A DNA stretch of 64,000 bases, from the NCBI GenBank assembly GCA_044229265.1, contig JBGATK010000003.1, positions 24,638 through 88,637 of the forward strand. Reading direction: 5' to 3'. The notes under the pieces are model-generated. The model was given only the letters and a program-made list of their open reading frames with translations. It was not told the DNA's origin and ran no database searches. This document shows positions 1-64,000 of the stretch, piece by piece. This stretch comes from Minisyncoccia bacterium (GTDB lineage: Bacteria; Patescibacteriota; Minisyncoccia; Phycocordibacterales; UBA9973). Within the stretch, counting starts at the first letter, position 1; each line of letters starts with the position of its first letter. The translations under genes were made by a program, and so were the position numbers.

Positions 1-79
1 CTTGATAATTTTCCTTTCTTTATTTGTATTTTCTTAAAAATCTGCTAATATATATGGGTTCAATAATAATTGAATATAT

Positions 80-151
80 TCGGGAGTAGCTCAGCGGTAG
101 AGCGGTCGCCTGTTAAGCGATTGGTCGTAGGTTCGATCCCTACCTCCCGAG
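80..151 (+). tRNA. tRNA-Asn (anticodon GTT)
   Basis: Cloverleaf read by eye. Acceptor stem TCGGGAG/CTCCCGA, D-arm GCTCAGCGGTAGAGC, anticodon stem GTCGC/GCGAT with loop CTGTTAA, T-arm GTAGG-TTCGATC-CCTAC. The U1:A72 first pair is unusual, so the 5' end is uncertain by 1-2 nt. Confidence 0.8.
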
Positions 152-156
152 CCCTT

Positions 157-188
157 AAAATCACTTTGTAAATCAAGGTGATTTTTTT
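157..188 (+). terminator. Rho-independent terminator after tRNA-Asn
   Basis: Hairpin AAATCAC...GTGATTT followed by a T-run. Confidence 0.5.
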
Positions 189-320
189 ATACCCAAATAG
201 GGTTTAGAACTAATGTTTGACTTATTTCAAAAATAATGTAATTTATAAATAAAGTTCTATCTTAAATAGATATAGGAGGAATGAAGAAACCTCCAGAAAG
301 CCATACGGAAAAAAATTATT

Positions 321-345
321 CTGGCATCGCACAGTGCGATAAAAT
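321..345 (+). promoter_or_regulatory. Promoter -10 (TAAAAT) overlapped by the perfect palindrome ATCGCAC-A-GTGCGAT (candidate operator); ATG follows 9 nt downstream, suggesting a leaderless mRNA
   Basis: Palindrome seen in sequence. The same module recurs upstream of ORF 1078. Confidence 0.45.
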
Positions 346-354
346 TTCTTTGAA

Positions 355-762
355 ATGCATTCAGTTAAAAAACTAGGGTTTTCAGTTTTACAAAAATTGT
401 TCCCTAAAAAAGATTTGGTTAAGTTCAAAAGAGAAACGTACATTCACAACAACTCAGATTGGCCACTAGAAGGATGGGTACCAGATAAAAATGGAACATT
501 TTCTATGGGCGACTTGATATTTGATTTTGGGTATACTTTTACTGTTTATGGGTTAGAGCTCGGAGTTGTTCACCTTAAACCAACTGAGGGTATGGATTTA
601 TTGAAACTTATTGAAAATGACGATGATATAAAACGAAGAAAGTTTTTACCATCTCATATTGCAAAAGTTCATTGGAATGTGTATCCTAGCGGCTTAAGAA
701 AAGAACAAGTGAGTATTCATACTCTATCAAAACAAGAAGTCGCTAAATTAAAGTTTGCTTAA
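355..762 (+). CDS. hypothetical small protein (135 aa)
   Basis: ORF with a dedicated promoter/operator module and a downstream terminator. No recognisable domain. Confidence 0.55.
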   Translation: MHSVKKLGFSVLQKLFPKKDLVKFKRETYIHNNSDWPLEGWVPDKNGTFSMGDLIFDFGYTFTVYGLELGVVHLKPTEGMDLLKLIENDDDIKRRKFLPSHIAKVHWNVYPSGLRKEQVSIHTLSKQEVAKLKFA

Positions 763-781
763 GAATTAAAAAATTGTGTTA

Positions 782-811
782 GGGATAGCTATTTAGATAG
801 CTATCCCTTTT
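782..811 (+). terminator. Rho-independent terminator
   Basis: GGGATAGCTATTTAGATAGCTATCCC hairpin plus a T-run. Confidence 0.6.
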
Positions 812-812
812 T

Positions 813-937
813 AGTTCTGAAGTACAGACATCGGAAACATCTCAAAAATCTTAGAAAACTCAATATCTCTTTTAATTTGAACCCAGTTAAGAGTTCTGAA
901 CTTGTCCACGAGAGGGAGCCAGCTATTGACTTTTATG
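813..937 (+). repeat. Intergenic repeat E, copy 1 (about 125 bp)
   Basis: Near-identical to 1575..1697. Contains the direct repeat AGTTCTGAA(G/C)T twice, about 85 bp apart, and ends in TTGACTTTTATG (a -35-like TTGACT). Confidence 0.7.
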
Positions 938-1043
938 TCAAACTATGCTATCATATAAAGTGTAGGTTTTTCTGCTTCCTTAATTAGTAGATATGGTGAG
1001 AATAGACAAACTCACTTAATGGCACAAAGCAATCAAATAATCT

Positions 1044-1067
1044 CGGCATCGCACGTTGCGGTAAAAT
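1044..1067 (+). promoter_or_regulatory. Second copy of the operator/-10 module (GGCATCGCACGTTGCGGTAAAAT); ATG follows 10 nt downstream
   Basis: Sequence similarity to 321..345. Confidence 0.45.
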
Positions 1068-1077
1068 ACATTGAAAA

Positions 1078-1518
1078 ATGAATAGCACATTAAACAATCT
1101 AGCATTACTTTCTTTCAAAAGAAAAGCTAGGAAGCTTGGTAAAAACATTGAAGTTGCCAATTTAACAGACCAAGGATTTTTTGAAGAATACTTGGTTTGT
1201 GCAGGTGAAACTTTAATCATCTGGAGTGAAGAAAATGGATTTCATTCTATTCTCACAGAAAATGATAAAGAACTTGCCTATCTGGTGAATTTTCCAGACA
1301 AGTATGGCTACGATGAAGTTTACTATTTTGGTATTCTTAACAAAGATAAGACAAAGTTATATGTTTATCGTTGTTATGACCAGCTTACTCATCAGAATGA
1401 AGTGTTGGCTTACGGCTTACAATTTCAAATTGAGGAATACCTTAAACAAGAAGAGGTGGATATTGACAATCATATGAGTCATATCACATCCCTTTGCGGA
1501 AGAGCATCTTGTGGTTGA
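1078..1518 (+). CDS. hypothetical small protein (146 aa)
   Basis: ORF preceded by the conserved operator/promoter module and followed by a strong terminator. Confidence 0.55.
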   Translation: MNSTLNNLALLSFKRKARKLGKNIEVANLTDQGFFEEYLVCAGETLIIWSEENGFHSILTENDKELAYLVNFPDKYGYDEVYYFGILNKDKTKLYVYRCYDQLTHQNEVLAYGLQFQIEEYLKQEEVDIDNHMSHITSLCGRASCG

Positions 1519-1528
1519 AAAATAATCA

Positions 1529-1567
1529 AACCCACCAGTAGAAAATCTACTTCGGTGGGTTTTCTAT
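1529..1567 (+). terminator. Rho-independent terminator
   Basis: CCCACC...GGTGGG stem with an inner AGTAG/CTACT stem, followed by TTTTC. Confidence 0.6.
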
Positions 1568-1574
1568 TTCTATG

Positions 1575-1697
1575 AGTTCTGAAGTGCTATCATCGGGAAT
1601 AACTCAAAAATCTTAGAAAACTCAATATCTCGTTTAATCTGAACCCAATTGAGAGTTCTGAACGTGTCCACTAGAGGGAGCAGATTTGACTTTTATG
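1575..1697 (+). repeat. Intergenic repeat E, copy 2
   Basis: Aligns with 813..937 with few substitutions. Confidence 0.7.
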
Positions 1698-1801
1698 TAT
1701 TTAATGATATTATAAAAATAATATCGCTCTTTCACATTTTATTTGATTGTTTACTAAAGAAGCTTTTTGGCTTTTATGGTAAACAATCAAATGCAAATAT
1801 T

Positions 1802-2176
1802 ATGGAAAATAAAAAAGATATTGATGAAATAAAATCTTTTTGTTCTAAAAAGTATACCTACTGGGCAACGGGAAGTATCCAATATTCTCTTTTCAATCAA
1901 GAAATACTTTTTTCAAAATATCAACAAAAGGTTGCTTTTGTTATGAAAAAGACATCAAGTAATTTAATTAGTGATACAGTTGGCGGTATATTTTATCCTT
2001 TTGTTCATAAAGTTCATGAAATAAAATATATTTTATGTATTCTAGATTTGGATACGCAAAATGTATTGTTAGAGATGGAACTCAGTTCTGGTCCAAGTGG
2101 TGATTTAGATATTGATAAGATATTGTCTTTTTCTGACACTTTGGAGAAGAAATTATTCAATTTAGTTCATAATTAA
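1802..2176 (+). CDS. hypothetical small protein (124 aa)
   Basis: The listed ORF starts at 1649, but its first 51 codons lie inside repeat E2. The start is placed at the internal ATG at 1802 (MENKKDIDE...). Confidence 0.45.
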   Translation: MENKKDIDEIKSFCSKKYTYWATGSIQYSLFNQEILFSKYQQKVAFVMKKTSSNLISDTVGGIFYPFVHKVHEIKYILCILDLDTQNVLLEMELSSGPSGDLDIDKILSFSDTLEKKLFNLVHN

Positions 2177-2198
2177 ATTGCTTCAGAAAAATCAAAAA

Positions 2199-2228
2199 AT
2201 AAACTCGCTTCGGCGGGTTTTTTTATTC
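2199..2228 (+). terminator. Rho-independent terminator
   Basis: ACTCGC-TTCG-GCGGGT hairpin followed by a T-run. Confidence 0.55.
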
Positions 2229-2307
2229 CTTATCTAAGATACTTAATCGAACATCATCCCAAGTTCGGAGCAAATAAAAAAAACGTCAAGAGACGGTGTT
2301 TTTTGTG

Positions 2308-3342
2308 CTAAAAAACTTTAGAGAAAATAGAAATAAGTGGCGCCAGTAGATAGTCATACCAGTGTGGTTTATAAGTTTTAGGATCAAAAAGATTACTCTT
2401 TCCCTTCCATTTTTCAGCTATTTTTTCAAGCTCTCCCACTACCCTACTTTCTTCAAAAAAAACACCTATTTCTGAATTATAATCAAAAGAAAGAAAATCA
2501 ATATTTTGTGATCCTATTAGTGCCCTCTTGCCATCTATAATTAAAACTTTAGCATGGTTCATAAATGGCTCAGTATATACCTTGACCCCTAGGCCAGACA
2601 TTTTATTCATATAAAAATAATTCGCACGGTCTGGAATAAACCAATCTACATAATATGGCACTATTACTTCAACTTCCACGCCACGTATTACCGCTTGGTG
2701 AAGCACAGCCCGGAGCCAGCGTTTTGGTGCAAAATACGGAGTAATAATTGTGACTTTTTTTTCAGCCTTGTTAAGAGCTTCTTTGTATATTCTTTTTAAA
2801 CTAAATTTTCGCATCTCTGGAATATGTTCTACCATCCAGTTTTTAGCATTATCTATTTTTAATTTTTTGTTTTTACTTTTAAGGTATTCATCCTTGCCTC
2901 CGACAGAAACGTAGAATCTAGCAAAAGTTCGCAAAAGTTTACCCACCAATTTTTTGTTTTTTATTTCTACCATCAAATCTTTCCAGAAGAAAGTATCCTG
3001 TTTTAAATTTACCCCACCCATATAAGCTATCGTTTCATCTACTATCAAAATCTTGCGATGTATTCTATGAAAAATATGCGAGGAAAAAATAACTTCTATG
3101 CCAGCACCTTCGAGTTCGGCTACTGCTTTTTTATTTAAAGCAAAACTACCTACATAATCTAATACCAAATGAACTTTTACGCCTTGTTTTGCTTTTTTAA
3201 TTAAAAGCTCAAAAAAGTTGTATTTTTGCATATCATTATGGAATATATATATTTCAAGCAGAATGCTATTTTCAGAGCGTTCTATGGCGCTATACATAGC
3301 CTGCCAAGCCCTGGTAGAATCAGTAAAAAATCTGTATTGCAT
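2308..3342 (-). CDS. Phospholipase D family protein with two HKD motifs (cardiolipin-synthase-like)
   Basis: HRKILIVDE...GGVNL and HAKVLIIDGKRALIGSQNID motifs. Confidence 0.75.
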   Translation of the reverse strand: MQYRFFTDSTRAWQAMYSAIERSENSILLEIYIFHNDMQKYNFFELLIKKAKQGVKVHLVLDYVGSFALNKKAVAELEGAGIEVIFSSHIFHRIHRKILIVDETIAYMGGVNLKQDTFFWKDLMVEIKNKKLVGKLLRTFARFYVSVGGKDEYLKSKNKKLKIDNAKNWMVEHIPEMRKFSLKRIYKEALNKAEKKVTIITPYFAPKRWLRAVLHQAVIRGVEVEVIVPYYVDWFIPDRANYFYMNKMSGLGVKVYTEPFMNHAKVLIIDGKRALIGSQNIDFLSFDYNSEIGVFFEESRVVGELEKIAEKWKGKSNLFDPKTYKPHWYDYLLAPLISIFSKVF

Positions 3343-3387
3343 AGAGGCTATTATAGCATTAAAAATAGCTGTGTTATAATTTTTATA

Positions 3388-4221
3388 ATGAAAAAAATAC
3401 GAAAAATCAAGAAGAAAAATAAAAAATTTGGATTAAAACTTTATGGCATATTTGTATTTACTGTGATAACTAGTATGATGGGTAGTTTTTATGCTCTAGG
3501 TTTCAGGGTAGAAGATATGCTTGATATTTCTTTGTATCAAAATCTAGCCAACCCTTCAGTAAAAGTAGTTCGAGTATATGCTGGCCTTCGCAAAGAAGAA
3601 ATAGCCGAGGTTTTTTACAAAAATTTAAATTGGACAGAGAAAGAAGCCGAGGAATTTGCTAAAGCAAATTCCTCGGCCAATTCCTCCCCTATCGAAGGCA
3701 AATTACTACCAAAAACATATCTAATTAACAAAGACGCTACACCTGCCGAAGTTCAAAATATTATGCTTACGGAATTTGAAAAAGCTTTCACTAAAATTCA
3801 AGCCAAATCTAACAAAAAAATAATAAACGAAGAAATAATTATTAAAATCGCTTCTATAATACAACGTGAAGCTTCTGGTAAAAAAGACATGCCACTTATA
3901 TCCGGCATAATCTGGAATCGTTTTTGGCTAGGAATGAAGCTCGAAATGGATTCCACTATTCAGTATGTAAAAGGCAGTGAAGAAGCTGGCTGGTGGAAGC
4001 AAATTTCTGTGAAAGACAAAAAAATAGATTCGCCTTATAATACCTATCTATACGAAGGTTTTCCTCCAGGAGCCATATCAAACCCTAGCTTAGACGCCAT
4101 AAATGCCGCTTACAACCCGACTAAAACCAAATGCATCTTTTACATACATGACAAGCAAAAAAGAACTCACTGCAGTGAGACTTACGAAGAACACAAAAAG
4201 AATGTGGAAGAATATTTATAA
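3388..4221 (+). CDS. mltG: Endolytic murein transglycosylase MltG (YceG-like)
   Basis: N-terminal transmembrane segment and a C-terminal ...FPPGAISNPSLDAINAAYNP...EH motif block typical of MltG. Start placed at MKKIRK (3388) rather than the ORF's first Met. Confidence 0.65.
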   Translation: MKKIRKIKKKNKKFGLKLYGIFVFTVITSMMGSFYALGFRVEDMLDISLYQNLANPSVKVVRVYAGLRKEEIAEVFYKNLNWTEKEAEEFAKANSSANSSPIEGKLLPKTYLINKDATPAEVQNIMLTEFEKAFTKIQAKSNKKIINEEIIIKIASIIQREASGKKDMPLISGIIWNRFWLGMKLEMDSTIQYVKGSEEAGWWKQISVKDKKIDSPYNTYLYEGFPPGAISNPSLDAINAAYNPTKTKCIFYIHDKQKRTHCSETYEEHKKNVEEYL

Positions 4222-4263
4222 CATTTGCTTTTTTTATAAAATAAGCTAAAATGTCTTTTATTG

Positions 4264-4291
4264 GGCCGTTAGCTATCTGTAGCGCCTCGTA
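4264..4291 (+). pseudogene. Degenerate 5'-half fragment of tRNA-Ala
   Basis: GGGCCGTTAGCT-ATCTG-TAG-CGCC matches the first 28 nt of the intact tRNA-Ala at 4335, with small deletions. Confidence 0.5.
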
Positions 4292-4334
4292 AAAGCAAAG
4301 TTTAATATTTATAGTTTGATATAATTACATACAT

Positions 4335-4407
4335 GGGCCGTTAGCTCATCTGGTAGAGCACCTCATTTGCAATGAGGGGGTGGCAGGTTCGAGTCCTGTA
4401 CGGTCCA
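4335..4407 (+). tRNA. tRNA-Ala (anticodon TGC)
   Basis: GGGCCGT acceptor stem with the G3:U70 Ala identity pair, D-arm GCTCATCTGGTAGAGC, anticodon loop TTTGCAA, T-arm GCAGG-TTCGAGT-CCTGT. Confidence 0.85.
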
Positions 4408-5930
4408 CAGTTTAGAACATCGTTAGAAAAATCGGGCGCGCGCTTGCGCGCGAGAATGGAGGGCGAAGGGGTGAAATCCGAATGCGGGTTGTGGGATATA
4501 GCGAATTCGGTCGGTGGGCAAAATGAGACATAGACGGATTTTCCACACAATTGGGGGTTCGTTCCAATTTTTTTGAAATAGTCTTTAATTTCAAAAAAAT
4601 TGTCGCTTGAAATCAATTGCGTGGCTTTTTTCATATCTAAAATCCATTCCCGCAAGGGTTCAATCCAAATATTTCTCTCCTCTCGGGCAGAGTCCATTTT
4701 GTGAGCGAGAGATACTTTTTGTTTCAAAAGCTCGTCTTTTTTGGCTAGGTAGTTTGCTTTTGGTATATCGCCATCAAGAAAAAGGGTAATCAAATTATCT
4801 AGCTTTTGTTGTATCTCTCGCTCACGCTCTCTCATCTGCCCGACAGCACTTCCCGACGATACTTTTACTTCTTTTTCCCATTCGTCTGTTTGCTTGGTCA
4901 TATACTCAATCCATTCGTCGGGAAGTGAAATCTGCTGAAGCCGTTCTTTGAGTTGCAAGACGAGCTTGTCTTCCCGCAAATATCCTTGCAAACAATTTTT
5001 CTTTTTCGTACAGCGATAATACCGATACTTCGTACCAAAGCGATTGGTCGCCCATTGTGCGGTTATCATTCCTCCGCACTCACCACAACGGAAAAGTCCT
5101 GTGAAAGGAAAATTGTGTCCAACTTTTGTTTTGCGGGGTCTTGCTCGCTCTTGCAACCTTTTTTGAACGGCTTCAAATAGCTCGGGATAAATAATTGGCG
5201 CAAAGCTGCCTTGATGCCATTCGTCTCTGTGTTTTACTAAACCGATATATGCTTTGCTCGTGAGCAGAGAGACGATGGCGGCTTTGCCAAGTGGCGTTCC
5301 ACATTTCGTGATGACTCCATGTTCCGCCAAAAAGTGCGAGAGTGATAAGAGGGTGTGCTTACCCGTGGCGAATTCGGTATATCCTTTGAGAATAATTCTC
5401 GCGAGTACAGGATCAGGCTCAATGTTCCTCGTTCTTGGATTGTTCACATAGCCACGCGGTCCTTTGGTAAGCCACTCTCCACGCCTGACTTTTTGGCGAA
5501 TTCCTCGCTCAACATTTTGCTTTAAATTGTCAGAATAATACTTGGATTGTCCGAACGCCACTTGAAGCATAAAGAGTCCTTGCGGGGTAGGTTCAAACCA
5601 AAATGTCGGAAAGCGCAAAGACACAATCTTTTGAGTATCTACTGCGTAGATAACTCGTCCACCGTCAATTGAGTTTCTTGCTAATCTATCGGGATGCCAT
5701 GCGAGAATACCTGCTCCATCCATTGACTCTATGCGCGACATCATTTCACCAAACTTTTGACGACCCGGTGTCTTTGCGCTTTTTGACTCTTGAAATTCTT
5801 CTAGAATTTCAAGATTTTCTTTACGCGCGAACTCACGAAGCTCAAAGAGTTGAGCTTCAATACTCATGACTTGTTTGTCGTCTTCCTCCGTACTCTTTCG
5901 TGCGTATAGAAAATATTTTGGTTTGTTCAT
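4341..5930 (-). CDS. Large serine recombinase
   Basis: N-terminal YARKST...Q...SIEAQ catalytic motif, recombinase domain, CGECGG zinc-ribbon and coiled-coil. Start placed at MNKPKY (5930). The ORF has no stop until 4341, so it reads through the left IR and into tRNA-Ala; the true C-terminus is uncertain. Confidence 0.8.
   Translation of the reverse strand: MNKPKYFLYARKSTEEDDKQVMSIEAQLFELREFARKENLEILEEFQESKSAKTPGRQKFGEMMSRIESMDGAGILAWHPDRLARNSIDGGRVIYAVDTQKIVSLRFPTFWFEPTPQGLFMLQVAFGQSKYYSDNLKQNVERGIRQKVRRGEWLTKGPRGYVNNPRTRNIEPDPVLARIILKGYTEFATGKHTLLSLSHFLAEHGVITKCGTPLGKAAIVSLLTSKAYIGLVKHRDEWHQGSFAPIIYPELFEAVQKRLQERARPRKTKVGHNFPFTGLFRCGECGGMITAQWATNRFGTKYRYYRCTKKKNCLQGYLREDKLVLQLKERLQQISLPDEWIEYMTKQTDEWEKEVKVSSGSAVGQMREREREIQQKLDNLITLFLDGDIPKANYLAKKDELLKQKVSLAHKMDSAREERNIWIEPLREWILDMKKATQLISSDNFFEIKDYFKKIGTNPQLCGKSVYVSFCPPTEFAISHNPHSDFTPSPSILARKRAPDFSNDVLNCGPYRTRTCHPLIANEVLYQMS
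4405..4520. repeat. Left inverted repeat (X, 116 bp) flanking the serine recombinase gene
   Basis: Reverse complement equals 5987..6102 with one mismatch. GC-rich, with internal palindromes (CGCGCGCTTGCGCGCG; CCGAAT...ATTCGG). Overlaps the last 3 nt of tRNA-Ala. Confidence 0.9.
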
Positions 5931-5986
5931 ATATTTGTTTTTAGATTTGAAAAAAGAATCCGTGTTTGTCTCGTTTCTGAGCCCTA

Positions 5987-6102
5987 TGCCCACCGACCGA
6001 ATTCGCTATATTCCACAACCCGCATTCGGATTTCACCCCTTCGCCCTCCATTCTCGCGCGCAAGCGCGCGCCCGATTTTTCTAACGATGTTCTAAACTGT
6101 GG
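5987..6102. repeat. Right inverted repeat (X') of the recombinase unit
   Basis: Reverse complement of 4405..4520. Confidence 0.9.
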
Positions 6103-6356
6103 TCTAATCATTACCAATGCGCGAACTTTTTTTGAGGACCAAATGAATGATTGTGTACGCTCCACGCAAAGTGTTAATTTAAATTAATTCTTACGCTCTA
6201 CTAATATCTTAATTCTATCAAATTCAACAGATGCCGAGCAAGCTCGGCATCCTGCCCGAGTCCCATCGCAATCCTCCGCCCACTTCGCTTTGCGAAGTGT
6301 TGGCGGACAAGCATTCTTTATGATTCGGCGGGGGTTTCTTTTGATTTGGTATGGGG
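6098..6356. repeat. Long inverted repeat IR-A (about 259 bp), left copy
   Basis: Reverse complement of 14030..14286. Directly abuts X', overlapping it by 5 bp (TGTGG). GC-rich hairpins GATGCCGAGCAAGCTCGGCATC and CACTTCGCTTTGCGAAGTG. Confidence 0.9.
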
Positions 6357-6453
6357 GATGGGGTGAGGAAAAAAGTTTGACAAACCTATTCAATACGTTT
6401 AATATCATAGCATACTCGCTCTTTGAAAAACGATAGTTTGTTTATATATAATT

Positions 6454-6792
6454 TTGGGTAAGTTAAAGTCTCTTTTTTGGGCTTTTAACTTATTCAAAAT
6501 TATTTATTTACTAAATCAAAAAATTATGGAAAATCAAAATCTTAATTCAAAATCCTATCTTTTACTGCGAAAAACATTAAAAAATTTATGTGCGATGAGC
6601 TTTGTCTGCTTCATGTTATTCGGGTCTTTACTTTTTGGACATATAGACAATTACAAAGATTATTCTCACACAACATCAGAGTATGCTCAAATCAGACAAA
6701 CTATTAATCTATATTTTTGTTTTTCGTTAGTCTCAATTTTTACCTGTTTAGCTTTATTGATTACAATATTCACCAAAGATAAAGAAGATTAA
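6454..6792 (+). CDS. hypothetical membrane protein (112 aa)
   Basis: ORF with two hydrophobic segments. Confidence 0.45.
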   Translation: MGKLKSLFWAFNLFKIIYLLNQKIMENQNLNSKSYLLLRKTLKNLCAMSFVCFMLFGSLLFGHIDNYKDYSHTTSEYAQIRQTINLYFCFSLVSIFTCLALLITIFTKDKED

Positions 6793-6830
6793 ATTTAAAT
6801 CTTTACCTTAAACCTTAAAATTTTACTGAA

Positions 6831-6992
6831 ATGAAAAATTATCTGATTTTTTTATTGAGCACTTTGAAAACTGAAAATCAAATTAACAGAGAGATGCTAG
6901 AGGTGTTTATCCTTGGAGGAGTCATTGGAATAGTGCTAGGTAGCTTCGTTATGATACTGCGCAAAAAACAAGGCAAAAATACTCCCTCCTGA
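6831..6992 (+). CDS. possible small membrane protein (53 aa)
   Basis: ORF translated by hand (MKNYLIFLLSTLKTENQ...), with a hydrophobic core, followed by the terminator hairpin at 7016..7046. Confidence 0.3.
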   Translation: MKNYLIFLLSTLKTENQINREMLEVFILGGVIGIVLGSFVMILRKKQGKNTPS

Positions 6993-7045
6993 TTAAGATT
7001 TCAAAGTCATTAGATCAGAAGCCTGTTCAAATGTTCAGGCTTTTT

Positions 7046-7501
7046 TTATTTCCCTTTCAAATATTCACCAAAATCTTTAAATAGTCCTAAGGATGTCGCT
7101 CGTAGTTCTGCCCTTTTTTCTTTCGTAAGTCCAAGGACAACACTTGGGTCATGCAAATCCATTCTATTTGTTGTAGGAGATATGCACAAAAGTCCCTTTT
7201 CTTTTTCCCAATTCCAGATAATCATTTTCCAGTATATTCTTTCACCTTCTTTTGAACTAGAATTATTAAACTCTTTAGCAAGAGCACCTATTTTATTAAA
7301 CAGTTCTTCATTCAAATTTTGCCAGTCATCTTGTCCTGATTTTTTGAGTGAGAAAAATATATACGGCAAAACATATTTTTCTTGAGAAAGATTTGCTTTA
7401 TCACTCTCAATAAAATCTCCATCGTATCCATCATACATATTTATAACTTCACCACCAGCTGAATTAATATAATTTACTATCTCTATTGTTTCTTTAAGCA
7501 T
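7046..7501 (-). CDS. hypothetical protein (151 aa), second gene of the operon
   Basis: ORF; start overlaps the stop of the upstream gene. Confidence 0.5.
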   Translation of the reverse strand: MLKETIEIVNYINSAGGEVINMYDGYDGDFIESDKANLSQEKYVLPYIFFSLKKSGQDDWQNLNEELFNKIGALAKEFNNSSSKEGERIYWKMIIWNWEKEKGLLCISPTTNRMDLHDPSVVLGLTKEKRAELRATSLGLFKDFGEYLKGK

Positions 7502-8357
7502 AAGTTTTATTTATTCTTATAATGTTTTCAATTTCCTTCGACTTTTCAGAATATATACTGATTTCTTCTTTTGAAATTTGTTTGCCTTCCATAATCTTTT
7601 GAGCTAGTTTCTTCAGCACATCCTCAGAAACTAGACCTGTATCTACAAATCTTTCTAATTCTTCTTTGGAAATGGTGCTCTCGTTTTCTATAGTTTCATC
7701 AACTAAAAGATCTATGCCTTTGGTGCGATATTTCTTGAGTTGTATGGAAATCTCTATGAAGAACTTTTCTTCGGGTTTAAGGTTTGCGGATTCTCTTTGT
7801 AAATATGATTCAAGCGAAGCCCAGTCATCCATGGCTTTGGCTGTGAGGTCGAGTATTTCTGAGGTGCGCTTATCTCCATTCACATTTTCCATTTTCTCAT
7901 ATGCTTCTTGCCAGATATTTTGAATTTTGGAAAATTCGCTACCCAGCTCTTCGGTAGTATATCTTTTATTTTCTTTTGATAAATTTACGATTTCTTCCTC
8001 ACTGACTTTTTGTGTGTTTTCCATTGGTGCTTTTTCGCGCGCGCCGAGCACTTTCGCAAGTGCAAGAGCCGAAGCATAAATTTCTTGCTTTGTAGGACCA
8101 CCTTGTTCAGGAGAGAGCATTTTGCTTGCTTCTCTGTTTTGCGCTATTTCAACCCTATGTTTTTCCAATATGGAAAGTGGTTTTGCATATTCAAACTCAC
8201 GTCTGTATTCCAGAAGTGATTTTACTATGGATTTTGCGAAACTTAGCCTTAAGTTATACCAAAAAGAATTTTTTTTTGCTTCATTTTGACGCACATCCCG
8301 AGCGGTACTTTTAGCTCTTTCTCCATCAAAATTCACACTAAAGATTGATTCACTCAT
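7494..8357 (-). CDS. hypothetical protein (287 aa), first gene of a two-gene operon
   Basis: ORF with an 8-bp overlap to the downstream ORF. No recognised motifs. Confidence 0.5.
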   Translation of the reverse strand: MSESIFSVNFDGERAKSTARDVRQNEAKKNSFWYNLRLSFAKSIVKSLLEYRREFEYAKPLSILEKHRVEIAQNREASKMLSPEQGGPTKQEIYASALALAKVLGAREKAPMENTQKVSEEEIVNLSKENKRYTTEELGSEFSKIQNIWQEAYEKMENVNGDKRTSEILDLTAKAMDDWASLESYLQRESANLKPEEKFFIEISIQLKKYRTKGIDLLVDETIENESTISKEELERFVDTGLVSEDVLKKLAQKIMEGKQISKEEISIYSEKSKEIENIIRINKTYA

Positions 8358-8387
8358 AGCTATATTATATCACAAAATTGCATTTGC

Positions 8388-8654
8388 TTGGGAATGGATT
8401 ATAATCATTTTATGACTGATTTAGAGACAAATTTTACCCACCCCGAACTCCAAAAAGGAGAGGTTTTCTTTACAAATGCAGATCTTTCTCAGTTCAACGC
8501 TCTGGAGTTTAAATCAAAGCGAATGGGTAAAGTGGCGTATGATGGAAATGGAAATATGCAAAATCACGAGAATTGGTTTCCTGTATTCATAAATAATACG
8601 GAAGTAGAGACTTCCGGCTTTTCTCTTATGGAGTTGCGTAGGAAGCAAAATTAA
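8388..8654 (+). CDS. hypothetical protein (88 aa)
   Basis: ORF only. Confidence 0.35.
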   Translation: MGMDYNHFMTDLETNFTHPELQKGEVFFTNADLSQFNALEFKSKRMGKVAYDGNGNMQNHENWFPVFINNTEVETSGFSLMELRRKQN

Positions 8655-8760
8655 AATTAAAAAATTAAAATCCATTGCGATGCCTATTGCAATCTTTTTT
8701 TATATAAAAAAACACTTCCGACAAAGTTGCCGGAAGTGTAATTGGTAAATTCTTTATTTA

Positions 8761-9102
8761 TCAAGATTCAATAAAATCTAAGGATTTTCTGTCTAATAAT
8801 TCAATCCTTGTACCAAAATAAAGAAAAACAGCTAAAAATCCTCCTGCAAATGCATTTATTGCACTTGCAAAATAGCACAAACTTACATCATGTCGTGAAA
8901 AAAAATATTCCAAAACAATATTGCAAATTACGGCTAATGCTATTACAAAGAATCCTTCGATTCCATACCCAAGATAGAGTAAAATCATTATTGCTATCAA
9001 TGGGGTGAGGATTTGAGCAAAAAGCATTAACGTGCTTTCAAAAAACATGCCTGTCACTCCAAAAGCACAAATGAGTGTGGCTAACAAAACTTTTGTTTTC
9101 AT
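8761..9102 (-). CDS. hypothetical integral membrane protein (113 aa)
   Basis: Three or four hydrophobic helices. Confidence 0.45.
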   Translation of the reverse strand: MKTKVLLATLICAFGVTGMFFESTLMLFAQILTPLIAIMILLYLGYGIEGFFVIALAVICNIVLEYFFSRHDVSLCYFASAINAFAGGFLAVFLYFGTRIELLDRKSLDFIES

Positions 9103-9808
9103 AATTACAAATTTAAGAAATTTAGAAAATTATTTTTCGTCTTTGTATTCATCTGCGTCAGGAACAAATCCTTTTAGAAATTCAGTGGCTACTGCTAAAA
9201 AGTTTTCTACTGATTCTCTTTTCTGAATGAAATCATGCATATTTTTTTCAAAATCGTATTTCATTTGTTCGCAGAGATGTTTTAAGAGTACTAGCTGTAA
9301 GTCTCTTAGAATACAGTATTCTTTATTTCGTTGAAGTAATGTGCCAGCTTCTTTGCTAGTTTCAATCTTCGTCTAATCTTTTAAAGCAAGCCTCGGCTTT
9401 ATCAAGAAATTTTGAAAAAAATAACGGGTAAAATCCGTTAATAGGAACGTTTGGTTGATGCATAAATTTTAATTTAATGTGGTTTAACAATAATTTTTCA
9501 AATAAGATATTAAAATTAAGATACCACAAAAATAGATTTTTGGCAATAAAAAAGGGCCTGTATAGCCGGCGCGTGCTTTTTACTTATCACCACATACTAC
9601 CCAATACAGCACATGCATCCCAAAAATATTTAAAACTCGCCTCTGCCAGTTTTCTGTCCTTTGCTGTGATTATGAGTTTTTTATTTTTCATGGACTTTCT
9701 TGATTTATTTTTGATGGGTGATTTGTCTTTCAAAGAAAAGAAAAAAGTTAGAATGTAAGGTGCCCCATTCTTAAGACAAAAAGTTAACCAATTAAATGTA
9801 TTGTATTC

Positions 9809-10726
9809 CTAAGCGATTTTTTTAGCAAATTTCTTTGTAAACTCTCTCGGCGACATACGCAGAGCCGTGTGTATTCGAGAGGTATTGTAAATATGTATGG
9901 TGTGGTAAATCTCATAAACCAGTTCTCCTAAAGTATCAAACCTGTTGGTATCTCCAAGATCAATCTTGAACTTATCATAGTAGCTTTCTTGATACCCATT
10001 CTGCCAAGGTGATCCTTTAGCTGACATTGAAATTTGGATACCACCAGATGTGCAAAAATCTTGAAATATTTCTGAAGTATATTCACTGCCTTGATCGGAG
10101 TGAATGATATCCGGTCGTGGATGATCCATGAGGGCACTGACTAAAGCTTGCAACACTAGAGCGCTAGAATGATTTGCTAGTACACAAACTCCGACTATCT
10201 CTCGATTGTAAATATCTTCAACTGTAGCCACATAAATGAACCTATTCTTGTACCAGAGATATGTAAAATCTGTCACCCAGATTTGATTCATTCTTGTTAG
10301 CGGAGTGGTAATTAACAGATTCGGATATTCTTCATAATCCGTTGATTTTACTCGTTTCCACGGCTTCCTGTGCCTTCTATATGGCTTGATGCCATAGATC
10401 TTCATTACCCGAAGTATTCTTTTCTTGTTTAGCTTGAGCTCTATTGCCAGCCTCTTGTGTCCATAACTAGGAAAAGTCTCCCACACCTTCTCTATTTGTT
10501 TTTTAATTTCTCCATCTTCACTTCTCTTCTTGCTTTTGTAATACAAAGAACTTCTAGAAACTTCAAATATCTCATGAAGCTTCTTATGGTTTACCGCCAC
10601 CCCTTTTTTTGTCCAACCCCTAGTTGGACTGTGAGCTCTCCGATGATTTGCTTTAATTCCTTGTTTTCTTTGGTGAGCTTCATTATCTCTTTGGATGTTG
10701 TTCCTTCGACACCACTTTTTAACCAT
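9809..10726 (-). CDS. IS3 transposase OrfB (DDE integrase core), probably expressed as an OrfAB fusion by -1 frameshift
   Basis: Integrase-core motifs (WVTDFTY..., HSDQGSEYTS, SPWQNG). The frame is -1 relative to OrfA. Confidence 0.8.
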   Translation of the reverse strand: MVKKWCRRNNIQRDNEAHQRKQGIKANHRRAHSPTRGWTKKGVAVNHKKLHEIFEVSRSSLYYKSKKRSEDGEIKKQIEKVWETFPSYGHKRLAIELKLNKKRILRVMKIYGIKPYRRHRKPWKRVKSTDYEEYPNLLITTPLTRMNQIWVTDFTYLWYKNRFIYVATVEDIYNREIVGVCVLANHSSALVLQALVSALMDHPRPDIIHSDQGSEYTSEIFQDFCTSGGIQISMSAKGSPWQNGYQESYYDKFKIDLGDTNRFDTLGELVYEIYHTIHIYNTSRIHTALRMSPREFTKKFAKKIA

Positions 10727-10854
10727 TCGTATATCGTAGTTTTACTAATGCCATGTTCCTCTGATATTTCTTTGATTGTTTTACCACTCGTCTTTACTCT
10801 TTCCAATATTTGATTTTTTAGATCTTTACCCACTCTAAATTTTTTATTAGACAT
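10591..10854 (-). CDS. IS3 transposase OrfA (HTH)
   Basis: HTH motif ISKTTIYEW and a leucine-zipper-like region; ends at the frameshift window. Confidence 0.75.
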   Translation of the reverse strand: MSNKKFRVGKDLKNQILERVKTSGKTIKEISEEHGISKTTIYEWLKSGVEGTTSKEIMKLTKENKELKQIIGELTVQLGVGQKKGWR

Positions 10855-10947
10855 ATGCTCAATTAAAATTACTGGTATATCGACTATTATACCGCTAATC
10901 TTGGTTGAAAATGTGTCTTAATTTTGGGGTACCTGTCAGAACGAATA

Positions 10948-11115
10948 ATGAATTTATTTTCTAAAAAATCTACAATCACGAATGATGAAGTAGAAAAACT
11001 TTTGCATTGCTCGGATGCAACGGCAACGAGATATCTCTCACAACTAGAAAAAGAAAATAAGATAAAAAGAAATGGGAAAGAGCGAGGTAAGTATGTATCA
11101 TATTCTAAAATCTAG
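10948..11115 (+). CDS. small winged-helix/HTH protein or C-terminal fragment of an IS-disrupted gene (55 aa)
   Basis: The listed ORF starts inside the IS terminal repeat. Internal Met at 10948. An HTH-like stretch ATRYLSQLEKENKIKR. Confidence 0.35.
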   Translation: MNLFSKKSTITNDEVEKLLHCSDATATRYLSQLEKENKIKRNGKERGKYVSYSKI

Positions 11116-11172
11116 ATAAAAAAATCCCCGAGTGAACGAGGATTTATATAATCATATTTGAAACTTGTAAAT

Positions 11173-11532
11173 CTAACTACCTAAAAAATTATTTCTGTTA
11201 TCATCGTTATCAAATAACGGTACATATTCCATATCTTCTGCGGTTGGGAACGCAAGTTTTGTTGTATTTCTTATGTTTGCCCATTTTTCATCATCAATCT
11301 GGTTTAGCTCAATGTTCCTTAGCTTGTTGTCTTCAAGTATTTTTAAGACTTCCACAGATTCTTTGTTCTCTTCAAACCATTTGGAAAATTGTCTGTATTC
11401 CTCCAGTTTTTGTTTCCCGTTCTTGAGTGTAGAGATTTGATCATAATGATGTATGAAAAGCCTGTCTAAAAATGGAACATTTTGGATGTAAGTTTCAAAT
11501 AGCTTCAAAAATTTTTCATTTTGCGTATTCAT
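11173..11532 (-). CDS. hypothetical small protein, paralog A (119 aa)
   Basis: Shares motifs with 12139..12456 (F/Y..P..HHY, WFE(E/K)NKES.VVL, C-terminal (P/G)LFDN). Confidence 0.55.
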   Translation of the reverse strand: MNTQNEKFLKLFETYIQNVPFLDRLFIHHYDQISTLKNGKQKLEEYRQFSKWFEENKESVEVLKILEDNKLRNIELNQIDDEKWANIRNTTKLAFPTAEDMEYVPLFDNDDNRNNFLGS

Positions 11533-11548
11533 GATTTTTGTATTTTAA

Positions 11549-11600
11549 GTGAATAATAAGTTTTCAGAAAAATAGCTTTCGCTGAAAACTTATTATTCAC
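11549..11600. promoter_or_regulatory. Perfect 19-bp inverted repeat (GTGAATAATAAGTTTTCAG / CTGAAAACTTATTATTCAC) with a 14-nt spacer, just upstream of paralog A
   Basis: Seen in sequence. Role as a terminator, operator or leader structure is unresolved. Confidence 0.5.
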
Positions 11601-11617
11601 TGTATTTATCAAAGTAC

Positions 11618-11813
11618 CTTATATCTGTATATTCTGCCTTTTTCCCTGTATTGTCAATCTAATTTAGGGAGCAGAAAGGTGCGCGAAAGGGAGGGTGGGT
11701 AAGCACCTGTATTCTGCGCCTTCAGGCATTTCCGCTAGGGTGTTCAGGGCTAAATGACGAGCGCCACGGTGTATTGCAAATTAATTCTCGAAGACGAAAG
11801 TCATACTCTCTAA
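11618..11813 (+). repeat. Structured repeat R, copy 1 (about 196 nt); candidate ncRNA
   Basis: Conserved 5' block (CCTTATATCTGTATATTCTGCC...TGTATTGTCAATC), a variable stem-loop, then a 90-nt conserved 3' block shared with 13496..13713. Confidence 0.6.
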
Positions 11814-12138
11814 TGAAATTAGTAGCTAGAGTATGCGGCTTATTGACATTTCCATTTAAGTCCATCATGTCTCCAGTAATACATAGAATATCAATCGAAG
11901 TTCTTGCTCTAGAATATAAAAATTCCTACAATCTCTCTAAGAACAATTTAATTTTATCATTATCCAACTTTATACCTTTACTTAGATCTTCACTTAAATG
12001 GAAATCCGTTAGATGCAAAATATATATTGGGTTTGACATTTATTTATTGTATAGTTCTTTCAATAATTGAGAAAATTAATTTAATATAATAAAAAAGGTC
12101 ATCTATATGATGACCTTAAATAAATCTTAAGAATTAAA

Positions 12139-12456
12139 TTAATTATCAAAAAGACCTATAGGCTCTTCAACACTAGCCAATGTTGGCATCATGAATTTTA
12201 TCTTGCCTCGTTCTAAATTAATCTCATTTCTTCTATTTTGAATCAACTTCTGTATTTGATTTTCGTGCTTATCAAAAACAGATAAAACAACCTGTGATTC
12301 CTTATTTTTTTCGAACCACGTATCAAATGAATCAAAATCTGCCAATTTAGTTTCAGGATCCAATTCTACATAATAATGATAAAGTAGTACTCCATTATAT
12401 GGAAAACGCGTTAAGTAAGCTTCTAACATTGTTAGAAAAATCTGTTCTTTGTGCAT
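12139..12456 (-). CDS. hypothetical small protein, paralog B (105 aa)
   Basis: Paralog of 11173..11532. Confidence 0.55.
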   Translation of the reverse strand: MHKEQIFLTMLEAYLTRFPYNGVLLYHYYVELDPETKLADFDSFDTWFEKNKESQVVLSVFDKHENQIQKLIQNRRNEINLERGKIKFMMPTLASVEEPIGLFDN

Positions 12457-12497
12457 TTTATAAAATTTTAGCCGTTGGGCTTCTATAAAAACATAGA

Positions 12498-12544
12498 TTT
12501 ACCACAGCCAAAAAGCTTTATCATTACCTTTTGGCTGTGGTAAA
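12498..12544. promoter_or_regulatory. Perfect 16-bp inverted repeat (TTTACCACAGCCAAAA / TTTTGGCTGTGGTAAA) upstream of paralog B
   Basis: Seen in sequence. Same arrangement as the hairpin upstream of paralog A but with a different sequence. Confidence 0.5.
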
Positions 12545-12665
12545 TCCAATACCATTTACAAGGTTCAAATATATGATTTACATTAATTATGCCAAAAGCT
12601 AAAATATAAATCAAGTAATCTCAGGTGATTAAAAATATAACGCAATAAAAGGAGAAGAGATCAAA

Positions 12666-12884
12666 GTGCTTAGATTCCTCCGTTATTATTCAGTCTTTAA
12701 TGTTGAAGACATTGAAGGTGCTGAATTAGACCTAAACCGGTTTAAAGAGGTAAAATTGACCGATAGCTTGATAGAAAACAGCTCTTCTTATCTTATGAAT
12801 GTCCTCAAAGAAGACCCGAAATATATCTTCAAGATTTCGGCTGAAGCTCAAAAGGCTGTGAACCTAATAATAGGTGCTCATTGA
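12666..12884 (+). CDS. hypothetical protein (72 aa), GTG start with an AAGGAG ribosome-binding site
   Basis: ORF with a well-spaced Shine-Dalgarno-like AAGGAG. Confidence 0.4.
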   Translation: MLRFLRYYSVFNVEDIEGAELDLNRFKEVKLTDSLIENSSSYLMNVLKEDPKYIFKISAEAQKAVNLIIGAH

Positions 12885-13495
12885 GTTGATTAATTGTAAT
12901 TTTAATTAGGAATTGCTATAATTTAACAAAGTTATAATTTTGCTCATTGTCAGTTAAAATTAATAATAGGACAGAGGTATATATATAAATATTATTTATA
13001 TATGTATATAAAATATTCATTATCAAGCTTATGATTATGAAAATAATCTTAATTTTCCTTGGATTTTATAGTAAGATAGATTATATTCGCCTAATTTTAT
13101 TGAACAGGATAGAAAAAGACGAAGCAGTCAATATTTTCAACCTGAACTCAATTTTCAAGTCAATATTATTGATAGTAGTAACTAAAATAAAAGTGGGCAC
13201 CTGTTAGGTACCCACAACGCTCATAAGAGCAGGTGGAGTATTAAATGTAATACCAAGTGTTCTAATGCAATTCTGAGTTGCCTTAGATTTTCAGCTTTAG
13301 TATTATCATTCCTCCACTTTTGGAGAAAAGTAAAAATACTCATAAGAACAAATTTTACATTTCTCCAGTTATCTCAAAAGCGCTAATAATTACATTAGCG
13401 CTTTTATTTTTTAATCATTAGTAGAGAAGAAACTGTTCAGAAACAAAAAAGCCACCTAGATGGTGGTGGTGCAATGAGGGGTGGAATGTCGCGTG

Positions 13496-13713
13496 CCTTA
13501 TATCTGTATATTCTGCCTTTTCCTCTGTATTGTCAATCAAGGGAGGCAACTTCGTGCACGCAAGGGTGGGAGCCCCGACGTAATCGTCGGAGCTGGGGGC
13601 AAGCACGAGGCTTCTGCGCCTTCAGGCATTTCCGCTAGGGTGTTCAGGGCTAAATGACGAGCGCCACGGTGTATTGCAAATGAGTTCTCGAAGACGAAAG
13701 TCATACTCTCTAA
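13496..13713 (+). repeat. Structured repeat R, copy 2 (about 218 nt)
   Basis: Same conserved 5' and 3' blocks as copy 1. The variable stem carries compensatory changes (GGTGC/GCACC in copy 1, CGTGC/GCACG in copy 2). Confidence 0.6.
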
Positions 13714-13865
13714 CAGCTATATTGAAAAAGAGGATGGGGGTTGGCGTAACCGCTGGGGGAAGGAACACTTCCTTCCCCCAACTAGTGGTGTGCAATTTTC
13801 TTTTCCTGAACGGCTCATTTCTTCCCATTTTAGCCGTTCCTTGTAAAATGCACACCTCCTAGGCT

Positions 13866-13900
13866 GGCGCTCGAGCCCTAGCGGAAATGCCTGAGGCGGA
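13866..13900 (-). repeat. Partial inverted copy of the R core (R3)
   Basis: CCCTAGCGGAAATGCCTGAGGCG is the reverse complement of the R core CGCCTTCAGGCATTTCCGCTAGGG. Confidence 0.5.
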
Positions 13901-14029
13901 TGCCGAGGGTGCCACCCTTTAGCACTGAACACAATACTACAGAAATGAAAGAAGGCTCAATATAAAAACTGAATTTTGCATTTAAATTTCACACTTCCTT
14001 CTTTGAAGGAAGTTGACCGAGCCCATCGC

Positions 14030-14286
14030 CCATACCAAATCAAAAGAAACCCCCGCCGAATCATAAAGAATGCTTGTCCGCCAACACTTCGCAAAGCGAA
14101 GTGGGCGGAGGATTGCGATGGGACTCGGGCAGGATGCCGAGCTTGCTCGGCATCTGTTGAATTTGATAGAATTAAGATATTAGTAGAGCGTAAGAATTAA
14201 TTTAAATTAACACTTTGCGTGGAGCGTACACAATCATTCATTTGGTCCTCAAAAAAAGTTCGCGCATTGGTAATGATTAGACCACA
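14030..14286. repeat. Long inverted repeat IR-A', right copy
   Basis: Reverse complement of 6098..6356. The outer end ...GATTAGACCACA mirrors the X'/IR-A junction. Confidence 0.9.
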
Positions 14287-14503
14287 CTTATAAAAAAGAG
14301 TCTTCGCAAGAAGGCCTTTTTTATTGTGTGGAACGTAAGCAAAGTATCTATTTACTTTGCGTCAGGACGAGAAAAGCTTTTCGTTACAAATTTTGATTAA
14401 AATCAAAATTTGTCGAAAAGGTATACTGTTCCTGTAAGGAAAGAGTCCTCTACTGTCCACAAATTTTAAAGCCATTTCTATGATGTAGAAATGGCTTTGT
14501 TTT

Positions 14504-14848
14504 TTAATACGTTGTCTGCATTTTACGTAATAAGACATATATCCTCTTTGTTATGCCTATTATTTCCCACAAGCGTGGATCCAACTCACGTGCACCTTCC
14601 CAGGATTGATGATGTAATAAAATTTCATGGAAATCTACAAGCGATTTTAAATGATGATTTACATCTTTCCAATTGTGGTTGTTAAAATCTTCATCAAAAA
14701 GGAAATTTTCGACAAAGTCAAAAGATTCCTTTCTTTTTTCAAATTCGGTATTAATTTCAGGGCCGAACTTTATAAAGTTATTAATGCCACTGAAAAAAAC
14801 AGTGGTTCGTGCTCGGTCAAAAGCTGTGAGTTTTTCTGTCTGCATCAT
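14504..14848 (-). CDS. hypothetical protein (114 aa)
   Basis: ORF followed on the minus strand by a hairpin at 14468..14500. Confidence 0.4.
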   Translation of the reverse strand: MMQTEKLTAFDRARTTVFFSGINNFIKFGPEINTEFEKRKESFDFVENFLFDEDFNNHNWKDVNHHLKSLVDFHEILLHHQSWEGARELDPRLWEIIGITKRIYVLLRKMQTTY

Positions 14849-14974
14849 TGGGTAATTAAATTTTTTAAAAAAGAATTTGTTTCTATATTCAAACTAACAC
14901 AAAAATAAAAAAAGTCCAAACAAAAATCCCCCATCAAATAAGGGGGATTTTTGTTAATTTAATTGAAAATTAAA

Positions 14975-15682
14975 TTACATATTACTTGAAGCCATCGCTT
15001 GAGGCTCACTCATACTCTTGCCTTTGTAGAAAACTCCACCTAAAAGCAATACGAAACCAACCACAGAAGAAATACCTATAAGCCAGTATCCAGTATCTTG
15101 TGACACAGAACCTGCTGCTAGGAAACGGAAAGCCCATGTGAAAGTAATGAGCAAAATACCAACAGAAAACATTATAGAACGCATACGCACTAAAGCACTG
15201 TCGGATTGCATACCTACTACTAGTAAAACCAATGCTGAAGGCACCCATACTGCATACATAAGCCATTGATCAAGCTGGCTCAATATACTAGTAATACCTG
15301 AACCCAAACCAGAAAGGTCTAGACCTGCAATACCTGCAAGCTGGAAAAGTGTTCTGCAAAGAGCTAATAGCAAAAACACACCTATCCAAAAACCTTTTTG
15401 TTTTCCTTCTGTGCCAGCATACATCATAAGTATGAAAGCTATCATTGAAACCCAAAGCACAAGGTCAGAAATAAGGAACATAACACTTTGTGTAGTGCCA
15501 CTTGTTTTTAGTATTGTGAAAGAAATTAAAAACAAAAACACGAATGTAGAAACAAAATAATAAGAGAGGTATTTTACCTTCTCTGGCGCAGGTTGCATTT
15601 TCGCCTTACGCATATAAAGAATTATCCAAGACAGAACCACTATCACTGCATCAGCTAAAGCTGTAAAACCTATAAATTCCAT
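14975..15682 (-). CDS. integral membrane protein (235 aa, roughly 7 transmembrane segments)
   Basis: Hydrophobicity pattern. Terminator hairpin at 14918..14950. Confidence 0.6.
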   Translation of the reverse strand: MEFIGFTALADAVIVVLSWIILYMRKAKMQPAPEKVKYLSYYFVSTFVFLFLISFTILKTSGTTQSVMFLISDLVLWVSMIAFILMMYAGTEGKQKGFWIGVFLLLALCRTLFQLAGIAGLDLSGLGSGITSILSQLDQWLMYAVWVPSALVLLVVGMQSDSALVRMRSIMFSVGILLITFTWAFRFLAAGSVSQDTGYWLIGISSVVGFVLLLGGVFYKGKSMSEPQAMASSNM

Positions 15683-15743
15683 AATTAATTTTAAATAAAA
15701 AATAAATTAATAATATCGACTTTTTGCTTATCAAATAAGCTTT

Positions 15744-16985
15744 ATGTATAATGTATATATTATAACAAGGGGTTTTTTTAAAAACAATACAAAAACAATG
15801 GAAGAAGAAAAGCTTAAAAATGATATAGCCTCAATACCTGTCCTAAAGCCAGTTTTTCCAATATTTATAAAACTTTTTTTGGCATTCTTTTTTCTTAGTC
15901 TTTTTACTATAGTCGCCAATTCTATACTAGTATTTTGGACATATACAAATGCAGACGTGGGTTTGACCGCCGAACAATCCACCAGCCTCTTTAATGCATT
16001 TAAAAGTAATTTTGTATTTGTAATACTTTTTGTAATCATTCCTGCAATTATACTTTCTATACAAATGTCAGAAGACATAGCTTCACCTATTCGTCTTATC
16101 ACAAAAAATATTAAAGAAATTGCTGTTGGAAATTTAAATATAAAACTTTTCTCCAAACGTAAGGACGAATTTGGAAATTTGATAAATATTTTTAACACCA
16201 TGACTCAAAAATTGCGCGAAGTAAAAGAGCGCAATGAAGAAATTTCTAAAATGAAATCAAACTTCATCACTGTAGCCTCCCACCAGCTTCGTACTCCAGC
16301 CTCTGGTGTGCGCTGGGGGCTCGATGCCTTACTTTCTGAGGGCAAGGGTCCGCTCAATCAAGATCAAAAAGAAATTCTTTACAAATGTATCGAACGCAAT
16401 AGCGAAACAATTAAAAATATCGACGACCTTTTAAATGCTTCACAAATAGAAGAAGACAATTTCCCTTATGATTTTCAAGACATGCACGTATCACCAGCTA
16501 TCGCTCAAGCTGTAAAAATTTTTGAAAATGAAGCTCGTATAAAAGAACGTAAAATTGTTTTTGAAAATAAATTAAATGGCACAGAGAAAATCTTTGCTGA
16601 CCCAGCACGCATGAGTATTGTTTTCAAAAACCTTATTGAAAATGCCATAGAATACAGTACCAAGAATACCGATGTAGAAGTTAGCGCTGAAATTGAAGGT
16701 GATTATATTTTAATACAAGTAGCCAACTACGGTATTGGTATCAAAAAAGAAGATCAGGATAAAATTTTTAATCAATTCTTCCGCGCTGACAATGCCCTAC
16801 TAGCCAAACCAAATGGCATAGGCCTCGGATTATATATTTGTAAAAATATTATCGAACGCCATAAAGGGCGAATCATAGGCACTACAAACAACAATGGTAA
16901 AACCGTATTCTCTGTTTACTTACCTATACCGAAAAATTTGATAACCGAAAAACCAAAAATCGAAGAATTTTTAGAAACTTTGTAA
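15744..16985 (+). CDS. Sensor histidine kinase (two transmembrane segments, HAMP, HisKA, HATPase_c)
   Basis: H-box ASHQLRTPASGV; G-boxes GIGIKKEDQDKIFNQFFR and GIGLGLYICKNIIERHKGRI. Confidence 0.85.
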   Translation: MYNVYIITRGFFKNNTKTMEEEKLKNDIASIPVLKPVFPIFIKLFLAFFFLSLFTIVANSILVFWTYTNADVGLTAEQSTSLFNAFKSNFVFVILFVIIPAIILSIQMSEDIASPIRLITKNIKEIAVGNLNIKLFSKRKDEFGNLINIFNTMTQKLREVKERNEEISKMKSNFITVASHQLRTPASGVRWGLDALLSEGKGPLNQDQKEILYKCIERNSETIKNIDDLLNASQIEEDNFPYDFQDMHVSPAIAQAVKIFENEARIKERKIVFENKLNGTEKIFADPARMSIVFKNLIENAIEYSTKNTDVEVSAEIEGDYILIQVANYGIGIKKEDQDKIFNQFFRADNALLAKPNGIGLGLYICKNIIERHKGRIIGTTNNNGKTVFSVYLPIPKNLITEKPKIEEFLETL

Positions 16986-17043
16986 TAAAAAATCCCGAAG
17001 TTAAATAAATAACTCCGGGAAATATAAAGCGTTTAACCCCGCT

Positions 17044-18027
17044 TTACTTGGGCTTATGTTTGATGGGTAATCTTGCGACTACTCCACCAAAAAAACTCAA
17101 ATCATGCTTGTAAAGTATTCCGAGCTGGGCTCGCAACTGGAGGCTTTGCCTACCAGAATTGAAATCCCAACCACTTTCTAAACCAGCTAAGAAACCACTA
17201 TGGTGCTCAGTGCCTTTAGAAAGACTGAAAGCATAGCCACCAAAAACCTCAGTGTATTTAATGGGTTTATAAGAAATACAAACATCCACTAAAGCACCTG
17301 ATTTGTTTTCTAGCTGTTGCACATAAGCACTACCATCTGATTCAGGAATAAAACTTTTATTCAAACCAAAGCTATACCTTGGCCGAACAAAGATTCCGAA
17401 ACCATGCCATTTATGTGGTTCAAGCACTAACCTTACACCAACTTCACCTGTATATAACCATTTTGAGTTAAATTCAGGGGAATTAGTTTGAGTTGCAAAC
17501 AAGCCACCATCTACTTGAAAAGAAAACGGACTTTCTACTTGGACCTCAACTTTTGGCGCATCACGAGGAGGCCCTAAACTTGGATCTCCTTTTTTAGGAG
17601 TGTCCGGTTTTTCTGCAGGCTTGTCAGTCTTAAATGTAATTTGCCCTGGACGTTTTTTAATTTCGTCTTCGGCAATTCCCATCCTGCCTTTTAAGTTATT
17701 GACATCACTTTTTATGTTAATGATTTCAACATCTTGATTGGCGTCGCTTTTTTGCAAAGCCGAAATTTTAATGTTCTGCTTTGCGTCGCTAGCCTTCAGA
17801 TTTTTTATGTCGACTTGCATGCGTTTAACTGACGGATGACTTTCAGATAAGGGTAAATTTTTGCAGACACACGTAAACGTGCCATCTGCTCTTTTGCCCT
17901 CTCTGTAATTATCTGAGGGACACTTGTCCCATTTTCCGTTGGTGCAAGATCTTACGAACTCGTCACCTAAAGGACATTGGGCATTCAGGCCTGTGAAAAC
18001 AAAAACAAATAAAACTATTAGTCTCAT
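17044..18027 (-). CDS. Secreted protein: Cys-rich N-terminal region and beta-strand-rich C-terminal domain (possible outer-membrane beta-barrel)
   Basis: Signal peptide ...TGLNAQ and an alternating hydrophobic pattern at the C-terminus. Confidence 0.5.
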   Translation of the reverse strand: MRLIVLFVFVFTGLNAQCPLGDEFVRSCTNGKWDKCPSDNYREGKRADGTFTCVCKNLPLSESHPSVKRMQVDIKNLKASDAKQNIKISALQKSDANQDVEIINIKSDVNNLKGRMGIAEDEIKKRPGQITFKTDKPAEKPDTPKKGDPSLGPPRDAPKVEVQVESPFSFQVDGGLFATQTNSPEFNSKWLYTGEVGVRLVLEPHKWHGFGIFVRPRYSFGLNKSFIPESDGSAYVQQLENKSGALVDVCISYKPIKYTEVFGGYAFSLSKGTEHHSGFLAGLESGWDFNSGRQSLQLRAQLGILYKHDLSFFGGVVARLPIKHKPK

Positions 18028-18057
18028 CTAATAAAATTTAATGGTTAAAAAAATAAA

Positions 18058-20487
18058 TTACAATGAGACGCTACTGTCCTTTAGGGGTGTAACGCCTTGA
18101 CCAAAATACATCATTGCTATAACTGTGCCTTTTGCAGACAAGGGTATATCAATAATGTTGTTTAATCTCATATCAACTTTTTGTATTTGATACAAAATGT
18201 GACCACTCACATCATAAATTACAAGGTGTCCAAACGGACTACCTCCATAACCAACGATATGGCTTTGATCTACCAAGCCGCACCTTACTGTCAAAATTCC
18301 AGGAGTATTACTTGAAGCTTTAAAGTAAGCGATGCCCCTTTCGAGAGTATCTTTACAACCATTTGCGTCAGTAATTGTTAAAACGTAATTACCGCCACTC
18401 AAGTTATAAATATCAGAACTTGTTTCCCCTGTATTCCATTCCCAATTATACGGGAGTTTACCTCCAGTAGCTGAGGTTTCAATAAAACCTTTACCACCAG
18501 GAGCTGGAACGTGAGAGAACTTGTCGATCTTACCTCTAACTTTTTCAGAAGTGACTAACTTTTGTTTTACCATAGAATCAGATCCATAATGGGTTTTTAA
18601 ATTCTTAATCAAAATGATTTCAGAATTTTTCAAACCGCAATTGGTCGAATCCTCAGGGATCCAATAAATCTCCGCTTTATCGTAAATCCATTTGCGATTT
18701 ACCACAGAATCACAATTATACTGATTAACAAATGTTTTAGAAACAAAAATAATTGTATCTATATTTTGATTAATCAAAATCGTGTCTTTTAAATCAGTGG
18801 TAGTTTTTGCATCCCGTAAACGCAAAGTAACTATTGATTTGATACAACCATAATTAAAATAAGTTGTGTCAAAATAAGTACCCTGCTTTATAGAATCAGC
18901 GTCGCAACTGTATCTAAATACAGTACTGCGAACAATCGCTGGTGGAGCCAGTGAATCAACCAAAATGGTCAATGAATCGCAACCCAAATGGTTTTTAATT
19001 ATTTGTTTGCTTTGTTTAGAGATTTTAAGCCCACAAACATACAAACTCTGGCGAATAGTGTCTGTTTTCAAAACATTTAAAGTAACGAAAACTACACTGT
19101 CACAAACACCATCTTTGGTTTTGAGATTCATGTAATAAGAATTTTTTAAACTTTTATAACACGTGTCTTTTATTACAAAAACAGTGTCTAAAGGTTTTAC
19201 TGAAAAACTTACTACCTTCATAGATGTGCATCCAAACTTATTTAAAAAATAAGTTGTGTCAGGATTTCTTGGTTTGCACCAAGATTCTGTTAAACGAACA
19301 GTATCTTTTGGCAACACACGAAAGTGCGTCACGTAGTAAATACTATCGTCAGCACACATCAAACTTTTTAAAGTATCAATGTGGTCGGGTGAAGCGATAC
19401 AAGTATCTCGAGTCGGTAAATATCTAGTCCTAGGACCTTCGTATAACCAACTTGTTGTGTGTGTACTGTCGCATCCATGGACGTTCTGTCCTTTAAAAAC
19501 TTCCACACTGTCCTTGTATAAAACACAAGAAGTTGTAAAAGTTTCGAGAACAAAATCTCCGTTTGGTGAATAAGTTACTTTTTTGTAAGTTAATACAGAA
19601 TCACAACCATAAATGCTTGTATCTTTTTTAACAAAAAAAGTTCCAGTCTTCGAAATGTCGCAAGTAGTTTCGTAAATGTAAAATACTTTTTTAGAAGTAA
19701 AATTGTATTTTACAATTGTGAAGCTATCAGTGTTCGTTCCCCAAGCTTTACCGCTTTTCACCGTATCAAGCTTAATACTTTTAAGTGAATCGCAGGTGTT
19801 TTTTTGCAAGATATTCTTACTGAAGATTGAATCACAATGATTCGATATCAGAACTGATTCAACATCAGTGCAGAAGTTTGCATCCGAAACCTGAATAGTA
19901 TAAGTTTCTGATTTCAAATTAGTAAACTTTCCAGTGTTATTTTTTTCACCAGTATTCATTAATTTAAATTCATAAGGACCTACACCACTCTGTGCGCTTG
20001 CCTGAATTGATCCTTTACCATCGTTACAATGTTCAGGATACTTTACAATCGACAAAACTGGCGAAGATGAAGTTTTTACCTCAGCTGCAAACAACGTGTA
20101 GTTATTTGGAACTGGTTTGTTTGAATCATCAACAATCACTTCATAACCATCGGCCCTTAGGTCATCAAGCTGCACTCTGCTGTAGTAAATCCATTGATCA
20201 AATAATTTTTTATTATCCGAGTTTCTGAATATTACTACATGATAAGGCATTTGACCGTAATAAATATTGGTAATTAATTTACCATTATCTAAACCGCAAC
20301 CAGTGTTCCATGTTTCCACTGAACACTGAAAATCAGACAAAATTGAAAAAGCGAAATCTCGCATCCCATTCTCCAATTTTGAAGAAATGTGAATTAGATT
20401 ATCTGGTTTTTCTAATTGAAGCATTTGAGCGCTCAACTGAAGCCCTGTAAGGGCCAGGATCATCAGAAAAAAACATTTTTTAAGCAT
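18058..20487 (-). CDS. Large secreted protein with SprB-like repeats and a T9SS-type C-terminal sorting-domain-like tail
   Basis: Signal peptide ...LQLSAQ. Repeats of the form CxDGxG...GG..PY...W...L.aGnY.v.vtDanGC. C-terminal ...[10 protein letters not shown]...[17 protein letters not shown]. Confidence 0.55.
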
Positions 20488-20748
20488 GATATATGAATTT
20501 AATTTGTTTAAATTGTTTTACAAAATAACAGTATTATCACCCCGAAGTTTAGCACATTTTGGGCATTTTGTCAAGTAAAATAAAGGCAAACCCCCACACC
20601 TATTTGCTTGGTGTTTTTATGGTTAATAAATGCTTTCTTTAAGTAAATAGGTGTAGGGGCAAATTAAAAAGCCGGTCCTCCCTGTAAGAACCGGCTAAAC
20701 AAATGCTACCGAGAGGTAGCGAACACTATGAGAACACCCTAAATTTTT

Positions 20749-21396
20749 CTATGGAAGCCCTAAGGCTTCAATTTTTATGGATCCATCAGCCATAAAGAAA
20801 GTCCCTCGAACTACTTGCCCTTTTTTTATCGGACTATCTTTTGTTTTTTTAATCGTAATGGTTTTAAAACCATTCTGATCCAATGCATTTTCAGTCTCTA
20901 TTTCAGGGCCTCCAATGACATCAAAATATGCTCCTTCTCTTGGGTTAGGGCTAGAACGAAACTTTATAGTCCATTCTGTTCCGCAGGAATTTATTGAATA
21001 ATATTTTCCTAAAACCAAAACCTGATCTGGTATCCCTTTTTGTTTTGATTTGTAATCTTCATAAAAATGGATTCTATCTCCAGAGAGCCAATCTCTTTTT
21101 TCATAAAGATCTAAAACAAGACACTTATTCACTGTGTCTTGAAGAAAAAGGTACTGACGCTTTTCGGACATATAACCAATATCCTCGAATAGATAAACCT
21201 CATTTAAGAAATTTATCGGTGCACAGATTCTGTAAATTTGGTAATCTTTTGTTCCGATAGTTTCGAAAAAAGAAGTATCTTTAAAAAACATTTCGCAAAC
21301 CGGTTCTGGTTCTAATGGAGTGATATTATTATCCTGGTTGCAAGATAATAAAGTAAAGAGAAAAATAGTAGACAAGAAAAAATATAATCTTTTCAT
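20749..21396 (-). CDS. Lipoprotein (215 aa)
   Basis: Signal peptide with the lipobox LLSC. Confidence 0.55.
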   Translation of the reverse strand: MKRLYFFLSTIFLFTLLSCNQDNNITPLEPEPVCEMFFKDTSFFETIGTKDYQIYRICAPINFLNEVYLFEDIGYMSEKRQYLFLQDTVNKCLVLDLYEKRDWLSGDRIHFYEDYKSKQKGIPDQVLVLGKYYSINSCGTEWTIKFRSSPNPREGAYFDVIGGPEIETENALDQNGFKTITIKKTKDSPIKKGQVVRGTFFMADGSIKIEALGLP

Positions 21397-21670
21397 TGAA
21401 AAAAATTTAAAAGGTTAGAAATGAACTTGGGAGAATTCCCTATCACTTAAAATTATTGCATATTTAAAGATAAAAGTCAATGGCTTGTGGAAAACCGCGC
21501 CTTTGGCCGGGGAAACACAAAACCCCCTTGCGGGGGCTTTGTGGGCACTTATGTTGTTTCGAATAATGTAAGGCTAATGCCTCACACTCACACAAAGAGT
21601 ATAGCACATCTGAAATAAAAAAGCAAATTTATAAAAGAAAAATCCCCTTTCGGGGATTTTTCGTGTTTTA

Positions 21671-21976
21671 TTTTGTGGCTATAAGCCGAATTCTGTTTTC
21701 GTTTTTAAGCGAATATGGCAATTTGTCTAGGCCTAAAATTACTCTTAGGCTCAAGCGATTCTTCCTGCTTCGCCAAGGCTACGCAGGACACGATCTTGCA
21801 CACGCGTAAGGATTTTGCCGTTTCACTCCCACTAAAGGGATTCGTCACTGTTCGCACCTCGTGGATTGCTCCAGATGGGAATTACCCATTACGTTTAATC
21901 CCTCGACTAAGCTCGGGACTATGTGTTCGGACTTTCCTAATCCCACCGAAGTGAGACTTAGCCATACACCACAAAA
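21671..21976 (-). ncRNA. rnpB: RNase P RNA, bacterial type, reduced size (about 306 nt)
   Basis: Minus strand reads ...AGGAAAGUCCGAACACAUAG... (CR-I), ...GGAGUGAAACGGC..., and ...ACAGAAUUCGGCUUAUAGCC (CR-V). P4 shows compensatory CCGAA/UUCGG in place of the E. coli CCGGG/CCCGG. P1 is UUUUGUGG/CCACAAAA. Terminator follows at 21640..21663. Confidence 0.78.
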
Positions 21977-22003
21977 CTTTTTTAGTTTAACATATAAAAA
22001 TAT

Positions 22004-22507
22004 TTATTCAAATGTAAATACTATACCATCACCTATTTTGAGTTTATGTTTATCGGAAAATCCAGATACTACTTCAAGGACAAATTTTGTATTTTCTGCT
22101 ATACCAAAAGTCTCAGGATAACTCTCAGGCCTAGCATCACGTTTAATATAAATTATTTTTCCATATTCATCGAGCCAAATCATATCTATAGCGAATTTCA
22201 TATCTTTCATCCAGAAAAAATATTTATCTGGTTTTGCAAAGACAAAAAGCATACCCTCATCTTCCTTTAAATTTTCCCTTCCTGAAAGTCCACGAGCTTG
22301 AGTTTCTGGATCTATAGCTAGTTCTACTCGAACGCGAGTATCACCAAAATACACATAATTTACCTGATTAAAATTAAAATCATTCGCAGTTTTTTCTTTG
22401 GCATTCCCCCATGTAAAATTCTCTCGCATTGTTAGGAAAATAATCATACCGAAAAATAAAAAAACTACTAGGAAAGAAAAGAAATTTTTTACTTTTTGTA
22501 TATTCAT
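22004..22507 (-). CDS. DUF192 domain protein
   Basis: N-terminal transmembrane/signal segment plus a GLSGRENL...GMLFVF...FWMKDMKFAIDMIWLD pattern. Confidence 0.6.
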   Translation of the reverse strand: MNIQKVKNFFSFLVVFLFFGMIIFLTMRENFTWGNAKEKTANDFNFNQVNYVYFGDTRVRVELAIDPETQARGLSGRENLKEDEGMLFVFAKPDKYFFWMKDMKFAIDMIWLDEYGKIIYIKRDARPESYPETFGIAENTKFVLEVVSGFSDKHKLKIGDGIVFTFE

Positions 22508-22510
22508 AAT

Positions 22511-23917
22511 TTATTTATGATCACCATTAGTCCAACCAAATTGTCTACCAATAGCTTCTGGAGTTTCTCTTTTGCGAATTATTTTTATACTACCATCTTG
22601 TAACATAATTTTCATCGGAGCTGCTAGCAAGCAATGCTTCGAAGCAAGAGCGTCTTGATAAGCACCAGTGTCCAGTATAGCTATATACTGATCACGATCT
22701 TCATTTAAGCGTGGCATCAATATATAATTTCCGCCGGCAGTGTATTTATCATCACTATCACAAGTAGAACCTGCGAGCCATACGGTTTTTAAATTTTCAA
22801 ACATATTATTCGCTGGTATAGTATGCCATTTTTGATGTATAGCCCAAGTATCTTTTAAGTCATTCATAAAAGAACCATCTACTACATACCAAGCTTTTGC
22901 ATTTGCTTTTGGAATATTTTTTTGTGAAATAGTTTTATAAATAGTTATTTGCGCAGGCGCTACTATGTATTGCCCCCATTCTACTGCTAGGTTCGGGTGT
23001 TTTATGCCGGCTTTATCTGCCATATTTTTTAGTTGCTTTACAATAGAACTAGTAACCCGCTTAGCGGTATAAAACTTTTTCTTTTCATAAGGAATACCGA
23101 AACCACCACCCATATCTATAGTATCTAAATTAGTATGCTTTTTTTGTAATTCTGCATAAATATTGAAAGCTCTTTTAAGTCCATCTAAAATACTTTTTTG
23201 AGTTTTAATTTGACTACCCATATGATAGTGCAAGATTTTCAAATTCTTCATTTTATCTAAATCAAGAACATCTTTTTCAGAAAGTCCAAAACGGTCGAAT
23301 TTTTTATCCCAGTGAGTATCAGCTTTGATATCAAGGTCTACGCGCACACCCACATCGCCTTTGTATTTTTTCAGGCGTTCAATTTCTTCAGGCCCTTCTA
23401 TGATAGGCACTATGTTCATACCTTTTGTGCGGAGTTCTTCGATAAGGTCTAAGTATTGATCAGTCTTTGGACCATTACAAAAAACCCGGAGTTTATTCGA
23501 GAATTTCTCACCTTCCCAAAATTTCTTTACAATCCAAAGTTCATTTGCAGAAGTAGTTTCTAAATTCGCGCCTTCAGAAAGCAGGGGTAAAATAAATTCT
23601 TTATTTTGATTTACTTTCATCGGATAATGATAACCAAATTTACCTTTATAGCCGTAAATTTTCATATAAGCTTGAAAATAGCCAAGCAAATCTTTTAATC
23701 TGTCTTCAATAACAAAAGGAAAAACCACTTGCAGTGGTGTGCCGTATTTTTGAGCTAAATCTGCTAAATTATAAGAATGGTTTCCTTCAGTAACAGTTAT
23801 TTCACCGTCTTTAGAAATACCATAAAACTGAGTGTTGAACTCATCAGCACCTAGTTTCCAAAATTTCTTCCAATTTTTTGTTTGTTTTTTAGTTTTTTTA
23901 ATCATTTCTTTATCCAT
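22511..23917 (-). CDS. PLP-dependent decarboxylase, Orn/DAP/Arg decarboxylase family (possibly arginine decarboxylase)
   Basis: Family-level resemblance across the N-terminal alanine-racemase-like barrel and the C-terminal region. Confidence 0.6.
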   Translation of the reverse strand: MDKEMIKKTKKQTKNWKKFWKLGADEFNTQFYGISKDGEITVTEGNHSYNLADLAQKYGTPLQVVFPFVIEDRLKDLLGYFQAYMKIYGYKGKFGYHYPMKVNQNKEFILPLLSEGANLETTSANELWIVKKFWEGEKFSNKLRVFCNGPKTDQYLDLIEELRTKGMNIVPIIEGPEEIERLKKYKGDVGVRVDLDIKADTHWDKKFDRFGLSEKDVLDLDKMKNLKILHYHMGSQIKTQKSILDGLKRAFNIYAELQKKHTNLDTIDMGGGFGIPYEKKKFYTAKRVTSSIVKQLKNMADKAGIKHPNLAVEWGQYIVAPAQITIYKTISQKNIPKANAKAWYVVDGSFMNDLKDTWAIHQKWHTIPANNMFENLKTVWLAGSTCDSDDKYTAGGNYILMPRLNEDRDQYIAILDTGAYQDALASKHCLLAAPMKIMLQDGSIKIIRKRETPEAIGRQFGWTNGDHK

Positions 23918-23948
23918 GTATTATATCAGAAAATAGCATAAAAGTCAA

Positions 23949-25259
23949 CTACTCACTCCTATTTATTTTATATTTCTGTAAAAATTCTTCTTTGAATTCA
24001 TGAAAATTACCGTCCAAAATTGACTGCCGAATTTTATCCACTAAGTTTACAATAAAATACATATTATGCAAAGAAGCGAGCGTACCTCCAAGCATTTCTT
24101 TACCATGAAAGAGGTGTGCAATGTAAGCTTTGGTATAATTTTTACAGGTATAACATTCGCAACCTTCATCTATAGCTGTAAAGTCGTTTCGAAATTTTGT
24201 ATTAGTAATACTTATTTTTCCATTACTTGTATACAGTGTGCCATTGCGCCCTAATCTGGTAGGTAAAACACAATCAAATAAATCTACACCATTTTCAATA
24301 CCCATAAATAAATCCTCGGGCTCACCAATACCGAGCAAGTGCCTAGGCTTTTCTTCTGGCAAAATTTCATTTACCCATTTTACAGCTGTCGACATATCTT
24401 CTTTTGCAAAAGACCCGCCAATACCAAAGCCATCAAAATATTTTCCATCGATATTCATATCTGCAATAATTTGTGCAGATTTTTTACGTAAAATTTCTTC
24501 CCTGCCTCCTTGCACAATACCAAAGAGAGCCTGAGGAAAAAGCTGATGCTTGAAGGAGTCTTTGCTACTAACAGAATGATCTTGCCCTTCCAGAACAGAA
24601 TGCGAACGACGAAAAGCATCAGCTTTTTCCTGCTCCAATTTAATATGTTCTTCTAAACTCCGCTTTGCCCAAGCATGAGTGCGCTCGAGAGCTTCTTCTT
24701 GATATTTAAAATCTTCAGCAGGACTAGTGCATTCATCAAAAGCAAAAATAATATCCGCACCTAAATTATGCTGAATTTCTATCGAGTGTTCTGGAGTAAT
24801 GTAATGCATACTGCCATCTAAATGTGATTTAAAAGAAACACCATCATTACCTATTTTAGCTAATCTAGGTGCATCCGAGTCATCAAAACGCTCTGGAATC
24901 ATAAGTGAAGGGTCGGTGATTTTTATAACTTTTGAAATATCTTTTCCATAAGCTGCGCCAAGAGAGAATACTTGAAAACCTCCAGAATCTGTCATAGTGG
25001 GGCCTTGCCAATTCATAAATTTCCCAATTCCACCTGCGTCACGTACGACCTCATCGCCAGGTTGTAAATATAAATGATAAGTATTACCGAGTACCACTTG
25101 AGTGCCAGCCTCTTTGATTTGCCTTGGTTCTAATGATTTTACTGTAGCTTTAGTGCCGACAGCAACAAAAGCAGGAGTAAGTATTTCTCCATGTGGTGTA
25201 GTTAAAACCCCTGCCCTACCTAAACTATTTGCTAACTTTTTAGCTATTTTAAAATTCAT
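23949..25259 (-). CDS. tgt: Queuine tRNA-ribosyltransferase
   Basis: N-terminal ...LTTPHGEILTPAFVAVGTKATVK..., plus the zinc site CECYTCKNYT...H. Confidence 0.85.
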   Translation of the reverse strand: MNFKIAKKLANSLGRAGVLTTPHGEILTPAFVAVGTKATVKSLEPRQIKEAGTQVVLGNTYHLYLQPGDEVVRDAGGIGKFMNWQGPTMTDSGGFQVFSLGAAYGKDISKVIKITDPSLMIPERFDDSDAPRLAKIGNDGVSFKSHLDGSMHYITPEHSIEIQHNLGADIIFAFDECTSPAEDFKYQEEALERTHAWAKRSLEEHIKLEQEKADAFRRSHSVLEGQDHSVSSKDSFKHQLFPQALFGIVQGGREEILRKKSAQIIADMNIDGKYFDGFGIGGSFAKEDMSTAVKWVNEILPEEKPRHLLGIGEPEDLFMGIENGVDLFDCVLPTRLGRNGTLYTSNGKISITNTKFRNDFTAIDEGCECYTCKNYTKAYIAHLFHGKEMLGGTLASLHNMYFIVNLVDKIRQSILDGNFHEFKEEFLQKYKINRSE

Positions 25260-26044
25260 TATTTTTCAACTTCCACAAAACGCAATTCAAAAATATTTAC
25301 TGGACTTTTAAGAAGTGCTTTTTTAAACGAATCCCTAGGGTCAGAAATAATACCTGAAACAGTAGCCAAGGTTTGCACGGTTCCTGGTAAATAAATAACT
25401 TCGCCTACAGATATATCAAAATCTCTAGGTAAAATCATCTCAAAATTACCATTACCTCGGCCAGAAGCAGAAAGAGTAGTGCCCGAAGAAGAAACAATTA
25501 CATCGACTTTTTCACGACTAGTGGAATATAAAATAATTTTTGAAGTATTATCATAAACCTCGCCTACATAACCTAGTGGCACATAGCCATATGCGTAAAC
25601 TTTTTGTCCAACTTTTACTCCCGTATTTTCCCCAACATCGAGAATCAAAGTATCATAAAGTGAACGGTTTGGTTTTACTAAAATATTACCCAAAATAAAA
25701 TTACGATTACCTTTACGTTCAAAAATTTCTTTTAATTCTTTATTCTCATTTTCTAAAATTTGATAATTAGAAAGACGCGCTGAAAGCTCCATATTCTCTA
25801 ATTTCAATTTCTCATTTTCAGAATTTATACTTTTTTTAGACTCAAAATAAGTTCCCCAAGAAGAAAACCTAGCTGATATATTTTGCCCGAAAGTAAAAAA
25901 TGGTTTAGATAAAAACAAACTAGAACCGGAAAAACTACTATACATCATGGCGCTTCCAAAAATAAAAATAAATAAAAAAATTGCCACTAAAATAAAAGTG
26001 ACTACTTTTTTATTACTCTTTTTTTTATCTTGGCGGTAATTCAT
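25259..26044 (-). CDS. mreC: Rod shape-determining protein MreC
   Basis: Immediately follows mreB. N-terminal transmembrane segment, coiled-coil, beta-rich C-terminal domain. Confidence 0.7.
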   Translation of the reverse strand: MNYRQDKKKSNKKVVTFILVAIFLFIFIFGSAMMYSSFSGSSLFLSKPFFTFGQNISARFSSWGTYFESKKSINSENEKLKLENMELSARLSNYQILENENKELKEIFERKGNRNFILGNILVKPNRSLYDTLILDVGENTGVKVGQKVYAYGYVPLGYVGEVYDNTSKIILYSTSREKVDVIVSSSGTTLSASGRGNGNFEMILPRDFDISVGEVIYLPGTVQTLATVSGIISDPRDSFKKALLKSPVNIFELRFVEVEK

Positions 26045-27071
26045 CTTGATTGCGAATTAAAACTTCTTTGTAATTTTCTAAATCGTCCAAAATAATTCCA
26101 GTACCACGAGCTACAGCAGAAAGTGGATCATCTACTACATAAACTGGTATTTTAAGGTTATTTTGTAATAGTTGATCAAGTCCGAGAAGTAATGCCCCGC
26201 CACCAGAGAGCATAATACCCCTGTGCATTATATCAGAGAGAACTTCTGGTGGTGTTGTTTCGAGCACATCTTTAACTCCATCAATAAATTCATGAATAGA
26301 TGGTGAGAGTGCTTCGCGTATATCACCATCGGTCACTATAACTTCACGAGGAAGTCCAGTCAGTAAATCTCGTCCACGGATTTCAGTTTCCATATACTCA
26401 CCTGGTAATACTGAACCAATAGACATTTTTACGGCCTCGGCAGTATTTTCACCAATCATTATTTTAAATTCATCACGCATATAAGCAATAATATCTGCAT
26501 TTAATTTATCACCAGCAATTTTTAGATTTTTAGATTTTACAATACCACCGAGCGCTATAACTGCTATGTCCGTAGTGCCACCACCAATATCTATAATCAT
26601 AGAACCGATAGCTTCTTTGATAGGCATGCGCACACCTATCGCGGCCGCCATAGGTTCTTCAACCAAGTAAACTTCACGGGCACCTGCAGAGCGAGCGGCA
26701 TCATATACAGCACGAGTTTCGACATTTGTAGAACCAGTAGGAACGCCCACTACCACTCGAGGTCGTGCGAATTTTTTAGAAAATTTATCAGCTTTGTTTA
26801 TGAGGTAAGCAAGCATTTCTTCAGTAACTTCAAAATCTGAAATCACGCCGTCTACGAGTGGGCGCACTGCGCGAATGTGCCCTGGAGTTTTACCCAACAT
26901 TTCTTTAGCTTTTATACCGACAGCTAGTATTTGATTAGTCTTACTATTTACTGCTACTACAGAAGGCTCATTAATAACAATGCCATGCCCTTTCAAATAG
27001 ACCAGTGTGTTAGACGTGCCTAAATCAATACCAATATCATTTGAAAATAATTTATAAAATTTTTTAAACAT
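26025..27071 (-). CDS. mreB: Rod shape-determining protein MreB
   Basis: MFKKFYKLFSNDIGIDLGTSNTLVY... actin-fold motifs. Start placed at MFKKF rather than the ORF's first Met. Confidence 0.9.
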   Translation of the reverse strand: MFKKFYKLFSNDIGIDLGTSNTLVYLKGHGIVINEPSVVAVNSKTNQILAVGIKAKEMLGKTPGHIRAVRPLVDGVISDFEVTEEMLAYLINKADKFSKKFARPRVVVGVPTGSTNVETRAVYDAARSAGAREVYLVEEPMAAAIGVRMPIKEAIGSMIIDIGGGTTDIAVIALGGIVKSKNLKIAGDKLNADIIAYMRDEFKIMIGENTAEAVKMSIGSVLPGEYMETEIRGRDLLTGLPREVIVTDGDIREALSPSIHEFIDGVKDVLETTPPEVLSDIMHRGIMLSGGGALLLGLDQLLQNNLKIPVYVVDDPLSAVARGTGIILDDLENYKEVLIRNQDELPPR

Positions 27072-27090
27072 AATTACACATTCGTAGGGA

Positions 27091-28359
27091 CTAATCTTTA
27101 GCAACTAATTTATTTACTAAATCTTCTATTTTTACAATCTCTGACTTATCTTCAATACGTTTTTTGAGCTCTACTCCTCCAGCTTCTATCGAACGCGCTG
27201 AAACTACTATTCGGTATGGCATACCAAGCAAATCCGCATCTGCGAATTTCTCTCCTGCTGTTATACCAGAGCGATCATCAAACAAAACTTCGATATTCTT
27301 TTGCTTTAACATTTCATAAACATTTTCAGCTTCTTGTTTTATTTTAGCATCTTCACCAAGTACAAGCAGGTGCACTAAAAAAGGTGCGATACTCACAGGC
27401 CAGATTATACCTTTATCATCGGACAAGGTTTCTACAACTGTGCCCATAAGTCGTCCAAGTCCAATACCATAACTACCCATTATCACTGATTTTTCCTCAT
27501 TATTTTCATTAGTATAATTTAAATCAAATGGCGTAGAAAATTTTGTACCTAAAGAAAATATATTACCGACTTCTACTGCTTTTTGTTCAACTAATTTATC
27601 TTTCTCTAGATTCAAATCTTTTAAAACTTCATCATTTAACACCTCTTGATTTATAGCTATGCCTTTATTTTCATCAACATAAATAGTATCTTCGCCAGCA
27701 GGAGTGAGAGTTTGAAATTCGTGTGAGAATTTTGAAAAAGTTCCACCGGAAGCAAAAGTAAGATATGTGATATGGCCTATACCTACACGTTTAAATATAT
27801 TTACATATGCTTGTTTAATTTTTTCATAAAAAATATTATGTTCTGCCTCATCTTTAGAAAAAGAATACAAGGCTTTCCAATAAAATTCCCGTCCTCGCAT
27901 TATGCCTGACTTACTACGAATTTCATTACGAAAAATAGTTTTAAAATCATAAGGAAAAATTGGTAAATCTTTATACGAACTAATGTATTGTTTCATAATA
28001 TTTGAAAAAGCTTCCTCATTTGTGAAAGACAATCCTACTTCGCCACCATTTTTTAATTTTGTTTTAAACCAATTATCTACAACTTCATCATCCCATCTAT
28101 TTGATTTTTCCCAAATTTCTTTATTTTGCAAAACTGCTGTGCGCATTTCAACTCCGCCAATAGCATCAATTTCCATGCGAATAATGTTTTCAATATTTTT
28201 AATCACACGCAATCCAAGAGGTAGGAAGTCGTATACCCCTGCCATCTCCTTATAAATATAACCTGCTCGAATAAGTAATTCAGCATTTTTAGAGACTTCA
28301 TCGGCTGGAGCTTCTTTTCTAGTTTTAGTAAAAAGTTGTGTTTGCTTCATATCCATCAT
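27091..28359 (-). CDS. proS: Proline--tRNA ligase, short form lacking the editing insertion
   Basis: N-terminal TQLFTKTRKEAPADEVSKNAELLIRAGYI... and class II motifs. Confidence 0.8.
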   Translation of the reverse strand: MMDMKQTQLFTKTRKEAPADEVSKNAELLIRAGYIYKEMAGVYDFLPLGLRVIKNIENIIRMEIDAIGGVEMRTAVLQNKEIWEKSNRWDDEVVDNWFKTKLKNGGEVGLSFTNEEAFSNIMKQYISSYKDLPIFPYDFKTIFRNEIRSKSGIMRGREFYWKALYSFSKDEAEHNIFYEKIKQAYVNIFKRVGIGHITYLTFASGGTFSKFSHEFQTLTPAGEDTIYVDENKGIAINQEVLNDEVLKDLNLEKDKLVEQKAVEVGNIFSLGTKFSTPFDLNYTNENNEEKSVIMGSYGIGLGRLMGTVVETLSDDKGIIWPVSIAPFLVHLLVLGEDAKIKQEAENVYEMLKQKNIEVLFDDRSGITAGEKFADADLLGMPYRIVVSARSIEAGGVELKKRIEDKSEIVKIEDLVNKLVAKD

Positions 28360-28422
28360 ATTAACCGAAATTTAGATTTTTAGCAAAGAAATATAGCTTT
28401 ATAAATCAAGGGTTAAACAGGG

Positions 28423-29160
28423 TTGCAAAAACAGGATTTTTCTGTTAATATGAACCTTATGCAAAAAACAGAAAACAACACAGGTTTAGTAGAAAAAATG
28501 TTCGAAGCAGGGGCTCATTATGGCTACTCTAGAGCACGTCGCCACCCTAGCACTTCAAAATTCATCTATACAACCAAAAACAAGACTGACATAATCGATG
28601 TTGAAAAAACTGAAGAAATGTTAGCTAAGGGTATCGAGTTTATAAAAAGCTTAGCAGAAAAAAATAAAGTTATATTATTTGTCGGCACAAAACCAGAAGC
28701 TCAAAACGCAGTGAAAGCTGCAGCTGAAGCACTTGAAATGCCATATATGGTAGAACGTTTTATTGGTGGAACTATCTCAAACTTCTCTGAAATAAAAAAA
28801 CGCATACTCGAACTCGAAACTTACAACAAAGACCTCGCTCGTGGTGATCTAGAAAAATACACTAAAAAAGAACGTTTAATGCTCTCTAAGAAAATGGAGA
28901 AACTAACTAAATATTACGGTGGTGTTATTAATTTAAAGAAATTGCCAGATGCTGTTTTCGTAGTAGATGCTAAAAAAGAACACATAGCAGCACGTGAAGC
29001 ACTTATTTCTAAAATACCTGTTATTGCACTTTGTAATACAGACACAAATATTAAAAACATAACTTACCCTATAGTGGGTAATGATGCTAGTATTCCTTCA
29101 ATAAAATTCTTTACTGAAATGGTAGCTAATGCCTACAAAGGCGCTGTTTCTACAAAATAG
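28423..29160 (+). CDS. rpsB: 30S ribosomal protein S2
   Basis: GAHYGYSRARRHP... and downstream conserved blocks; followed by tsf. Confidence 0.9.
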   Translation: MQKQDFSVNMNLMQKTENNTGLVEKMFEAGAHYGYSRARRHPSTSKFIYTTKNKTDIIDVEKTEEMLAKGIEFIKSLAEKNKVILFVGTKPEAQNAVKAAAEALEMPYMVERFIGGTISNFSEIKKRILELETYNKDLARGDLEKYTKKERLMLSKKMEKLTKYYGGVINLKKLPDAVFVVDAKKEHIAAREALISKIPVIALCNTDTNIKNITYPIVGNDASIPSIKFFTEMVANAYKGAVSTK

Positions 29161-29177
29161 AAACTAAAATAAAATAT

Positions 29178-29957
29178 ATGTCTCAAGAAATATCAATGGA
29201 TTTGGTAAAAGAACTTAGAAATTCTACAGGAATTTCTGTTATGCAATGTCGCAAAGCACTTATCGAAGCTGAAGGCGATATGGAAAAAGCTATAGCTATA
29301 CTAAAGAAAAATAGTGCTTCTATAGCAGAGAAAAAAGCTGACCGCGAGGCAAAAGACGGTGCTGTAGTAGTAGCTACCAATGGTAATAAAAATCTAATCT
29401 TAGCATTACACTGCGAAACTGATTTCGTAGCTAAAAATGAAGACTTCGTAAAGCTAATGGATTCTCTAGCAGAAATAGCTATAAACGAAGGTGTAGATAG
29501 CATGAAAGCTAAAGCTAAAGATCTGATAGATCCAGTAATTCAAAAAACTGGTGAGAAAATTGAACTCGGTGAAGTTTCAGAAATCGATGGCAATATTGTA
29601 AACAATTATGTTCACAATGGAAAATCAGCAGTTGTTGTTTCCCTATCTGGTGGTGATAAAAACTTGGCTAAAGATATAGCTATGCACGTAGCTGCTATGC
29701 GCCCTGAATTCATAAATGAATCAGAAATATCTGCTGAGACAAAAAACATAATGCTAGAGTTATTCCAAAAAGAAGTAGAGAATGTAGATAAACCAATAGA
29801 AATAAAAGAAAAGATGCTCCAAGGTAAAATCACTAGTTATTTCAAAGAAAAAACTTTAATGGAACAACCTTTCATTAAAAATCCAGATATATCTATCGCT
29901 AAATTACTTGCAAATGCAAATGCGCAAATACTTGAAATAAAGAAGTATTTCATATAA
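29178..29957 (+). CDS. tsf: Elongation factor Ts
   Basis: UBA-like N-terminus ...TGISVMQCRKALIEAEGDMEKAIAILKK. Confidence 0.9.
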   Translation: MSQEISMDLVKELRNSTGISVMQCRKALIEAEGDMEKAIAILKKNSASIAEKKADREAKDGAVVVATNGNKNLILALHCETDFVAKNEDFVKLMDSLAEIAINEGVDSMKAKAKDLIDPVIQKTGEKIELGEVSEIDGNIVNNYVHNGKSAVVVSLSGGDKNLAKDIAMHVAAMRPEFINESEISAETKNIMLELFQKEVENVDKPIEIKEKMLQGKITSYFKEKTLMEQPFIKNPDISIAKLLANANAQILEIKKYFI

Positions 29958-29966
29958 TACAAAACT

Positions 29967-30386
29967 ATGTTCCCTATCTTTTTAACATTATTTTTTGTTT
30001 CAGTAGCTGGAATTGTGGTCCTCATCACAAAGAAGCTTTTGCAAATAGAAAAACTTCGTATTGTTTCAAAAGATGATGTATTTTTTATCGATGTACCTGA
30101 ACTTGAAGATGTCCATTATGTATTAATGAGTAAAATAAAGCGTGGTGGTTATATGGCACTAGTTATAACTATACGTGTTTATCTTTTAGGCAAATACAAT
30201 ACTAAAAAATTCGCTCATAAAGCTTATCTCAAAATAGATAATTTCCTAAAAAAATACAGTAAAGAAAAGTCAGTGAAAGAAAATAAAAAAGAAGCCTCAA
30301 AATTCCTCAAAATTGTTTCAGATTATAAGAAAAAAGTCAGTAAAATAACTGAACAAATAAAGGAAGAAGAGGGCTTTGAAATTTAA
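29967..30386 (+). CDS. hypothetical membrane-anchored Lys-rich protein (139 aa)
   Basis: ORF with an N-terminal transmembrane segment. Confidence 0.45.
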   Translation: MFPIFLTLFFVSVAGIVVLITKKLLQIEKLRIVSKDDVFFIDVPELEDVHYVLMSKIKRGGYMALVITIRVYLLGKYNTKKFAHKAYLKIDNFLKKYSKEKSVKENKKEASKFLKIVSDYKKKVSKITEQIKEEEGFEI

Positions 30387-30412
30387 AATGAGTGTGCTAT
30401 AAATAAATACGT

Positions 30413-30488
30413 GCCGGAATAGCTCAGTTGGTAGAGCAACGCTTTTGTAAAGCGAAGGTCGTGGGTTCAAGTCCCTCTTCCGGCTCCA
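30413..30488 (+). tRNA. tRNA-Thr (anticodon TGT), CCA encoded
   Basis: GCCGGAA acceptor stem, D-arm GCTCAGTTGGTAGAGC, anticodon loop TTTGTAA, T-loop TTCAAGT. Terminator follows at 30494..30528. Confidence 0.8.
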
Positions 30489-30529
30489 AAATCAAAAACC
30501 CATAGACTTAAAAGTCTATGGGTTTTTGA

Positions 30530-31255
30530 TTAGTTTTTATTTAAAGCTTCTGCCTCTTCTTTTTTTTCTTCTAAATCAAAAGTATCTTTTATAAGTTTTC
30601 CAAGAGATTCAGTATCTGAATAACCTGTAAGTACCTTTTCATCCACAACCAATGCTGGGAGTTTGGTGTCGGAAATTTTATATATCGAAAGCATAGAACG
30701 CACAGCAGAAAGGTCTGTTGAATAATCAAAAGAATAAACACGCAAGTTCGGATACTTTTCACGCAAAGTAGAAAGAACTATACTTTGTTTACTACATTCG
30801 CTACAATTTTCAGCTGTAGTATAGAAATACAATATAAAAGCGTATTTAGTACCACAACGTTCTGAAACTTTTTTCATTAACAGATAATCTTTGATTTGAA
30901 GTAGTGAGTAATATTTACGTAAATAAAGAACTTCGTCTTTGTTTAATAAATTCTGCTCTCCCCATTCAAGTTTTTTACTAAGCTCGCCAAGCTCACCTGA
31001 TAAAAATGAATCATTTACATTTTTGCAAGATAAATCTTGTAAAAGTGAAAACTGAGTTTCTGAAGAAAGTACGTCAATGGCTATTTTATTTTGAATACTT
31101 TGTAATTCTGCTATCTTTTTACTACTAAAATAATTACTTAAATAACTAGCAAGAAGAAATAAGCCTATAGTAAACAAGAAAACTATTAAATATTTTTTCC
31201 AATCAATGTTATTGTGCATAAAAGTTATATTATCGCCAAGCTGGCTTTTTTGCAA
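30530..31255 (-). CDS. Membrane-anchored thioredoxin-like protein (CSEC redox motif)
   Basis: N-terminal transmembrane segment and a CxxC within a thioredoxin-like fold pattern. Confidence 0.5.
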   Translation of the reverse strand: MQKSQLGDNITFMHNNIDWKKYLIVFLFTIGLFLLASYLSNYFSSKKIAELQSIQNKIAIDVLSSETQFSLLQDLSCKNVNDSFLSGELGELSKKLEWGEQNLLNKDEVLYLRKYYSLLQIKDYLLMKKVSERCGTKYAFILYFYTTAENCSECSKQSIVLSTLREKYPNLRVYSFDYSTDLSAVRSMLSIYKISDTKLPALVVDEKVLTGYSDTESLGKLIKDTFDLEEKKEEAEALNKN

Positions 31256-32474
31256 CTATTGTATTCCAAATGGCTTTTAATAGCCAAAATGGAGCAATAA
31301 TGCTATATATTAAAAAGAAATAAATCATATTCACAGAAAATGGTATTTTCTTATTCGCCATCTTTCTACCTAAGATCATAGAAGTGAAAACTAGGATGTA
31401 TAAAAATATAGTCAGGAAAAGAAGCGATCGAGTATTTATAAAAAATGGATCAAAAGAAGAAATTTTACTTCCAAATTCAAAACCAGAAATACTATAGTAC
31501 TCTACTTTCTCGATAATAAATTTTATAAAATTGGTCAAGAACTTTATAAATAAAAAAGATGCAGTAATTATAGAAATAATTCCTACTGGCACAGTAAATA
31601 GAGCGAAATTACCATATTTTTTTCTAAAAATAGTATTTTTATAATCAAGAGTATTATTTATAAAACCATAAATCCAACGCAAGCGTTGTTTAAAAAGTTT
31701 TTTTACAGTACTAGGAGCATTTGTATATACAAAAGCGTCATTGCATTGCTCTATCTTATAGCCATTGACTTGCATCCGATAAGCTATTTCCATATCTTCT
31801 GTATTGTGTGCATGTCTATAGGGACCTAAATTATCAAAAACTTCTCTGCGGAATACAGTAAGAGGACCGGGAGTCACGTGTATAGCACCCAAAAAACCAA
31901 GCATTTTTTTTACATACACAGCCATTTCGTATTCGGCACCTTGAGCTTTTTGCAAAATATTTTTTGGCTCATTTACGATTATAGATGGTGCCACCGCCAT
32001 AGAGGAAGGCACTTTTTCAAAATAACTCATAATTCTAATCAAAGATTCCTTTTCAGCAAAAGCATCTGCATCCAAACATCCAAAAAATGGAGCGTTTGAC
32101 TTTTCTAAAGCTAAATTCAGTGCAGTATGCTTGCCACCATTTTCTTTTCGTAGAATCTCAACATTTGGTTCATTTCCAAATTGCTTCATAACTTCAAAAG
32201 TATTGTCACTGGAGCCATCATCTATAAGAAAAATTTTTAATTTATCTTTAGGATAATTGAGTGCGAGAAGCGAATGCATCGTCCTCTCAATAGTGCGCCC
32301 TTCATTCCAAGCTGGAACAGCAATACTAACCATAGGGTAATTTTGCAATGTTATAGCACCATCTCGAATTAAAATTCTTTTTCTATTTTCAAAAAAAGTA
32401 ATCAGAAAAAAGAGCTGTGCATACACAGACAAAAATACTAGAGCGTAAAATACTAGGCCGAAAAAGGAATCCAT
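31230..32474 (-). CDS. Family 2 glycosyltransferase, membrane-embedded
   Basis: AVPAWNEGRTIERT...IFLIDDGSSDNT plus C-terminal transmembrane helices. Confidence 0.8.
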   Translation of the reverse strand: MDSFFGLVFYALVFLSVYAQLFFLITFFENRKRILIRDGAITLQNYPMVSIAVPAWNEGRTIERTMHSLLALNYPKDKLKIFLIDDGSSDNTFEVMKQFGNEPNVEILRKENGGKHTALNLALEKSNAPFFGCLDADAFAEKESLIRIMSYFEKVPSSMAVAPSIIVNEPKNILQKAQGAEYEMAVYVKKMLGFLGAIHVTPGPLTVFRREVFDNLGPYRHAHNTEDMEIAYRMQVNGYKIEQCNDAFVYTNAPSTVKKLFKQRLRWIYGFINNTLDYKNTIFRKKYGNFALFTVPVGIISIITASFLFIKFLTNFIKFIIEKVEYYSISGFEFGSKISSFDPFFINTRSLLFLTIFLYILVFTSMILGRKMANKKIPFSVNMIYFFLIYSIIAPFWLLKAIWNTIVAKKPAWR

Positions 32475-32495
32475 TGTTTAGAAATTTTAAATAAA

Positions 32496-32804
32496 TTACA
32501 TTTGTGAACCAGATGCAGGTGCGGAAACTTTACAGTCTGCACAACCAGCTTTACAAGTTTTACACTTACAACCAAAAATCATGACTATTGCACAAATACC
32601 TACCAAAACGTAAACAATAGCTTCTACTGTAGGCCATGCACCTAAAAGAATATTCACTAAATTCCAAGATGTAGCTGAACTAGCGAGCATACCAGCTCCT
32701 ACTAAACCCCAATTTACTCCACCTACGATTACTAATATTTTTGCAATCATGGAAGTGGTGCAACCACAGTGCCAATTTTTGCAATTACTTGAATTCATAC
32801 ACAT
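32496..32804 (-). CDS. DUF378-like small membrane protein with a Cys-rich C-terminal tail
   Basis: IVGGVNWGLVG motif; tail CKCKTCKAGCADCK. Confidence 0.55.
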   Translation of the reverse strand: MCMNSSNCKNWHCGCTTSMIAKILVIVGGVNWGLVGAGMLASSATSWNLVNILLGAWPTVEAIVYVLVGICAIVMIFGCKCKTCKAGCADCKVSAPASGSQM

Positions 32805-32935
32805 AATTTTATTTACCCGAAGGCATTAAATTCTTATAAATTTCCCTTCTGCCGACACAGAAGGATTTTCTTTTATTGTAGCACGAAAAATGCTGTTCTG
32901 CTATAATTAATACATTAATAGATATAATAAAAAAT

Positions 32936-33673
32936 ATGGAAAATAACACCCAAAATAATGCTCCTGAATCTATGCCAGTAAAGAAAAGTTCAAATAATTT
33001 GAGCTCAATAATTGTAGTTTTATGCGTTATAGCTATAGGAGTTTTGCTTCTTGTAAAAACTGACCCTAAACCAAAAGACGCGCGCAATCCTGACAAAATT
33101 AATCTGGATAACCTAAACACTATACTTACTCCGCCTACTCAAGAAGAACATGTGCTTGGTGATTTAACAACTGCAAAAGTTATCATTGTAGAATATTCTG
33201 ATACTGAATGCCCTTTCTGCAAAAGATTCCACGAAACCATGCATACTGTTTTCAGCGACAGTAATGGAAAAGTGGCTTGGGTTTATAGGCATTTCCCTAT
33301 AGAACAACTTCACTCCAAAGCTATGCGTGAAGCATTAGCTACTGAATGCGCATGGGAACAAGGTGGCAATGAGACTTTCTGGAAATATACAGATGAGATT
33401 TACAAGCAAACCAATTCTAATGATTCATTACCAGAGATAGCACTTACAAATATAGCTTCTGATTTGAACCTTGATATAGACAAATTCCAAAATTGTTTAA
33501 AAACAGAAGGATATAAAGAAAAAGTTGACGCTCAAATATTCTCAGGCCAAAATCTAGGAGTAGAAGGAACTCCTAGCTCATTTATCATAGTAAATGGTTT
33601 AATTGTTGATACTATAAAAGGCGCATTACCGTATGCGAGTGTAATGTCTCAAATTAAAAATTATTTAGAGTAA
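32936..33673 (+). CDS. DsbA-family thiol:disulfide oxidoreductase
   Basis: N-terminal transmembrane segment plus ECPFCKRFH. Confidence 0.8.
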   Translation: MENNTQNNAPESMPVKKSSNNLSSIIVVLCVIAIGVLLLVKTDPKPKDARNPDKINLDNLNTILTPPTQEEHVLGDLTTAKVIIVEYSDTECPFCKRFHETMHTVFSDSNGKVAWVYRHFPIEQLHSKAMREALATECAWEQGGNETFWKYTDEIYKQTNSNDSLPEIALTNIASDLNLDIDKFQNCLKTEGYKEKVDAQIFSGQNLGVEGTPSSFIIVNGLIVDTIKGALPYASVMSQIKNYLE

Positions 33674-33676
33674 AAA

Positions 33677-34954
33677 CTAATCGAAATAATTTTTCAATCG
33701 GGAGATTTTTTCGTTCTGACGAAGTTTGTCGTGAACTTTAGCTTCGATTTGACGAATACGTTCACGAGTAACATTGAATTCCTCGCCTACTCTTTCTAAA
33801 GTGTGCTGTATATTGTCTACTAAACCAAAACGCATTTCTAATATTTTGCGCTCTTTTGGATTAAGTTCATCTAATACTTCTTTAATTTGATCAGCTAAAA
33901 TTCTACGAGCAGCATCTTGATCAGGACGCAAAATTTTATCATCTGGAATAAAATTTTCGAGAGTAGATTTATTATCATCATCTCCTACTGGTTGTTCGAG
34001 AGAAACTGTTTCTTGATTTATATTTTCTATAACATGAATTTTATCTACAGGAAGGCCCATCTCAGTAGCTATTTCTTCAGCGAGTGGTTCACGGCCGAGG
34101 TCTTGTGAAAGTCTACGGTAAACTTGCTTGTATTTAGAAATTGTTTCTACCATGTGAACTGGAATACGAATAGTGCGAGATTGATCGGCAAGTGCGCGAG
34201 TAATAGACTGACGTATCCACCAAGTAGCATATGTTGAAAATTTATAACCCTTAGTCCAATCAAATTTTTCAACTGCTTTAAACAAACCCAAATTCCCTTC
34301 TTGGATTAGATCAAGAAGTGTTAAGTTTGGACTTCGGCCTACGTATTTTTTTGCAATAGAAACCACCAAACGCAAGTTAGCACGGGCAAGTAAATTTTTG
34401 GCTTCGTCATCACCCTTTTCTATACGCTTGGAAAGTTCACGTTCTTCGGCAGCATATATAAGCGGATATTGACCTATTTCTTTCAAATACATTTGAATGG
34501 AATCATATTGACCACTTTTCAATAGATCTTTATCATTTGCACTTACATCAAGATCGAGCAAATTTCCACCTTCGAGCACGTCAATACCAGCAACACCGAA
34601 TTTTTCATAAAGCTCATCTAAAAACAAAATATTGTTTTCAATATCAGGGAAAAATTTTAAAATTTCATCATAAGTAATAAAACCTCTTTTTCTACCTTTG
34701 GCTATTAACTCTTGGGATTTTTTTTCTAAATCTTCCGCCTTACGTTCACCTGCTGATAGTTTTTTGATTGGTTCTTTTTTAGGTATAGTTTTTTTAACAA
34801 CTTTTTTTATTTTAGCTTTTGCTTTTTTTACCTTTTTTATAATTTTATTTGATGTTTTTTTAACAACTTTTTTAGGTATAGTTTTTTTAACAACTTTTTT
34901 TATTTTAGCTTTTGCTTTTTTTACCTTTTTTATAATTTTATTTTTTTTCTTCAT
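33677..34954 (-). CDS. rpoD: RNA polymerase sigma-70 factor with a Lys-rich N-terminal extension
   Basis: Regions 1.2 to 4 recognisable ([11 protein letters not shown]..., region 2.4 [11 protein letters not shown], region 4 ...LTEREREVL-like). Confidence 0.9.
34775..34942. repeat. In-frame 93-bp tandem duplication inside rpoD encoding [25 protein letters not shown] twice
   Basis: Nucleotide period of 93 confirmed by position; the protein repeat is 31 aa. Confidence 0.8.
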
Positions 34955-34976
34955 ATTTTTAATATAAGCTTGTGAG

Positions 34977-36734
34977 TTAATTTGTAAATTTATTTTGTTT
35001 TATAATTTCAATTTTATTATTTAAATCTTGGCATTCTTTTAGAATTTTTGCTGAAAGTTCTTTATCTTTTTCTATTTCAGCTTTTTGTAATTCTTTCATT
35101 TTTCTACCAAGTTCTTCTTTAAAATATTCTTCTTTAAAATTTTGCACAAGTTCCATAAAATCTTTTTTCAATTTAGGATTTTGTCCATAAAATATTTCAG
35201 CTTCAAATATCATATCATCTTTTTTATCTTGATACTTGGCTTCAACTTTTTCAAAAATGAGACCAGTGCTATCCGTCATATCTTTTATATATTCTTCAAA
35301 TGGAAATTCTGATATTTCTTTTTCTTTTTGCCAGAAAATAATACCCAAAATTTTTCTTTCTATGTAATCTAACCTAGCAAATTCGCGATTATTATTTTCA
35401 ATTTCGATAATTTCTCTTTGCAAAGGTTCTATATTCTTTATAACCTTCTTTAAATCTTCTTGCAAGCTCTGCTCTTTAATTCCTGTAAAGTCGCTAATTT
35501 TTTTAATAAAATGCATTTGTTCTACATTACTATCTAAAAATGCTACATACGGCAAGACTTCTTGCAGAACTAATCTGCCAAACTTACGCTCGTCATCCAT
35601 GCTATCTTTTTTAGCTTTGTCCAAAACAAACAAAATAATATGCTTGGAATTACGAATTACTTCTTTCCACTTCGGTATTCCATACTTTGAGATAAGATCA
35701 GCTGGATCTAAGCCCTCACCCATATCAGCAACTTTTACATCCATGCCGAGAGAAAGAGCTATTTTAGCTGCTCTTTTTATAGCAGAAATTCCAGCTTTAT
35801 CTCCATCAAAAGCAAGCACGATGTTTTGTGAAAGTCTGCGAACAAGACCTAAATTTGAAACAATATTTTCTTTGGAAAGAGTTTGATCTGAAAGAGCTGT
35901 TCCTGAAGTCGCAATAGTATTACGAAACCCAGATTGATGCGCTAAAATTAAATCCATCTGTCCTTCGACTAATATTGAAAAATTATTTTTACGAATTGTT
36001 TCTTTAGCTTTATCAAGACCAAAAAATACTGCTGATTTGCTGAATATTGGAGTTTCTGGAGAATTTAAGTATTTCGCACTTTTATCATCGTCCTCTAAAA
36101 TTCTACCAGTAAAAGCAATAATCCTGCCTGAAGTATCACAAATTGGGAACATAATTCTACCTCGGAAACGATCGTAAAAAGTCTTACCATCTTTTTCACT
36201 TTTTTTAGCTAATCCAGCAGTTTCTATTTCTTTATCTGAAAAACCAGTTTTTTTTAAGTAATTGAAAAGTTCTTGCCAAGCATTTAAAGCAAAACCAATA
36301 CGAAATTCTGAAATACTTTTTTGACTTAATCCTCGTGATTCTAGATAAGAAGTAGCTTTGGTATTAGCTGGTAAATTTTTCTCAAAAAATTTACCAGCCT
36401 CTTCCATTGCTAAAAATATTCTGTCTTTTGCTGTATCGTCTTTTATATTTTTATAATCGAGTACTACTCCTGCGCGACTCGCTAGCATTTTTAATGCACC
36501 TTTAAAATCGAGCCCTTCGAATTCTTGAACAAAAGTAAAAATATCACCTCTGGCGCTACAACCAAAACAATAATAAGAATTTCGTCCGGGCGACACGAAA
36601 AATGAAGGAGTTTTCTCGTTATGGAAAGGACATCTGGCCCGAAGATTCGAGCCAGAGCTTTCTAATTTTATGTACGAAGAGATCACATCCTCTATTTTTA
36701 ACCTCTCCTTAATTTTTTGTACTGGAGAGTCCAT
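34977..36734 (-). CDS. dnaG: DNA primase
   Basis: Zinc ribbon [13 protein letters not shown]...CFGCSARGD; TOPRIM EGQMDLI..DGDKAG. Confidence 0.9.
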
Positions 36735-36739
36735 AAATT

Positions 36740-39700
36740 TTATTCTTCTTTTTTAAAGCTATTAACGAAACCTGTTCCAGCTGGTATAAGTCTACCGATA
36801 ATTACATTTTCTTTAAGACCACGAAGTGAATCTACTCCGCCTTTGACAGCGTTTTCAATAAGAACTCGATTAGTATTTTGGAATGAAGCTGCAGATAACC
36901 AGCTCTTGGTTTTCAGCGACACTTCAGTAATACCGAGAATGATTGTTTCAGCTTTTGCTTCTTTTTCGTCTTCTTTCATAATGCGGGCATTTTCTTCCAT
37001 CATTTCAATATTTTCCACAATATCTCCTACTGTAAAGTTTGTACCACCAGCATCTTTGATACGGCGACGTGAGAACATTTGGCGAATAATTATTTCAGTG
37101 TGCTTGCGAGAAATTGAAGCACTTTGTAATTCGTAAACTTTATTTATTTCACGAATTATATATTCTTCAGCCATTTCTTTATCACCAAATTCAAAGATCT
37201 CAGAAATATCCGCTGAACCATCAGTCAAGAGTTCACCTTTTTTAACCTTATCACCAACTTTTACTAATGGCATACGATTAAGTGTTAGCTCATAAACCAT
37301 TTCATTATTCTTGCCGTCTACCTTTGAATCAGATAAAACTTTAATATAACGCTCTTTATCGTCTTTGGTTTTTACTTCAAAAACTTCACCATCAGTTTTG
37401 GAAACCACAGCTGGATTTTTTGGAGTTCTGCGTTCAAAAATTTCTTCGACACGTGGAAGACCAGTAGTGATGTCTGTACCCGCTACACCTCCGGCATGGA
37501 AAGTACGAAGTGTAAGCTGAGTTCCTGGTTCACCGATAGCTTGTGCTGCAATAATACCTACAGCTTCTCCAAGCTTTACCAAATGATTTCTTCCAAGATC
37601 AAGACCATAACAAGTCTGACATAAACCGTGAATAGTTTTACATGTAAGAGGTGAGCGAACAAAAGCTTCTTTTATTCCAAGTGATTCTATTTTTACTGCT
37701 TCTTCTTTGGTAATTAAGAAACCTTTCTTATAAAGTACATTACCGTTTTCATCTTTTATATCACCTGCGAGTACACGTCCACGAATATTTTTAGAAAGTG
37801 GAATTTCAATACCTAGGATATTTTCAGCTCTGACGATCTTGCCTTCTTTGGTGCCACAATCTTCTTCGGTAATTACTACATCTTGAGCAACGTCCACTAA
37901 ACGACGTGTTAGGTATCCTGCTTTTGCTGTATTAAGAGCTGTGTCAGATGCACCCTTACGAGCACCGTGAGTAGTAACGAAGTATTCAATAGGAGAAAGA
38001 CCTTCTTGATAACAAGGAATAATTGGGAATTCAAGCGTTTTACCTTGGTTATTTTGGATGAGGCCTTTCATTCCTGTCATCTGCACAAGTGAAGTCATGG
38101 ATCCACGAGCACCAGAAATGAATAAATCGTAAGTTGATCCATTCTTGTCGAGCGTTGCAGGTAAAACTTTTTCCAAATTCTTTTTTGCTTCTGTCCAAAT
38201 TTCAATAATTTTTTGATATCGCTCTTTATCCGACAACATACCTTCAGACCATTCAGCTATTACTTTTTCTTCTGCTTCACGGCCATGTGCAACAATATCT
38301 TTTTTCTCTTTTGGCACAGACACGTTATCAAAACCCCAAGTTGTACCAGAAATAGTAGCGTATTTGTACCCGAAAGCTTTTATTTTGTCGAGAATAGGAG
38401 GAGTAGCATCTACACCATAGTGCATGATTAGTTCATCTACAAGTGCAGACATACGCTTTTGTGTAATCTCTTCGTTAATAAAAGAAAAATCTTCCGGCAA
38501 TATAGAATTAAAAAGTAGTCTACCAACAGATGTTTCAAAAATTCCATCTGTAAATTTATTGTATTTTCCTTTATTAGTTGCCAAGATTTTTACTTTTGCC
38601 CGAAGACCCACTACGCCGTATTCATAAGCAGTAATAGCTACATTGGGTGAAGAAAAATATTTACCTTCACCTATTTCACCATCGACTGATTTAGTCATAA
38701 AATATGCTCCGAGGACCATATCCATACGAGGGTTTGCAATAGGATCACCATTTTGTGGCTTGAGTAAGTTTTTGTTTGCAGCCATTAATTCTTTGGCTTC
38801 CCATTGAGCTTCCTCTGATAGTGGAACATAAACAGCCATTTGGTCGCCGTCGAAGTCAGCATTGAAAGCCTGACACACCAACGGGTGAACTTGAATAGCA
38901 TTACCTTCGATAAGCACTGGATTAAATGCTTGAATACCGAGACGGTGTAGCGTAGGAGCACGGTTCAGTAGAACATATTTGCCTTGAATTACTTCTTCTA
39001 GCATTGCCCAAACTTCTGGAGTTCTCTCTTCGATAAGTTTATTTGCTCCACGAATATTGAAAGCAAGTTCCCCTTCTAAAATTTTAGCAATAACGAATGG
39101 TCGGAAAAGTTCAAGTGCCATATGTTTTGGTAAACCACATTGATTGAGTTTAAGTTCAGGACCACCTACGATAACTGAACGACCAGAGTAGTCGACACGC
39201 TTACCGAGAAGGTTTGCACGGAAAAGACCTTGTTTGGATTTCAAATTGTCAGCAAGTGATTTGAGAGGACGTTTTTGTGATTGACTCATAGCCTGAGAAT
39301 CATTTTGACGGGCAATAGAGTTATCGATCAGAGCATCAACAGCTTCTTGTATAATACGCTTTTCATTACGCAAAATAACATCTGGAGCATTTATCTCTTT
39401 TAGTTTCTTTAATCTGTTATTTCTGTTTATTACTCTTCGGTAAAGGTCATTAAGATCACTAGTCGCATGACGGCCACCGTCGAGTGCCACCATCGGGCGA
39501 AGCACTGGTGGTATAACTGGAATAACAGTTAAAAACATCCATTCTGGGCGAATACCTGAATAAATCATAGATCTTATCAAAGACAAACGCTTTTGCATTT
39601 TTTCTCTTTCCATAGTGCTTGCCTTTTCTATGATAGCCATAGTGTGTGCTTTTAATTTTTCCAAATCCAAATTCTTGAAAATAGTATAAATAGCTTCTGC

Positions 39701-40342
39701 TCCAATATTGGCTTCAAAACATGTACCGTATTTTAGAGAATAGTGATGAAAAGAAATTTCATTTAATACTTTACCTTCATAAATTTCAGTAATTTCTTTT
39801 TTAGTTACTGACAGTAAATTCTTTAATTTTTCTTTTGTTTCATCGTCGCTAGAATTTTTAAGTTTTGCTTTATATTCTTTTTCTAAATCAGAAATTATTT
39901 GATCACGCTCTTCCGTGTGGACTTTTGTGATAATGTATCCAGCAAAATAAATAACTTTTTCTAAATCAGAAACTGAGATATTAAGAAGTATACTCATGCG
40001 AGATGGCACACCACGAAGAAACCAAATATGAGCTACTGGTGTAGAAAGTTCTATGTGCCCCATGCGTTCACGACGCACGATAGAACGAGTAACTTCCACT
40101 CCACATTTTTCACAAATAATATCTTTGTAACGAATACGGCGATATTTTCCGCAATAACATTCGTAATCTTTTTCTGGACCGAAAATTTTCTCGTCGAAAA
40201 GACCTCCGCGCTCAGAACGGCCGGTTCGGTAGTTTATAGTTTCTGGTTTTTGAACTTCACCATAAGACCATTCACGTATAGCTTCAGGTGAAGCAAGTGT
40301 TAGCCCTATTGAATCAAAATCTGTTGTATTTAATGTTTTCAT
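36740..40342 (-). CDS. rpoC: DNA-directed RNA polymerase subunit beta'
   Basis: [16 protein letters not shown] motif and Zn-binding CxxC motifs. Confidence 0.95.
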
Positions 40343-40364
40343 AGATTTTTTATAGTTAAATTAA

Positions 40365-43300
40365 TTATTTTTGACTACCTTTTTTAAGAGTAATTTCGAA
40401 AGCAAGTCCCCGTAAATAGTTAAGCATCACATTGAAAGATGCTGGGGAATTTGGAGCTTTGATCGATTCATTCTTAATTATTGAATCAAAAGTGGCCGAC
40501 CTACCAGCTATATCGTCTGATTTTACTGTTAACATTTCGCGAAGTGAATATGCAGCGCCGTATCCTTCAAGTGCCCAGACTTCCATTTCTCCGAATCTTT
40601 GTCCACCTCCTTGAGCTTTACCGCCAAGTGGTTGTTGAGTAATAAGACTGTAGGGACCAATCGAACGCATGTGAATTTTGTCTTCTACCATATGGTGCAG
40701 TTTGAGCATATACATATAACCCACTGCTACGTCTTGCTCGAAAGCATCTCCTGTGCGTCCATCAAATAATTTTACTTTACCATTTTCTGGAAGTCCTGCT
40801 GCTTTCAATTCATCGCGTACTTCTTCGTGTGTTGCACCCAAAAATGGAGGCACGATTGCCTGATAACCTAGAGTATTTGCCGCCATACCAAGATGAATTT
40901 CCAAAATTTGTCCCAAGTTCATACGAGAAGGCACACCAAGTGGAGAAAGGATAATATCTACAGATTTACCATCAGCTGTATACGGCATATCTTCTTCTGG
41001 AAGAATTATAGAAATAACACCCTTATTTCCGTGACGTCCTGAAAGTTTATCACCTACTGAGATATTGCGAACTTGAGCGACTTCTATAACTATTTTTTTA
41101 ATTATACCGACTTCGAGTTGATGACCTAAATCACGAGAGAATATTTTTACTCCTATTACACGTCCACGTTTACCGTGTTCAACACGAAGTGAAGTATCTT
41201 TTACATCACGAGCTTTTTCAGCAAAAATAGAGCGGAGCAAACGTTCTTCTGGAGTTAATTCTGTCTCACCTTTTGGTGTAATTTTACCAACTAAAATATC
41301 ATTCTCGCGAACTTCAGCACCAACACGAACTATGCCGTCTTCATCTAAGTCTTTCAATTTAAGTTCACCTACATTTGGAATATCGCGAGTAGTTATTTCT
41401 GGACCAAGTTTAGTATCACGAACTACTGCAGTAAATTCTTCAACGTAAATAGAAGTAAATTTAGAATCCTTTACAAGTCTTTCTGAAAGAATAATAGCGT
41501 CTTCGTAGTTTGAACCGAACCATGACAAAAAGGCTACGAAAATATTTTGGCCAAGAGCTACTTGTCCACCTACTGTAGAAGAGTTGTCAGCGAGAACATC
41601 GCCACGTTTTACTTTTTGATCTACAGATACAATAGGACGATGATGGAATACAGAGAAATTGTTATTTCTTAAATAATTTATCAAATTATAAGTTTTTTCA
41701 TTCTTGCCTTTTACTATTACTTTTCGTGAATCTACGTATGACACTATGCCATCTTCCTCTGCTACGACGAGACGGCCTGAATCGAGAGCCACGACACTTT
41801 CCATGCCGGTAGCTACAAGAGGAGCTTCTTTTAATACACAAGGAACTGCTTGTTTTTGCATGTTTGATCCCATGAGAGCACGGTTAGCATCGTCATGTTC
41901 TAGAAATGGTATTGAACTTGTAGCGAGTGAGAAAGCTTGATTAGTAGCTACATCGATATAATCCACCTCTTCTGGAAGACAAGTTCCTGGCTCAGTCTTT
42001 CTGCGAGCTGCTACTTTTTTGTCAGTGATTTTGCCATTTTCATCATACGAAACTCCAGCATGAGCAATGTTGTATTTTTCTTCTTCAAGCGCATTTAAAT
42101 AAACTACTTCTCCTGTAATTTTTCCATTTTTTACTTTTATGTAAGGAGTTTCGATGATACCGAAATCATTTATTTTTGCATAAGTAGAAAGGTGAACAAT
42201 AAGACCAATGTTTGGACCTTCTGGTGTATGGATAGGACAAATACGTCCGTAGTGAGAAGGATGCACATCGCGAACTTCGAGTCCTGCGCGTTCACGAGTA
42301 AGACCGCCAGGACCAAGTGCTGAGAGTAAACGAATGTGTTCCATTTCAGCCAAGACATTTTCTTGGTTCATGAATTGTGAAAGCTGGTTAGTAGTGAAAA
42401 ATTCTTTGATACGAGCTTGCAGTGGACGTTGGTTAATAATAGCAATAGGTAATGCAGTATCTACATCGATGATAGACATACGATCTTGGATATTACGCTT
42501 GATTTGCATCATACCGGTACGAATCTTTTGTTGAAGCATTTCACCAACGAAACGAATACGGCGTTGACCCAAGTGATCTATGTCGTCCCCCTTTGAACCT
42601 GGAGTATTATTTAATTCAATTACATAAGAAACGATAGAGGCCAGATCTTCTTTAGCTAAAGTTCGGCGTTCTAATTCTTCTTTTTCCATATTCTTATCAA
42701 AACGTTGATTGAATCTGTAGCGTCCAACTGGCGATAAGTCATAACGCTCAGTGGTAAATAAAGAATTAATAAATTCTTTCGCATTTTCAGCTGTAGCCAT
42801 ATCGCCATCGCGAAGACGTTTGTAGATTTCTACATAAGCATCATTTACATTTTTTGCTGGATCTTTAGCTAAACAAACTTTTATAGTCTCTTCTTCAAAA
42901 CCATTTTTAGATAGGGCTTTAATAATCATTTCGTCGGTAGTATAACCCATAGCTCGAAGCAGTGAAGTAACTACGAATTTGCGCTTCTTGTCTATACGCA
43001 CATATATAGCACCATCTGGTTCTTGCTCAAGTTCTACCCATATACCACGAGCTGGTATAACTTTTGCACCGAAATATTTCTTGCCTTTATTTTCTGTTTC
43101 TGTAAAGAATACGCCAAAAGACCTAGCGAGTTGTGGCACTATCACGCGCTCTACGCCATTTATTATAAAAGTTCCATGAGCTGTCATGAGTGGAAGCTCA
43201 GATAAGAAAATTTCTTGTTCTTTAATTGTTCCTAAAATTTTATTCTTGAGTTTTACACGCACTTTCAAACTGCCTTGGTAAGTCAGTTTGTTTATCTTTG

Positions 43301-43532
43301 CATGATTCTCATCGAATTTTGATTCTCCTAGTGAGAAAGAATTAAACTCGAGTTCGAATTTTTTATTTGAGTAATCAGATATAGGAGAAAATTCTTTGAA
43401 TATTTCTTTTATACCCTCCTCCACTAACCACTTATAAGACTTTAATTGAAATTCGATAAGATTCGGATATTCAATTAAAGGTTTTTTGTACCGAGAAAAA
43501 TATTTCTGCGGTAAGGCCTTGTCTTTTTGCAT
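40365..43532 (-). CDS. rpoB: DNA-directed RNA polymerase subunit beta
   Basis: Conserved blocks throughout (e.g. GDKLSGRHGNKGVIS). Confidence 0.95.
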   Translation of the reverse strand: MQKDKALPQKYFSRYKKPLIEYPNLIEFQLKSYKWLVEEGIKEIFKEFSPISDYSNKKFELEFNSFSLGESKFDENHAKINKLTYQGSLKVRVKLKNKILGTIKEQEIFLSELPLMTAHGTFIINGVERVIVPQLARSFGVFFTETENKGKKYFGAKVIPARGIWVELEQEPDGAIYVRIDKKRKFVVTSLLRAMGYTTDEMIIKALSKNGFEEETIKVCLAKDPAKNVNDAYVEIYKRLRDGDMATAENAKEFINSLFTTERYDLSPVGRYRFNQRFDKNMEKEELERRTLAKEDLASIVSYVIELNNTPGSKGDDIDHLGQRRIRFVGEMLQQKIRTGMMQIKRNIQDRMSIIDVDTALPIAIINQRPLQARIKEFFTTNQLSQFMNQENVLAEMEHIRLLSALGPGGLTRERAGLEVRDVHPSHYGRICPIHTPEGPNIGLIVHLSTYAKINDFGIIETPYIKVKNGKITGEVVYLNALEEEKYNIAHAGVSYDENGKITDKKVAARRKTEPGTCLPEEVDYIDVATNQAFSLATSSIPFLEHDDANRALMGSNMQKQAVPCVLKEAPLVATGMESVVALDSGRLVVAEEDGIVSYVDSRKVIVKGKNEKTYNLINYLRNNNFSVFHHRPIVSVDQKVKRGDVLADNSSTVGGQVALGQNIFVAFLSWFGSNYEDAIILSERLVKDSKFTSIYVEEFTAVVRDTKLGPEITTRDIPNVGELKLKDLDEDGIVRVGAEVRENDILVGKITPKGETELTPEERLLRSIFAEKARDVKDTSLRVEHGKRGRVIGVKIFSRDLGHQLEVGIIKKIVIEVAQVRNISVGDKLSGRHGNKGVISIILPEEDMPYTADGKSVDIILSPLGVPSRMNLGQILEIHLGMAANTLGYQAIVPPFLGATHEEVRDELKAAGLPENGKVKLFDGRTGDAFEQDVAVGYMYMLKLHHMVEDKIHMRSIGPYSLITQQPLGGKAQGGGQRFGEMEVWALEGYGAAYSLREMLTVKSDDIAGRSATFDSIIKNESIKAPNSPASFNVMLNYLRGLAFEITLKKGSQK

Positions 43533-43794
43533 AATTTTTATAAATCCAAAAAGAAGAGAAAATAAAAAACAAAAATAAATACAAGAATTTTATTTATTCT
43601 TATTTTTTATTCCTAAAAGTTTCGGATATTAATTAGACTTATAAATACACTTATAATAATTAACGGAGACTGTCCGAAACTCAATCATTAGTCTTAAAGC
43701 AAAGTTAACATGTATCCCCAAAAAAGTCAAATATTAATGGGGAAATAAAAAAACGGGGTCAAAGCCCCGTTTTAATTTTCAATAAATTTTTAAC

Positions 43795-45084
43795 TTATAA
43801 TTTCGTTATATCCTCACGACCTGGACCATGACTAACATAAGAAACTTTAACTCCTAATCTTTGAACTGTATTTTCGATATAGTTCAAATAAAATCCAAAA
43901 TTGGATTTTAAAACTTCACTACCTGAAAACCTAGACCAATCTGTATCAAAGTGTCGCAATTGTTTTTTGAAAATATTTTGCTTAAATGAGAATACATTTA
44001 TGCTTTCATCATCTTCAGAAAGATAATCTTCAACAATACTTACTTTGTTCAGCGGGTTAATGTCTACCTTAGTAATTATAAGCTCATCTATACCGTTGAG
44101 CCTGATAGCGTGAATCAGTTGAGGCATATCAAGCCAACCACATTTTCGTGCTCTTCCTGTAGTAGCGCCTATTTCACCACCTGCTTCGCGTAGTAGATTT
44201 TGAATATCTTCATCTTCTATTTCAGAAGGGAAAATTCCTTCACCTACTTTAGTGGTATACCATTTAATAACTCCATAAGTTTTTCCTACATATCGGATAG
44301 GAATACCAAGTCCGAGTGGCACCGCAGAAGCAATTGTGTTAGAAGAAGTTACCATTGGATAGCAACCGAAATTGTTATCAAGCATTGTGCCTTGCGCACC
44401 TTCAGCTAAAACATTCATACCTGCGTCTAAATTATTCTGCAACCAAAATTGATCAACAAAATTTACATAATTATTTAAAGATTGAGTTGCTTCTTTAAAG
44501 TTTTCAAAATCTTCTATAATTTTCTGAACCTCTGGCATTATATAACCATATTTTGTGCTATAAAAATAAAGAAGTTTCATGTAAAATTCGTATATTTGGT
44601 TCCATGGCTTTTCAGGATCTCCGATACGTACACCTAATCTACTTTTAACATCCATGTAAGCTGGGCCAATGCCTCGTCCAGTAGTTCCGACACTTGCTCC
44701 TCCTTTCGAGACTTCAATAGCTTTATCGAGATATCGATGAAAAGGTGTGATTAAGAAAGCATGCTTTGATAAGAATACTCTTTCTTTTAAATCACTCGTT
44801 CTTTGACCCAAAACTTGAGCTGCATCTTTAATTTCATTAATTAATGATAACGGATCAATGACACAACCTGGACCAATAAAGTTCCAAACATCTTGATGTA
44901 AAATTCCTGAAGGTAAATTGTGTAAGATAAGTCTCTGTCCTTTATACCACAAGGTATGTCCTGCATTAGGGCCACCCTGTGAACGACCTACTATTTGATA
45001 ATCTTTGGCAAGATAATCTACTATTTTACCTTTGCCTTCATCTCCCCATTGGAGACCAAGACATATGTCTATTTTTCCTCTCAT
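43795..45084 (-). CDS. purA: Adenylosuccinate synthetase
   Basis: GLQWGDEGKGKIVD P-loop and GTTGRGIGP. Confidence 0.9.
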   Translation of the reverse strand: MRGKIDICLGLQWGDEGKGKIVDYLAKDYQIVGRSQGGPNAGHTLWYKGQRLILHNLPSGILHQDVWNFIGPGCVIDPLSLINEIKDAAQVLGQRTSDLKERVFLSKHAFLITPFHRYLDKAIEVSKGGASVGTTGRGIGPAYMDVKSRLGVRIGDPEKPWNQIYEFYMKLLYFYSTKYGYIMPEVQKIIEDFENFKEATQSLNNYVNFVDQFWLQNNLDAGMNVLAEGAQGTMLDNNFGCYPMVTSSNTIASAVPLGLGIPIRYVGKTYGVIKWYTTKVGEGIFPSEIEDEDIQNLLREAGGEIGATTGRARKCGWLDMPQLIHAIRLNGIDELIITKVDINPLNKVSIVEDYLSEDDESINVFSFKQNIFKKQLRHFDTDWSRFSGSEVLKSNFGFYLNYIENTVQRLGVKVSYVSHGPGREDITKL

Positions 45085-45086
45085 TT

Positions 45087-46589
45087 TTAAGATTTTTTAG
45101 TTAAAGGAATATAAAGATCTCGAATTCCACTTTCCAAACGCCCCATAGCTGTTTGTTGAACAAACACAGGATCTCTTTGGAGTTCTTTTATGTTTTTTAC
45201 TCCTTGATAAACTCTCATACTTTGAATTAAAGCATTTTGAAATTTATCAATCACATCTTTCACAGGTCCTTTAAATGGCACGAAGCCACTAACCCCTTCG
45301 GCAACTTTTTTTACAACAGATCCACTATTTCCATAGCGATCTTTAGCAATTCCTAATCCATCGCGCATAGCTTCATCAGAACCCATACCACGATAAACTT
45401 TGTATTTCATATTGCCTTCTTCGTGAGTTTCACCTGGAGATTCTGTAGTACCAGCAAAAATTGAACCCATCATAACTGCATGAGCTCCAGCTGCTATTGC
45501 TTTTACAACATCACCAGTTTCTTTTATGCCTCCGTCAGCTATCACTTTCACAAAAACCCTACTATCATTTCTATATATAGGATTTGCATCACATGCTGCA
45601 GCGACTTGCATAATTGCCGAAAACTGTGGTGAACCACAACCTGTGACAGATCTAGTAGTGCATATAGCCCCTGGACCAACACCTACTTTTATAGCATCTG
45701 CTCCAGCATCTATTAAAAACTTGGCTCCTTCTTTGGTAACAACATTGCCAGCAATAATAGGCATATCTGGTTTAATCTTTTTTATAGTCCTTACAATTTC
45801 CCCGACAGCAACAGAATGACCTTGAGCTGTATCTATGCAAAGTAAATCGACTCCAGCAGAAATAAGCGCAATAGCCCTTTTGCGACCTTCATCACCTACG
45901 CCAATAGCTGCTCCTACACGAAGCCTTCCATCTGTATCAGTAATCATATTCGGGTAAAGATCTTTGTTCTGAAAATCTTTCTTAAAACAAAGTCCGACTA
46001 AAGTATGATCATCTTTTGATTTCACTATTGGCAATCTTTGTTTACCTTTAGTTTTCATAATTTGTAGTGGATCAAAAGCTTCGTCAGCGTAAGCTAATAC
46101 CAACTCTTCAAAAGGAACCATTATTTCGGAAAGTGGGCCTTTATGGTCACTAAAATCCACCAAATGCCTGTCTGTAATCAATCCTAATAATGGCTCATAA
46201 TGATTATATTCTCCCACTATTGGTATAGTGGTAAATTGATGCTTAGCTTTTATTGCTAAAGCATCTTGAATAGTTTGATCGGGGTACAAAGTAATTGGGT
46301 CAGTAACCATATTACCTTGATGTCTTTTTACTAATCTGATTTGCTCCACCTGCTCTTCAATAGAGCAATTTCGGTGGATAATACCGAGACCACCATGACG
46401 TGCTTGAGCTATAGCCATCTGAGCTTCGGTTACGGTGTCCATTGCTGCAGAAATGAATGGTGTTTTTAACACAATATTTCCGATTTCAATGCTTGTCTCG
46501 ATATTGTCTTCTGGACCAAGATTTGAAAGTTTGGGTTGCAAAAGTACATCGTCAAAAGAAAGTCCTAAAGGAATTTGTTGTATTTCCAT
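45087..46589 (-). CDS. guaB: IMP dehydrogenase
   Basis: CBS pair, catalytic loop [17 protein letters not shown]. Confidence 0.9.
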
Positions 46590-46717
46590 TTTAAATTGTT
46601 TAGTTTACAAATAAATTTTCATTCACCCTACCACTTAAAACTCGTTTTGTCTAATTTATAGAAAATAAAAAACTCACTTCTAGAAAGACAGCGAGTTTTA
46701 AATGAACTGTAAATATT

Positions 46718-47401
46718 TTATTTACCTTTTTGTTTCCATTCGTCTATAAGTTTATGATTACCGGACAGGAGAACCTTTGGCACTTTATAGTTTTTGTTTT
46801 TATATTTCAAAATTTCTGGACGAGTATAGACTTCGCTACTAGAAACTCTCTCTTCTTCTAGAGATTCATATTTGCCGAGGACGCCCGGGATTTGGCGCGA
46901 AATAGAATCTATCATAATCATAGCTGGCAATTCCCCTCCTGTGAGGACATAGTCACCGACTGAAATTTCATCACCCTTAAATATTTTCTTCACCCTTGCG
47001 TCTATGCCTTCGTATCTACCACATATAAAAATAATATCTGTGTATTTTTTCTTTACTAAATTTTTGGCATAAGTAGTTTCAAACTTTTTAGCACTTGGCG
47101 AAAAGTGGATAATTTTTACTTTCTTTTTATCTTTCACTTTTTTTAATACTTGTTCTATAACTTTGATCATAGGCTCGGCCCGCATCACCATACCTGGGCC
47201 ACCACCGTATGGCTTGTCATCGACTGGGCGATAACCATTATCTTTAACCCCGCTATGCTTAAGCTTCGCAGGGCGAGCAAAATCGCGAGGATTATAGAAT
47301 TTAACAAAAATTTTCTTCCCTTCTATGGCTCGCGCCAAAATACTCTCGCCAAAGTACGAGGTAAACATCTCTGGAAATATAGTAATTATATGAAATGTCA
47401 T
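46718..47401 (-). CDS. trmD: tRNA (guanine37-N1)-methyltransferase
   Basis: MTFHIITIFPEMF N-terminus; start placed at MTFHI. Confidence 0.85.
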   Translation of the reverse strand: MTFHIITIFPEMFTSYFGESILARAIEGKKIFVKFYNPRDFARPAKLKHSGVKDNGYRPVDDKPYGGGPGMVMRAEPMIKVIEQVLKKVKDKKKVKIIHFSPSAKKFETTYAKNLVKKKYTDIIFICGRYEGIDARVKKIFKGDEISVGDYVLTGGELPAMIMIDSISRQIPGVLGKYESLEEERVSSSEVYTRPEILKYKNKNYKVPKVLLSGNHKLIDEWKQKGK

Positions 47402-47526
47402 AATAAAAAATTGCCTGCCCGTCCGAAGCTTTAGCAAAGGCGGGTTATTACGTGATAATTCACAAATTAATTTATATCATAAAACAAATAAAAAATCCCC
47501 TCAGTATTATCTGGGGGATTTTTTAT

Positions 47527-47856
47527 TTATATTCCTTTTAGGTCTTCCATTGCTTCGTCCACAGTCTTCATAGTAGGACTAGGTGCATGCATTGGTCTTA
47601 CAGAACCTTCTGGTTCATTTATCTTTAAGTTTACACGCGCATTGTTTTTCATACCGATAATGCGGAGAAGTGTACGAATAGCTTTAGCAGTATTGCCAGA
47701 GCGACCGATGATTTTACCCATGTCGCTAGGATTTACAGTTAAAGTAATGAGCACACCCATCTCATCGACAGATCTATCAATTTTTACATCGTTTGGATTG
47801 TCGACCAAAGCTTTTACTACGTATTCTAAGAATCCCTTGTCTGCGTCGTTTTGCAT
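47527..47856 (-). CDS. KH-domain RNA-binding protein (UPF0109-like)
   Basis: GRSGNTAKAIRTLLR KH GxxG-like motif; lies between rpsP and trmD. Confidence 0.7.
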   Translation of the reverse strand: MQNDADKGFLEYVVKALVDNPNDVKIDRSVDEMGVLITLTVNPSDMGKIIGRSGNTAKAIRTLLRIIGMKNNARVNLKINEPEGSVRPMHAPSPTMKTVDEAMEDLKGI

Positions 47857-47929
47857 AAATATTACAGAAATTTTAAATTTTTAAATTGCAGTTTTTGACC
47901 AAATACTGCGTATCTACAATTATACCGAA

Positions 47930-48238
47930 TTACTTTTTAGCTTTCAACTCTTTTCTAGAAGTAGTTGGACTTTTTTTAGACAAAACATTCTTTTTCTTGC
48001 CTTCAATGATTTTTTGACTAACTAAGAAGTTGTGCATTGTGTCTGAAATTTGAGCACCTTTAGATATCCAGTGTTTTACTGCCTCTTCATCAAATTTAGC
48101 TATACCCATTTTTGGATTATATGTGCCGACAACTTTTAAAAATTTACCGCTCTTCGTAGAGTTCTTGGAATCAGTAAGTACAGCCCGAAAAGATGGGTCG
48201 TTCTTTCTGCCTATTCTTTGTAATCTAATTTTTAACAT
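47930..48238 (-). CDS. rpsP: 30S ribosomal protein S16
   Basis: MLKIRLQRIGRKNDPSFRAV... Confidence 0.9.
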   Translation of the reverse strand: MLKIRLQRIGRKNDPSFRAVLTDSKNSTKSGKFLKVVGTYNPKMGIAKFDEEAVKHWISKGAQISDTMHNFLVSQKIIEGKKKNVLSKKSPTTSRKELKAKK

Positions 48239-48338
48239 GAATGTAATTTAGCATAGTTTTTTTATTTTGTAAACCCGCACACTTATTATACAATAATATA
48301 AAATAAGTGTGAGGGTAAACTAGCTATATATTTAGATA

Positions 48339-49394
48339 TTAGTTTGGCACAAAATATCCACCCTCAGTATCTGCGCCAGCATTAGTTTGATAATCCCCAT
48401 TTGAAACATAATTTGCCTGCGCTACATAATCTCCATTTACGACTACATTTGCATTTGCTACATAATCCCCATTTGAAACGAAATCGCCAAAAGTAGAATA
48501 GTCGCCGTTCGATACATAGCTAGAATTAGAAACATAATCCCCATTTGTAACATAACTAGAGCCTGACTGATAATCAGCATTAGCCTCATAAGAAGGAACT
48601 ACTTCATACGATGGAGTAACTTCGTAAGTTGGTGTTATTTCATAAGTCGGAGCAATTAATTCATAAGAAGATATTGTCTGGTAAGTCGGCGTGATTTTAT
48701 AAGAACCATCTATCTCATAAGTTGGGTTTTCTATTTCATAAGTTGGTATTGTCAGATATGTAGGATTAATCTTGTATGTAGGATTTTCTAAAACAAAAGT
48801 TGGGTTTACTTTATATGTAGGAAAATAATATGTATAAGTAGGATCTATCTTGTATGTAGGATTATAACTATAGGTTGGATTGTATTTATATGTTGGATCA
48901 TACTTATAAGTTGGGTTGTACTCATACGTTGGTTTGTATTTATAAGTTGGAATATAACCATAAGTCAGATCGTATTTATAAGTCGGGTCTAATTTATAGG
49001 TAGGATCATACTCGTAAGTTGGTTTGTATTTATAAGTCGGGATATAACCATAAGTCGGATCGTATTTATAAGTAGGATTGTATTTATATGTCGGATTTAG
49101 ACGATAAGTAGGGTCGTATTTATAGGTAGGTATGTAGCCATAAGTCGGATGATACTTATAAGTTGGCCTGTAATCGTAAGTAGAATCATAATCATAAGTT
49201 GGCCAATACCCATAATCTAAATACGCTAAATAATCCGGATCATCGTAAAAATATGTCGGATAATAACCAAAGTCAGCATAAATATGAAATTCACCCCACA
49301 CGCCATAAGTGTAGCAATCACAAGCTTTTGCTGTATTTGGCAAGGCAAAAAGCCCAAAAAATATGAATATAATACCAAAAATCTTTAATTTCAT
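48339..49394 (-). CDS. Secreted low-complexity repeat protein (PTYKYDPTY-type tandem repeats)
   Basis: Signal peptide MKLKIFGIIFIFFGLFALPNTAKA, then dozens of P-T-Y-x-Y-x repeats. Start placed at 49394 because the upstream Met lies inside the promoter -35. Confidence 0.7.
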   Translation of the reverse strand: MKLKIFGIIFIFFGLFALPNTAKACDCYTYGVWGEFHIYADFGYYPTYFYDDPDYLAYLDYGYWPTYDYDSTYDYRPTYKYHPTYGYIPTYKYDPTYRLNPTYKYNPTYKYDPTYGYIPTYKYKPTYEYDPTYKLDPTYKYDLTYGYIPTYKYKPTYEYNPTYKYDPTYKYNPTYSYNPTYKIDPTYTYYFPTYKVNPTFVLENPTYKINPTYLTIPTYEIENPTYEIDGSYKITPTYQTISSYELIAPTYEITPTYEVTPSYEVVPSYEANADYQSGSSYVTNGDYVSNSSYVSNGDYSTFGDFVSNGDYVANANVVVNGDYVAQANYVSNGDYQTNAGADTEGGYFVPN

Positions 49395-49400
49395 ACCCTT

Positions 49401-49430
49401 ATTATAGCACAATAACACCTCATTTGTCAA
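49401..49430 (-). promoter_or_regulatory. Sigma-70-like promoter (TTGACA-N18-TATAAT) driving the repeat-protein gene with almost no leader
   Basis: Minus strand reads TTGACAAATGAGGTGTTATTGTGCTATAATAAGGGTATG. Confidence 0.45.
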
Positions 49431-49552
49431 CCCCGTCGCTCGCGAGTGACAGGGTCAACCCTCTCACCCTTCATGTCAAAGATGCCCTTTGACATTTTAG
49501 GTAATAAAAAAACCGTGCTTTATACACGGTTATTTGAGTAATATAAATCTTT

Positions 49553-49909
49553 TTAATTCTGTGCTTTCGGCACAGAATTAGTCTTTGGTGCTAGTTTGAA
49601 CCAAGCTGCAATTTCTTTTAGCTTTTTTTTGTTCAAAGTGTAGTACACTTCCCTGCCTTCTTTTCTGCAAGAAACTACGCCTGCTGAGCGCATATTAGCC
49701 ATCATCTGTGAAGCCGCTGAGTGGTCGGATGTTCTAAGCTGTATGTGAATCTGTTTTACAGACAGCTCGCCTTTTTCTTCAAGTAATTCAATCACTTTCT
49801 TTCTTGGCCCTTTCATAACGGACCATAAAATCATGTTTGCATGTCTAGCCTCAGCTGTATTGAACATGCCACGATTAGTTTTTAAAGAAATGTTTTGCAC
49901 ATTTTTCAT
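49553..49909 (-). CDS. ArsR/SmtB-family HTH transcriptional regulator
   Basis: KVIELLEEKGELSVKQIHIQLRTSDHSAASQMMANMRSAGVV winged-helix pattern. Start placed at MKNVQN. Confidence 0.65.
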   Translation of the reverse strand: MKNVQNISLKTNRGMFNTAEARHANMILWSVMKGPRKKVIELLEEKGELSVKQIHIQLRTSDHSAASQMMANMRSAGVVSCRKEGREVYYTLNKKKLKEIAAWFKLAPKTNSVPKAQN

Positions 49910-49934
49910 AATTAAACGGTTTAGGTGAAAAAAA

Positions 49935-50309
49935 TTAATTTTCTTGTTTGGGTGAAAAATAGTTATTAAGTGCTTGTTGTACTCGAAACAACAAATCTTC
50001 ATCAGCTATTTCAATGTAGACATGCTTGCCTACCTTCTCACTTTTTATCACTCCTGATGATTTTAGGACTGAGAGCTGTTGTGATGTGACGGATTGTTCT
50101 AATTTTAATTTCTTATATATTGGAGCAACATCAGTTCTACCCACAGACAAAATGAAATTTAATATTTTCATTCGAGTTGTATTTCCAAGGGCGCGTGTTA
50201 AATCGCACGAGTACTCTAATTTTACTAGATTAAACTTTGTTTTGAAAAAGGTCCCTTCTTTTTCTACAGAAGAAGTGTTAATAACATCTGTTTCTATTTG
50301 TAACAACAT
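49935..50309 (-). CDS. ArsR/SmtB-family HTH transcriptional regulator (tandem paralog)
   Basis: RMKILNFILSVGRTDVAPIYKKLKLEQSVTSQQLSVLKSSGVI pattern. Confidence 0.65.
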   Translation of the reverse strand: MLLQIETDVINTSSVEKEGTFFKTKFNLVKLEYSCDLTRALGNTTRMKILNFILSVGRTDVAPIYKKLKLEQSVTSQQLSVLKSSGVIKSEKVGKHVYIEIADEDLLFRVQQALNNYFSPKQEN

Positions 50310-50420
50310 AATATTTGTTTTTGTTTTATGTAAAAAATCTATGTCCCCAAAATCATATCACTAAAATAGCAAAAGTCAAATGAAACTCGCGTAAAGACGA
50401 AATTATGTTATATTTAATAT

Positions 50421-52322
50421 ATGCAAAAAACTCATACAGGAACACTATTTTTAACCTCCGGTGGCCGAGGCTTTGTAGCACTAGAAGGCCACGAAGAAGA
50501 CATCGAGATAGACAAAGCTCATTTAAACACTGCCCTTCATGGCGATAGTGTAGAAATTTTCTTACATAAAAAAAATGTCGGCAGGCAAACAGGTGAAATT
50601 GTAAAAATTTTAAAAAGAAGTAAGATCGGTTTTGCTGGAGTTTTAGAAAAAGGAGGTGCAGAATTCTTTGTTGTGCCGGACGATACTAAAATGTATGCCG
50701 ATATTTTTATTCCCAAAAAACACCTTGGCGAGGCTAAAGCTGGCCAAAAAGTATTTTGTGAAATTACATATTGGAATGATACACGTAAAAATCCAGAAGG
50801 AAAAATTACCAAAATATTTGGTAAACCAGGAAATAATGACGCCGAGATGCATGCCATAGCCATGGAACGTGGTTTCGATGAAAAGTTAGAACATAAAACC
50901 GAAAAAGAAGCAGAAAAGATAAAAAAACATGGTATTACCGAAAAAGATTACGAAGACAGGCGGGACTTTCGCAAAACTCTAACCTTTACCATAGACCCAA
51001 TAGATGCCAAAGATTTCGACGACGCTATTTCATTTAAAGAACTAGGTGCCGGACTTTATGAAATAGGTATACATATTGCTGATGTATCGCATTATGTCCG
51101 TCCTGGAAACGATATAGATAAAGAAGCAGAAAAAAGGGCGACCAGTGTATACCTGGTCGACCGCACCATACCTATGCTTCCAGAAATTCTCTCAAATGAT
51201 TTATGTTCACTCGTGCCAAACAAAGACCGCCTGACTGTATCGGCTGTATTTATTATGGATGAAAATGCAAATGTAAAAGAAGAATGGTTTGGTAGAACTG
51301 TAATTCATTCACAAAAAAGATTTACTTATGAAGAAGCTGAAGTTTCAATAAAACAAAAAGAAAAATTTTTACATCACGAACTAACTATATTAAATAAAAT
51401 AGCAAAAAAATTAAATCTTTACCGTGTAGAGAATGGTGCATTAATTTTGGAACAAGAAGAAGTAAAATTTATATTAAATGACAAAGGTCAGCCTATCAAA
51501 ATCATCAAAAAAGTCCGTGGTGATTCGAATAAAATGATAGAGGAACTCATGCTTCTAGCGAATCGCAAGGTAGCGGAATTTTTAGGGAAAAAAACCAAGG
51601 AAAAAAATGTTTTTGTATATCGAATTCATGATGCTCCAACCAAAGAAAAAACTGAAGACTTGGTTTATTTCTTAAAAAGTTTAGGCCACAAAGTCCGCAC
51701 AGTAAATAATGTAATTCCTCCAATTGAAATAAATAAAATTTTAAAGAGTCTAGAAGGTAAAAGTGAAATAGATGCAGTATCGAGAGCTGTAATAAGGTCT
51801 CAAGCTAAAGCCATATACTCTACTCAAAATATCGGTCACTTTGGACTCGGATTCGAGCATTACACACACTTTACCTCACCTATTCGGCGTTATCCGGACA
51901 TAGTTGCACACAGAATACTTCTCGATTATTTAGTTGGCAAAAAAATAGGGCCAGATAAAATTCATATATTTGAAAGTATCTCACGCGCAAGTAGCGATCA
52001 AGAAAAACGCGCGCAAGATGCCGAACGCGCAAGCATAAAATATAAACAAGTCGAATACATGAGTGTCCGAAAAGGAAAAACTTTCGAAGGTATTATAAGC
52101 GGAGTTTCCGAGTGGGGTATATATATCGAGGAAGTAGAAACCAAATCCGAAGGCATGTGTAGAGCTCGTGATATGAAAGATGATTATTACATACTGGACG
52201 AGAAAAAAATGCAATTTGTCGGAGAGAAAAAGAAAAAGGTTTATCGTCTAGGTGATCGTGTTAAAATGAAAGTGCACAATGTAGACCTAGAGAAAAAAAC
52301 TATAGACTACATTTTGGTTTAA
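50421..52322 (+). CDS. rnr: Ribonuclease R / RNase II family exoribonuclease
   Basis: Cold-shock-like N-terminus, RNB domain (DPIDAKDFDDAIS), C-terminal S1 domain. Confidence 0.85.
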   Translation: MQKTHTGTLFLTSGGRGFVALEGHEEDIEIDKAHLNTALHGDSVEIFLHKKNVGRQTGEIVKILKRSKIGFAGVLEKGGAEFFVVPDDTKMYADIFIPKKHLGEAKAGQKVFCEITYWNDTRKNPEGKITKIFGKPGNNDAEMHAIAMERGFDEKLEHKTEKEAEKIKKHGITEKDYEDRRDFRKTLTFTIDPIDAKDFDDAISFKELGAGLYEIGIHIADVSHYVRPGNDIDKEAEKRATSVYLVDRTIPMLPEILSNDLCSLVPNKDRLTVSAVFIMDENANVKEEWFGRTVIHSQKRFTYEEAEVSIKQKEKFLHHELTILNKIAKKLNLYRVENGALILEQEEVKFILNDKGQPIKIIKKVRGDSNKMIEELMLLANRKVAEFLGKKTKEKNVFVYRIHDAPTKEKTEDLVYFLKSLGHKVRTVNNVIPPIEINKILKSLEGKSEIDAVSRAVIRSQAKAIYSTQNIGHFGLGFEHYTHFTSPIRRYPDIVAHRILLDYLVGKKIGPDKIHIFESISRASSDQEKRAQDAERASIKYKQVEYMSVRKGKTFEGIISGVSEWGIYIEEVETKSEGMCRARDMKDDYYILDEKKMQFVGEKKKKVYRLGDRVKMKVHNVDLEKKTIDYILV

Positions 52323-54232
52323 TGTATATTTATTCAAAAAAACAAAAATTATTTTTTACATTTTTAATCTTAATGGCTGGTTTTTTATTACCTGCATTAT
52401 TTTCTTATTTCGCAAATAGTAGAGAAATATCTATTCTAACTCAAGATAAAAATAATCGACAGGAAGCGAGCGTGAATCAAAGTTTAAACAGAACGGAAGT
52501 AGAAGAAATTCCAAAATATTATTATTCTAATAAAGATTGGGATAAGAAAATAAAAGTTTCTGCCAAAAGCTATATCGTGGGAGATCTAAAAACTGGTGAG
52601 ATTATTTTAGGTAAAAATGAAACCACTGTTTACCCTATTGCTTCAGTTTCCAAATTAATGACTGCAGTAGTTGCCGATGAAATATCAAAGGGTGATGAAA
52701 CAGTCAAAGTTAGCCGTCGTGCACTAAACACTCCTGGAGAAAATGGTAATTTGAAAATAAATGAAAAAATAAAAATCGGAGATTTGTATTACCCGCTACT
52801 ACTTGAATCATCAAATGATGCGTCCGAAATTTTCGCAGAAAATTTCGGACGCGAAAGTTTCCTGTCCAAGATGAATTTACAAGCTCAAAAAATAAAAATG
52901 TCATCTACTCATTTCGATGACCCAAGCGGACTTTCAAGTGCCAACACTTCTTCAGCTGAAGATATTTTTAAACTAACAGGTTATGTTTATCAAAATAAAC
53001 CAGCTATCCTAAAAATAACCACAAAAAAAAGTTACAATAATAAAAAACATGCTTGGTATTCAAACAACCAATTTTTACGTGAACCTTATTATACTGGAGG
53101 CAAAAGCGGAACTTCCCCTTTTGCCAAACAAGCTGTAGTTTCTACTTTTAATTTACCACTAGGTCAAAATATAAATAGACCGATAGGCATTGTTCTCCTG
53201 CAAAGCACAGATAGGTATCGTGATGTGAAAACTATTCTTCAATATTTAAATAAAAATATATATTTTGGAGGACCTGCGGATGCCGAGGCTGATTGGATAA
53301 AAGAACGCTTAAATCTGCCCGACATTCGTGAGCCAGATTTTCTAACCTTAGTATTTGGTGGTGATATTATGCTGGATCGTGGAGTAAAAAATTCAGTAAT
53401 TAAAAATTTCAACAATGACTATTCTTACCTTTTCGATAAATTAAATATAATTCGTGAATCCGACATAGCTTTTGCAAATTTAGAAGGCCCAGCTTCGGAC
53501 AAAGGCTCTGACTCTGGTAATTTATATTCATTCCGCATGGCTCCTGAAACCATCCCTGCCCTCAAATCTGCCGGCTTCTCAGTCCTTTCTGTAGCAAATA
53601 ATCATGTCGGTGATTTCGGTCGCATAGCCTATGCTGATACACTTACTCGCCTAGCTGAAAATGAAATAGCTTATACCGGAGGAGGTATTTTAGACACTGT
53701 AAAAAATCCAACTATTATAGAAAAATATGGTTTTAAAATTGGCTTTCTTGGTTTTACTGATGTAGGTCCAGAGAATATGAAAGCCGAAGAACAGAATGAA
53801 GGTGTATTACTAGCTAGTGATCCAGATTATGAAAAGATAATTGCTAATGCGGGAAGACAGGTAGATTATTTAATAGTATCAATTCACTTTGGTACGGAAT
53901 ACACAAAAGTTCATAATAAACGCCAAGAAAATCTAGCACATACAGCCATAGACAATGGAGCAAAATTCGTAATTGGCCACCACCCACACGTAGTTCAAGA
54001 TACTGAAGTTTATAAAAATGGCTTCATCGCCTACTCACTGGGAAATCTAATTTTTGACCAAAATTTCAGTGCCGACACAATGGCTGGAATGCTCCTTAAG
54101 ATAAAACTCGCTCGTGATGGAACCTTCTCTATCCAAAAAAATACCGTCAAATTAAACAAAGTTTTCCAACCAGAAAAAATAATCCTGGGCAAAGAAGAAA
54201 AAATAAAAATTAAACCAGAAAAAACTCAATAA
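52322..54232 (+). CDS. Fusion protein: D-Ala-D-Ala carboxypeptidase (peptidase S11) N-terminal domain plus CapA/PGA-synthesis-type metallophosphatase C-terminal domain
   Basis: SxxK motif (ASVSKLMT), SxN (SSNDAS), KSG. C-terminal GGDIMLDRGV...FANLEGP...NNHVGDFG...GHHPHV. Confidence 0.7.
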   Translation: MYIYSKKQKLFFTFLILMAGFLLPALFSYFANSREISILTQDKNNRQEASVNQSLNRTEVEEIPKYYYSNKDWDKKIKVSAKSYIVGDLKTGEIILGKNETTVYPIASVSKLMTAVVADEISKGDETVKVSRRALNTPGENGNLKINEKIKIGDLYYPLLLESSNDASEIFAENFGRESFLSKMNLQAQKIKMSSTHFDDPSGLSSANTSSAEDIFKLTGYVYQNKPAILKITTKKSYNNKKHAWYSNNQFLREPYYTGGKSGTSPFAKQAVVSTFNLPLGQNINRPIGIVLLQSTDRYRDVKTILQYLNKNIYFGGPADAEADWIKERLNLPDIREPDFLTLVFGGDIMLDRGVKNSVIKNFNNDYSYLFDKLNIIRESDIAFANLEGPASDKGSDSGNLYSFRMAPETIPALKSAGFSVLSVANNHVGDFGRIAYADTLTRLAENEIAYTGGGILDTVKNPTIIEKYGFKIGFLGFTDVGPENMKAEEQNEGVLLASDPDYEKIIANAGRQVDYLIVSIHFGTEYTKVHNKRQENLAHTAIDNGAKFVIGHHPHVVQDTEVYKNGFIAYSLGNLIFDQNFSADTMAGMLLKIKLARDGTFSIQKNTVKLNKVFQPEKIILGKEEKIKIKPEKTQ

Positions 54233-54270
54233 AAAAAGTGCTCCGAGATAACTCGAAACACTCATGATCT

Positions 54271-55368
54271 TTAATAACGATAATTATCATAGGCATATAA
54301 TAAATTCTCCAAAACCTTTTCTTCGTCTTTACCCATAATATCTGAAAGACTTCTCTTTAATACCATCATCATTTTTTTATTGTCATATTCACTACCCTTT
54401 TGACGGAAAAAATTTAAAAGTGCTGTATACAAACCAGTGCTTTTAGGTATTAATGGCTTTAGGTGAATTAAATATTCTACATAAGAATTACCATTTTCTT
54501 CGTCAGACATTTGATATAAACCATCCATAAACAATTCTACAGCTTTCTTACGATTTACACCTGAGTAAGCTTGTAATAATGTAGTTAAGCTAATTTTAGT
54601 TCTATTATATACATTATTTATTTTCTTATACTCACGTATCTCGAAAGTATTCCATGTTGCAAGATATTGTTTTAGTGGCCATGTTTTTGAAATCTTATTT
54701 AAATCAGCAATAAGTCTCACTAAATCATACTTAGTAATTTCTACTCCTGGCTCAGGAGTATACAAAGTAAAACGAATAGGTAAACCTAATTTTACAAATG
54801 CTTTGAACCTATGCTGACCATCCAAAATATAATAGCGCCAAACTCCATCAATACAATTCGTATATACCACTGTCGGGAAAGAAAGAACTCCGTGTTTTTT
54901 AATAGATAAAATTAATTTATTAACATGTTTATTAATAATATTTCTATTAAAATCAAGAAAATGAAACATAGAGTAATTACTCGATATGTAAATATTTGAG
55001 TATGCTTCAAATAAATCATTTGGTTTATAAGGTGACACACCACCACTTAAAACCTCAACTCTCTTTTTATCGAAAATAATAGGTCTTTTCAAAAGGTCAG
55101 TTAATTCAATACCCATTTTCTCTCTGGTCTTATTGATTAAATCTTCAGTGAAAGATTCTTTGTGTCTGCTTATACTTTTTAAAGCATCTATGCCATTCTC
55201 TTGGACATAACCCATAATGTGAGCGACCAACAATTGACTTGAAGGGCTGGTCTTAATTTCACTTAAGCCAACGTCTAAAAAAGCAAGTGTGCTCTTTTGT
55301 AATTCTAAAAATTCGGCAGGATGATATATCGATACCTCCTTTGGAAAACCAATTAAATTAGCTGTCAT
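54271..55368 (-). CDS. DGQHR-motif ParB/Srx-like nuclease-domain protein (DndB-like superfamily)
   Basis: LILSIKKHGVLSFPTVVY...RYYILDGQHRFKAFVKLGLP. Confidence 0.6.
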   Translation of the reverse strand: MTANLIGFPKEVSIYHPAEFLELQKSTLAFLDVGLSEIKTSPSSQLLVAHIMGYVQENGIDALKSISRHKESFTEDLINKTREKMGIELTDLLKRPIIFDKKRVEVLSGGVSPYKPNDLFEAYSNIYISSNYSMFHFLDFNRNIINKHVNKLILSIKKHGVLSFPTVVYTNCIDGVWRYYILDGQHRFKAFVKLGLPIRFTLYTPEPGVEITKYDLVRLIADLNKISKTWPLKQYLATWNTFEIREYKKINNVYNRTKISLTTLLQAYSGVNRKKAVELFMDGLYQMSDEENGNSYVEYLIHLKPLIPKSTGLYTALLNFFRQKGSEYDNKKMMMVLKRSLSDIMGKDEEKVLENLLYAYDNYRY

Positions 55369-55441
55369 AATTTTCTATTTTCAATTTGTGATTTATGTGT
55401 TATAATAAAGAAAAAATAAAATAAGTCAATACTAAACAAAT

Positions 55442-56062
55442 TTGTTCATTAAAAACATAAATATGAAGGGCCAAAACGAAAATGTAATTTTGAATTCCAA
55501 AATCGACCTAGATGTATTAATAAAAAATGCGTACGACCAACACTACAAGGAACTTGTAAGTTGGATCATGTCTAAAACTAAAGACATAGCTTTAGCTGAA
55601 GATCTCACTCAAGAAACTTTCATTAAAGCAATTAAAGCAATTAAAGAAGGTAAATACGAAGAAGGAGGAAATATGAGAAGTTGGCTTTTTAGAGTAGGCA
55701 ACAATACTTTTGTAGATTATTACCGCAGAAATTCAAAAAAAGGGAAAAACACAATATCACTAACTGATAATAGCGCAGAGTTAGATAATTTTCTTTTTAT
55801 TTTGCCAGAAACAAATCTAAACCAGTTAGAGATAATAATACATAGTGAAAGTGAAAAGGATTTAGATATAAATAAACTATTAGAAGGTTTATCTACAGAA
55901 CAAAAAGAAGTGATAATGCTAAGGCATTTCCATAATTTTTCTTTTAAAGAAATAGCAGAATATACTGGGGAAAGTATTAATACTTGCCTAGGTAGAATGC
56001 GTTATGCTCTAAAAAACATGAGGATTCAACTTGGTTTACCAGCCGTCATCGACAACGAATGA
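55442..56062 (+). CDS. ECF-type RNA polymerase sigma factor (sigma-24 family)
   Basis: Region 2 LTQETFIKAIKAI...WLFRVGNNTFVDYYRR; region 4 EQKEVIMLRHFHNFSFKEIAEYTGESINTCLGRMRYALK. Confidence 0.75.
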   Translation: MFIKNINMKGQNENVILNSKIDLDVLIKNAYDQHYKELVSWIMSKTKDIALAEDLTQETFIKAIKAIKEGKYEEGGNMRSWLFRVGNNTFVDYYRRNSKKGKNTISLTDNSAELDNFLFILPETNLNQLEIIIHSESEKDLDINKLLEGLSTEQKEVIMLRHFHNFSFKEIAEYTGESINTCLGRMRYALKNMRIQLGLPAVIDNE

Positions 56063-56070
56063 TGGCTTTT

Positions 56071-58284
56071 TTATTTCGCGATAGCTGTGGCTTCTTCGAA
56101 TTTTATTGAAAGTAGTTTTGATGCTCCGTCGACGCCGATGGTTACGCCATAAATTACACCGGCACGACTCATAGTCTCACGATTGTGAGTAACTACGATC
56201 AGCTGAGAATGCTTAGAAAGCTTTTCGAGCATATCACCATACTTACGAGAATTTGCTTCGTCGAGGGCAGCATCAGTTTCATCTAATATCAAAAATGGTG
56301 GTGGATTAACCTGACTCATCGCAAATAAAAGTGCTATAGAAGTAAGAGACCTTTCGCCTCCAGAGAGAGCCTGAAGTTCTTTTACTTTTTTATGAGGCAA
56401 TGAAACATCTATCTCTATACCCTGTTCAAAAGATATTTCTTCACCCATCAATTCTTCATCGCCTTTTTTCTTTTTACTTTCTAAAATAAGTGCGAGTTTA
56501 GCACTACCACCGCCAAACATGAGTCTGAAAAATTCTTCAAATTCAACATTTATTTTTTTAATACCTTCTTTGAATTCTATTTCAACTTTTTCTTTTAAAT
56601 CAAGAATTATTTTTTCTAAAACTTCTATACTATTTTTTAAATCTTCCAGTTCACGGGCCAAGAATTTATCTCTCTCTTCCATATCTTGATATTCTTTTAG
56701 AACATCAGACCCTAAGCTTGCCCCTGCGTCTTCGAGTTTTATTTTAATACGCTCTATTTTCTTTCGTAATTCTTCTTGCAATGTACGGTCAATACTTGGA
56801 GTAGTATTATCTGCAAAATAAAGAACTTGGTGCCCTACTATAGCCACAGCTTCATGTTTTTCATTATTTAAAACTTCTATAGCACGAGAAATATTTTCTT
56901 CTTTGACACGATTAATTTCTAGATTTGAAAGAATGCTTTGCTTTACTGATTTTAATTCAAATTTATCTCGCTCTTTTTGTAAATTTATTTCTACTGTGCT
57001 CGCAATTTTATTTTGAAGTTCACGAATTTGAGCACGTAGACGTTCTTCTTCGGTGGAAATTTTATCCATTTCAAGCATTACACTACCTTGCGAATTCTTG
57101 AGCCCATTTAAAACCGAAAAATCAGAAGGTATTTTGCCTTCACCCTTTTTACCAAATTTATTTAAAATATCTTTGATATTAAAAAGAATTATTTTGACTT
57201 CTTTAAGTTCTTCTTTATCCAAAGCTGTATCTATTTCTTTATTTAGATCTGTTAAAACAGAACGAAGTTCTTCTTCCGAAAGTAATACTGTATTTTTTTC
57301 TTCCTGTGATTTTTTTTCTTCTATTTCTATAAGTGCTTCAATGCGACCGATCTTGCGTTCTAACTCATTTTTTAATCTACGTAATTCATAAATCTTATTC
57401 TCGAGAATACTAATTTCCTTTTCTTCTGAATTTTTACTTTCTTCTTCTGTCGGCAAAGAAGTAGAGCTTAAATTATGTTCTACATGTTCGAGTTCTTTTT
57501 GAAGCTTAAGCTTTTCTTCTTTTAAGATCTTACTTTCTTCTTTTAAATAAAAATCTTCTTTCTTAAAATATTCTTTATATAATTCTAAAAGTTCTACTCG
57601 CATTCCTTTAGCTAACTCGAATTTCTCGACTTGTTTTTTCAAGAAGTTTAAATGTGGAGCATTCTCACGACGAAGAAGTCCCACTTCTTTTATATTTTCG
57701 GAAGTACGCTCTAATTTGCGCTCACTTTCCTTTATTTTGTATTGATAAATTTTAAGACCGAGAGCTTCCTCTATCATTTCTCTCCTGTCGCGCGAAGAAG
57801 CATTCAAAATTCTGTCAGCTTCACCTTGGGAAATAATATGGTGGCCTGATGCACCTATGTGCACTGAAGCTAATAAATTATTTATATCTTTTAATCTAAC
57901 CTCAGAATTATTTAATAAGTATTTATTTAAACCATCAGTATGGACTTCACGTGCAATAGAAACAGTATCAAAATTCAAATTTACTAATTCCCCTTGTTCA
58001 TTTGCTACTTTAAAAATTTTATCTTTATTATCGAGATGAATGGCGACAGATGCACGAGAACCTTGCGAAAGTGTCTTGGAACCTTTAAAAACAAGATCAG
58101 TACCAGCTTTACCGCGCATACTTTTCATGGATTGCTCTCCGAGAACAAAACGAAAAGCTTCAACAACATTTGATTTTCCAGAACCATTTGGTCCTACAAT
58201 ACCGACTATCGAGTGTTCAAATTCTAAAGTAGTTTTTTTAGCAAAAGATTTAAAACCGTTAATTTCTAAATGTTTAAGTCGCAT
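56071..58284 (-). CDS. smc: SMC-family chromosome segregation ATPase, short form (737 aa, no obvious hinge)
   Basis: N-terminal LEINGFKSF...GPNGSGKSN Walker A; C-terminal LSGGERSLTSIALLFA...LILDETDAALD. Confidence 0.75.
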   Translation of the reverse strand: MRLKHLEINGFKSFAKKTTLEFEHSIVGIVGPNGSGKSNVVEAFRFVLGEQSMKSMRGKAGTDLVFKGSKTLSQGSRASVAIHLDNKDKIFKVANEQGELVNLNFDTVSIAREVHTDGLNKYLLNNSEVRLKDINNLLASVHIGASGHHIISQGEADRILNASSRDRREMIEEALGLKIYQYKIKESERKLERTSENIKEVGLLRRENAPHLNFLKKQVEKFELAKGMRVELLELYKEYFKKEDFYLKEESKILKEEKLKLQKELEHVEHNLSSTSLPTEEESKNSEEKEISILENKIYELRRLKNELERKIGRIEALIEIEEKKSQEEKNTVLLSEEELRSVLTDLNKEIDTALDKEELKEVKIILFNIKDILNKFGKKGEGKIPSDFSVLNGLKNSQGSVMLEMDKISTEEERLRAQIRELQNKIASTVEINLQKERDKFELKSVKQSILSNLEINRVKEENISRAIEVLNNEKHEAVAIVGHQVLYFADNTTPSIDRTLQEELRKKIERIKIKLEDAGASLGSDVLKEYQDMEERDKFLARELEDLKNSIEVLEKIILDLKEKVEIEFKEGIKKINVEFEEFFRLMFGGGSAKLALILESKKKKGDEELMGEEISFEQGIEIDVSLPHKKVKELQALSGGERSLTSIALLFAMSQVNPPPFLILDETDAALDEANSRKYGDMLEKLSKHSQLIVVTHNRETMSRAGVIYGVTIGVDGASKLLSIKFEEATAIAK

Positions 58285-58291
58285 ATAAAAA

Positions 58292-58987
58292 TTAATCTAA
58301 CCAATTTTTGACTTCTAATGCCCTGCTTGCAGCAGATTGCTCAGCTTCTTGTTTGCTTTTACCTGTACCCTTTCCTACTAATTCTGTTCCAAAATAAATA
58401 CCAACAGTAAAGTGTTTATCATGGTCTGGGCCTGATTCAGAAACAACTTTATAAGAAGGTGTAGTAGATAAATACTCTTGAGCTTTTTCTTGCACTAAAC
58501 TCTTTGCATCGCGCCAAAGTTTTTTATTTACTATTTCATCAGTATGTATAAGTAAACTCTTAGCAATAAAATCTTTTGCGTAATCATAACCGAGGTCAAG
58601 ATATACAGCTCCTACATAAGCTTCGTATGTATTTGCTAATATATATTGCCGAGCTTTACCAGTATCTTTACCTTCACCTCTTGAAAGTAGCAAGTATTCA
58701 TTCATACCGAGGGTACTTGCCACCTCAGAAATAATATTTGCATTTACGAGAGCTGAACGAATAGCAGTAAGCTCGCCTTCGTTATAAGAAGCATATTTTT
58801 CATATAAATAATCCGTAACTACGAGTTCGAGCACAGCATCACCTAGAAATTCTAAACGTTCATTGTGAGATAATTTTAAGGCTGGGTTTTCATTTATATA
58901 TGAACGGTGTATAAATGCCTGTTTTAGTAAACTTTTGTCTTTAAAAAATATTTTTGTCTGTTCTTCAAATTTTTCAAAATCTATCAT
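58292..58987 (-). CDS. rnc: Ribonuclease III
   Basis: ERLEFLGDAVLELVV signature plus a C-terminal dsRBD. Confidence 0.9.
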   Translation of the reverse strand: MIDFEKFEEQTKIFFKDKSLLKQAFIHRSYINENPALKLSHNERLEFLGDAVLELVVTDYLYEKYASYNEGELTAIRSALVNANIISEVASTLGMNEYLLLSRGEGKDTGKARQYILANTYEAYVGAVYLDLGYDYAKDFIAKSLLIHTDEIVNKKLWRDAKSLVQEKAQEYLSTTPSYKVVSESGPDHDKHFTVGIYFGTELVGKGTGKSKQEAEQSAASRALEVKNWLD

Positions 58988-58993
58988 ATATTC

Positions 58994-59932
58994 TTATTTC
59001 TTATTTATAATTTCTACGGCTTTGCCTATGAGTGGAACTATATCATTATAAATCCGCAGTTCCGGTATTTCGCGCATTTCAAACCAACGAGCGCCATCGA
59101 GTCCTCCTGTTTGTTTTAAAAGCATTTCTCGATATTCACTTTCTGCTAAATAATAAGCGACTATTCTAAGACTCTTTCCTCTCTCTGGATGTGTAGCCAC
59201 ATACTCATTCTCACCAAGCTTACAAATAATTTTAATATCTAAATTTATTTCTTCTTTTATTTTACGCATAGTGCCAACCTCTACATCCTCATCACCCTCG
59301 AGTTTCCCTTTTGAAAGTGTCCAATATCCAAACACGTCGTGCACTAAAGCAAAATAAATTTTGCCATCTTTTTTGGCATAAACCAAAGCACCACCAAGAA
59401 ATTCTTTTGGGAGTGTCGCAGGATCTACTGGTTCTTCGATCTTTTTCTTTTTACTAACTTCATCTTTACCCGGCTCACCTATTTCTTTATAAACAGCGCC
59501 TAAAACTCCGTTGATGAACTTACTAGAATTTTCTCCCCCGAAAGTTTTCGCAAGTTCAATAGACTCATTGATAGCTACCTTTGGTGGCACTTGTGTTCTG
59601 TCGCCAAAAAGAAGCTCGGTCAGTCCGATGCGTAAAATATTCCTATCAATTACTGAGATCTTGTCTATTGGCCACTCTGGAGCGGCTTTGGTAATAATCT
59701 CGTCTACAACACTTTTCTTTTTTAAAATTAAATTAGTAAGAGCTCCGACAAAATCATCATCTTCGAGTCCTGGAGCAAATTCTTCTAAATTTCTCTTTAA
59801 AGTTTCTTTTATATCTTCATCAGTCCAGCCAGTAGTATCGCTCGGATCTTTGTGCCTCGGACCCATAGGCAAAAAATCCCATTCGAAGAGAGTTTGCAAA
59901 ACTATTGATCTTGAAAGGTGCCTGTTTGCCAT
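58994..59932 (-). CDS. NusB-like antitermination domain fused to a C-terminal NUDIX hydrolase domain
   Basis: NusB N-terminal helices (SRSIVLQTLFEWDF...). Nudix box GKLEGDEDVEVGTMRKIKEEINL (Gx5Ex7REuxEExGu-like). Confidence 0.65.
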   Translation of the reverse strand: MANRHLSRSIVLQTLFEWDFLPMGPRHKDPSDTTGWTDEDIKETLKRNLEEFAPGLEDDDFVGALTNLILKKKSVVDEIITKAAPEWPIDKISVIDRNILRIGLTELLFGDRTQVPPKVAINESIELAKTFGGENSSKFINGVLGAVYKEIGEPGKDEVSKKKKIEEPVDPATLPKEFLGGALVYAKKDGKIYFALVHDVFGYWTLSKGKLEGDEDVEVGTMRKIKEEINLDIKIICKLGENEYVATHPERGKSLRIVAYYLAESEYREMLLKQTGGLDGARWFEMREIPELRIYNDIVPLIGKAVEIINKK

Positions 59933-60004
59933 AAATTAACGAACGAATTGATGTAATTTATAAGCAATCCACATTTCGCGTGGATGCCATATTTTATTTG
60001 TAAA

Positions 60005-60232
60005 TTACTTTACCTCTGCTTTTTTAGCTTTTACTTTCTTTTGTTTTTTTTCGATTTTTGCTACCTTATTTATAACATTCTTGCCACGATAAAAACCGCA
60101 AGATTTACAAACTGTGTGTAATTTTTTCTTATCCCCGCAATTAGAACATTTTGCGAAGCTCACTGCCTTTAATGCATGATGTGAACGTCTGTTCTTAGTA
60201 TGCCCGGATGTATGTCTCATTCGTATAACCAT
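60005..60232 (-). CDS. rpmF: 50S ribosomal protein L32 with a Lys-rich C-terminal extension
   Basis: RRSHHALK...CSNCG...H.VC..CGFYRGK. Confidence 0.75.
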   Translation of the reverse strand: MVIRMRHTSGHTKNRRSHHALKAVSFAKCSNCGDKKKLHTVCKSCGFYRGKNVINKVAKIEKKQKKVKAKKAEVK

Positions 60233-60278
60233 AATAAGCTATAGTAGCATAACTATTTCAAAATGCCAAATTTATGCT

Positions 60279-62033
60279 ATGATAGAATTTATGAAAGAAG
60301 ATGCAAATTTAACTAACAAAAGACACACGCTCGCGCACCTCATGGCAGAGGCTGTAATGGAACATTATCCGAGCTCAAAGCTTACTCTCGGTCCTGCTAT
60401 AGATGACGGCTTTTATTATGACTTTGATTTTGGCGCAGAAAAATTAAGCGATACAGATTTGGTAAAAATAGAAAAGTCTATGAAAAAAAATCTATCAAAA
60501 TGGATAGAATTCACTCACAGAGAGGTAAATAAACAAGAAGCGGAAGAAATATTCACTGGTAATCCTTACAAACTAGAACTCATAAATGAAATTAGAGAGC
60601 GCGGTGAAAAAATCACTTTGTATTCTTGTGGAGGTTTTGAAGACTTATGCCGTGGTGGACATTCGGAGAATCCTAATAAAGAAATTGAGGTGGACTCTTT
60701 TAAACTCGACCGAGTAGCCGGAGCATATTGGCGCGGAGATGAGAAAAACAAAATGCTCACCCGCATCTACGGCCTCGCATTTGAAAATAAAGAAGCCCTC
60801 GATGCATATATCGCTCAAAGAGAAGAAGCAATGAAAAGAGACCATAAAAAAATTGGGAAAGAAATGAAATTATTTACTTTTTCAGAACTTGTTGGCCCTG
60901 GATTACCACTTTGGACACCAAAAGGAACAATTATTCGCGAACTTTTAAATGATTTTGTATGGGAACTTCGAAAAGAAAGAGGTTATGAAAAAGTTTGCAT
61001 TCCACACATCACCAAAAAAGAACTCTATGAGACAAGTGGGCACTGGGCAAAATATGCTGATGATTTATTTAAAATAAATACTCGTGAAGATCACCTCTAT
61101 GCTATGAAGCCGATGAACTGCCCACATCACACACAAATCTTCGACTCTGAACCTAGAAGCTATAGAGATATGCCGCAGCGTTATGCTGAGACTACGATGG
61201 TGTATCGTGATGAACAATCAGGTGAGCTGTCTGGACTTTCTAGGGTACTTTCTATAACTCAAGACGATGCCCATGTATTTTGTCGTGAGAGTCAAATAGA
61301 AGTCGAGGCAATGGCAGTCTGGGATATTGTTGAAAAATTCTATGGTGCTTTTGGTTTCGAATTACAAGTAAGATTTTCTACACATGATCCTAAACAAAGA
61401 GAAAAATATCTAGGCACAGATGATATGTGGCAAAAAGCTGAAAGTGCCCTCGAAAACTTAATGAAGCAAAAAGGTGTGGAGTGGATGGACGGTACAGGTG
61501 AAGCTGCTTTTTATGGACCAAAGATAGATTTTATAGCAAAAGATTCTATAGGCAGAGTTCTACAAGTAGCTACAATACAACTCGACTTCAATCAACCAAA
61601 AAATTTCGGTCTATTTTGTGTAAATGAAAAAGGTGAAAAAGAACAAGTCGTAATGATCCACGCTGCCATCATGGGCTCTATAGAAAGATTTATGTCTACA
61701 CTTATCGAACACACTGCTGGAGTGTTTCCTGTTTGGCTTTCCCCTGTGCAAGTAGCAATCGTGCCTGTACGCGAAAATCATAATGACAAAGCGCAAGAAA
61801 TTTTTGATTCACTAAAGAAAGAAGGCATAAGAGTAGAAATGAAAAGTGAAGACGACTCTCTAGGCAAAAGAATAAACAGCGCCAAAGCACAAAAAGTACC
61901 CTACGTCATAGTCCTCGGCGACAAAGAAGTCTCCTCCGGCAACCTCACCATCGAAAGCCGTACAGACAAACAAGAAATGTCTCTCGAAGATTTTATTGCA
62001 AAACTAAAAGAGGAAATAAAAAATAAAAAATAA
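60279..62033 (+). CDS. thrS: Threonine--tRNA ligase (short, lacks the N-terminal TGS domain)
   Basis: Second additional domain HLMAEAVMEHYP...; class II motifs and C-terminal anticodon-binding domain. Confidence 0.9.
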   Translation: MIEFMKEDANLTNKRHTLAHLMAEAVMEHYPSSKLTLGPAIDDGFYYDFDFGAEKLSDTDLVKIEKSMKKNLSKWIEFTHREVNKQEAEEIFTGNPYKLELINEIRERGEKITLYSCGGFEDLCRGGHSENPNKEIEVDSFKLDRVAGAYWRGDEKNKMLTRIYGLAFENKEALDAYIAQREEAMKRDHKKIGKEMKLFTFSELVGPGLPLWTPKGTIIRELLNDFVWELRKERGYEKVCIPHITKKELYETSGHWAKYADDLFKINTREDHLYAMKPMNCPHHTQIFDSEPRSYRDMPQRYAETTMVYRDEQSGELSGLSRVLSITQDDAHVFCRESQIEVEAMAVWDIVEKFYGAFGFELQVRFSTHDPKQREKYLGTDDMWQKAESALENLMKQKGVEWMDGTGEAAFYGPKIDFIAKDSIGRVLQVATIQLDFNQPKNFGLFCVNEKGEKEQVVMIHAAIMGSIERFMSTLIEHTAGVFPVWLSPVQVAIVPVRENHNDKAQEIFDSLKKEGIRVEMKSEDDSLGKRINSAKAQKVPYVIVLGDKEVSSGNLTIESRTDKQEMSLEDFIAKLKEEIKNKK

Positions 62034-62060
62034 AAAATCCCCATTAAGGGGATTTTTTAT

Positions 62061-64000
62061 TTAGATATCAATCTCAGCTAACTTTGCATTTGATTGGATG
62101 AATGATTTACGAGGAGGGACTTCGGAGCCCATGAGTATGTCGAAGATTTTGTTGGCTTCTTCGGCATCAGAGATATCTACCCTTTTTAATACGCGGTTGT
62201 TTGGGTCCATGGTTGTCTCCCAGAGTTCTTCTGGATTCATTTCTCCGAGACCTTTGAAGCGCTGAATGTGGAATTTTGTAGATTTTGCTTTTGTCTCTAC
62301 CTCACTTTCTTCTCCTTCGACAATTTCAGGACCCTCCGCTTCTACAGCTTCTATTTCCACAACATCATTACTCTTGCCTACTATCTTTGTGCGCTCCTCA
62401 TCAGTATAAGCATAAAAAATTTCTTTACCTCTTTTTATTTTATAAAGTGGTGGTTGAGCAATATATATGTAGCCAGCTTCGACTATTTGTTTAAAATATC
62501 TATAAAATAAAGTTAACAAAAGTGTGCGAATGTGTGATCCGTCCACGTCGGCATCTGTAGCTATAATTATTTTATGATAACGCATTTTGGATAAATCAAA
62601 AGTATCTCCAATCGAAGCTCCCATAGCTATCACAAGTGCACGAACTTCTTTTGAAGCTAGCATTTTATCTATACGAGCACGTTCCACATTGAGAATCTTT
62701 CCGCGAAGTGGCAATATGGCTTGAGTACGTCTGTCGCGACCTTGCTTGGCAGAGCCTCCCGCAGAGTCTCCCTCTACTAAAAATAGTTCAGAATCTTCAG
62801 CGCTTTTACTTTGGCAATCTGCAAGTTTACCAGGAAGAGTCATACCTTCAAGGGCGCCTTTACGAAGAATAGAATCTTTTGCTGCTTTTGCTGCTTTGCG
62901 AGCTTTTAGTGCTAAAATAGACTTGTTAATTATGGATTTTGCAGCATCTGGATTCTCTTCTAAAAAGGCATTAAAACCTTCAGCGAATACAGTAGCAACT
63001 GCTCCTTGAGCTTCCATACTTCCTAATTTTGCTTTTGTTTGACCTTCAAATTGTATTTCTGCGAGTTTTACAGAAATCACCGCAGTCAGGCCTTCGAGCA
63101 CATCTTCTCCAGTAAAACCACCTTCACTCTCCTTCATCATTTCATTTTTCTTACAATAAGTATTGAGCGTGCGAGTAAGTGCAGTTTTAAAACCAGTCAC
63201 GTGAGTGCCTCCTTCTGGATTATAAATATTATTTGCAAAAGGAATAATTCTATCAACAATGTCGTCGACATATTGAAGAGCTATCTCTACACCCACACCA
63301 TCCTGTTCTTTTTCAACATAAAAAATACTGTCTTGAATTGGTTTTTGAAATTTATTGTAATACTTTATTAATGAAGAAAGTCCTCCTTCAAAGTAAAATG
63401 TAGTAGTTGGCACTTCTAAATTCAAATCACGAAAATTAAAAACTTCGTCGAGATTCATTTTTGCTTTTGTATCAAAAAGCTCATTTGGATCTATCTCCCT
63501 TGCATCTACTACTACTATTTTTAATTGCTTTACTAAATACGCTTGCTGACGAATGTGGTTCACAATAGTATTTAAATCATATTTAATATCACCAAAAATT
63601 TCAGTATCTGGCTCAAAGGTAATAATAGTACCGTGCAATTTTGATGAGCCAACTTTTTTCACAGCTCCCTTTTTCTTACCTTGAGAATATTCTTGAATAA
63701 ATTTTCCACCATCACGGTGCACTTCGGCACGACAATAAATAGAAAGAGCATTCACAACTGATGCACCGACACCATGTAGACCTCCAGAAACTTTATAACC
63801 TGAGCCTTCACCTCCGAATTTTCCTCCAGCATGGAGTGTGGTCATCACCGTTTCCAGTGCTGAAACTTTTGTTTTAGGGTGAACATCAGTAGGTATACCT
63901 CGGCCATTATCTACTACGCGAATTCTGTTTGCTGGAAGCAAAGTAATTTCTATTTCATTACAATACCCACCCATCGCTTCGTCGCGAGAGTTATCAAAAA
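62061..64000 (-). CDS. gyrB: DNA gyrase subunit B, partial (N-terminus lies beyond the window end)
   Basis: TOPRIM and C-terminal tail present; the N-terminal ATPase region runs off the window. Confidence 0.9.
   Translation of the reverse strand, partial: FDNSRDEAMGGYCNEIEITLLPANRIRVVDNGRGIPTDVHPKTKVSALETVMTTLHAGGKFGGEGSGYKVSGGLHGVGASVVNALSIYCRAEVHRDGGKFIQEYSQGKKKGAVKKVGSSKLHGTIITFEPDTEIFGDIKYDLNTIVNHIRQQAYLVKQLKIVVVDAREIDPNELFDTKAKMNLDEVFNFRDLNLEVPTTTFYFEGGLSSLIKYYNKFQKPIQDSIFYVEKEQDGVGVEIALQYVDDIVDRIIPFANNIYNPEGGTHVTGFKTALTRTLNTYCKKNEMMKESEGGFTGEDVLEGLTAVISVKLAEIQFEGQTKAKLGSMEAQGAVATVFAEGFNAFLEENPDAAKSIINKSILALKARKAAKAAKDSILRKGALEGMTLPGKLADCQSKSAEDSELFLVEGDSAGGSAKQGRDRRTQAILPLRGKILNVERARIDKMLASKEVRALVIAMGASIGDTFDLSKMRYHKIIIATDADVDGSHIRTLLLTLFYRYFKQIVEAGYIYIAQPPLYKIKRGKEIFYAYTDEERTKIVGKSNDVVEIEAVEAEGPEIVEGEESEVETKAKSTKFHIQRFKGLGEMNPEELWETTMDPNNRVLKRVDISDAEEANKIFDILMGSEVPPRKSFIQSNAKLAEIDI

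What the first reader, a model, noticed from the sequence alone, without database searches (positions are those of the whole stretch)
4335..6102. Large serine recombinase gene embedded between 116-bp near-perfect inverted repeats, abutting the 3' end of tRNA-Ala
Positions 4405-4520 and 5987-6102 are reverse complements with a single mismatch. Both copies are GC-rich in an AT-rich genome and carry internal palindromes. Between them sits a 530-residue serine recombinase (YARKST..Q motif, zinc ribbon, coiled-coil).

The left repeat begins on the last CCA-proximal nucleotides of tRNA-Ala (CCACAG). The recombinase ORF has no stop codon inside the repeat, so it is read through the repeat and into the tRNA. 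A minus-strand transcript would therefore carry complementary 116-nt 5' and 3' ends.

This does not match the known architectures of large-serine-recombinase elements, which lack long terminal inverted repeats, nor IS607. It looks like a recombinase-bearing invertible or transposable unit of an undescribed kind.
Basis: partly seen in the sequence, partly recalled or inferred. Interest (0 to 1): 0.8.

Follow-up and report, generated by a model that had tools for sequence, protein, structure and literature searches.

The report
tRNA-targeting serine-integrase island with duplicated arms
The 116-bp inverted repeats are real, but they bracket the integrase gene of a roughly 10-kb mobile island inserted at the end of a tRNA gene; the island belongs to a widespread family in Patescibacteria (candidate-phyla bacteria), apparently undescribed, whose attachment-site arms are always duplicated in inverted orientation.

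Summary
Arms 4405-4520 and 5987-6102 are 115/116 complementary. They flank a 529-aa large serine recombinase (LSR) whose ORF has no stop codon of its own and ends inside antisense tRNA-Ala.

The repeat pair does not mark the ends of a 1.7-kb transposon. A second inverted pair (6095-6362 / 14022-14289, 268 nt) starts at the same 5-nt core, CCACA. A strain 98.8% identical to the window joins tRNA-Ala directly to window position 14463, so 4410-14462 is a 10-kb insertion.

Layout: tRNA|core|I-arm, LSR, I-arm'|core'|M-arm, cargo, M-arm'|core|flank.

The same layout recurs in more than 120 Patescibacteria loci, at the 3' ends of tRNA-Glu, Ala, Ser, Arg, Ile and others, and of tmRNA. The cargo varies between loci.

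Within one element the two arm copies are about 99% identical, yet the arms diverge between elements faster than the recombinase gene does. They therefore evolve in concert.

Rare isomers with the LSR segment flipped exist in 6 loci.

Best reading: an LSR integrative element whose site arms are duplicated around an internal, promoter-bearing site. Why the duplication is kept is unresolved. I found no published description of this architecture.

The parts
4335..4408 (+). tRNA-Ala(TGC), the integration target. Its T-arm and acceptor 3' strand form the left (bacterial) half of the attachment site, and the gene stays intact.
   Evidence: ARAGORN; Rfam 63.6 bits. In 132 of 148 related loci an antisense tRNA or tmRNA gene abuts the recombinase-distal repeat.
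4405..4409 (+). Core copy 1 (CCACA) = junction J1, tRNA|core|I-arm (attL-like). It comprises the last two acceptor nucleotides, the discriminator and CA.
   Evidence: The same 5 nt occur at 6098-6102 (inverted), 14282-14286 and 14458-14462. The core nucleotides follow the identity of the tRNA across the family: TCAC for Glu, CCAC for Ala, GCAC for Arg/Gly, CCGC for Ser.
4405..4520 (+). IR1 left arm (I-arm). It encodes the last ~39 codons of the recombinase ORF before the core and contains a GC hairpin plus T-run that faces out of the segment.
   Evidence: The frame is open in 52/52 elements, while the other two frames carry 24 and 74 stops.
4341..5930 (-). Large serine recombinase gene, 529 aa. 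Start MNKPKYFLYARKST; stop codon 4341-4343 lies inside the antisense tRNA-Ala.
   Evidence: Pfam PF00239, PF07508, PF13408. More than 6500 homologues were found; the best 120 are 62-84% identical, and the three of them that carry a source's own name are candidate-phyla/Patescibacteria; the genome-derived loci are almost all Patescibacteria.
4521..5986 (-). Unique segment S1 (1466 nt) between the IR1 arms: the recombinase coding region plus a 56-nt leader.
   Evidence: Family median S1 length is 1459 nt. In L107, S1 also holds two extra genes.
5987..6102 (+). IR1 right arm (inverted I-arm). It is the presumed 5' untranslated region of the recombinase mRNA. Its outer 5 nt are core copy 2 (TGTGG, 6098-6102) = junction J2.
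6103..6362 (-). M-arm (IR2 near arm). The core-proximal ~40 nt are conserved across the family and look like a sigma-70-type promoter pointing through the core into the recombinase gene. There is also a GTTCGCGC motif and a terminator-like hairpin at 6229-6252.
   Evidence: Inverted repeat 6095-6362 / 14022-14289, 268 nt, 99%. Flank conservation. Hairpin. Near-identical elements share sequence exactly to the inner end of this arm.
6363..14021 (.). Segment S2 (7659 nt), the cargo. Strong promoter-like sites sit at 6377-6452 (+). Contents: small hypothetical ORFs and an IS3-family transposase pair at 9809-10854 (-). GC is low, like the host (about 0.3).
   Evidence: The S2 of other elements carries unrelated accessory genes.
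14022..14286 (+). IR2 far arm (m-arm) ending in core copy 3 (14282-14286) = junction J3, m|core|flank (attR-like).
   Evidence: The same m|core|X junction with the tRNA-specific core is seen in 7 other loci and in a Logan contig of the same organism.
14287..14462 (+). 176-bp remnant between J3 and the true host flank. It has a terminator-like hairpin (14300-14315), an inverted core-like TGTGTGG (14327-14333), a degenerate copy of the tRNA-Ala 3' end (14443-14462, 17/19 identical to 4391-4409) and core copy 4 (14458-14462).
   Evidence: It is absent from the conspecific empty site L178. Similar modules lie beyond J3 in L111 and L059.
14463..14505 (+). Native sequence downstream of tRNA-Ala (hairpin plus T-run). 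In the empty-site strain it follows the tRNA directly.
   Evidence: L178 reads ...ggtCCACA|aattttaaagccatt..., matching window 14443-14505.

Best explanation
The repeat pair belongs to an integrated mobile island of about 9.9 kb (4410-14286), plus a 176-bp older remnant reaching to 14462. The island sits at the 3' end of tRNA-Ala and is mobilised by its large serine recombinase (LSR).

Layout: tRNA | core | I-arm, LSR gene (pointing at the tRNA), I-arm' | core' | M-arm, cargo, M-arm' | core | flank.

There are three recombination-site-like junctions that share one short core, which spans tRNA positions 71-73:
- J1 (tRNA|I) is attL-like.
- J3 (m|flank) is attR-like. J1 and J3 are in direct orientation, so recombining them would excise the island and restore tRNA|core|flank.
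- J2 (m|I) is internal and inverted. It has the sequence that such an excision would give the circle junction (attP), so each att arm is present twice in inverted orientation.

The 268-bp repeats are the two copies of the M-arm.

J2 sits between the divergently oriented recombinase unit and, in 16 of the 17 elements with a complete S2, the cargo unit; in this window most cargo ORFs instead read toward J2. It carries the conserved promoter-like sequence for the recombinase directly beside the core, so I infer it acts as promoter and operator, much as the res site does in Tn3. The distal arm copies carry outward-facing terminator-like hairpins.

Because J2 is inverted relative to J1 and J3, recombination at the cores, or homologous exchange between the arms, can flip either segment. 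Such isomers exist but are rare.

Shown: the anatomy, its recurrence across the family, the empty sites, concerted evolution of the arms, and the rare isomers.

Inferred: that the LSR catalyses these reactions, where exactly the crossover occurs, the promoter/operator role of J2, and the reason the duplication is maintained.
For: - Two adjacent inverted-repeat pairs share the core.
- A conspecific contig, L178 (98.8% identical over 1.9 kb), joins the tRNA-Ala end to window 14463. The related species L176 keeps the synteny PLD-YceG-tRNA-Ala-terminator-two genes-HisKA without the insert.
- The same architecture appears in 122 elements with a complete IR1 (median 120 nt). IR2 was found in 11 of 29 and in about 22 further loci with enough flank, 2-7.7 kb away.
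- Many contigs stop about k-1 nt into the M-arm. That is expected if the assembly graph branches exactly at the core.
- Junction J3 carries the tRNA-specific core in 7 loci. The shortest shared core is TCA.
- Elements 94% identical to each other sit at tRNA-Ser(CGA), (GCT) and (GGA) with unrelated cargo, and their similarity ends at the inner edge of the M-arm.
- Targets across the family: Glu 57, Ala 20, Ser 16, Arg 15, Ile 8, plus others and tmRNA.
- Arm copies are a median 99.2% identical within an element. Between elements they match only 25-63% where the recombinase segment is 80-90% identical.
- Flipped isomers: L045, L050, L014=L105, L149, L163, L165. L145 and L146 are identical except for an inverted S2.
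- Cargo reads away from J2 in 16 of 16 other complete elements.
- Promoter-like and terminator-like sites lie where the model needs them.
- The cargo is accessory or defence-type: type I restriction-modification, an OLD-family nuclease, an XRE regulator, enzymes.
Against: - No read-level or experimental evidence of excision, of a circular form, or of inversion within a population.
- Canonical serine integrases do not recombine attP with attL or attR, so LSR-catalysed flipping is not what the textbook predicts. The strong orientation bias (about 125:6 for S1, 16:1 for S2) shows that flipping is at most rare.
- The m-arm and I-arm do not resemble each other, and the flank half-site (X) is not conserved. 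That is atypical for LSR att sites.
- No recombination directionality factor was identified.
- The 176-bp remnant ending in a tRNA-like copy leaves open that the true right end, and so the true attP, is at 14462 rather than 14286.
- Conservative recombination cannot create the inverted duplication. Its origin and the selective reason it persists are unexplained.
- The L145/L146 difference could be an assembler's arbitrary choice, because IR2 exceeds read length.
Confidence: 0.65

Rival explanations
1. The 1.7-kb segment 4405-6102 is itself a transposon with 116-bp terminal inverted repeats, moved by its serine recombinase, which happened to land beside tRNA-Ala.
For: The repeats are terminal to a single-gene unit of IS-like size. 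Many metagenome contigs carrying the gene are only 1.7-2.5 kb.
Against: - Family-conserved sequence continues beyond the right repeat and is itself repeated 7.7 kb away.
- The conspecific empty site lacks 10 kb, not 1.7 kb.
- The cores at the two repeat tips lie on opposite strands, and the flanking dinucleotides differ in every locus inspected. This does not fit a conservative 2-nt crossover insertion.
- The short contigs are explained by assembly breaks at the repeats.
Confidence: 0.05
2. The duplicated arms exist for base pairing or isomerisation of the free form. The excised element would be a circle in which two inverted copies of a ~390-bp site region (m-core-I) separate the recombinase and cargo segments. 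This resembles the two inverted repeats of the yeast 2-micron circle. Alternatively, a single strand of it folds into a dumbbell whose stem is the duplex attachment site, as in the CTX-phi single-stranded attP.
For: - J2 is contiguous I'-core'-M, so in a circle the two repeat pairs merge into one long inverted duplication.
- The interiors of the arms are poorly conserved between elements but about 99% identical within an element. That pattern is expected when pairing, not sequence, matters.
- On paper, integration of a dumbbell, followed by replication and attL x attR resolution, reproduces exactly the observed layout (inference, notebook entry).
- No phage or conjugation genes are present, and almost no relatives occur in viral contigs.
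Against: - No circular or single-stranded form has been observed, and the cargo contains no replication or rolling-circle gene.
- The model predicts 50:50 orientation unless selection intervenes, whereas the observed bias is strong.
- Intramolecular gene conversion between nearby inverted repeats can also keep the arms identical.
Confidence: 0.12
3. RNA-level function. The repeats act in the recombinase transcript: a 5' leader complementary to the 3' coding end forms a ~116-bp duplex, and the terminator-like hairpin lying before any stop codon yields a non-stop mRNA. Together these would keep recombinase levels very low.
For: The promoter-like site in the M-arm would start transcription at the core, so the whole I-arm would be 5' leader. 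A hairpin plus T-run sits at 4452-4425 on the gene strand, upstream of the stop codon at 4341. The ORF is open through the arm in all elements.
Against: It cannot explain the second repeat pair around the cargo, whose predicted promoters lie inside S2. The T-run after the hairpin is not conserved in all subgroups. There are no transcript data. This function is compatible with the best explanation rather than an alternative to it.
Confidence: 0.1
4. A fixed, non-mobile DNA-inversion (phase-variation) switch, or an assembly artefact.
For: Inverted repeats flanking a recombinase gene resemble the Salmonella hin segment. Inverted repeats are also a known source of chimeric assemblies.
Against: There is presence/absence polymorphism within a species. 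Nearly identical elements sit at different tRNA genes with different cargo. Two copies occur in one closed chromosome at different tRNAs (L047 and L077). The architecture is found in more than 120 independent assemblies made with different assemblers. Orientation is nearly fixed, unlike a switch.
Confidence: 0.03

Closest known systems
Serine-integrase (large serine recombinase) integrative elements and prophages, e.g. phiC31, Bxb1, A118, SCCmec/Ccr
   Same: Same domain set: Resolvase + Recombinase + zinc ribbon. The integrase gene lies directly beside an attachment site at one end of the island. The insertion is precise with a short shared core and does not damage the target. The cargo is accessory genes.
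   Different: - The target is the 3' end of tRNA/tmRNA genes. A 2020 survey found only 14 of 297 serine-integrase elements at such genes and said this use had not been reported before (PMC7192596).
- Both att arms are duplicated as long inverted repeats around an internal attP-like site.
- The ORF runs through the site and has no stop codon of its own.
- The protein is very distant from solved LSRs: the only sequence hit to a solved structure is a catalytic domain, 3guv, E = 1e-7.
- It is essentially absent from viral contigs.
Tyrosine-integrase genomic islands at tRNA/tmRNA genes (Islander-type islands, tycheposons)
   Same: Same target class and the same sublocation at the 3' end. The integrase sits next to the tRNA. 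The islands are small and carry variable accessory or defence cargo. Remnants accumulate at the same site.
   Different: The recombinase family and chemistry are different. There is no long identity block that regenerates the tRNA 3' end: the shared core is 3-8 nt. The inverted-repeat architecture has no counterpart in those islands.
Serine invertase systems: Salmonella Hin H-segment, Mu Gin / P1 Cin
   Same: A serine recombinase gene lies inside a segment bounded by inverted sites, as hin does. A neighbouring segment is also bounded by inverted repeats, with the crossover points at the outer ends of long repeats, as I recall for the P1 C-segment (from memory, not checked). Alternative orientations are observed in 6 loci.
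   Different: Those enzymes are small serine recombinases with a C-terminal helix-turn-helix, 26-bp sites and a Fis-dependent enhancer. They switch gene expression and are not the mobility enzyme. Here orientation is nearly fixed, and inverting the cargo has no evident regulatory consequence.
Tn3-family res site
   Same: A recombinase-binding site sits between divergent transcription units and could serve as operator for the recombinase gene (inferred for J2). Its length, about 115-120 bp, is similar to that of the I-arm.
   Different: res is a single direct-repeat resolution site for a small resolvase and works alongside a separate DDE transposase. Here no subsites have been demonstrated.
Tn4451/Tn5397 (TnpX/TndX) and IS607 serine transposons
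   Same: Mobility is driven by a serine recombinase. The element family uses many different target genes.
   Different: No DUF4368-type C-terminal domain was detected. There is no GA or GG end dinucleotide rule. IS607 transposases are small, carry an N-terminal MerR-like domain and come with TnpB. None of these elements has long inverted repeats or specificity for tRNA ends.

Membership tests
Large serine recombinase (serine integrase) family | N-terminal resolvase-type catalytic domain with the serine nucleophile motif | tested here: met
   PF00239, E = 6e-22, residues 28-174 of the 550-aa ORF. Y-A-R-K-S-T is invariant in 20 homologues. That the serine in this motif is the nucleophile comes from general knowledge, not from a test here.
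Large serine recombinase (serine integrase) family | Recombinase domain plus zinc-ribbon domain C-terminal to the catalytic domain | tested here: met
   PF07508 (E = 3.5e-7) and PF13408 (E = 1.7e-9). The precomputed Pfam domains are the same in all listed homologues but P0058, a shorter (454-aa) protein covering 81% of the query that lacks the catalytic-domain hit.
Large serine recombinase (serine integrase) family | Coiled-coil motif inserted in the zinc-ribbon domain, controlling directionality | not tested
   The region at about residues 350-440 looks heptad-rich by eye in the alignment. No structure prediction or coiled-coil analysis was run.
Large serine recombinase (serine integrase) family | Recombination between attP and attB with a 2-nt staggered crossover, with a directionality factor needed for the reverse reaction | not testable with these tools
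   Only the junction sequences are available. The shared core of 3-8 nt is compatible with this mechanism.
Site-specific integrative genomic island | Presence/absence polymorphism with a precise junction in otherwise collinear genomes | tested here: met
   L178 (98.8% identical) and L176 (syntenic relative) lack window 4410-14462.
Site-specific integrative genomic island | Short direct repeat (core) at both ends, with the integrase gene at one end | tested here: met
   CCACA at 4405-4409, 14282-14286 and 14458-14462. The LSR gene is adjacent to the left junction.
   The flank beyond the right repeat is conserved across species and duplicated within the element. The empty site removes 10 kb.
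IS607 family | Small serine recombinase with an N-terminal MerR-like DNA-binding domain, usually accompanied by tnpB | tested here: not met
   The domain order is catalytic domain first, then Recombinase/Zn-ribbon. No TnpB-like ORF lies between the repeats.
Tn4451/Tn5397-type LSR transposons | TnpX/TndX-type C-terminal domain and identical end dinucleotides (GA) | tested here: not met
   Only three Pfam families matched at E <= 0.01. The junction dinucleotides vary with the tRNA.
Serine DNA-invertase switch (Hin/Gin/Cin) | Segment bounded by inverted crossover sites and found in both orientations | tested here: inconclusive
   Inverted cores bound both segments. Opposite orientation of S1 is seen in 6 of about 130 loci and of S2 in the pair L145/L146. 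No within-population data are available, and orientation is otherwise nearly fixed.
Serine DNA-invertase switch (Hin/Gin/Cin) | Small recombinase (~190 aa) with a C-terminal helix-turn-helix | tested here: not met
   The protein is a 529-aa LSR.

The most novel reading that the evidence does not exclude
The inverted duplication of the whole attachment region is the point of the design. The free form would be a circle, or a single strand folded into a dumbbell, in which two inverted copies of a ~390-bp m-core-I region separate the recombinase module from an exchangeable cargo module. That would make it a bacterial, serine-recombinase counterpart of the yeast 2-micron circle or of the folded attP of CTX-phi. 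It would be used by a family of elements that spreads among Patescibacteria without phage or conjugation genes and targets the universal T-arm/acceptor end of tRNAs. A corollary follows from the ORF having no stop codon of its own: the recombinase C-terminus would differ between the integrated state (tail read from the antisense tRNA) and the excised or flipped state (tail read from the M-arm). That difference could act as a built-in sensor of state.
Probability: 0.12. Interest if true: 0.85.

Novelty: new variant of a known kind. Interest (0 to 1): 0.66.

Why it matters
Patescibacteria (the candidate phyla radiation) have tiny genomes, and few of their mobile elements are characterised.

It contradicts the working rule that tRNA and tmRNA genes are targets of tyrosine integrases rather than serine integrases.

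It offers a set of natural large serine recombinases that recognise the conserved 3' end of many different tRNAs. That is of interest both for understanding how att sites are recognised and as a source of integrases with predictable, near-universal landing sites.

The conserved inverted duplication of both att arms evolves in concert and is almost never lost. No current model of serine-integrase elements explains it, and it can be tested directly with long reads and in vitro recombination.

Tried and rejected
- **Rfam scans** of 3000-8000 and 6000-14600 at a permissive threshold found nothing but the tRNA.
- **RNAalifold** on 16 M-arms gave no consensus structure, because the alignment was too gappy. 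I therefore make no claim that the M-arm encodes an RNA.
- **Single-sequence folds** of the I-arm interior gave only a modest signal: median z = -1.6, with 47 of 122 below -2.
- **Viral contigs**: one relative at 37% identity, so a prophage integrase reading is rejected.
- **Solved structures**: only one catalytic-domain hit by sequence.
- **Literature**: seven full-text searches found no description of this architecture.
- **Logan contigs of the same organism** (L172, L175) show the same filled arrangement and break at the repeats, so they gave no empty site. The empty site came only from homologues of the flanking YceG protein.
- **Terminal-repeat transposon test**: I looked for identical dinucleotides just outside the repeat tips and found none in the loci inspected.
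- **Arm similarity**: I looked for resemblance between the m-arm and the inverted I-arm, which typical attP symmetry would predict. None is evident. The only shared motif is GTTCG in the m-arm, 6 nt further from the core than the T-loop GTTCG in the tRNA. This was assessed by eye only.
- **Remnant**: I considered that the 176-bp remnant is part of the element. This is unresolved. A related hairpin motif also occurs at an empty tRNA-Glu site in L062, which favours an older remnant.
Full report
**1. Checking the observation**

The window contains an inverted repeat with arms at 4405-4520 and 5987-6102. It is 116 nt long, 99% complementary, with 1466 nt between the arms. A 61-nt piece of it occurs only at these two places in the 64 kb, against none expected by chance.

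ARAGORN and Rfam place tRNA-Ala(TGC) at 4335-4408 on the + strand. The left arm therefore overlaps the last 4 nt of the tRNA call (ARAGORN end 4408; Rfam ends it at 4407): the last two acceptor nucleotides, the discriminator and the next base.

The minus-strand ORF 4341..5993 matches Resolvase, Recombinase and Zn_ribbon_recom, so it is a large serine recombinase (LSR). Homologues start at the ATG at 5930 (MxKPKYFLYARKST), which gives 529 aa. The ORF has no stop codon in the repeat and ends at 4341-4343, inside the antisense tRNA.

The region 4300-6400 has GC 0.44-0.48, against about 0.33 around it.

**2. The repeat pair is half of a larger structure**

The GC-rich block runs about 260 nt past the right arm. 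A wider repeat search found a second inverted pair, 6095-6362 and 14022-14289. It is 268 nt long, 99% complementary, with 7659 nt between the arms. Its first 8 nt overlap the end of the first pair.

Reading the + strand gives this order:
- tRNA-Ala
- CCACA (4405-4409)
- I-arm
- LSR gene, on the minus strand
- I-arm', ending in TGTGG (6098-6102)
- M-arm (6103-6362)
- 7.66 kb of cargo
- M-arm', ending at 14281
- CCACA (14282-14286)
- other sequence

So there are three junctions sharing one core:
- J1 = tRNA|core|I
- J2 = m|core|I, inverted and internal
- J3 = m|core|X

J1 and J3 are in direct orientation. They look like attL and attR, and J2 has the sequence of the attP that recombining them would create.

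**3. Empty sites**

I searched for homologues of the flanking YceG/MltG protein and looked up their contigs.

L178 is 98.8% identical to window 2476-4409. It reads ...ggtCCACA|aattttaaagccatt..., which joins window 4409 to window 14463.

L176 comes from a related species whose YceG is 69% identical. It keeps the order PLD, YceG, tRNA-Ala, terminator, two small genes, histidine kinase. The window has the same order at 2308-16985, but L176 has only 187 nt between YceG and the next gene.

The window therefore carries a 10,053-bp insertion, 4410-14462, placed exactly after the tRNA end. It has two parts:
- the LSR element, 4410-14286;
- a 176-bp remnant, 14287-14462, that ends in a degenerate copy of the tRNA-Ala 3' end (17/19 identical) followed by a fourth CCACA.

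Similar modules lie beyond J3 in L111 and L059. A related hairpin motif occurs at an empty tRNA-Glu site in L062. I read the remnant as older debris at the same site, but I cannot exclude that it is the true right end of the element.

**4. The family**

The LSR has more than 6500 database relatives. The best 120 are 62-84% identical and many sit on contigs of only 1.7-2.5 kb; only three of them carry a source's own name, all candidate-phyla/Patescibacteria.

I fetched 80 loci from species-representative genomes and 80 from JGI metagenomes, each set chosen from more than 560 confirmed relatives.

Repeats and targets:
- In 122 elements with enough flank, the gene is bracketed by inverted repeats. 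Median repeat length is 120 nt (range 103-152), and the median unique segment is 1459 nt.
- In 132 of 148 evaluable loci, the repeat downstream of the gene overlaps the 3' end of an antisense tRNA or tmRNA gene.
- The targets are Glu 57, Ala 20, Ser 16, Arg 15, Ile 8, then Val, Leu, Gly, Lys, Met and Tyr, plus tmRNA. Rfam confirmed tmRNA in further loci.
- The outermost repeat nucleotides follow the identity of the tRNA: TCAC for Glu, CCAC for Ala, GCAC for Arg/Gly, CCGC for Ser. The other repeat copy and J3 carry the same nucleotides.
- The shortest core shared by all three junctions is TCA (L028). This places the crossover at tRNA positions 71-73.

Evidence that the second repeat pair is general:
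- Outside the upstream repeat, about 40 nt are conserved in all elements (TTC.AAA.A.GTTCGCGCAAAGG.TA..AT..CA|core). Behind them lie 150-230 nt of hairpin-rich, semi-conserved sequence.
- An inverted second copy of this M-arm was found 2-7.7 kb away in 11 of 29 genome loci, and in about 22 metagenome loci.
- Many contigs end about k-1 nt into the M-arm: roughly 50 nt for SPAdes, 126 for k127, 140 for k141, and 29 nt in a Logan contig from the window's own organism. This is what an assembly-graph branch exactly at the core would produce.

Evidence of mobility and variable cargo:
- Elements 94% identical to each other sit at three different tRNA-Ser genes. Their cargo is unrelated, and their similarity ends at the inner edge of the M-arm.
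- One closed Nomurabacteria chromosome has two copies at different tRNAs (L047 and L077).
- Cargo is diverse: a GTP cyclohydrolase II-methyltransferase fusion, an aromatic amino-acid lyase, a beta-helix/PKD protein, XRE regulators, a type I restriction-modification system, an OLD-family nuclease. In the window it is an IS3-family transposase pair and small hypothetical proteins.
- Only one distant relative (37% identity) exists in 2.9 million viral contigs.

**5. Why the repeat-bounded unit is not the transposon**

There are four reasons:
- Element sequence is conserved beyond the repeat.
- The empty site removes 10 kb, not 1.7 kb.
- The two outer tips of the 116-bp repeats carry the core on opposite strands.
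- The dinucleotides just outside the tips differ in every locus inspected.

A serine recombinase inserting a circle by a 2-nt staggered exchange leaves the same dinucleotide, on the same strand, at both junctions. This rule comes from established knowledge of the family. J1 and J3 satisfy it. J1 and J2 do not, because they are related by inversion.

**6. What the duplicated arms do**

*Concerted evolution.* The two I-arm copies of one element are a median 99.2% identical, and 83 of 122 are at least 98% identical. Between elements, the arms match only about 25% of positions when the recombinase segment is 80-85% identical, and 63% when it is 85-90% identical. The copies therefore evolve in concert. 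The duplication is almost never lost: L120 is the only clear exception, and in L107 the arms are simply further apart because S1 holds two extra genes.

*The frame stays open.* The recombinase frame is open through the I-arm into the flank in 52 of 52 elements. The other two frames carry 24 and 74 stops.

*Orientation is nearly fixed.* The recombinase points at the tRNA in all but six loci. In L045 and L050 the tRNA lies upstream. In L014=L105, L149, L163 and L165 the gene reads into an M-arm. In 16 of 16 other complete elements, the cargo genes read away from J2. The window is the exception, with most cargo ORFs reading toward J2. L105 and L163 differ in cargo orientation. L145 and L146 are identical except for an inverted S2, though that could be an assembler's arbitrary choice. 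So all four isomers exist, but one dominates.

*Expression signals.*
- The conserved core-proximal part of the M-arm fits a sigma-70-type promoter: -35 TTGAAA/TTCAAA, a 17-18 nt spacer, and -10 TAnnAT ending 4 nt before the core. It points into the recombinase gene.
- Strong promoter-like sites lie just inside S2, at 6377-6452.
- Terminator-like hairpins face outward in both I-arms (4452-4437 on the minus strand; 6055-6070 on the plus strand).
- Terminator-like hairpins also face outward in both M-arms (6252-6229 on the minus strand; 14132-14155 on the plus strand).

*Interpretation.* I infer that J2 is the promoter and operator region lying between two divergent units, and that the distal arm copies end those units just before the cores. 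This would leave the junction that forms on excision transcriptionally silent. It gives a plausible reason why integration yields one orientation. It does not explain why the copies must be identical.

Two candidate explanations for the identity are intramolecular gene conversion between nearby inverted repeats, or a pairing function in a free form (a 2-micron-like circle, or a single-strand dumbbell whose stem is the attachment site). I could not discriminate between them.

**7. Comparison with known systems**

By domain content the protein is a member of the LSR family. By sequence it is very distant from any solved LSR.

The element works like a serine-integrase island. Its target class is the one associated with tyrosine integrases. 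A 2020 survey found 14 of 297 serine-integrase elements at t(m)RNA genes, and stated that such use had not been reported before (PMC7192596).

The gene-inside-inverted-sites arrangement recalls hin. The central site between divergent units recalls Tn3 res. Two inverted repeats dividing a circle recall the 2-micron plasmid. None of these is a membership: in each case the defining recombinase type or site structure fails.

Seven literature searches found no description of this architecture. The searched library does not include most subscription-journal papers.

**8. Verdict**

It is a new variant of a known kind, namely a serine-integrase integrative element. The family is large, its target class is unexpected, and the double inverted-repeat design is conserved and unexplained.

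Noticed in passing
window 4264-4290: A degenerate copy of the 5' part of tRNA-Ala (gggccgttagctatctgtagcgcctcg) lies about 45 nt upstream of the real gene. It is also present in the conspecific empty-site contig L178, so it is unrelated to this insertion. It may be a relic of an older rearrangement at the tRNA.
   Followed up: partly
window 14287-14462: A 176-bp module sits between J3 and the native flank. It has core | terminator-like hairpin | inverted core-like TGTGTGG, then three small hairpins, then a 17/19 copy of the tRNA-Ala 3' end and another CCACA. A similar module follows J3 in L111 (78% over 73 nt), and a tRNA-Ser 3' copy lies about 166 nt beyond J3 in L059. It could be a miniature or decayed element of a related kind.
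   Followed up: partly
window 4425-4452 (minus strand) relative to the stop codon at 4341-4343: A GC hairpin followed by CCCGATTTTT lies inside the recombinase ORF, about 90 nt before its only stop codon. If it terminates transcription, the mRNA would lack a stop codon and the protein would be a substrate for tmRNA tagging. The T-run is not conserved in all subgroups of the family.
   Followed up: partly
window 6363-14021: Unlike 16 of 16 other complete elements, most cargo ORFs in this window read toward the central junction (1080 aa toward, 93 aa away). Either the cargo segment is inverted here, or it has been rearranged, perhaps by the IS3-family element at about 9.8-10.9 kb.
   Followed up: partly
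window 11614-11813 and 13493-13713; ORFs 11173-11532 and 12139-12456: Two direct repeats, 93-94% identical (46 nt at 11614-11659 / 13493-13538 and 117 nt at 11697-11813 / 13597-13713), lie about 1.9 kb apart inside the cargo. Two small ORFs near them appear paralogous (similar N-terminal ...FLK/TxLExYxxxxPF... motifs, judged by eye) and have no Pfam match.
   Followed up: no
window 813-919 and 1575-1681 (also 313-345 / 1035-1067): Direct repeats of 107 nt (88% identical) and 33 nt lie upstream of the adjacent small ORFs 355-762, 1078-1518 and 1649-2176. This suggests a tandemly duplicated gene family next to tRNA-Asn.
   Followed up: no
L165:3100-5033; also L067 and L170 downstream flanks: In L165 the recombinase segment is flanked on both sides by M-type arms that differ from each other (about 79-85% identical). 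That is expected for a tandem array of two elements or for a circle junction. L067 and L170 have a T-arm-like hairpin (ACAAAGTTCGAA...) at the junction that neither ARAGORN nor Rfam calls as a tRNA.
   Followed up: partly
M-arm, tRNA T-loop and recombinase gene 3' end (window about 4550-4560, 4386-4392, 6125-6131): The pentamer GTTCG recurs at three conserved places: in the tRNA T-loop (19 nt before position 72), in every M-arm (25 nt before the same position, so 6 nt further out and in the same reading frame as seen from the recombinase ORF), and as GGGTTCGTTCC inside the gene about 45 nt from the inner end of the I-arm. It may be a recognition motif, or it may be coincidence.
   Followed up: no
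L081, L009, L143 (related loci): Some family members are inserted at the 3' end of the tmRNA gene next to smpB. This shows that the recombinase recognises the tRNA-like T-arm/acceptor end rather than a particular tRNA.
   Followed up: yes

Follow-up and report, generated by a model that had tools for sequence, protein, structure and literature searches.

Next to a tRNA-Ala gene in the window (the 64-kb stretch of DNA analysed here, from a Minisyncoccia bacterium), a recombinase gene and a block of cargo lie side by side, each bracketed by its own pair of inverted repeats. How did this arrangement arise, and what could an inverted copy of the block's own end-to-end junction be doing inside it? 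Block 4410-14286 (9877 bp) is probably a genomic island that its own large serine recombinase (LSR) inserted at the 3′ end of tRNA-Ala(UGC), and that carries an inverted second attP.

Three junctions with a common core

A repeat search returned two inverted repeats. I2 has 116-nt arms at 4405-4520 and 5987-6102 (99% complementary, spacing 1466 nt) and I1 has 268-nt arms at 6095-6362 and 14022-14289 (99% complementary, spacing 7659 nt); no further copies of either pair of arms were found within the 64-kb window. Repeats of this length and identity far exceed what chance could produce. An earlier, sequence-only reading had described inverted repeats of about 258 bp at 6098-6356 and 14030-14286. 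The I1 arms bear this out, and are slightly longer because the shared core and a few extra bases at the inner ends are included. The same reading held that the internal junction equals the junction formed by joining the outer ends into a circle. When 14022-14286 is joined in silico to 4410-4520, the product is 376 nt long and agrees with the reverse complement of 5987-6362 at 374 positions; the internal junction is thus indeed the circle junction of the outer ends. CCACA is common to all three junctions, which run ...ACGGTCCACA followed by GTTTAG on the left, ...GATTAGACCACA followed by GTTTAG internally (reverse complement), and ...GATTAGACCACA followed by CTTATA on the right. We read these junctions as the attL (tRNA joined to X), inverted intact attP (X′ joined to A) and attR (A′ joined to the flank) of an LSR, with the following features.

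4335-4408, + strand: tRNA-Ala(UGC) gene (ARAGORN; Rfam tRNA, 63.6 bits; 98.7% identical to the tRNA of the L083 empty site)
4341-5930, − strand: LSR gene, 529 aa from the ATG at 5930 (Pfam and PHROG matches)
4405-4409, no strand: putative attL core CCACA, junction of tRNA and X (pentamer common to the three junctions; analogous core in 14 related loci)
4405-4520, no strand: arm X, putative P′ side of attP (inverted repeat I2)
5987-6102, no strand: arm X′, inverted copy of X upstream of the recombinase gene (inverted repeat I2)
6098-6102, no strand: core of the putative internal, inverted, intact attP, junction of X′ and A (matches the predicted circle junction at 374 of 376 nt)
6095-6362, no strand: IR-A, putative P arm of the internal attP together with ~240 nt of conserved flanking sequence (inverted repeat I1)
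6363-14021, no strand: cargo, 7659 nt (ORFs, Pfam, IS3 terminal repeats)
14022-14289, no strand: IR-A′, putative P arm of attR (inverted repeat I1)
14282-14286, no strand: putative attR core CCACA, junction of A′ and the right flank
14287-14459, + strand: right flank R, putative B′ arm (76% identity over 184 nt to L083; terminator-like site)

Insertion leaves the tRNA gene complete, with its 3′ end serving as the bacterial (B) arm for attachment. Arm X codes for the last ~39 codons of the recombinase frame (ORF translation) and contains a GC hairpin with a T-run, a terminator-like site on the − strand (4452-4436); in X′ the hairpin and T-run are terminator-like on the + strand (6055-6070). Read from the cargo side towards the core, IR-A presents a hairpin terminator (6252-6229, −), a promoter-like site (6177-6150, −), an A-run and the motif GTTCGCGCA, a substructure conserved in an alignment of 40 arms. 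IR-A′ has the same outward-facing terminator (14132-14155, +) and promoter-like site (14207-14234, +).

The recombinase and an empty site

The recombinase carries the Pfam domains Resolvase (6e-22), Recombinase (3.5e-7) and Zn_ribbon_recom (1.7e-9) and matches the PHROG 95 integrase (3e-72). It has more than 6500 homologues, and the catalytic Ser13 and the DRLAR motif are invariant (alignment A2). Solved structures match its catalytic domain only, identity to any phage or plasmid LSR is at most 29%, and the family is essentially absent from viral contigs. No recombination directionality factor was identified. The frame is intact and full-length: it crosses X and the core, enters the tRNA antisense and only there reaches a stop codon, and its tail switches from ...LIITNARTFFEDQ... 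to one encoded by the tRNA antisense. A frame that lacks a stop codon ahead of its own terminator is odd if the gene is expressed, which counts against the island model.

Metagenome contigs were searched with the 27-nt junction of tRNA and right flank, and one contig matched (L083). There a tRNA-Ala 98.7% identical to that of the window is followed directly by a homologue of 14282-14459 (76% over 184 nt), with no LSR and neither an X nor an A arm. The contig comes from a different organism, not a sister strain (41.5% GC; other neighbouring genes). By this alignment, block 4410-14286 is an insertion relative to the empty site. The right flank opens with an intrinsic terminator, as expected 3′ of a tRNA gene and as in several relatives; it contains the displaced terminator of the tRNA at 14300-14315. 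The sequence-only reading had offered two possibilities, an integrated element at tRNA-Ala or two adjacent invertible segments, and called for a search for the unoccupied site. That site is seen in another organism and, together with the junction logic, the full-length LSR and relatives at many tRNAs, supports the island. Within the attachment arms, the distance from a GTTCG motif to the core end is 29 nt for the P arm and 23 nt for the tRNA arm. This 6-nt offset is close, yet not equal, to the 4-5 bp published for LSR attP and attB sites, and prophage large serine integrases likewise have their motif at a greater distance from the centre in the P arm than in the B arm (PMC11722253). The LSR would catalyse attP x attB integration at the CCACA core, and the excised circle would bear two attP sites in inverted orientation.

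A family-wide layout

The X/X′ repeat flanks the recombinase gene in 69 of 80 related Patescibacteria loci, and a second pair abuts X′ in 15 of the 31 loci with more than 2.5 kb of upstream sequence. Among the loci with a second pair is the complete chromosome CP060229.1. In these 15 loci the second-pair arms span 61-366 nt and are mostly 99-100% identical, and the cargo measures 1.4-8.9 kb; short-read assemblies may have collapsed repeats and so overstate how alike the arms are. Fourteen loci share a short core among the three junctions exactly as in the window, and a P-arm motif (an A-run plus GTTCGnGCAAAGG) lies ~22-24 nt from the X arm in nearly all loci with upstream sequence. The attP copy recombined with the tRNA is, in nearly all assembled loci, the one that overlaps the 3′ end of the recombinase gene. 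Targets comprise Ala, Glu, Val, Arg, Gly, Ser, Leu, Lys, Pro and Ile tRNAs as well as tmRNA, and the cargo varies, often with defence-like genes (type I restriction-modification, OLD-like ATPases, helicases). Judged from these loci, islands of this large LSR family, which is specific to Patescibacteria, are as a rule built around a recombinase gene with a copy of the attP region on either side, the two copies being inverted. Because of the second inverted attP copy, inverted repeats bracket the recombinase gene (arms of 116 nt) as well as the cargo (arms of 268 nt). This layout is family-wide, with hundreds of related islands having the flipped second copy beside the recombinase gene, and is neither a misassembly nor a dead duplication. 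We found no literature description of an island with an inverted spare attP.

Alternative explanations

Inversion may itself be the function of the locus, the three alternating sites forming a shufflon-like or Hin-like two-segment switch, a possibility that is compatible with an island but that we consider doubtful. The LSR (for example by recombining the internal attP with attL, the tRNA arm being kept) or RecA would then flip the recombinase gene, the cargo or both, toggling recombinase expression (sense or antisense to the tRNA promoter), the C-terminal tail or cargo expression. Consistent with a switch, the junction sites alternate in orientation, the recombinase gene faces away from the tRNA in some contigs (L063, L024, L050), a structured cargo element (S, below) sits at the proximal rather than the distal arm in L030 and L090, an A-type tail occurs in 11 of 120 homologues, and one identical LSR protein has two different upstream neighbours. 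The arms also evolve in concert: X pairs are identical within the locus in 27 of 59 cases, though X differs widely among loci. In every examined locus the upstream arm has an open frame that crosses the core and continues into the A arm, a feature largely explained by the identity of X′ to X and the conserved P-arm DNA motif. However, the orientation differences all come from short-read contigs with repeats at least as long as the assembler k-mer, so an occasional wrong exit from a repeat is expected, and the clearest 'flip' (L096) is probably a chimera, with arms that are heterologous and an internal core that is non-cognate. Orientation is strongly biased, with the recombinase gene convergent with the tRNA in ~66 of 80 loci, element S distal in 10 of 12 (11 of 13 if L024 is counted) and an XRE gene proximal in 6 of 6. 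Characterised LSRs recombine attP only with attB, and the SPbeta integrase, which is able to synapse two attP sites, is thought not to recombine them (PMC11722253).

That the block is a fixed, ancient and inert chromosomal duplication, the remnant of a dead element without present mobility, is improbable. An IS3 element has inserted within the cargo and some relatives are decayed (the A arm of L038 ends after ~12 nt, and that of L050 soon gives way to core genes), but the LSR has an unbroken frame whose catalytic residues are invariant, the internal attP is intact and the arms are still 99% identical; moreover, relatives are found at many different tRNAs and carry different cargo, so the family must have moved repeatedly. 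An inactive duplication with diverged repeats, raised in the sequence-only reading as a possible refutation, does not fit near-identical arms and relatives at different target genes. Misassembly, raised alongside it, fares no better. Integrated and excised forms might have been mis-joined, or repeats duplicated during assembly, and related contigs do often break at repeats (the recombinase gene starts at most 450 nt from a contig end in 39 of 80 loci). Against this, more than 15 independent assemblies from different pipelines, the complete chromosome included, show the same three-junction layout at different tRNAs and with different arm sequences, and the arm pairs in the window are imperfect copies (2 mismatches in 376 nt); an artefact is very improbable. 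Even harder to credit are two separate elements, each with a perfectly palindromic attP (X′ joined to X, A′ joined to A), inserted successively at one tRNA, for all that either module alone, with inverted repeats at its ends, looks like one such unit. Serine recombinases act only where the central dinucleotides match, and those of CCACA are all non-palindromic, so that junctions of tRNA with A or of X′ with X should be unable to form in the required orientation. Direct target-site duplications are also absent, and the cargo module encodes no recombinase.

A possible role for the spare attP

Canonical LSR attP sites span ~50 bp, so known LSR biology requires no duplicated flank of 116 + 268 nt. 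In our working model of the island, the spare attP copy would have a regulatory role. The hairpin and T-run of the X arm would stop transcripts leaving the recombinase gene and not those entering it, and each A arm would offer a terminator and then an outward promoter-like site. In the integrated state the recombinase gene would be read in sense from the A-arm promoter-like site and antisense from the tRNA promoter, the tRNA's own terminator now lying 9.9 kb away. Gene conversion or flip-flop recombination may keep the two attP copies alike.

Comparison with known systems

The phiC31, Bxb1, A118/LI, SPbeta SprA and TP901-1 integrases also combine a resolvase catalytic domain with recombinase and zinc-ribbon domains. 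As with the large serine integrases of prophages and integrative elements, attP and attB share few bases and the integrase gene lies at the element end beside attP. Unlike its phage counterparts, the island targets the 3′ ends of tRNA and tmRNA genes, has a reading frame that crosses attP, and keeps an intact, inverted second attP upstream within the 116 + 268 nt of duplicated flank. In myxophage Mx8, attP lies inside the 3′ end of int, and integration gives int a new 3′ end (PMC6070905). The island attP is also within the 3′ end of the integrase frame, whereas Mx8 Int is a phage tyrosine recombinase and no inverted attP duplicate is reported in that review (PMC6070905).

The Hin, Gin, Cin, Min and R64 Rci systems resemble the island in having a recombinase gene beside or within a segment that is enclosed by crossover sites in inverted orientation, and the three alternating sites of the island would permit two independent inversions. 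However, Hin, Gin, Cin and Min are small serine invertases and Rci is a tyrosine recombinase, acting on sites of 26-31 bp to switch gene ends or promoters, whereas the island has an integrase-type LSR, sites of attL, attP and attR type, and a whole array inserted at a tRNA.

The yeast 2-micron plasmid and plastid genomes are circles divided by a large inverted repeat, with flip-flop isomers. In the predicted island circle, a 384-nt inverted repeat would similarly separate two unique segments and, as in the 2-micron plasmid, there would be a recombinase site in each repeat copy, a recombinase gene in one segment and copies that evolve in concert. Flp, by contrast, is a tyrosine recombinase that recombines identical FRT sites and amplifies the copy number of a replicating plasmid; the island has no evident replication function, and to our knowledge LSRs are not known to recombine two attP sites. 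The only precedent we know of for an inverted attP pair flanking a segment is the engineered dual landing pad for phiC31 cassette exchange (for example MiMIC). That system differs in being synthetic and in needing a donor with two inverted attB sites; no natural partner of that kind was seen for the island.

Cargo and a conserved structured element

The cargo contains the following features.

6454-6792, + strand, and 8761-9102, − strand: small membrane proteins
7494-8357 and 7046-7501, − strand: two-gene unit with no assigned family
9758-10934: IS3-family insertion with HTH_Tnp_1 and rve domains
11173-11532 and 12139-12456, − strand: two paralogous small proteins
11678-11838: partial copy of element S (nhmmer)
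13540-13935, + strand: element S, ~390 nt, GC-rich, RNA-like and strongly structured (fold z-scores, homologues)

The sequence-only account of the cargo largely holds, except that it is not 'entirely accessory': the ~390-nt structured element by the distal arm is conserved family-wide. A full copy of this element and a partial one account for what had been listed as structured repeats. Element S has fold z-scores of -6.6 and -9.5, homologues in related islands (nhmmer, E from 1e-60 to 1e-104) and compensatory changes at 22 base pairs, where shuffles give 8.5 +/- 1.9; it matches no Rfam family. It sits just inside the distal arm, and the order in related islands is always S, A′ arm, core. The remaining cargo ORFs have no Pfam, PADLOC or PHROG family, save one weak, sub-threshold Pfam match to DUF7789 (ORF 6454-6792). 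The IS3 element is bounded by 34-nt terminal inverted repeats (9758-9791 and 10901-10934), and the AT-rich stretches of the cargo reach a GC content as low as 18.5%.

Three junctions at one tRNA gene

The island (4410-14286, 9877 bp) lies at a tRNA-Ala(UGC) gene, with a large serine recombinase (LSR) unit on the left and a cargo on the right. Each module is enclosed by its own inverted pair, X/X' around the LSR gene and A/A' around the cargo. Both pairs had been proposed as inverted repeats from the sequence alone, and a repeat search over 3000-16000 agrees, with arms slightly longer than first stated. Within the 64-kb window no further copies of the X or A arms were found.

Features of the island
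4335-4408: tRNA-Ala(UGC), complete after insertion
4405-4520 and 5987-6102: inverted pair X/X', 116 nt, 99% complementary, spacing 1466 nt
4341-5993, minus strand: LSR open reading frame, 529 aa from the ATG at 5930
6095-6362 and 14022-14289: inverted pair A/A', 268 nt, 99% complementary, spacing 7659 nt
9758-10934: IS3-family insertion with 34-nt imperfect terminal inverted repeats
10591-10854, minus strand: IS3 orfA
9809-10726, minus strand: IS3 orfB
11678-11838: partial second copy of element S, in the cargo
13540-13935, plus strand: element S, a GC-rich, structured RNA-like stretch just inside the A' arm

The pentamer CCACA is common to the left, internal and right junctions.

Junctions of the island
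Left: tRNA...ACGGTCCACA joined to GTTTAGAAC
Internal, in reverse complement: ...GATTAGACCACA joined to GTTTAGAAC
Right: ...GATTAGACCACA joined to CTTATAAAAAAG

When the right and left ends were joined in silico, 374 of 376 nt equalled the reverse complement of 5987-6362. This bears out the proposal of the sequence-only reading that the internal junction is the circle junction of the outer ends. The island thus carries an inverted, spare attP between the LSR unit and the cargo.

Insertion at tRNA-Ala

The island shows the properties of a tRNA island. It sits at the 3' end of the tRNA gene, which is left intact, and a short direct repeat marks its ends (CCACA at 4405-4409 and 14282-14286). The integrase gene is terminal, abutting attL at one island end, the accessory cargo is variable, and the composition is unlike that of the host, with a GC content of 41-48% in the recombinase unit versus ∼30-35% in the flanks.

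The sequence-only reading had proposed looking for an empty tRNA-Ala site in relatives, and one such site was found. A 27-nt hypothetical junction (tRNA end plus right flank) had a single match among metagenome contigs, the locus L083. There, a tRNA-Ala 98.7% identical to that of the window is directly followed by a terminator and a homologue of window 14282-14459 (76% over 184 nt), with no LSR, X arm or A arm. L083 comes from a different organism rather than a sister strain, with 41.5% GC and other neighbouring genes; no synteny of flanking proteins with the window was found, and homology is limited to ∼180 nt beside the tRNA. The right flank of the window likewise opens with an intrinsic terminator (14300-14315), as expected because a tRNA gene would directly precede it. 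By these sequence comparisons the island is an insertion at tRNA-Ala. Its sites can be read as attB = T.R, attL = T.X, attR = A'.R and, internally, an inverted attP, A'.X, where T is the tRNA arm and R the right flank.

The recombinase and its reading frame

The catalytic domain of the recombinase matches Pfam PF00239 (Resolvase; 6.2e-22, residues 28-174 of the long ORF). The motif YARKST...DRLAR is present, and S13, R82 and R85 are invariant across 18 homologues. Matches to Recombinase (PF07508, 3.5e-7) and Zn_ribbon_recom (PF13408, 1.7e-9) both pass curated cut-offs. The protein matches PHROG 95 ‘integrase’ at 3e-72, and its match to the PHROG ‘DNA invertase’ family is confined to the catalytic domain. 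With these three domains and the integrase match, the protein is a large serine recombinase. C-terminal to the zinc ribbon, the translated ORF contains a ∼100-residue E/K/L-rich segment. The zinc-ribbon domain of LSRs carries a coiled-coil insertion that controls directionality. LSRs recombine attP with attB one-way, and a directionality factor reverses the reaction. No conserved candidate for such a factor was seen in the cargo of the window or its relatives.

An unusual property of the LSR gene is that its frame crosses arm X and the core into the tRNA antisense before reaching a stop, with a Cys codon, TGT, within TGTGG. Arm X holds a GC hairpin and T-run that are terminator-like in the LSR sense direction, and the X' copy is terminator-like on the opposite strand. 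In the frame region 4341-4520 there is no stop ahead of the gene's own terminator hairpin (4436-4452, minus strand), and the frame is open up to the core in all 120 of the homologues listed. Transcripts ending at the X terminator would be non-stop mRNAs. A partial analogue is the tyrosine integrase of phage Mx8, whose reading frame also spans attP and whose gene therefore receives a different 3' end on integration (PMC6070905).

Differences between X and X' fall preferentially at third codon positions (29/31/58), with zero stops and frameshifts. Selection on X' as coding DNA was considered and rejected. The bias is not proof of X' translation, because in most cases X' does not differ from X at all, and one of the two arms is coding in any event.

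A family-wide layout in Patescibacteria

More than 6500 LSR homologues occur in databases; the few named ones are from Patescibacteria, and many lie on 1.7-2.5 kb contigs. A scan of species-representative genomes returned at least 563 loci. The 80 that were fetched, at 57-84% identity, are all from Patescibacteria MAGs. Self-comparison revealed an X/X' repeat around the LSR gene in 69 of these 80, and in 39 the gene starts <450 nt from a contig end, the place at which assembly would stop if the repeat were not resolved. A second inverted pair abuts X' in 15 of the 31 loci with >2.5 kb upstream, among them the complete chromosome CP060229.1. The arms of this pair span 61-366 nt, are mostly 99-100% identical and enclose 1.4-8.9 kb of cargo. 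In 14 such loci a short core is common to all three junctions, exactly as in the window. The conserved P-arm motif, an A-run plus GTTCGnGCAAAGG, stands beside X in nearly every locus with upstream sequence; only L038, which is truncated, clearly departs from this.

Targets include Ala, Glu, Val, Arg, Gly, Ser, Leu, Lys, Pro and Ile tRNAs as well as tmRNA. A distant LSR clade (36-37% identity) lies beside tRNA-Ser (L080:6396-8038 and L014:18770-20422) with ∼120-nt flanking inverted repeats, so the repeat-flanked gene predates the split of the clades. Several genomes contain two or more such elements. Scans of IMG/VR detected nothing close to this LSR, and viral contigs hold next to no members of the family; plasmid and phage collections returned only LSRs at ≤29% identity. 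An exact-protein look-up with the LSR of the window returned no contig.

Several other origins for this architecture were weighed. An insertion sequence or transposon with terminal inverted repeats (TIRs) would have direct target-site duplications and a DDE or similar transposase. The pentamers around the modules instead alternate CCACA, TGTGG and CCACA without direct duplications around each module, and the only DDE gene belongs to the separate IS3 in the cargo. Two TIR-flanked elements with palindromic attP sites were rejected since CCACA holds no palindromic dinucleotide. Serine invertases are about 190 aa long with a C-terminal HTH. Inversion systems and shufflons use such a small enzyme or an Rci-type tyrosine recombinase, whereas the island encodes a 529-aa LSR. 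The sequence-only reading had also named a misassembly and one ancient duplication that had become fixed as explanations that could overturn it. Both are ruled out because the layout is family-wide with many targets: it recurs among relatives, including CP060229.1, and spans ten tRNA types and tmRNA. The island is an LSR-mobilised integrative island of a known kind. Its unusual, conserved features are the reading frame across attP and an intact inverted spare attP in long duplicated arms. Literature searches turned up no account of this LSR family, nor of a dual inverted attP occurring in nature. The frame that crosses attP and the spare attP kept beside the gene are of interest for research on site-specific recombination and for serine integrase engineering.

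Patescibacteria, the candidate phyla radiation, have tiny genomes, and their gene exchange and mobile elements are little studied. The LSR family is apparently one of the main carriers of accessory and defence genes found at the tRNA and tmRNA genes of these bacteria. On the practical side, the arm repeats break short-read Patescibacteria assemblies at predictable places.

Cargo and element S

The window cargo encodes small membrane proteins, a two-gene unit, the IS3-family insertion and two paralogous small proteins. No family was detected for the two-gene unit in Pfam, PADLOC or PHROG. The cargo of relatives differs and is often defence-like, with type I and II restriction-modification systems, OLD-like ATPases and helicases. 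A small XRE-type repressor gene lies beside the internal attP, divergent from the LSR gene, in six loci (L016, L020, L033, L061, L076 and L029). In L024 the XRE gene adjoins the same attP, downstream of a flipped LSR gene.

Element S has a GC content of about 52% against a ∼32% background, and its folding compared with shuffles gave z-scores of -6.6 and -9.5. The structured repeats that had been noticed in the cargo (11614-11813 and 13493-13713) proved to be S and its partial second copy. S is kept in at least 10 related islands, always directed toward an A' arm.

Homologues of element S in related loci
L016, 4545-4921, minus strand
L020, 4666-5047, minus strand
L029, 3049-3459, minus strand
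L026, 106-497, minus strand
L033, 1642-2054, minus strand
L043, 3701-4136, minus strand
L030, 193-602, plus strand
L090, 4161-4551, plus strand
L024, 5785-6195, plus strand

In a nine-sequence alignment, 93.8% of cells were paired and 22 pairs showed compensatory changes; shuffles gave 8.5 ± 1.9 such pairs and slid controls 2-9. Judged by about 20 G-U cells, the plus strand is favoured as sense. Rfam holds no family for S or for the arms. Covariation of this kind makes S a candidate for a new class of non-coding RNA. A role as a guide or bridge RNA was rejected: the longest S matches to attP, attL or attR are 6-9 nt, and shuffled sequences gave a mean of about 7.5 and a maximum of 10-11.

Anatomy of the attachment sites

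From the start of GTTCG to the core end is 29 nt in the P arm (A') versus 23 nt in the tRNA arm, where the motif is the T-arm, in the window, L016 and L061. The two arms share the core CCACA and are otherwise dissimilar apart from GTTCG. In characterised serine integrases, the motif for the second DNA-binding domain lies 4-5 bp nearer the centre in attB than in attP (PMC11722253). The 6-nt GTTCG offset is similar, not identical, to this published spacing and is consistent with it without being proof.

Where the LSR frame enters an A arm it encodes a protein-like tail, FARTYFEQN, which is conserved because the underlying P-arm DNA motif is conserved. The A arms (6103-6362 and 14022-14281) also contain conserved features beyond the requirements of an LSR site: a hairpin terminator rich in GC, a pair of ∼20-nt direct repeats (CCACnnnnnnGGAGCGT) and a -10-like element. 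The CCACnnnnnnGGAGCGT[A/G] repeats sit between the hairpin and the P-arm motif and are kept in much of the family, as judged from a 40-arm alignment. They may be operators or sites for an accessory protein.

Near-identical LSR bodies with entirely different X tails and cores were observed for P0016, P0022, P0024 and P0032 and between L096 and L097. The break falls at a highly conserved motif encoding SFCPPTEFA. Such tail swaps could mean that elements trade att specificity as a module, or that the assemblies are chimeric.

Do the segments invert?

Segment inversion is possible, and at some rate it is expected via RecA acting on 116-268 nt of identity. Some data suggest it: in L063 the LSR gene faces away from the tRNA, in L024 and L050 it runs on into the A arm, and an A-type tail occurs in 11 of 120 homologues. 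S lies at the proximal, not the distal, arm in L030 and L090, and an identical LSR protein occurs with either the XRE-side or the S-side neighbour. These orientation differences come from short-read contigs only, and the repeats are at least as long as typical k-mers. The flipped loci are thus unreliable, since a wrong exit from a repeat gives exactly such patterns. Short contigs in which the gene runs into an A arm (including L095) are ambiguous as excised circles because of the repeats. L096 and L097 are 95% identical and occupy the same tRNA-Ile. Their apparent flip was rejected as proof of inversion, since L096 has non-homologous arms and an internal core, TCACA, that is not cognate to its attL core, GGACA; by this mismatch L096 is probably a chimera.

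Orientation is strongly biased across loci. Within a locus the arms are nearly identical, with 27 of 59 X pairs matching at every base, and between loci they differ widely. This pattern points to concerted arm evolution, through gene conversion or flip-flop recombination, or partly to repeat collapse in assembly.

What might a spare attP do?

Under current models neither attP x attP nor attP x attL recombines. The conserved layout would therefore be either regulatory or the sign of an unrecognised reaction. The transcription signals are symmetric. The X-arm terminators both face outward from the LSR gene, in both A arms a promoter-like site directed outward comes after a terminator, and the tRNA's own terminator is displaced 9.9 kb by the island. 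In the integrated state, transcription from the A arm would cross the LSR gene in sense and transcription from the tRNA promoter would cross it in antisense, a layout that we take as a working model for the spare attP. SPbeta integrase can synapse two attP sites without recombining them (PMC11722253). By analogy, attP-attP synapsis could loop out the LSR gene. A single-stranded ‘dumbbell’ as in CTXphi, whose copies anneal to one double-stranded attP, was rejected by reasoning on paper: the double-strand exchange of a serine recombinase would break the chromosome and cap its ends with hairpins, and the junctions expected from the model (X'.T') differ from those observed.

A bolder proposal, which we regard as unlikely, is that the dual inverted attP is a built-in switch, defining a new class of LSR elements whose gene flips between two states. 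The flip would come either from the LSR pairing the spare attP with attL, which retains the tRNA arm, or from frequent exchange by RecA. One state would be antisense from the host tRNA promoter, the other sense, and each flip would also swap the C-terminal tail of the LSR. The ∼390-nt S RNA would be a further component of the element life cycle. If this were true, integration and excision would be controlled without a directionality factor.

Observations around the target genes

Some family members are integrated at the tmRNA gene, ssrA, again at its 3' end: L014:10742-11131, and L090 and its sibling contigs, where smpB lies downstream. Past the tRNA-Ala terminator, window 14330-14459 and L083:2568-2700 share a ∼130-nt block with two hairpins (GCAAAGTA...TACTTTGC and CGAGAAAAGCTTTTCG). 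The block is kept in L083 despite different neighbouring genes, and its Rfam matches are weak and sub-threshold. In a Paceibacteria MAG, the element's target tRNA (L010:1832-1905) is called ‘tRNA-Stop’ by ARAGORN, with anticodon UUA, and may be suppressor-like or a mis-called Lys-type tRNA. Genes for TrwB/VirD4-like coupling proteins lie in the chromosomal flank past the target tRNA-Ala in two related genomes (L001:3956-5437 and L002:2297-3811).

What the first reader, a model, noticed from the sequence alone, without database searches (positions are those of the whole stretch)
11618..13900. About 200-nt repeated element (R1, R2, plus an inverted partial R3) with compensatory base changes in a variable stem: candidate novel structured RNA
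R1 (11618-11813) and R2 (13496-13713) share a 45-nt 5' block and a 90-nt 3' block (TTCTGCGCCTTCAGGCATTTCCGCTAGGGTGTTCAGGGCTAAATGACGAGCGCCACGGTGTATTGCAAAT...TCTCGAAGACGAAAGTCATACTCTCTAA). Their central segments differ.

In both copies the central segment is closed by complementary pairs that co-vary: GGTGC...GCACC in R1 versus CGTGC...GCACG in R2, and GCAGAA...TTCTGC in R1 versus GAGGC...GCTTC in R2. R2 also has extra internal hairpins (CCGACG-TAAT-CGTCGG). Covariation of this kind points to selection on RNA structure.

A 24-nt reverse-complement copy of the core (13866-13900) lies 225 nt downstream of R2, allowing a long-range stem. Read on the minus strand, each copy is followed by a strong hairpin (the 19-bp inverted repeat at 11549-11600 for R1; CCACC...GGTGG followed by a T-run at 13455-13475 for R2).

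The sequence does not resemble RNase P (whose gene is found elsewhere in the window), tmRNA, SRP, group I/II intron cores or any riboswitch I can recognise.
Basis: seen in the sequence. Interest (0 to 1): 0.7.

Follow-up and report, generated by a model that had tools for sequence, protein, structure and literature searches.

The report
New large structured RNA on CPR islands
The two repeats and the inverted piece are parts of one large, intricately folded non-coding RNA of about 460 or more bases (plus a broken second copy); it matches no catalogued RNA family and recurs in ultra-small (CPR) bacteria next to a DNA-rearranging enzyme on mobile genomic islands.

Summary
R1, R2 and the inverted R3 are real. 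R2 and R3 are the 5' domain and the 3' arm of one element (window 13539-~13995, possibly running on to ~14290). R1 is a truncated 5' copy.

I found at least 27 distinct homologues, nearly all in Patescibacteria/CPR assemblies. None matches any Rfam 15 family, phage or plasmid record, or paper I could find.

Nine helices keep pairing through compensatory changes. G-U cells outnumber A-C cells 46 to 8, and GAAA and UUCG loops occur, so the plus strand is favoured. No reading frame is conserved on either strand. A purine tract mirrors one hairpin strand and covaries with it, which fits a triple helix.

The element starts at the stop codon of a small winged-helix gene. It ends at a 120-290-bp perfect inverted repeat. 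It is linked in both directions to a large serine recombinase cassette inserted at tRNA 3' ends.

Function is not shown. My best guess is an RNA component or leader of the island's recombination module.

The parts
13539..13995 (+). It starts at AAGGGAG and ends in a U-rich stretch just before the hairpin at 13994-14015.
   Evidence: nhmmer with the family profile matches 13559-13992 (E=9e-74). It is collinear with at least 23 homologues. MFE -178 kcal/mol, z=-5.1.
13552..13608 (+). P1 stem (UCGUGC 13552-13557 with GCACGA 13603-13608). It encloses the G-rich junction (ACGCAAGGGUGGG ... GGGGGCAA) and hairpin H1.
Evidence: the inner five pairs are 95-100% paired in 21 sequences, with UA/CG/GC, GC/AU and UA/CG exchanges.
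13571..13594 (+). H1, an optional variable hairpin (CCGACG-UAAU-CGUCGG core).
   Evidence: 14 distinct sequences, 12 of them with perfect 9-12-bp stems (window 6 bp, L016 interrupted), always capped by a UA(A/C/U)U loop. H1 is absent in short-form homologues and in R1.
13617..13641 (+). P2 5' arm (CGCCUUCAGGCAUUUCCGCUAGGGU), the conserved core of R2.
   Evidence: It pairs with 13875-13898; 25 pairs, 95.8% of cells paired, 4 pairs with double changes, and one position showing AU:10, GU:5, GC:7.
13875..13898 (+).
   Evidence: The 19-mer is exact in 11 genome loci and the 20-mer in 13 metagenome loci.
13642..13658 (+). P3 hairpin (GUU..GAC) with the conserved loop AGGGCUAAA.
   Evidence: helix 2: 95.6% paired, with GU/GC and UA/CG exchanges.
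13659..13665 (+). P4 5' strand (GAGCGCC). It pairs with 13866-13872 (GGCGCUC) and closes the central multi-helix domain. P2, P3 and P4 form a three-way junction.
   Evidence: helix 3: CG:17 / UA:5 exchange. The outer two pairs are Watson-Crick in one subtype and tandem G.A in the other.
13866..13872 (+). P4 3' strand (GGCGCUC).
13693..13702 (+). P5 GNRA hairpin (GAC-GAAA-GUC).
   Evidence: 19 homologous sequences have GCG-AAA-GC-type hairpins (GCGAAAGC, GCGGAAGC, GCGAAGGC). The window stem is a compensatory variant (GAC/GUC for GCG/CGC).
13730..13740 (+). T tract (GAGGAUGGGGG), a purine-rich strand that is the mirror image of the P8 purine strand.
   Evidence: 134 of 140 positions fit the code G opposite G-C and A/U opposite A-U, in 14 distinct combinations. 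Only 1 of 5000 permutations reached this value. A direct (non-mirror) reading scores 51.
13755..13779 (+). P8 hairpin (GGGGGAAGGAA-cac-UUCCUUCCCCC).
   Evidence: helix 2: 99.5% paired, with an AU/GC swap at two adjacent pairs in 8 of 21 sequences. Recovered by RNAalifold.
13787..13856 (+). P9' (GGUGUGCA 13787-13794 with UGCACACC 13849-13856) enclosing P9 (GAACGGCU 13808-13815 with AGCCGUUC 13832-13839).
   Evidence: RNAalifold recovers both helices. Together with P8, 8 of the 28 predicted pairs have double compensatory changes. One search lists 9 P9 variants with 8-12-bp stems.
13899..14015 (+). 3' tail: the conserved GGAUGCCGA-GGGUG...CUUUAGCAC motif and a covarying hairpin at 13994-14015 (ACUUCCUUC-UUUG-AAGGAAGU).
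   Evidence: Alignments. A UUCG loop in L014 replaces GAAU/GAGG/GAAG in the GCC-NNNN-GGU hairpin (alignment). No conserved terminator is seen here.
11614..11813 (+). R1, a truncated 5' copy (shared 46-nt upstream block, AGGGAG, P1 GGUGC/GCACC, short junction without H1, P2 5' arm, P3, P4 5' strand, P5). It lacks every 3' partner.
   Evidence: nhmmer matches 11688-11818 to profile positions 32-170 only. A promoter-like site lies at 11606-11633. Its central segment is the short form seen in L004, L019 and L024.
10924..11115 (+). Remnant (63 aa) of the small winged-helix gene that abuts the 5' end of the RNA in homologous loci.
   Evidence: Pfam HTH_24. tblastn finds the homologue immediately upstream of the RNA in 11 distinct other loci. 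In 5 of 7 look-ups of homologues the RNA lay downstream.
14022..14290 (+). B, a GC-rich structured segment directly 3' of the RNA core and the right copy of a 99% inverted repeat. It ends ...GATTAGACCACA.
   Evidence: The same arrangement, with 96-100% identical copies, occurs in L002, L003, L009, L010, L014, L026, L031, L032, L038 and L039.
6095..6362 (-). B', the inverted copy of B. It leads into A and the recombinase gene.
4341..5933 (-). Large serine recombinase gene, bracketed by a 116-nt perfect inverted repeat (A 5987-6102, A' 4405-4520). Its 3' end abuts the tRNA-Ala gene at 4335-4408.
   Evidence: Pfam Resolvase, Recombinase and Zn_ribbon_recom. Inverted repeat. tRNA. More than 6600 homologues.

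Best explanation
SHOWN. R2 and R3 are the 5' domain and the 3' arm of one conserved, highly structured non-coding element. Its core is about 460 nt here and up to about 560 nt in relatives with extra domains. R1 is a truncated 5' copy of it. The element folds as follows: a 25-bp long-range helix (P2) and helix P4 close a central multi-helix domain (P5 GNRA hairpin, P6/P7, P8, P9'/P9). A separate 5' domain (P1, a G-tract junction and the variable hairpin H1) and a conserved 3' tail flank it. The family is confined to CPR/Patescibacteria-type genomes and is not in Rfam 15. It always sits in the same place. Its 5' end abuts the stop codon of an upstream gene, usually a 54-250-aa winged-helix protein. 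Its 3' end abuts a 120-290-bp segment (B) that recurs as a perfect inverted copy 4-9.5 kb away. A large serine recombinase (LSR) cassette, inserted at the 3' end of a tRNA gene, lies next to one B copy.

INFERRED. It is an RNA made from the window's plus strand, co-transcribed with or processed from the upstream gene. A purine tract probably lies in the groove of hairpin P8 as a triple helix.

Most likely function (not shown). It is the RNA component of the island's recombination module, in the order wHTH - RNA - att-bearing B - LSR. It would act either as a structured leader that couples transcription across the B|A junction to LSR expression only when core and LSR are juxtaposed, or as a protein-bound cofactor of the wHTH protein or LSR that controls integration, excision or inversion.
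For: Homologues. A 19/20-mer scan gave 11 genome loci and 13 metagenome loci. Protein-guided look-ups added 8 more. nhmmer E-values run from 1e-40 to 1e-157.

Structure.
- P2/P3/P4: 92.1% of cells paired, against 28-41% when partners are slid. Six pairs have double changes, and 0 of 500 shuffles reach the observed values on four of five measures.
- P1/P8: 93.8% paired, 9 pairs and 45 cells with double changes, 0 of 500 shuffles.
- H1: 14 sequence variants, 12 with perfect 9-12-bp stems, under a constant UAHU loop. P9: 9 variants.
- RNAalifold recovers P8, P9' and P9.
- Compensated insertions occur in P2: L031 CCUUCGGGC/GCCCGAAGG and L007 CGGCC/GGCCG (alignment).

Strand. G-U/U-G 46 cells against A-C/C-A 8 cells. 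GAAA loops in P5. UUCG replaces GNRN in L014. The stop codon of the upstream plus-strand gene abuts AAGGGAG.

Not coding. The plus-strand frame is open for only 14-60 codons, and the minus-strand frame for 20-140 codons with only about 15 residues conserved.

Not known. Rfam finds nothing at E<=10, ARAGORN finds no tmRNA, and phage and plasmid searches find nothing.

Context. wHTH lies next to the RNA in 11 distinct loci; the window has only a remnant about 500 nt upstream of R1. The RNA lay downstream of the wHTH gene in 5 of 7 look-ups. In 3 of 3 look-ups of LSR homologues at 65-78% identity, the RNA core was found 4-10 kb away with B/B' and A/A' repeats. Two LSR subfamilies about 35% identical are both linked to the RNA. 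In L032/33 the order wHTH-RNA-B-A-LSR is co-directional. LSR cassettes abut the 3' ends of tRNA-Ala, -Ser, -Glu, -Arg, -Asn and -Thr.
Against: There is no transcript evidence: no RNA-seq, no mapped ends, and no conserved promoter or terminator.

In the window the minus strand folds with an even better z-score (-7.7 against -5.1). A minus-strand intrinsic terminator follows the element (13469-13452).

Thirteen of the 25 P2 pairs never vary. That would also suit a protein-recognised DNA repeat.

Seven pair columns contain A-C cells.

Several RNA loci show no LSR within the 4-8 kb available (L009, L029, L035), so the link is strong but not obligate.

Homologues were partly ascertained with the P2 sequence itself, which inflates its apparent invariance.

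The functional part rests on position only.
Confidence: 0.6

Rival explanations
1. DNA-level element. The two P2 arms and the other palindromes are protein-binding inverted repeats of the recombination machinery, for example an inverton flanked by 25-bp repeats, accessory sites of an attP region, or transposon ends. They would not be RNA helices.
For: P2 is a 24-25-bp near-perfect inverted repeat spaced 235-350 bp apart, which is the size range of invertible promoters. Its sequence is almost invariant across phyla (13 of 25 pairs never vary). It lies in a recombination module with an LSR and other long inverted repeats. Symmetric changes in both arms would also arise from binding by a dimeric protein. 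Both strands fold equally well.
Against: All 27 or more homologues are collinear; none has the inter-arm segment flipped. Sequences outside and between the arms are conserved and form at least 8 further helices with compensatory changes. Substitutions are strand-asymmetric (G-U 46 against A-C 8), with an AU, GU, GC series. GNRA and UUCG tetraloops occur. Serine recombinase sites are about 40-50 bp dyads, not arms 300 bp apart (background knowledge).
Confidence: 0.1
2. The folded molecule is single-stranded DNA of the island's plus strand, for example a single-strand initiation or origin signal, or a folded recombination substrate analogous to integron attC sites. It would not be RNA.
For: The mirror-repeat relation between the T tract and P8 is the code of the antiparallel purine-motif triplex. 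To my knowledge that motif is well documented for DNA and poorly tolerated by RNA strands. GCGAAAGC is also a famously stable DNA mini-hairpin found in ssDNA phage origins (background knowledge). The strand asymmetry of wobble pairs fits any single strand.
Against: No rolling-circle Rep, relaxase or HUH gene was seen in the islands examined. Serine recombinases act on duplex DNA (background knowledge). The element is always co-oriented with the stop codon of an upstream gene and starts exactly there, as expected for a transcript. A UUCG/GNRA loop exchange is typical of RNA.
Confidence: 0.07
3. It is a real structured RNA that has nothing to do with recombination. It would be a cargo or host-like ncRNA, for example a defence- or maintenance-related RNA or an RNA that assembles into a particle like ROOL/GOLLD. 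It would merely sit at the island end, or be the preferred landing site of the islands.
For: Some loci have the RNA but no LSR within reach (L009, L029, L035). In L011, L022 and L026 it lies in front of tRNA-Thr and prfB. Cargo is rich in restriction-modification and other defence genes. Large ornate RNAs of unknown function are typically phage- or island-borne and lie near tRNAs (background knowledge).
Against: Its position is fixed relative to the B repeat and the wHTH gene, whatever the cargo. The association with two divergent LSR subfamilies is reciprocal. Its 3' end coincides to the nucleotide with the start of the inverted repeat.
Confidence: 0.2
4. The repeats are the shared 5' regions of duplicated protein-coding genes or small ORFs.
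For: AAGGGAG followed 6-9 nt later by ATG, GTG or TTG resembles a ribosome-binding site and start codon in most homologues. ORFs of 54-77 aa overlap R2 on both strands. Minus-strand ORFs of at least 90 aa overlap the 3' arm in 8 loci.
Against: From that start codon the frame stops after 6-34 codons, at non-homologous positions. The 'SGISAR' frame is cut to 14-30 codons in L002, L004, L008, L010 and L020. The minus-strand frame is open for only 20-38 codons in L014, L006, L032 and L038, and only the roughly 15 residues encoded by the invariant helix are shared. Indels are not multiples of three. No Pfam hits were found for the neighbouring small ORFs scanned.
Confidence: 0.02

Closest known systems
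Large 'ornate' bacterial ncRNAs of unknown or recently found function that travel with mobile DNA (GOLLD, ROOL, and HEARO, which is the IscB omega-RNA)
   Same: Several hundred nucleotides long. Many covarying helices with optional domains. A patchy, horizontally spread distribution. Location on islands or prophages, often next to tRNA genes. Truncated copies occur.
   Different: No sequence or structure match to any of them: Rfam 15 finds nothing even at E<=10. The host range is CPR bacteria. The neighbouring protein is a large serine recombinase and a small wHTH protein, not IscB/TnpB or phage genes. The architecture differs: a 25-bp closing helix, a G-tract junction and a mirror-repeat purine tract.
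IS110/IS1111 bridge (seek) RNAs
   Same: A structured RNA encoded in the non-coding region beside a recombinase gene at the edge of a mobile element, close to the recombination junction.
   Different: Those recombinases are DEDD/RuvC-like with a Tnp domain, whereas this one is a large serine recombinase (Pfam). Bridge RNAs are about 150-200 nt with two guide-bearing internal loops, whereas this RNA is at least 460 nt. I found no complementarity to the junctions that recurs across loci (only informal inspection). The RNA is often 4-10 kb from the recombinase.
Tn916-type read-through across the joint of an excised circular element, and junction promoters of IS circles
   Same: The gene order wHTH-RNA-B|A-LSR means that transcription from the RNA side can reach the recombinase only when the two ends are juxtaposed. 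This is the case in L032/33, or in a circle with the predicted attP.
   Different: Those systems need no large structured RNA. Here neither circular forms nor read-through has been observed.
Gin/Hin/Cin-type invertible segments (Mu G segment) and 2-micron-plasmid flip-flop
   Same: A segment bounded by inverted repeats with a serine recombinase gene just outside one repeat. Both relative orientations of core and recombinase are seen among genomes.
   Different: The recombinase is a 520-550-aa large serine recombinase, not a 190-aa invertase. The repeats are 120-290 bp and perfect. The segment is 4-9.5 kb of variable cargo. The two states could equally come from insertion of the LSR cassette at either B end.
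RNA triple helices (MALAT1/PAN ENE, telomerase RNA, SAM-II and preQ1-II riboswitches)
   Same: A single strand appears to dock along a hairpin stem, and the strand and the stem covary.
   Different: To my knowledge the known natural examples are pyrimidine-motif (U.A-U, C+.G-C, parallel). Read on the plus strand, this one follows the antiparallel purine-motif code (G.G-C, A.A-U, U.A-U) over 9-10 consecutive triples. On the minus strand it would be a C-rich pyrimidine motif.

Membership tests
Any Rfam 15 family (4227 models; to my knowledge these include GOLLD, ROOL, HEARO, OLE, raiA, RNase P, tmRNA, SRP, 6S, group I and II introns, riboswitches) | Covariance-model score at or above the family's gathering threshold | tested here: not met
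   Whole window at gathering threshold: only RNase P and three tRNAs, all elsewhere. At E<=10 the region 11300-14500 and the homologues L003 4800-5750 and L032 7400-8500 give only chance-level miRNA or sRNA hits at no more than about half their thresholds, none on the core helices.
tmRNA | tRNA-like domain formed by the 5' and 3' ends (T-arm, acceptor stem, CCA end) plus a tag reading frame | tested here: not met
   ARAGORN finds no tmRNA in the window or in 24 loci. There is no GGUUCGA T-arm in the core. The region between P4 and the T tract is not conserved as a reading frame.
Group I / group II self-splicing introns | Conserved catalytic core (P3-P7-P8 with a G-binding site; or domain V with the AGC triad and a GUGYG 5' end) and insertion within a host gene | tested here: not met
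   No hit to Intron_gpI, group-II-D1D4 or the domain V/VI models at E<=10. The 5' end is AAGGGAG and sits at the stop codon of a gene. No hairpin has the domain V bulge or AGC pattern (inspection). No exons flank it.
IS110-type bridge RNA | Encoded in the non-coding end of an element whose recombinase is a DEDD (RuvC-like) plus Tnp-domain protein | tested here: not met
   The associated recombinase has the Resolvase, Recombinase and Zn_ribbon_recom domains.
IS110-type bridge RNA | Two internal loops whose sequences are complementary to the target and donor DNA and covary with them | tested here: inconclusive
   I only inspected the junction sequences of 8 loci informally. No recurrent complementarity was noticed. 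No systematic test was run.
Inverton (invertible promoter) | Short inverted repeats flanking a 150-750-bp segment found in both orientations | tested here: not met
   The repeats and spacing fit. However, all 27 or more homologues have the inter-arm segment in the same orientation and are collinear through it. Within-population heterogeneity cannot be tested with these tools.
Retron / DRT-type ncRNA | Adjacent reverse-transcriptase gene | tested here: not met
   No RT domain appears among the called genes of 13 loci with Pfam annotation, or in the window neighbours scanned.
Riboswitch / cis-regulatory leader | Located in the 5' UTR of the regulated gene, with an expression platform (terminator or RBS-sequestering helix) | tested here: inconclusive
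   The downstream gene varies (tRNA-Thr/prfB, membrane protein, LSR). No conserved terminator follows the core. The size (at least 460 nt) and the position after a stop codon are atypical. A leader role for the LSR in the juxtaposed state is not excluded.
Structured non-coding RNA (generic criteria) | Several helices maintained by compensatory and wobble-compatible substitutions beyond shuffled and slid controls, with no conserved ORF | tested here: met
   for pairing and covariation; for the absence of a conserved ORF.

The most novel reading that the evidence does not exclude
The RNA is an obligatory partner of the large serine recombinase. It would be either a scaffold or guide that selects or synapses the att sites (tRNA 3' ends and the B|A junction), or the switch that sets recombination direction together with the small wHTH protein. 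That would be the first RNA-dependent serine recombinase system. It would be built on an RNA containing a 9-10-triple purine-motif triple helix, a tertiary motif not yet documented in a natural RNA.
Probability: 0.08. Interest if true: 0.95.

Novelty: categorically new. Interest (0 to 1): 0.78.

Why it matters
Bacterial structured RNAs longer than about 300 nt are rare. Almost every class that has been solved turned out to be a ribozyme, an RNP core or a guide; HEARO, for example, became the IscB omega-RNA.

This family is large, richly structured and absent from Rfam. It sits at a fixed place in the recombination module of tRNA-targeting islands that carry restriction-modification and other cargo through CPR bacteria. 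That is a huge, uncultured and poorly understood part of the bacterial tree whose mobile elements are barely described.

If the RNA acts with the large serine recombinase, that would change how these widely used genome-engineering enzymes are thought to be controlled. If the T-P8 relation is a purine-motif triplex, it would add a new natural RNA (or ssDNA) tertiary motif. Even as a function-unknown RNA, it gives a precise marker for a whole class of CPR islands and a concrete set of experiments.

Tried and rejected
- Known RNA families. Rfam at gathering threshold and at E<=10 on the window and two homologues found nothing. ARAGORN found no tmRNA.
- Annotated relatives. blastn (distant mode) against phage and plasmid collections found no match.
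- Viral contigs. Two IMG/VR contigs (L012, L013) carry the 19-mer, but nhmmer matches only those 19 nt, inside a 183-codon ORF. I treated this as chance. L017 likewise matches only the 20-mer.
- Protein-coding readings on both strands were rejected.
- SD-plus-start-codon leader peptide after AAGGGAG. Stop positions are not conserved and frames run 6-34 codons, so I rejected it as a conserved ORF. A short uORF is not excluded.
- MITE with 25-bp terminal repeats. Rejected because the sequences outside the arms are conserved too.
- Pairing of the T tract with C-rich loops in B, or with a mirror pyrimidine tract. No covariation was found, so rejected (inspection).
Both are possible in some sequences but could not be generalised.
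- The B end as a tRNA-like T-arm and acceptor. There is no conserved T-stem. It reads better as an att half-site or a promoter-like AAAAAAGTTCGCGC..TATAAT box.
- Thermodynamics to choose the strand. Uninformative, because both strands have strongly negative z-scores.
- Literature. Six full-text searches found no description of this RNA or of these islands.
- I did not build a covariance model. The size limit (about 190 positions) excludes the long-range helices, and no public collection could be searched with it.

Full report
**1. What is in the window**

The repeats are as described. Two blocks are shared by R1 and R2. A 46-nt block lies at 11614-11659 and 13493-13538 (93% identical). A 117-nt block lies at 11697-11813 and 13597-13713 (94%). 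They flank a centre that differs by a 25-nt hairpin and several substitutions. BLAST E-values within the window are 3e-47 and 2e-14. R3 (13876-13898) is the reverse complement of the core of both copies, 19 nt exact and 24 nt at 96%. The region is GC-rich (40-48%) in a genome of about 34% GC.

**2.

The 19-mer shared by R1, R2 and R3 occurs in 11 species-representative genomes. Nearly all are Patescibacteria/CPR: Paceibacterota, Nomurabacteria, Saccharibacteria and Doudnabacteria. One is a bin labelled Woesearchaeota. A 20-mer occurs in 13 metagenome contigs.

In many of these loci the motif occurs once on each strand, 290-350 nt apart, just as R2 and R3 do here. Alignment shows one collinear conserved element. 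It runs from an AAGGGAG box, through the R2 sequence and a central domain, to the R3 sequence and about 100 nt beyond.

In the window this is 13539-~13995; an nhmmer profile matches 13559-13992 at E=9e-74. R1 matches only profile positions 32-170, so it is a truncated 5' copy. A second, independently truncated copy exists in L023.

R1's centre is not a degraded R2. It is the short form that lacks hairpin H1, as found in L004, L019, L024 and L039, and its stem is intact. R1 therefore probably descends from a different functional copy. Its flanks were later homogenised with R2, or it was joined to R2 by a rearrangement.

**3. Is it a structured RNA?**

I cut out the well-aligned modules and counted pairs.

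- *P2, P3 and P4.* These are the long-range helix, the adjacent hairpin, and the helix that closes the central domain. In 23 distinct sequences 92.1% of cells are standard pairs, against 28-41% when partners are slid by 1-3 columns. Six pairs have changes on both sides. No shuffle out of 500 reaches the observed values on four of five measures.
- *One position of P2* shows the full series A-U (10 sequences), G-U (5) and G-C (7).
- *L032 and L039* carry further double changes: CAUUACC/GGUAAUG and CUAUGG/CCAUAG.
- *Insertions in one arm* are matched in the other: L031 CCUUCGGGC/GCCCGAAGG and L007 CGGCC/GGCCG.
Exchanges include UA:10 / CG:9 / GC:1 and UA:14 / CG:7.
- *P8* swaps A-U and G-C at two adjacent pairs in 8 sequences.
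- *H1* has 14 different sequences. Twelve have perfect 9-12-bp stems; the window's stem is 6 bp and L016's is interrupted. All carry a UA(A/C/U)U loop. P9 has 9 variants.
- *RNAalifold* on the central domain of 7 sequences recovers P8, P9' and P9. Compensatory changes occur in 8 of 28 pairs.
- *P5* is a C(GAAA)G-type hairpin. The window's GAC-GAAA-GUC is a compensatory variant of GCG-AAA-GC.

No reading frame is conserved. On the plus strand, the frame through the invariant core is interrupted after 14-30 codons in five loci. On the minus strand, the open frame ranges from 20 to 140 codons, and only the roughly 15 residues encoded by the invariant helix are shared.

**4. Which strand?**

Folding energy does not decide this. 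The z-score is -5.1 for the plus strand and -7.7 for the minus strand.

Four comparative signals favour the plus strand:
- In the counted helices there are 46 G-U/U-G cells against 8 A-C/C-A cells.
- The P5 loop reads GAAA on the plus strand.
- In L014 a UUCG loop replaces the GAAU/GAGG/GAAG loop of a small hairpin 3' of P2.
- The element begins at, or within a few nucleotides of, the stop codon of a plus-strand gene in essentially every locus.

Against this, the window has a minus-strand intrinsic terminator just beyond the 5' end of R2 (13469-13452) and a 25-bp palindrome beyond R1. They are not conserved in homologues. An antisense transcript in this particular genome is not excluded.

**5. 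A possible triple helix**

The T tract is a purine-rich stretch of about 11 nt just 5' of the P6/P7 hairpin (window 13730-13740, GAGGAUGGGGG). It is the mirror image of the purine strand of P8, which lies just 3' of that hairpin (13755-13765, GGGGGAAGGAA).

The two covary. Examples are GGAGAGGGG with GGGGAGAGG, GGAAGGGGG with GGGGGAAGG, GGGUUGGGGGG with GGGGGGAAGGG, and UAGAGUGGGG with GGGGAGAGA.

Across 14 distinct combinations, 134 of 140 positions obey one rule: G opposite G-C, and A or U opposite A-U. Permuting tracts among sequences gives 115.9 +/- 4.0 and reaches the observed value once in 5000 trials. A direct rather than mirror reading scores 51.

A mirror repeat cannot form Watson-Crick pairs with either P8 strand. 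It is the signature of a strand lying antiparallel to the purine strand in a purine-motif triplex. Read on the minus strand, it would be a C-rich pyrimidine-motif triplex. This is an inference from covariation only.

**6. Genomic context**

*(a) The wHTH gene.* The upstream gene is usually a small winged-helix protein. The window keeps a 63-aa remnant (10924-11115; Pfam HTH_24), apparently cut off by an IS3-family insertion (9809-10854). Homologues of this remnant lie immediately 5' of the RNA in 11 distinct loci. The RNA was directly downstream in five cases.

*(b) The B repeat.* The 120-290 nt directly 3' of the core (B; window 14022-14290) recur as a 96-100% identical inverted copy (B') 4-9.5 kb upstream. 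This holds in the window (6095-6362) and in L002, L003, L009, L010, L014, L026, L031, L032, L038 and L039. The repeat begins within a few nucleotides of the end of the core.

*(c) The recombinase cassette.* A large serine recombinase gene (Resolvase, Recombinase and Zn_ribbon_recom domains) lies just outside one B copy. It is bracketed by its own perfect 112-120-nt inverted repeat. The A copy is in the 5' UTR, and the A' copy overlaps the 3' end of the CDS.

*(d) tRNA targets.* The A' end overlaps the 3' end of a converging tRNA gene. The tRNAs are Ala (window), Thr (L026), Ser (L031), Glu (L032), Arg (L038) and Asn (L030).

*(e) The reverse test.* The LSR family has more than 6600 members at E<1e-30. 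Many sit on contigs of only 1.7-2.6 kb, the size of the A-LSR-A' cassette. That pattern suggests a multi-copy, IS-like unit. I looked up three homologues at 65-78% identity on long contigs. All three have the RNA core 4-10 kb away together with the B/B' and A/A' repeats. A second LSR subfamily, about 35% identical, is likewise linked to the RNA in L010, L026, L030 and L031.

*(f) Two arrangements.* In L032/33 the order is wHTH, RNA, B, A, LSR, all co-directional. L034, a third assembly, carries the same wHTH-RNA unit but ends before the LSR position. In the window, L003, L010, L031 and L037-L039, the RNA-bearing end faces away from the LSR. Both relative arrangements therefore exist. They could arise by inversion between the B copies, or by insertion of the LSR cassette at either B end.

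*(g) Junction sequences in the window*:
- tRNA-Ala | A': GGTCCA-CA-GTTTAGAAC
- B | right flank: TTAGACCA-CA-CTTATAAAAAAGAG, followed by a terminator
- internal B' | A: TTAGACCA-CA-GTTTAGAAC

The first two look like the attL and attR of an island integrated at the tRNA. The attP predicted from them is exactly the internal B'|A junction. This is an inference.

*(h) Cargo.* Genes between the B copies vary and often encode restriction-modification or other defence proteins.

**7. How it most likely works**

Shown: this is a conserved, multi-helix fold of one strand at a fixed position in the module wHTH - RNA - B (ending in an att-like site) - A - LSR.

Inferred: the RNA is transcribed with the wHTH gene.

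My best guess has two versions:
- *A leader.* Transcription continues through B and across the B|A junction into the LSR gene only when the two are juxtaposed, either in the direct arrangement or in an excised circle. The structured RNA would control read-through, processing or stability.
- *An RNP component.* The RNA is bound by the wHTH protein and/or the LSR and influences site choice or directionality.

I give about 0.85 that this is a genuine structured-RNA family of these islands. I give about 0.6 to the whole statement, including plus-strand RNA and a recombination-linked role. I give about 0.08 that the LSR actually depends on the RNA.

The rivals are a DNA-level repeat system, a folded single-stranded DNA, an RNA unrelated to recombination, and coding sequence. 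They are set out with their evidence in the rival explanations.

**8. Comparison with known systems**

In kind, it behaves like the large ornate RNAs of mobile elements (GOLLD, ROOL, HEARO). It fails the membership test for all of them and for every other Rfam family. It fails the defining features of tmRNA, group I and II introns, retron RNAs, invertons and IS110 bridge RNAs (see the membership tests).

Six full-text searches found no description of the RNA, of an RNA linked to large serine recombinases, or of these CPR islands.

**9. Verdict**

The finding is real and more interesting than stated. It is a new family of large structured RNA with unusual tertiary features, tied to an undescribed class of tRNA-targeting, serine-recombinase-bearing islands in CPR bacteria.

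Three weaknesses remain. There is no expression data. Homologues were partly ascertained with the most conserved helix. The function is inferred from position only.

Noticed in passing
window 4405-6102 (A' 4405-4520, LSR 4341-5933 minus strand, A 5987-6102); also L010, L031, L032, L037-L039: The large serine recombinase gene is bracketed by a perfect 112-120-nt inverted repeat. One copy lies in the 5' UTR and the other overlaps the 3' end of the CDS. The family has more than 6600 members, and many sit on contigs of only 1.7-2.6 kb, as expected for a multi-copy IS-like cassette. This could be an insertion sequence that uses an LSR as its transposase, or a self-inverting gene.
   Followed up: partly
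window 6095-6362 and 14022-14290; L002, L003, L009, L010, L014, L026, L031, L032, L038, L039: Perfect or near-perfect inverted repeats of 120-290 bp (B/B') bound a 4-9.5-kb segment of variable cargo. The RNA core lies just inside one end and the LSR just outside one copy. Both relative arrangements occur among genomes: direct in L032/33 and opposed in seven others. This is reminiscent of Mu G-segment or 2-micron flip-flop systems, but with a large serine recombinase.
   Followed up: partly
window 4400-4415, 6095-6107, 14283-14300: Junction sequences suggest att sites with a CA crossover. tRNA-Ala|A' reads GGTCCA-CA-GTTTAGAAC, and B|flank reads TTAGACCA-CA-CTTATAAAA. The internal B'|A junction equals the attP predicted from these two. 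LSR cassettes abut the 3' ends of six different tRNA species in other loci.
   Followed up: partly
window 14330-14440; L007 about 4000-4110: Beyond the island's right end and a bidirectional terminator (14300-14325) lies another conserved, hairpin-rich non-coding block (CGTAAGCAAA..TTTGCGTCAGGACGAGAA.. plus a long hairpin). It is shared with L007. There is no Rfam hit at E<=10. It may be a second unannotated RNA.
   Followed up: no
window 13558-13602 and 13541-13543: The 5' domain holds four invariant G-tracts: GGG of the AAGGGAG box, and CGGG, (A/U)GGG and (G/U)GGG around hairpin H1. In short-form homologues three of them are separated by single nucleotides (GGGAGGGUGGG). This could form a G-quadruplex or a docking site for C-rich loops.
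   Followed up: no
L003 5402-5440, L010, L009, L031 (start of B in the long-form subtype): A covarying hairpin (GCGCGCA/UGCGCGC, GUCCGCA/UGCGGGC, CCCGCA/UGCGGG) carries an invariant 19-nt C-rich loop, UUCCUCCCCAGACCCCUCC. The loop is itself a mirror repeat. B therefore also looks like structured RNA.
   Followed up: no
window 9809-10854 (minus strand): An IS3-family element (orfA 10591-10854, orfB 9809-10726) lies immediately upstream of the 63-aa wHTH remnant. It probably truncated that gene.
   Followed up: no
window 11173-11532 and 12139-12456 (both minus strand): Two small paralogous proteins (119 and 105 aa; 31% identity, E=1e-11) have no Pfam match. One lies between the wHTH remnant and R1, the other between R1 and R2. 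They suggest that a duplicated or inserted module created the R1/R2 arrangement.
   Followed up: partly
window 13452-13469 (minus strand), 13376-13405 (plus strand), 11548-11601: A minus-strand intrinsic terminator lies just beyond the 5' end of R2, back to back with a plus-strand terminator. A 25-bp palindrome lies beyond R1. These could end an antisense transcript of the element in this genome. They are not conserved in homologues.
   Followed up: partly
window 21666-21977 (minus strand): The RNase P RNA scores only 102.3 bits against a gathering threshold of 100. It has several shortened or missing helices, consistent with a reduced CPR-type genome.
   Followed up: no
L006 (contig CAZFNY010000136.1, labelled Woesearchaeota archaeon): The closest relative of the window RNA (85-88% identity) sits on a 2.2-kb contig binned as a DPANN archaeon. 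It lacks the segment between P4 and the T tract. This is either mis-binning or transfer between episymbiont lineages.
   Followed up: no
L012 4263-4281, L013 1615-1633 (IMG/VR contigs): Two viral contigs carry the exact 19-mer, but only those 19 nt, inside a 183-codon ORF. About 0.4 chance matches are expected for a collection of that size (my rough estimate), so I treated it as coincidence.
   Followed up: yes
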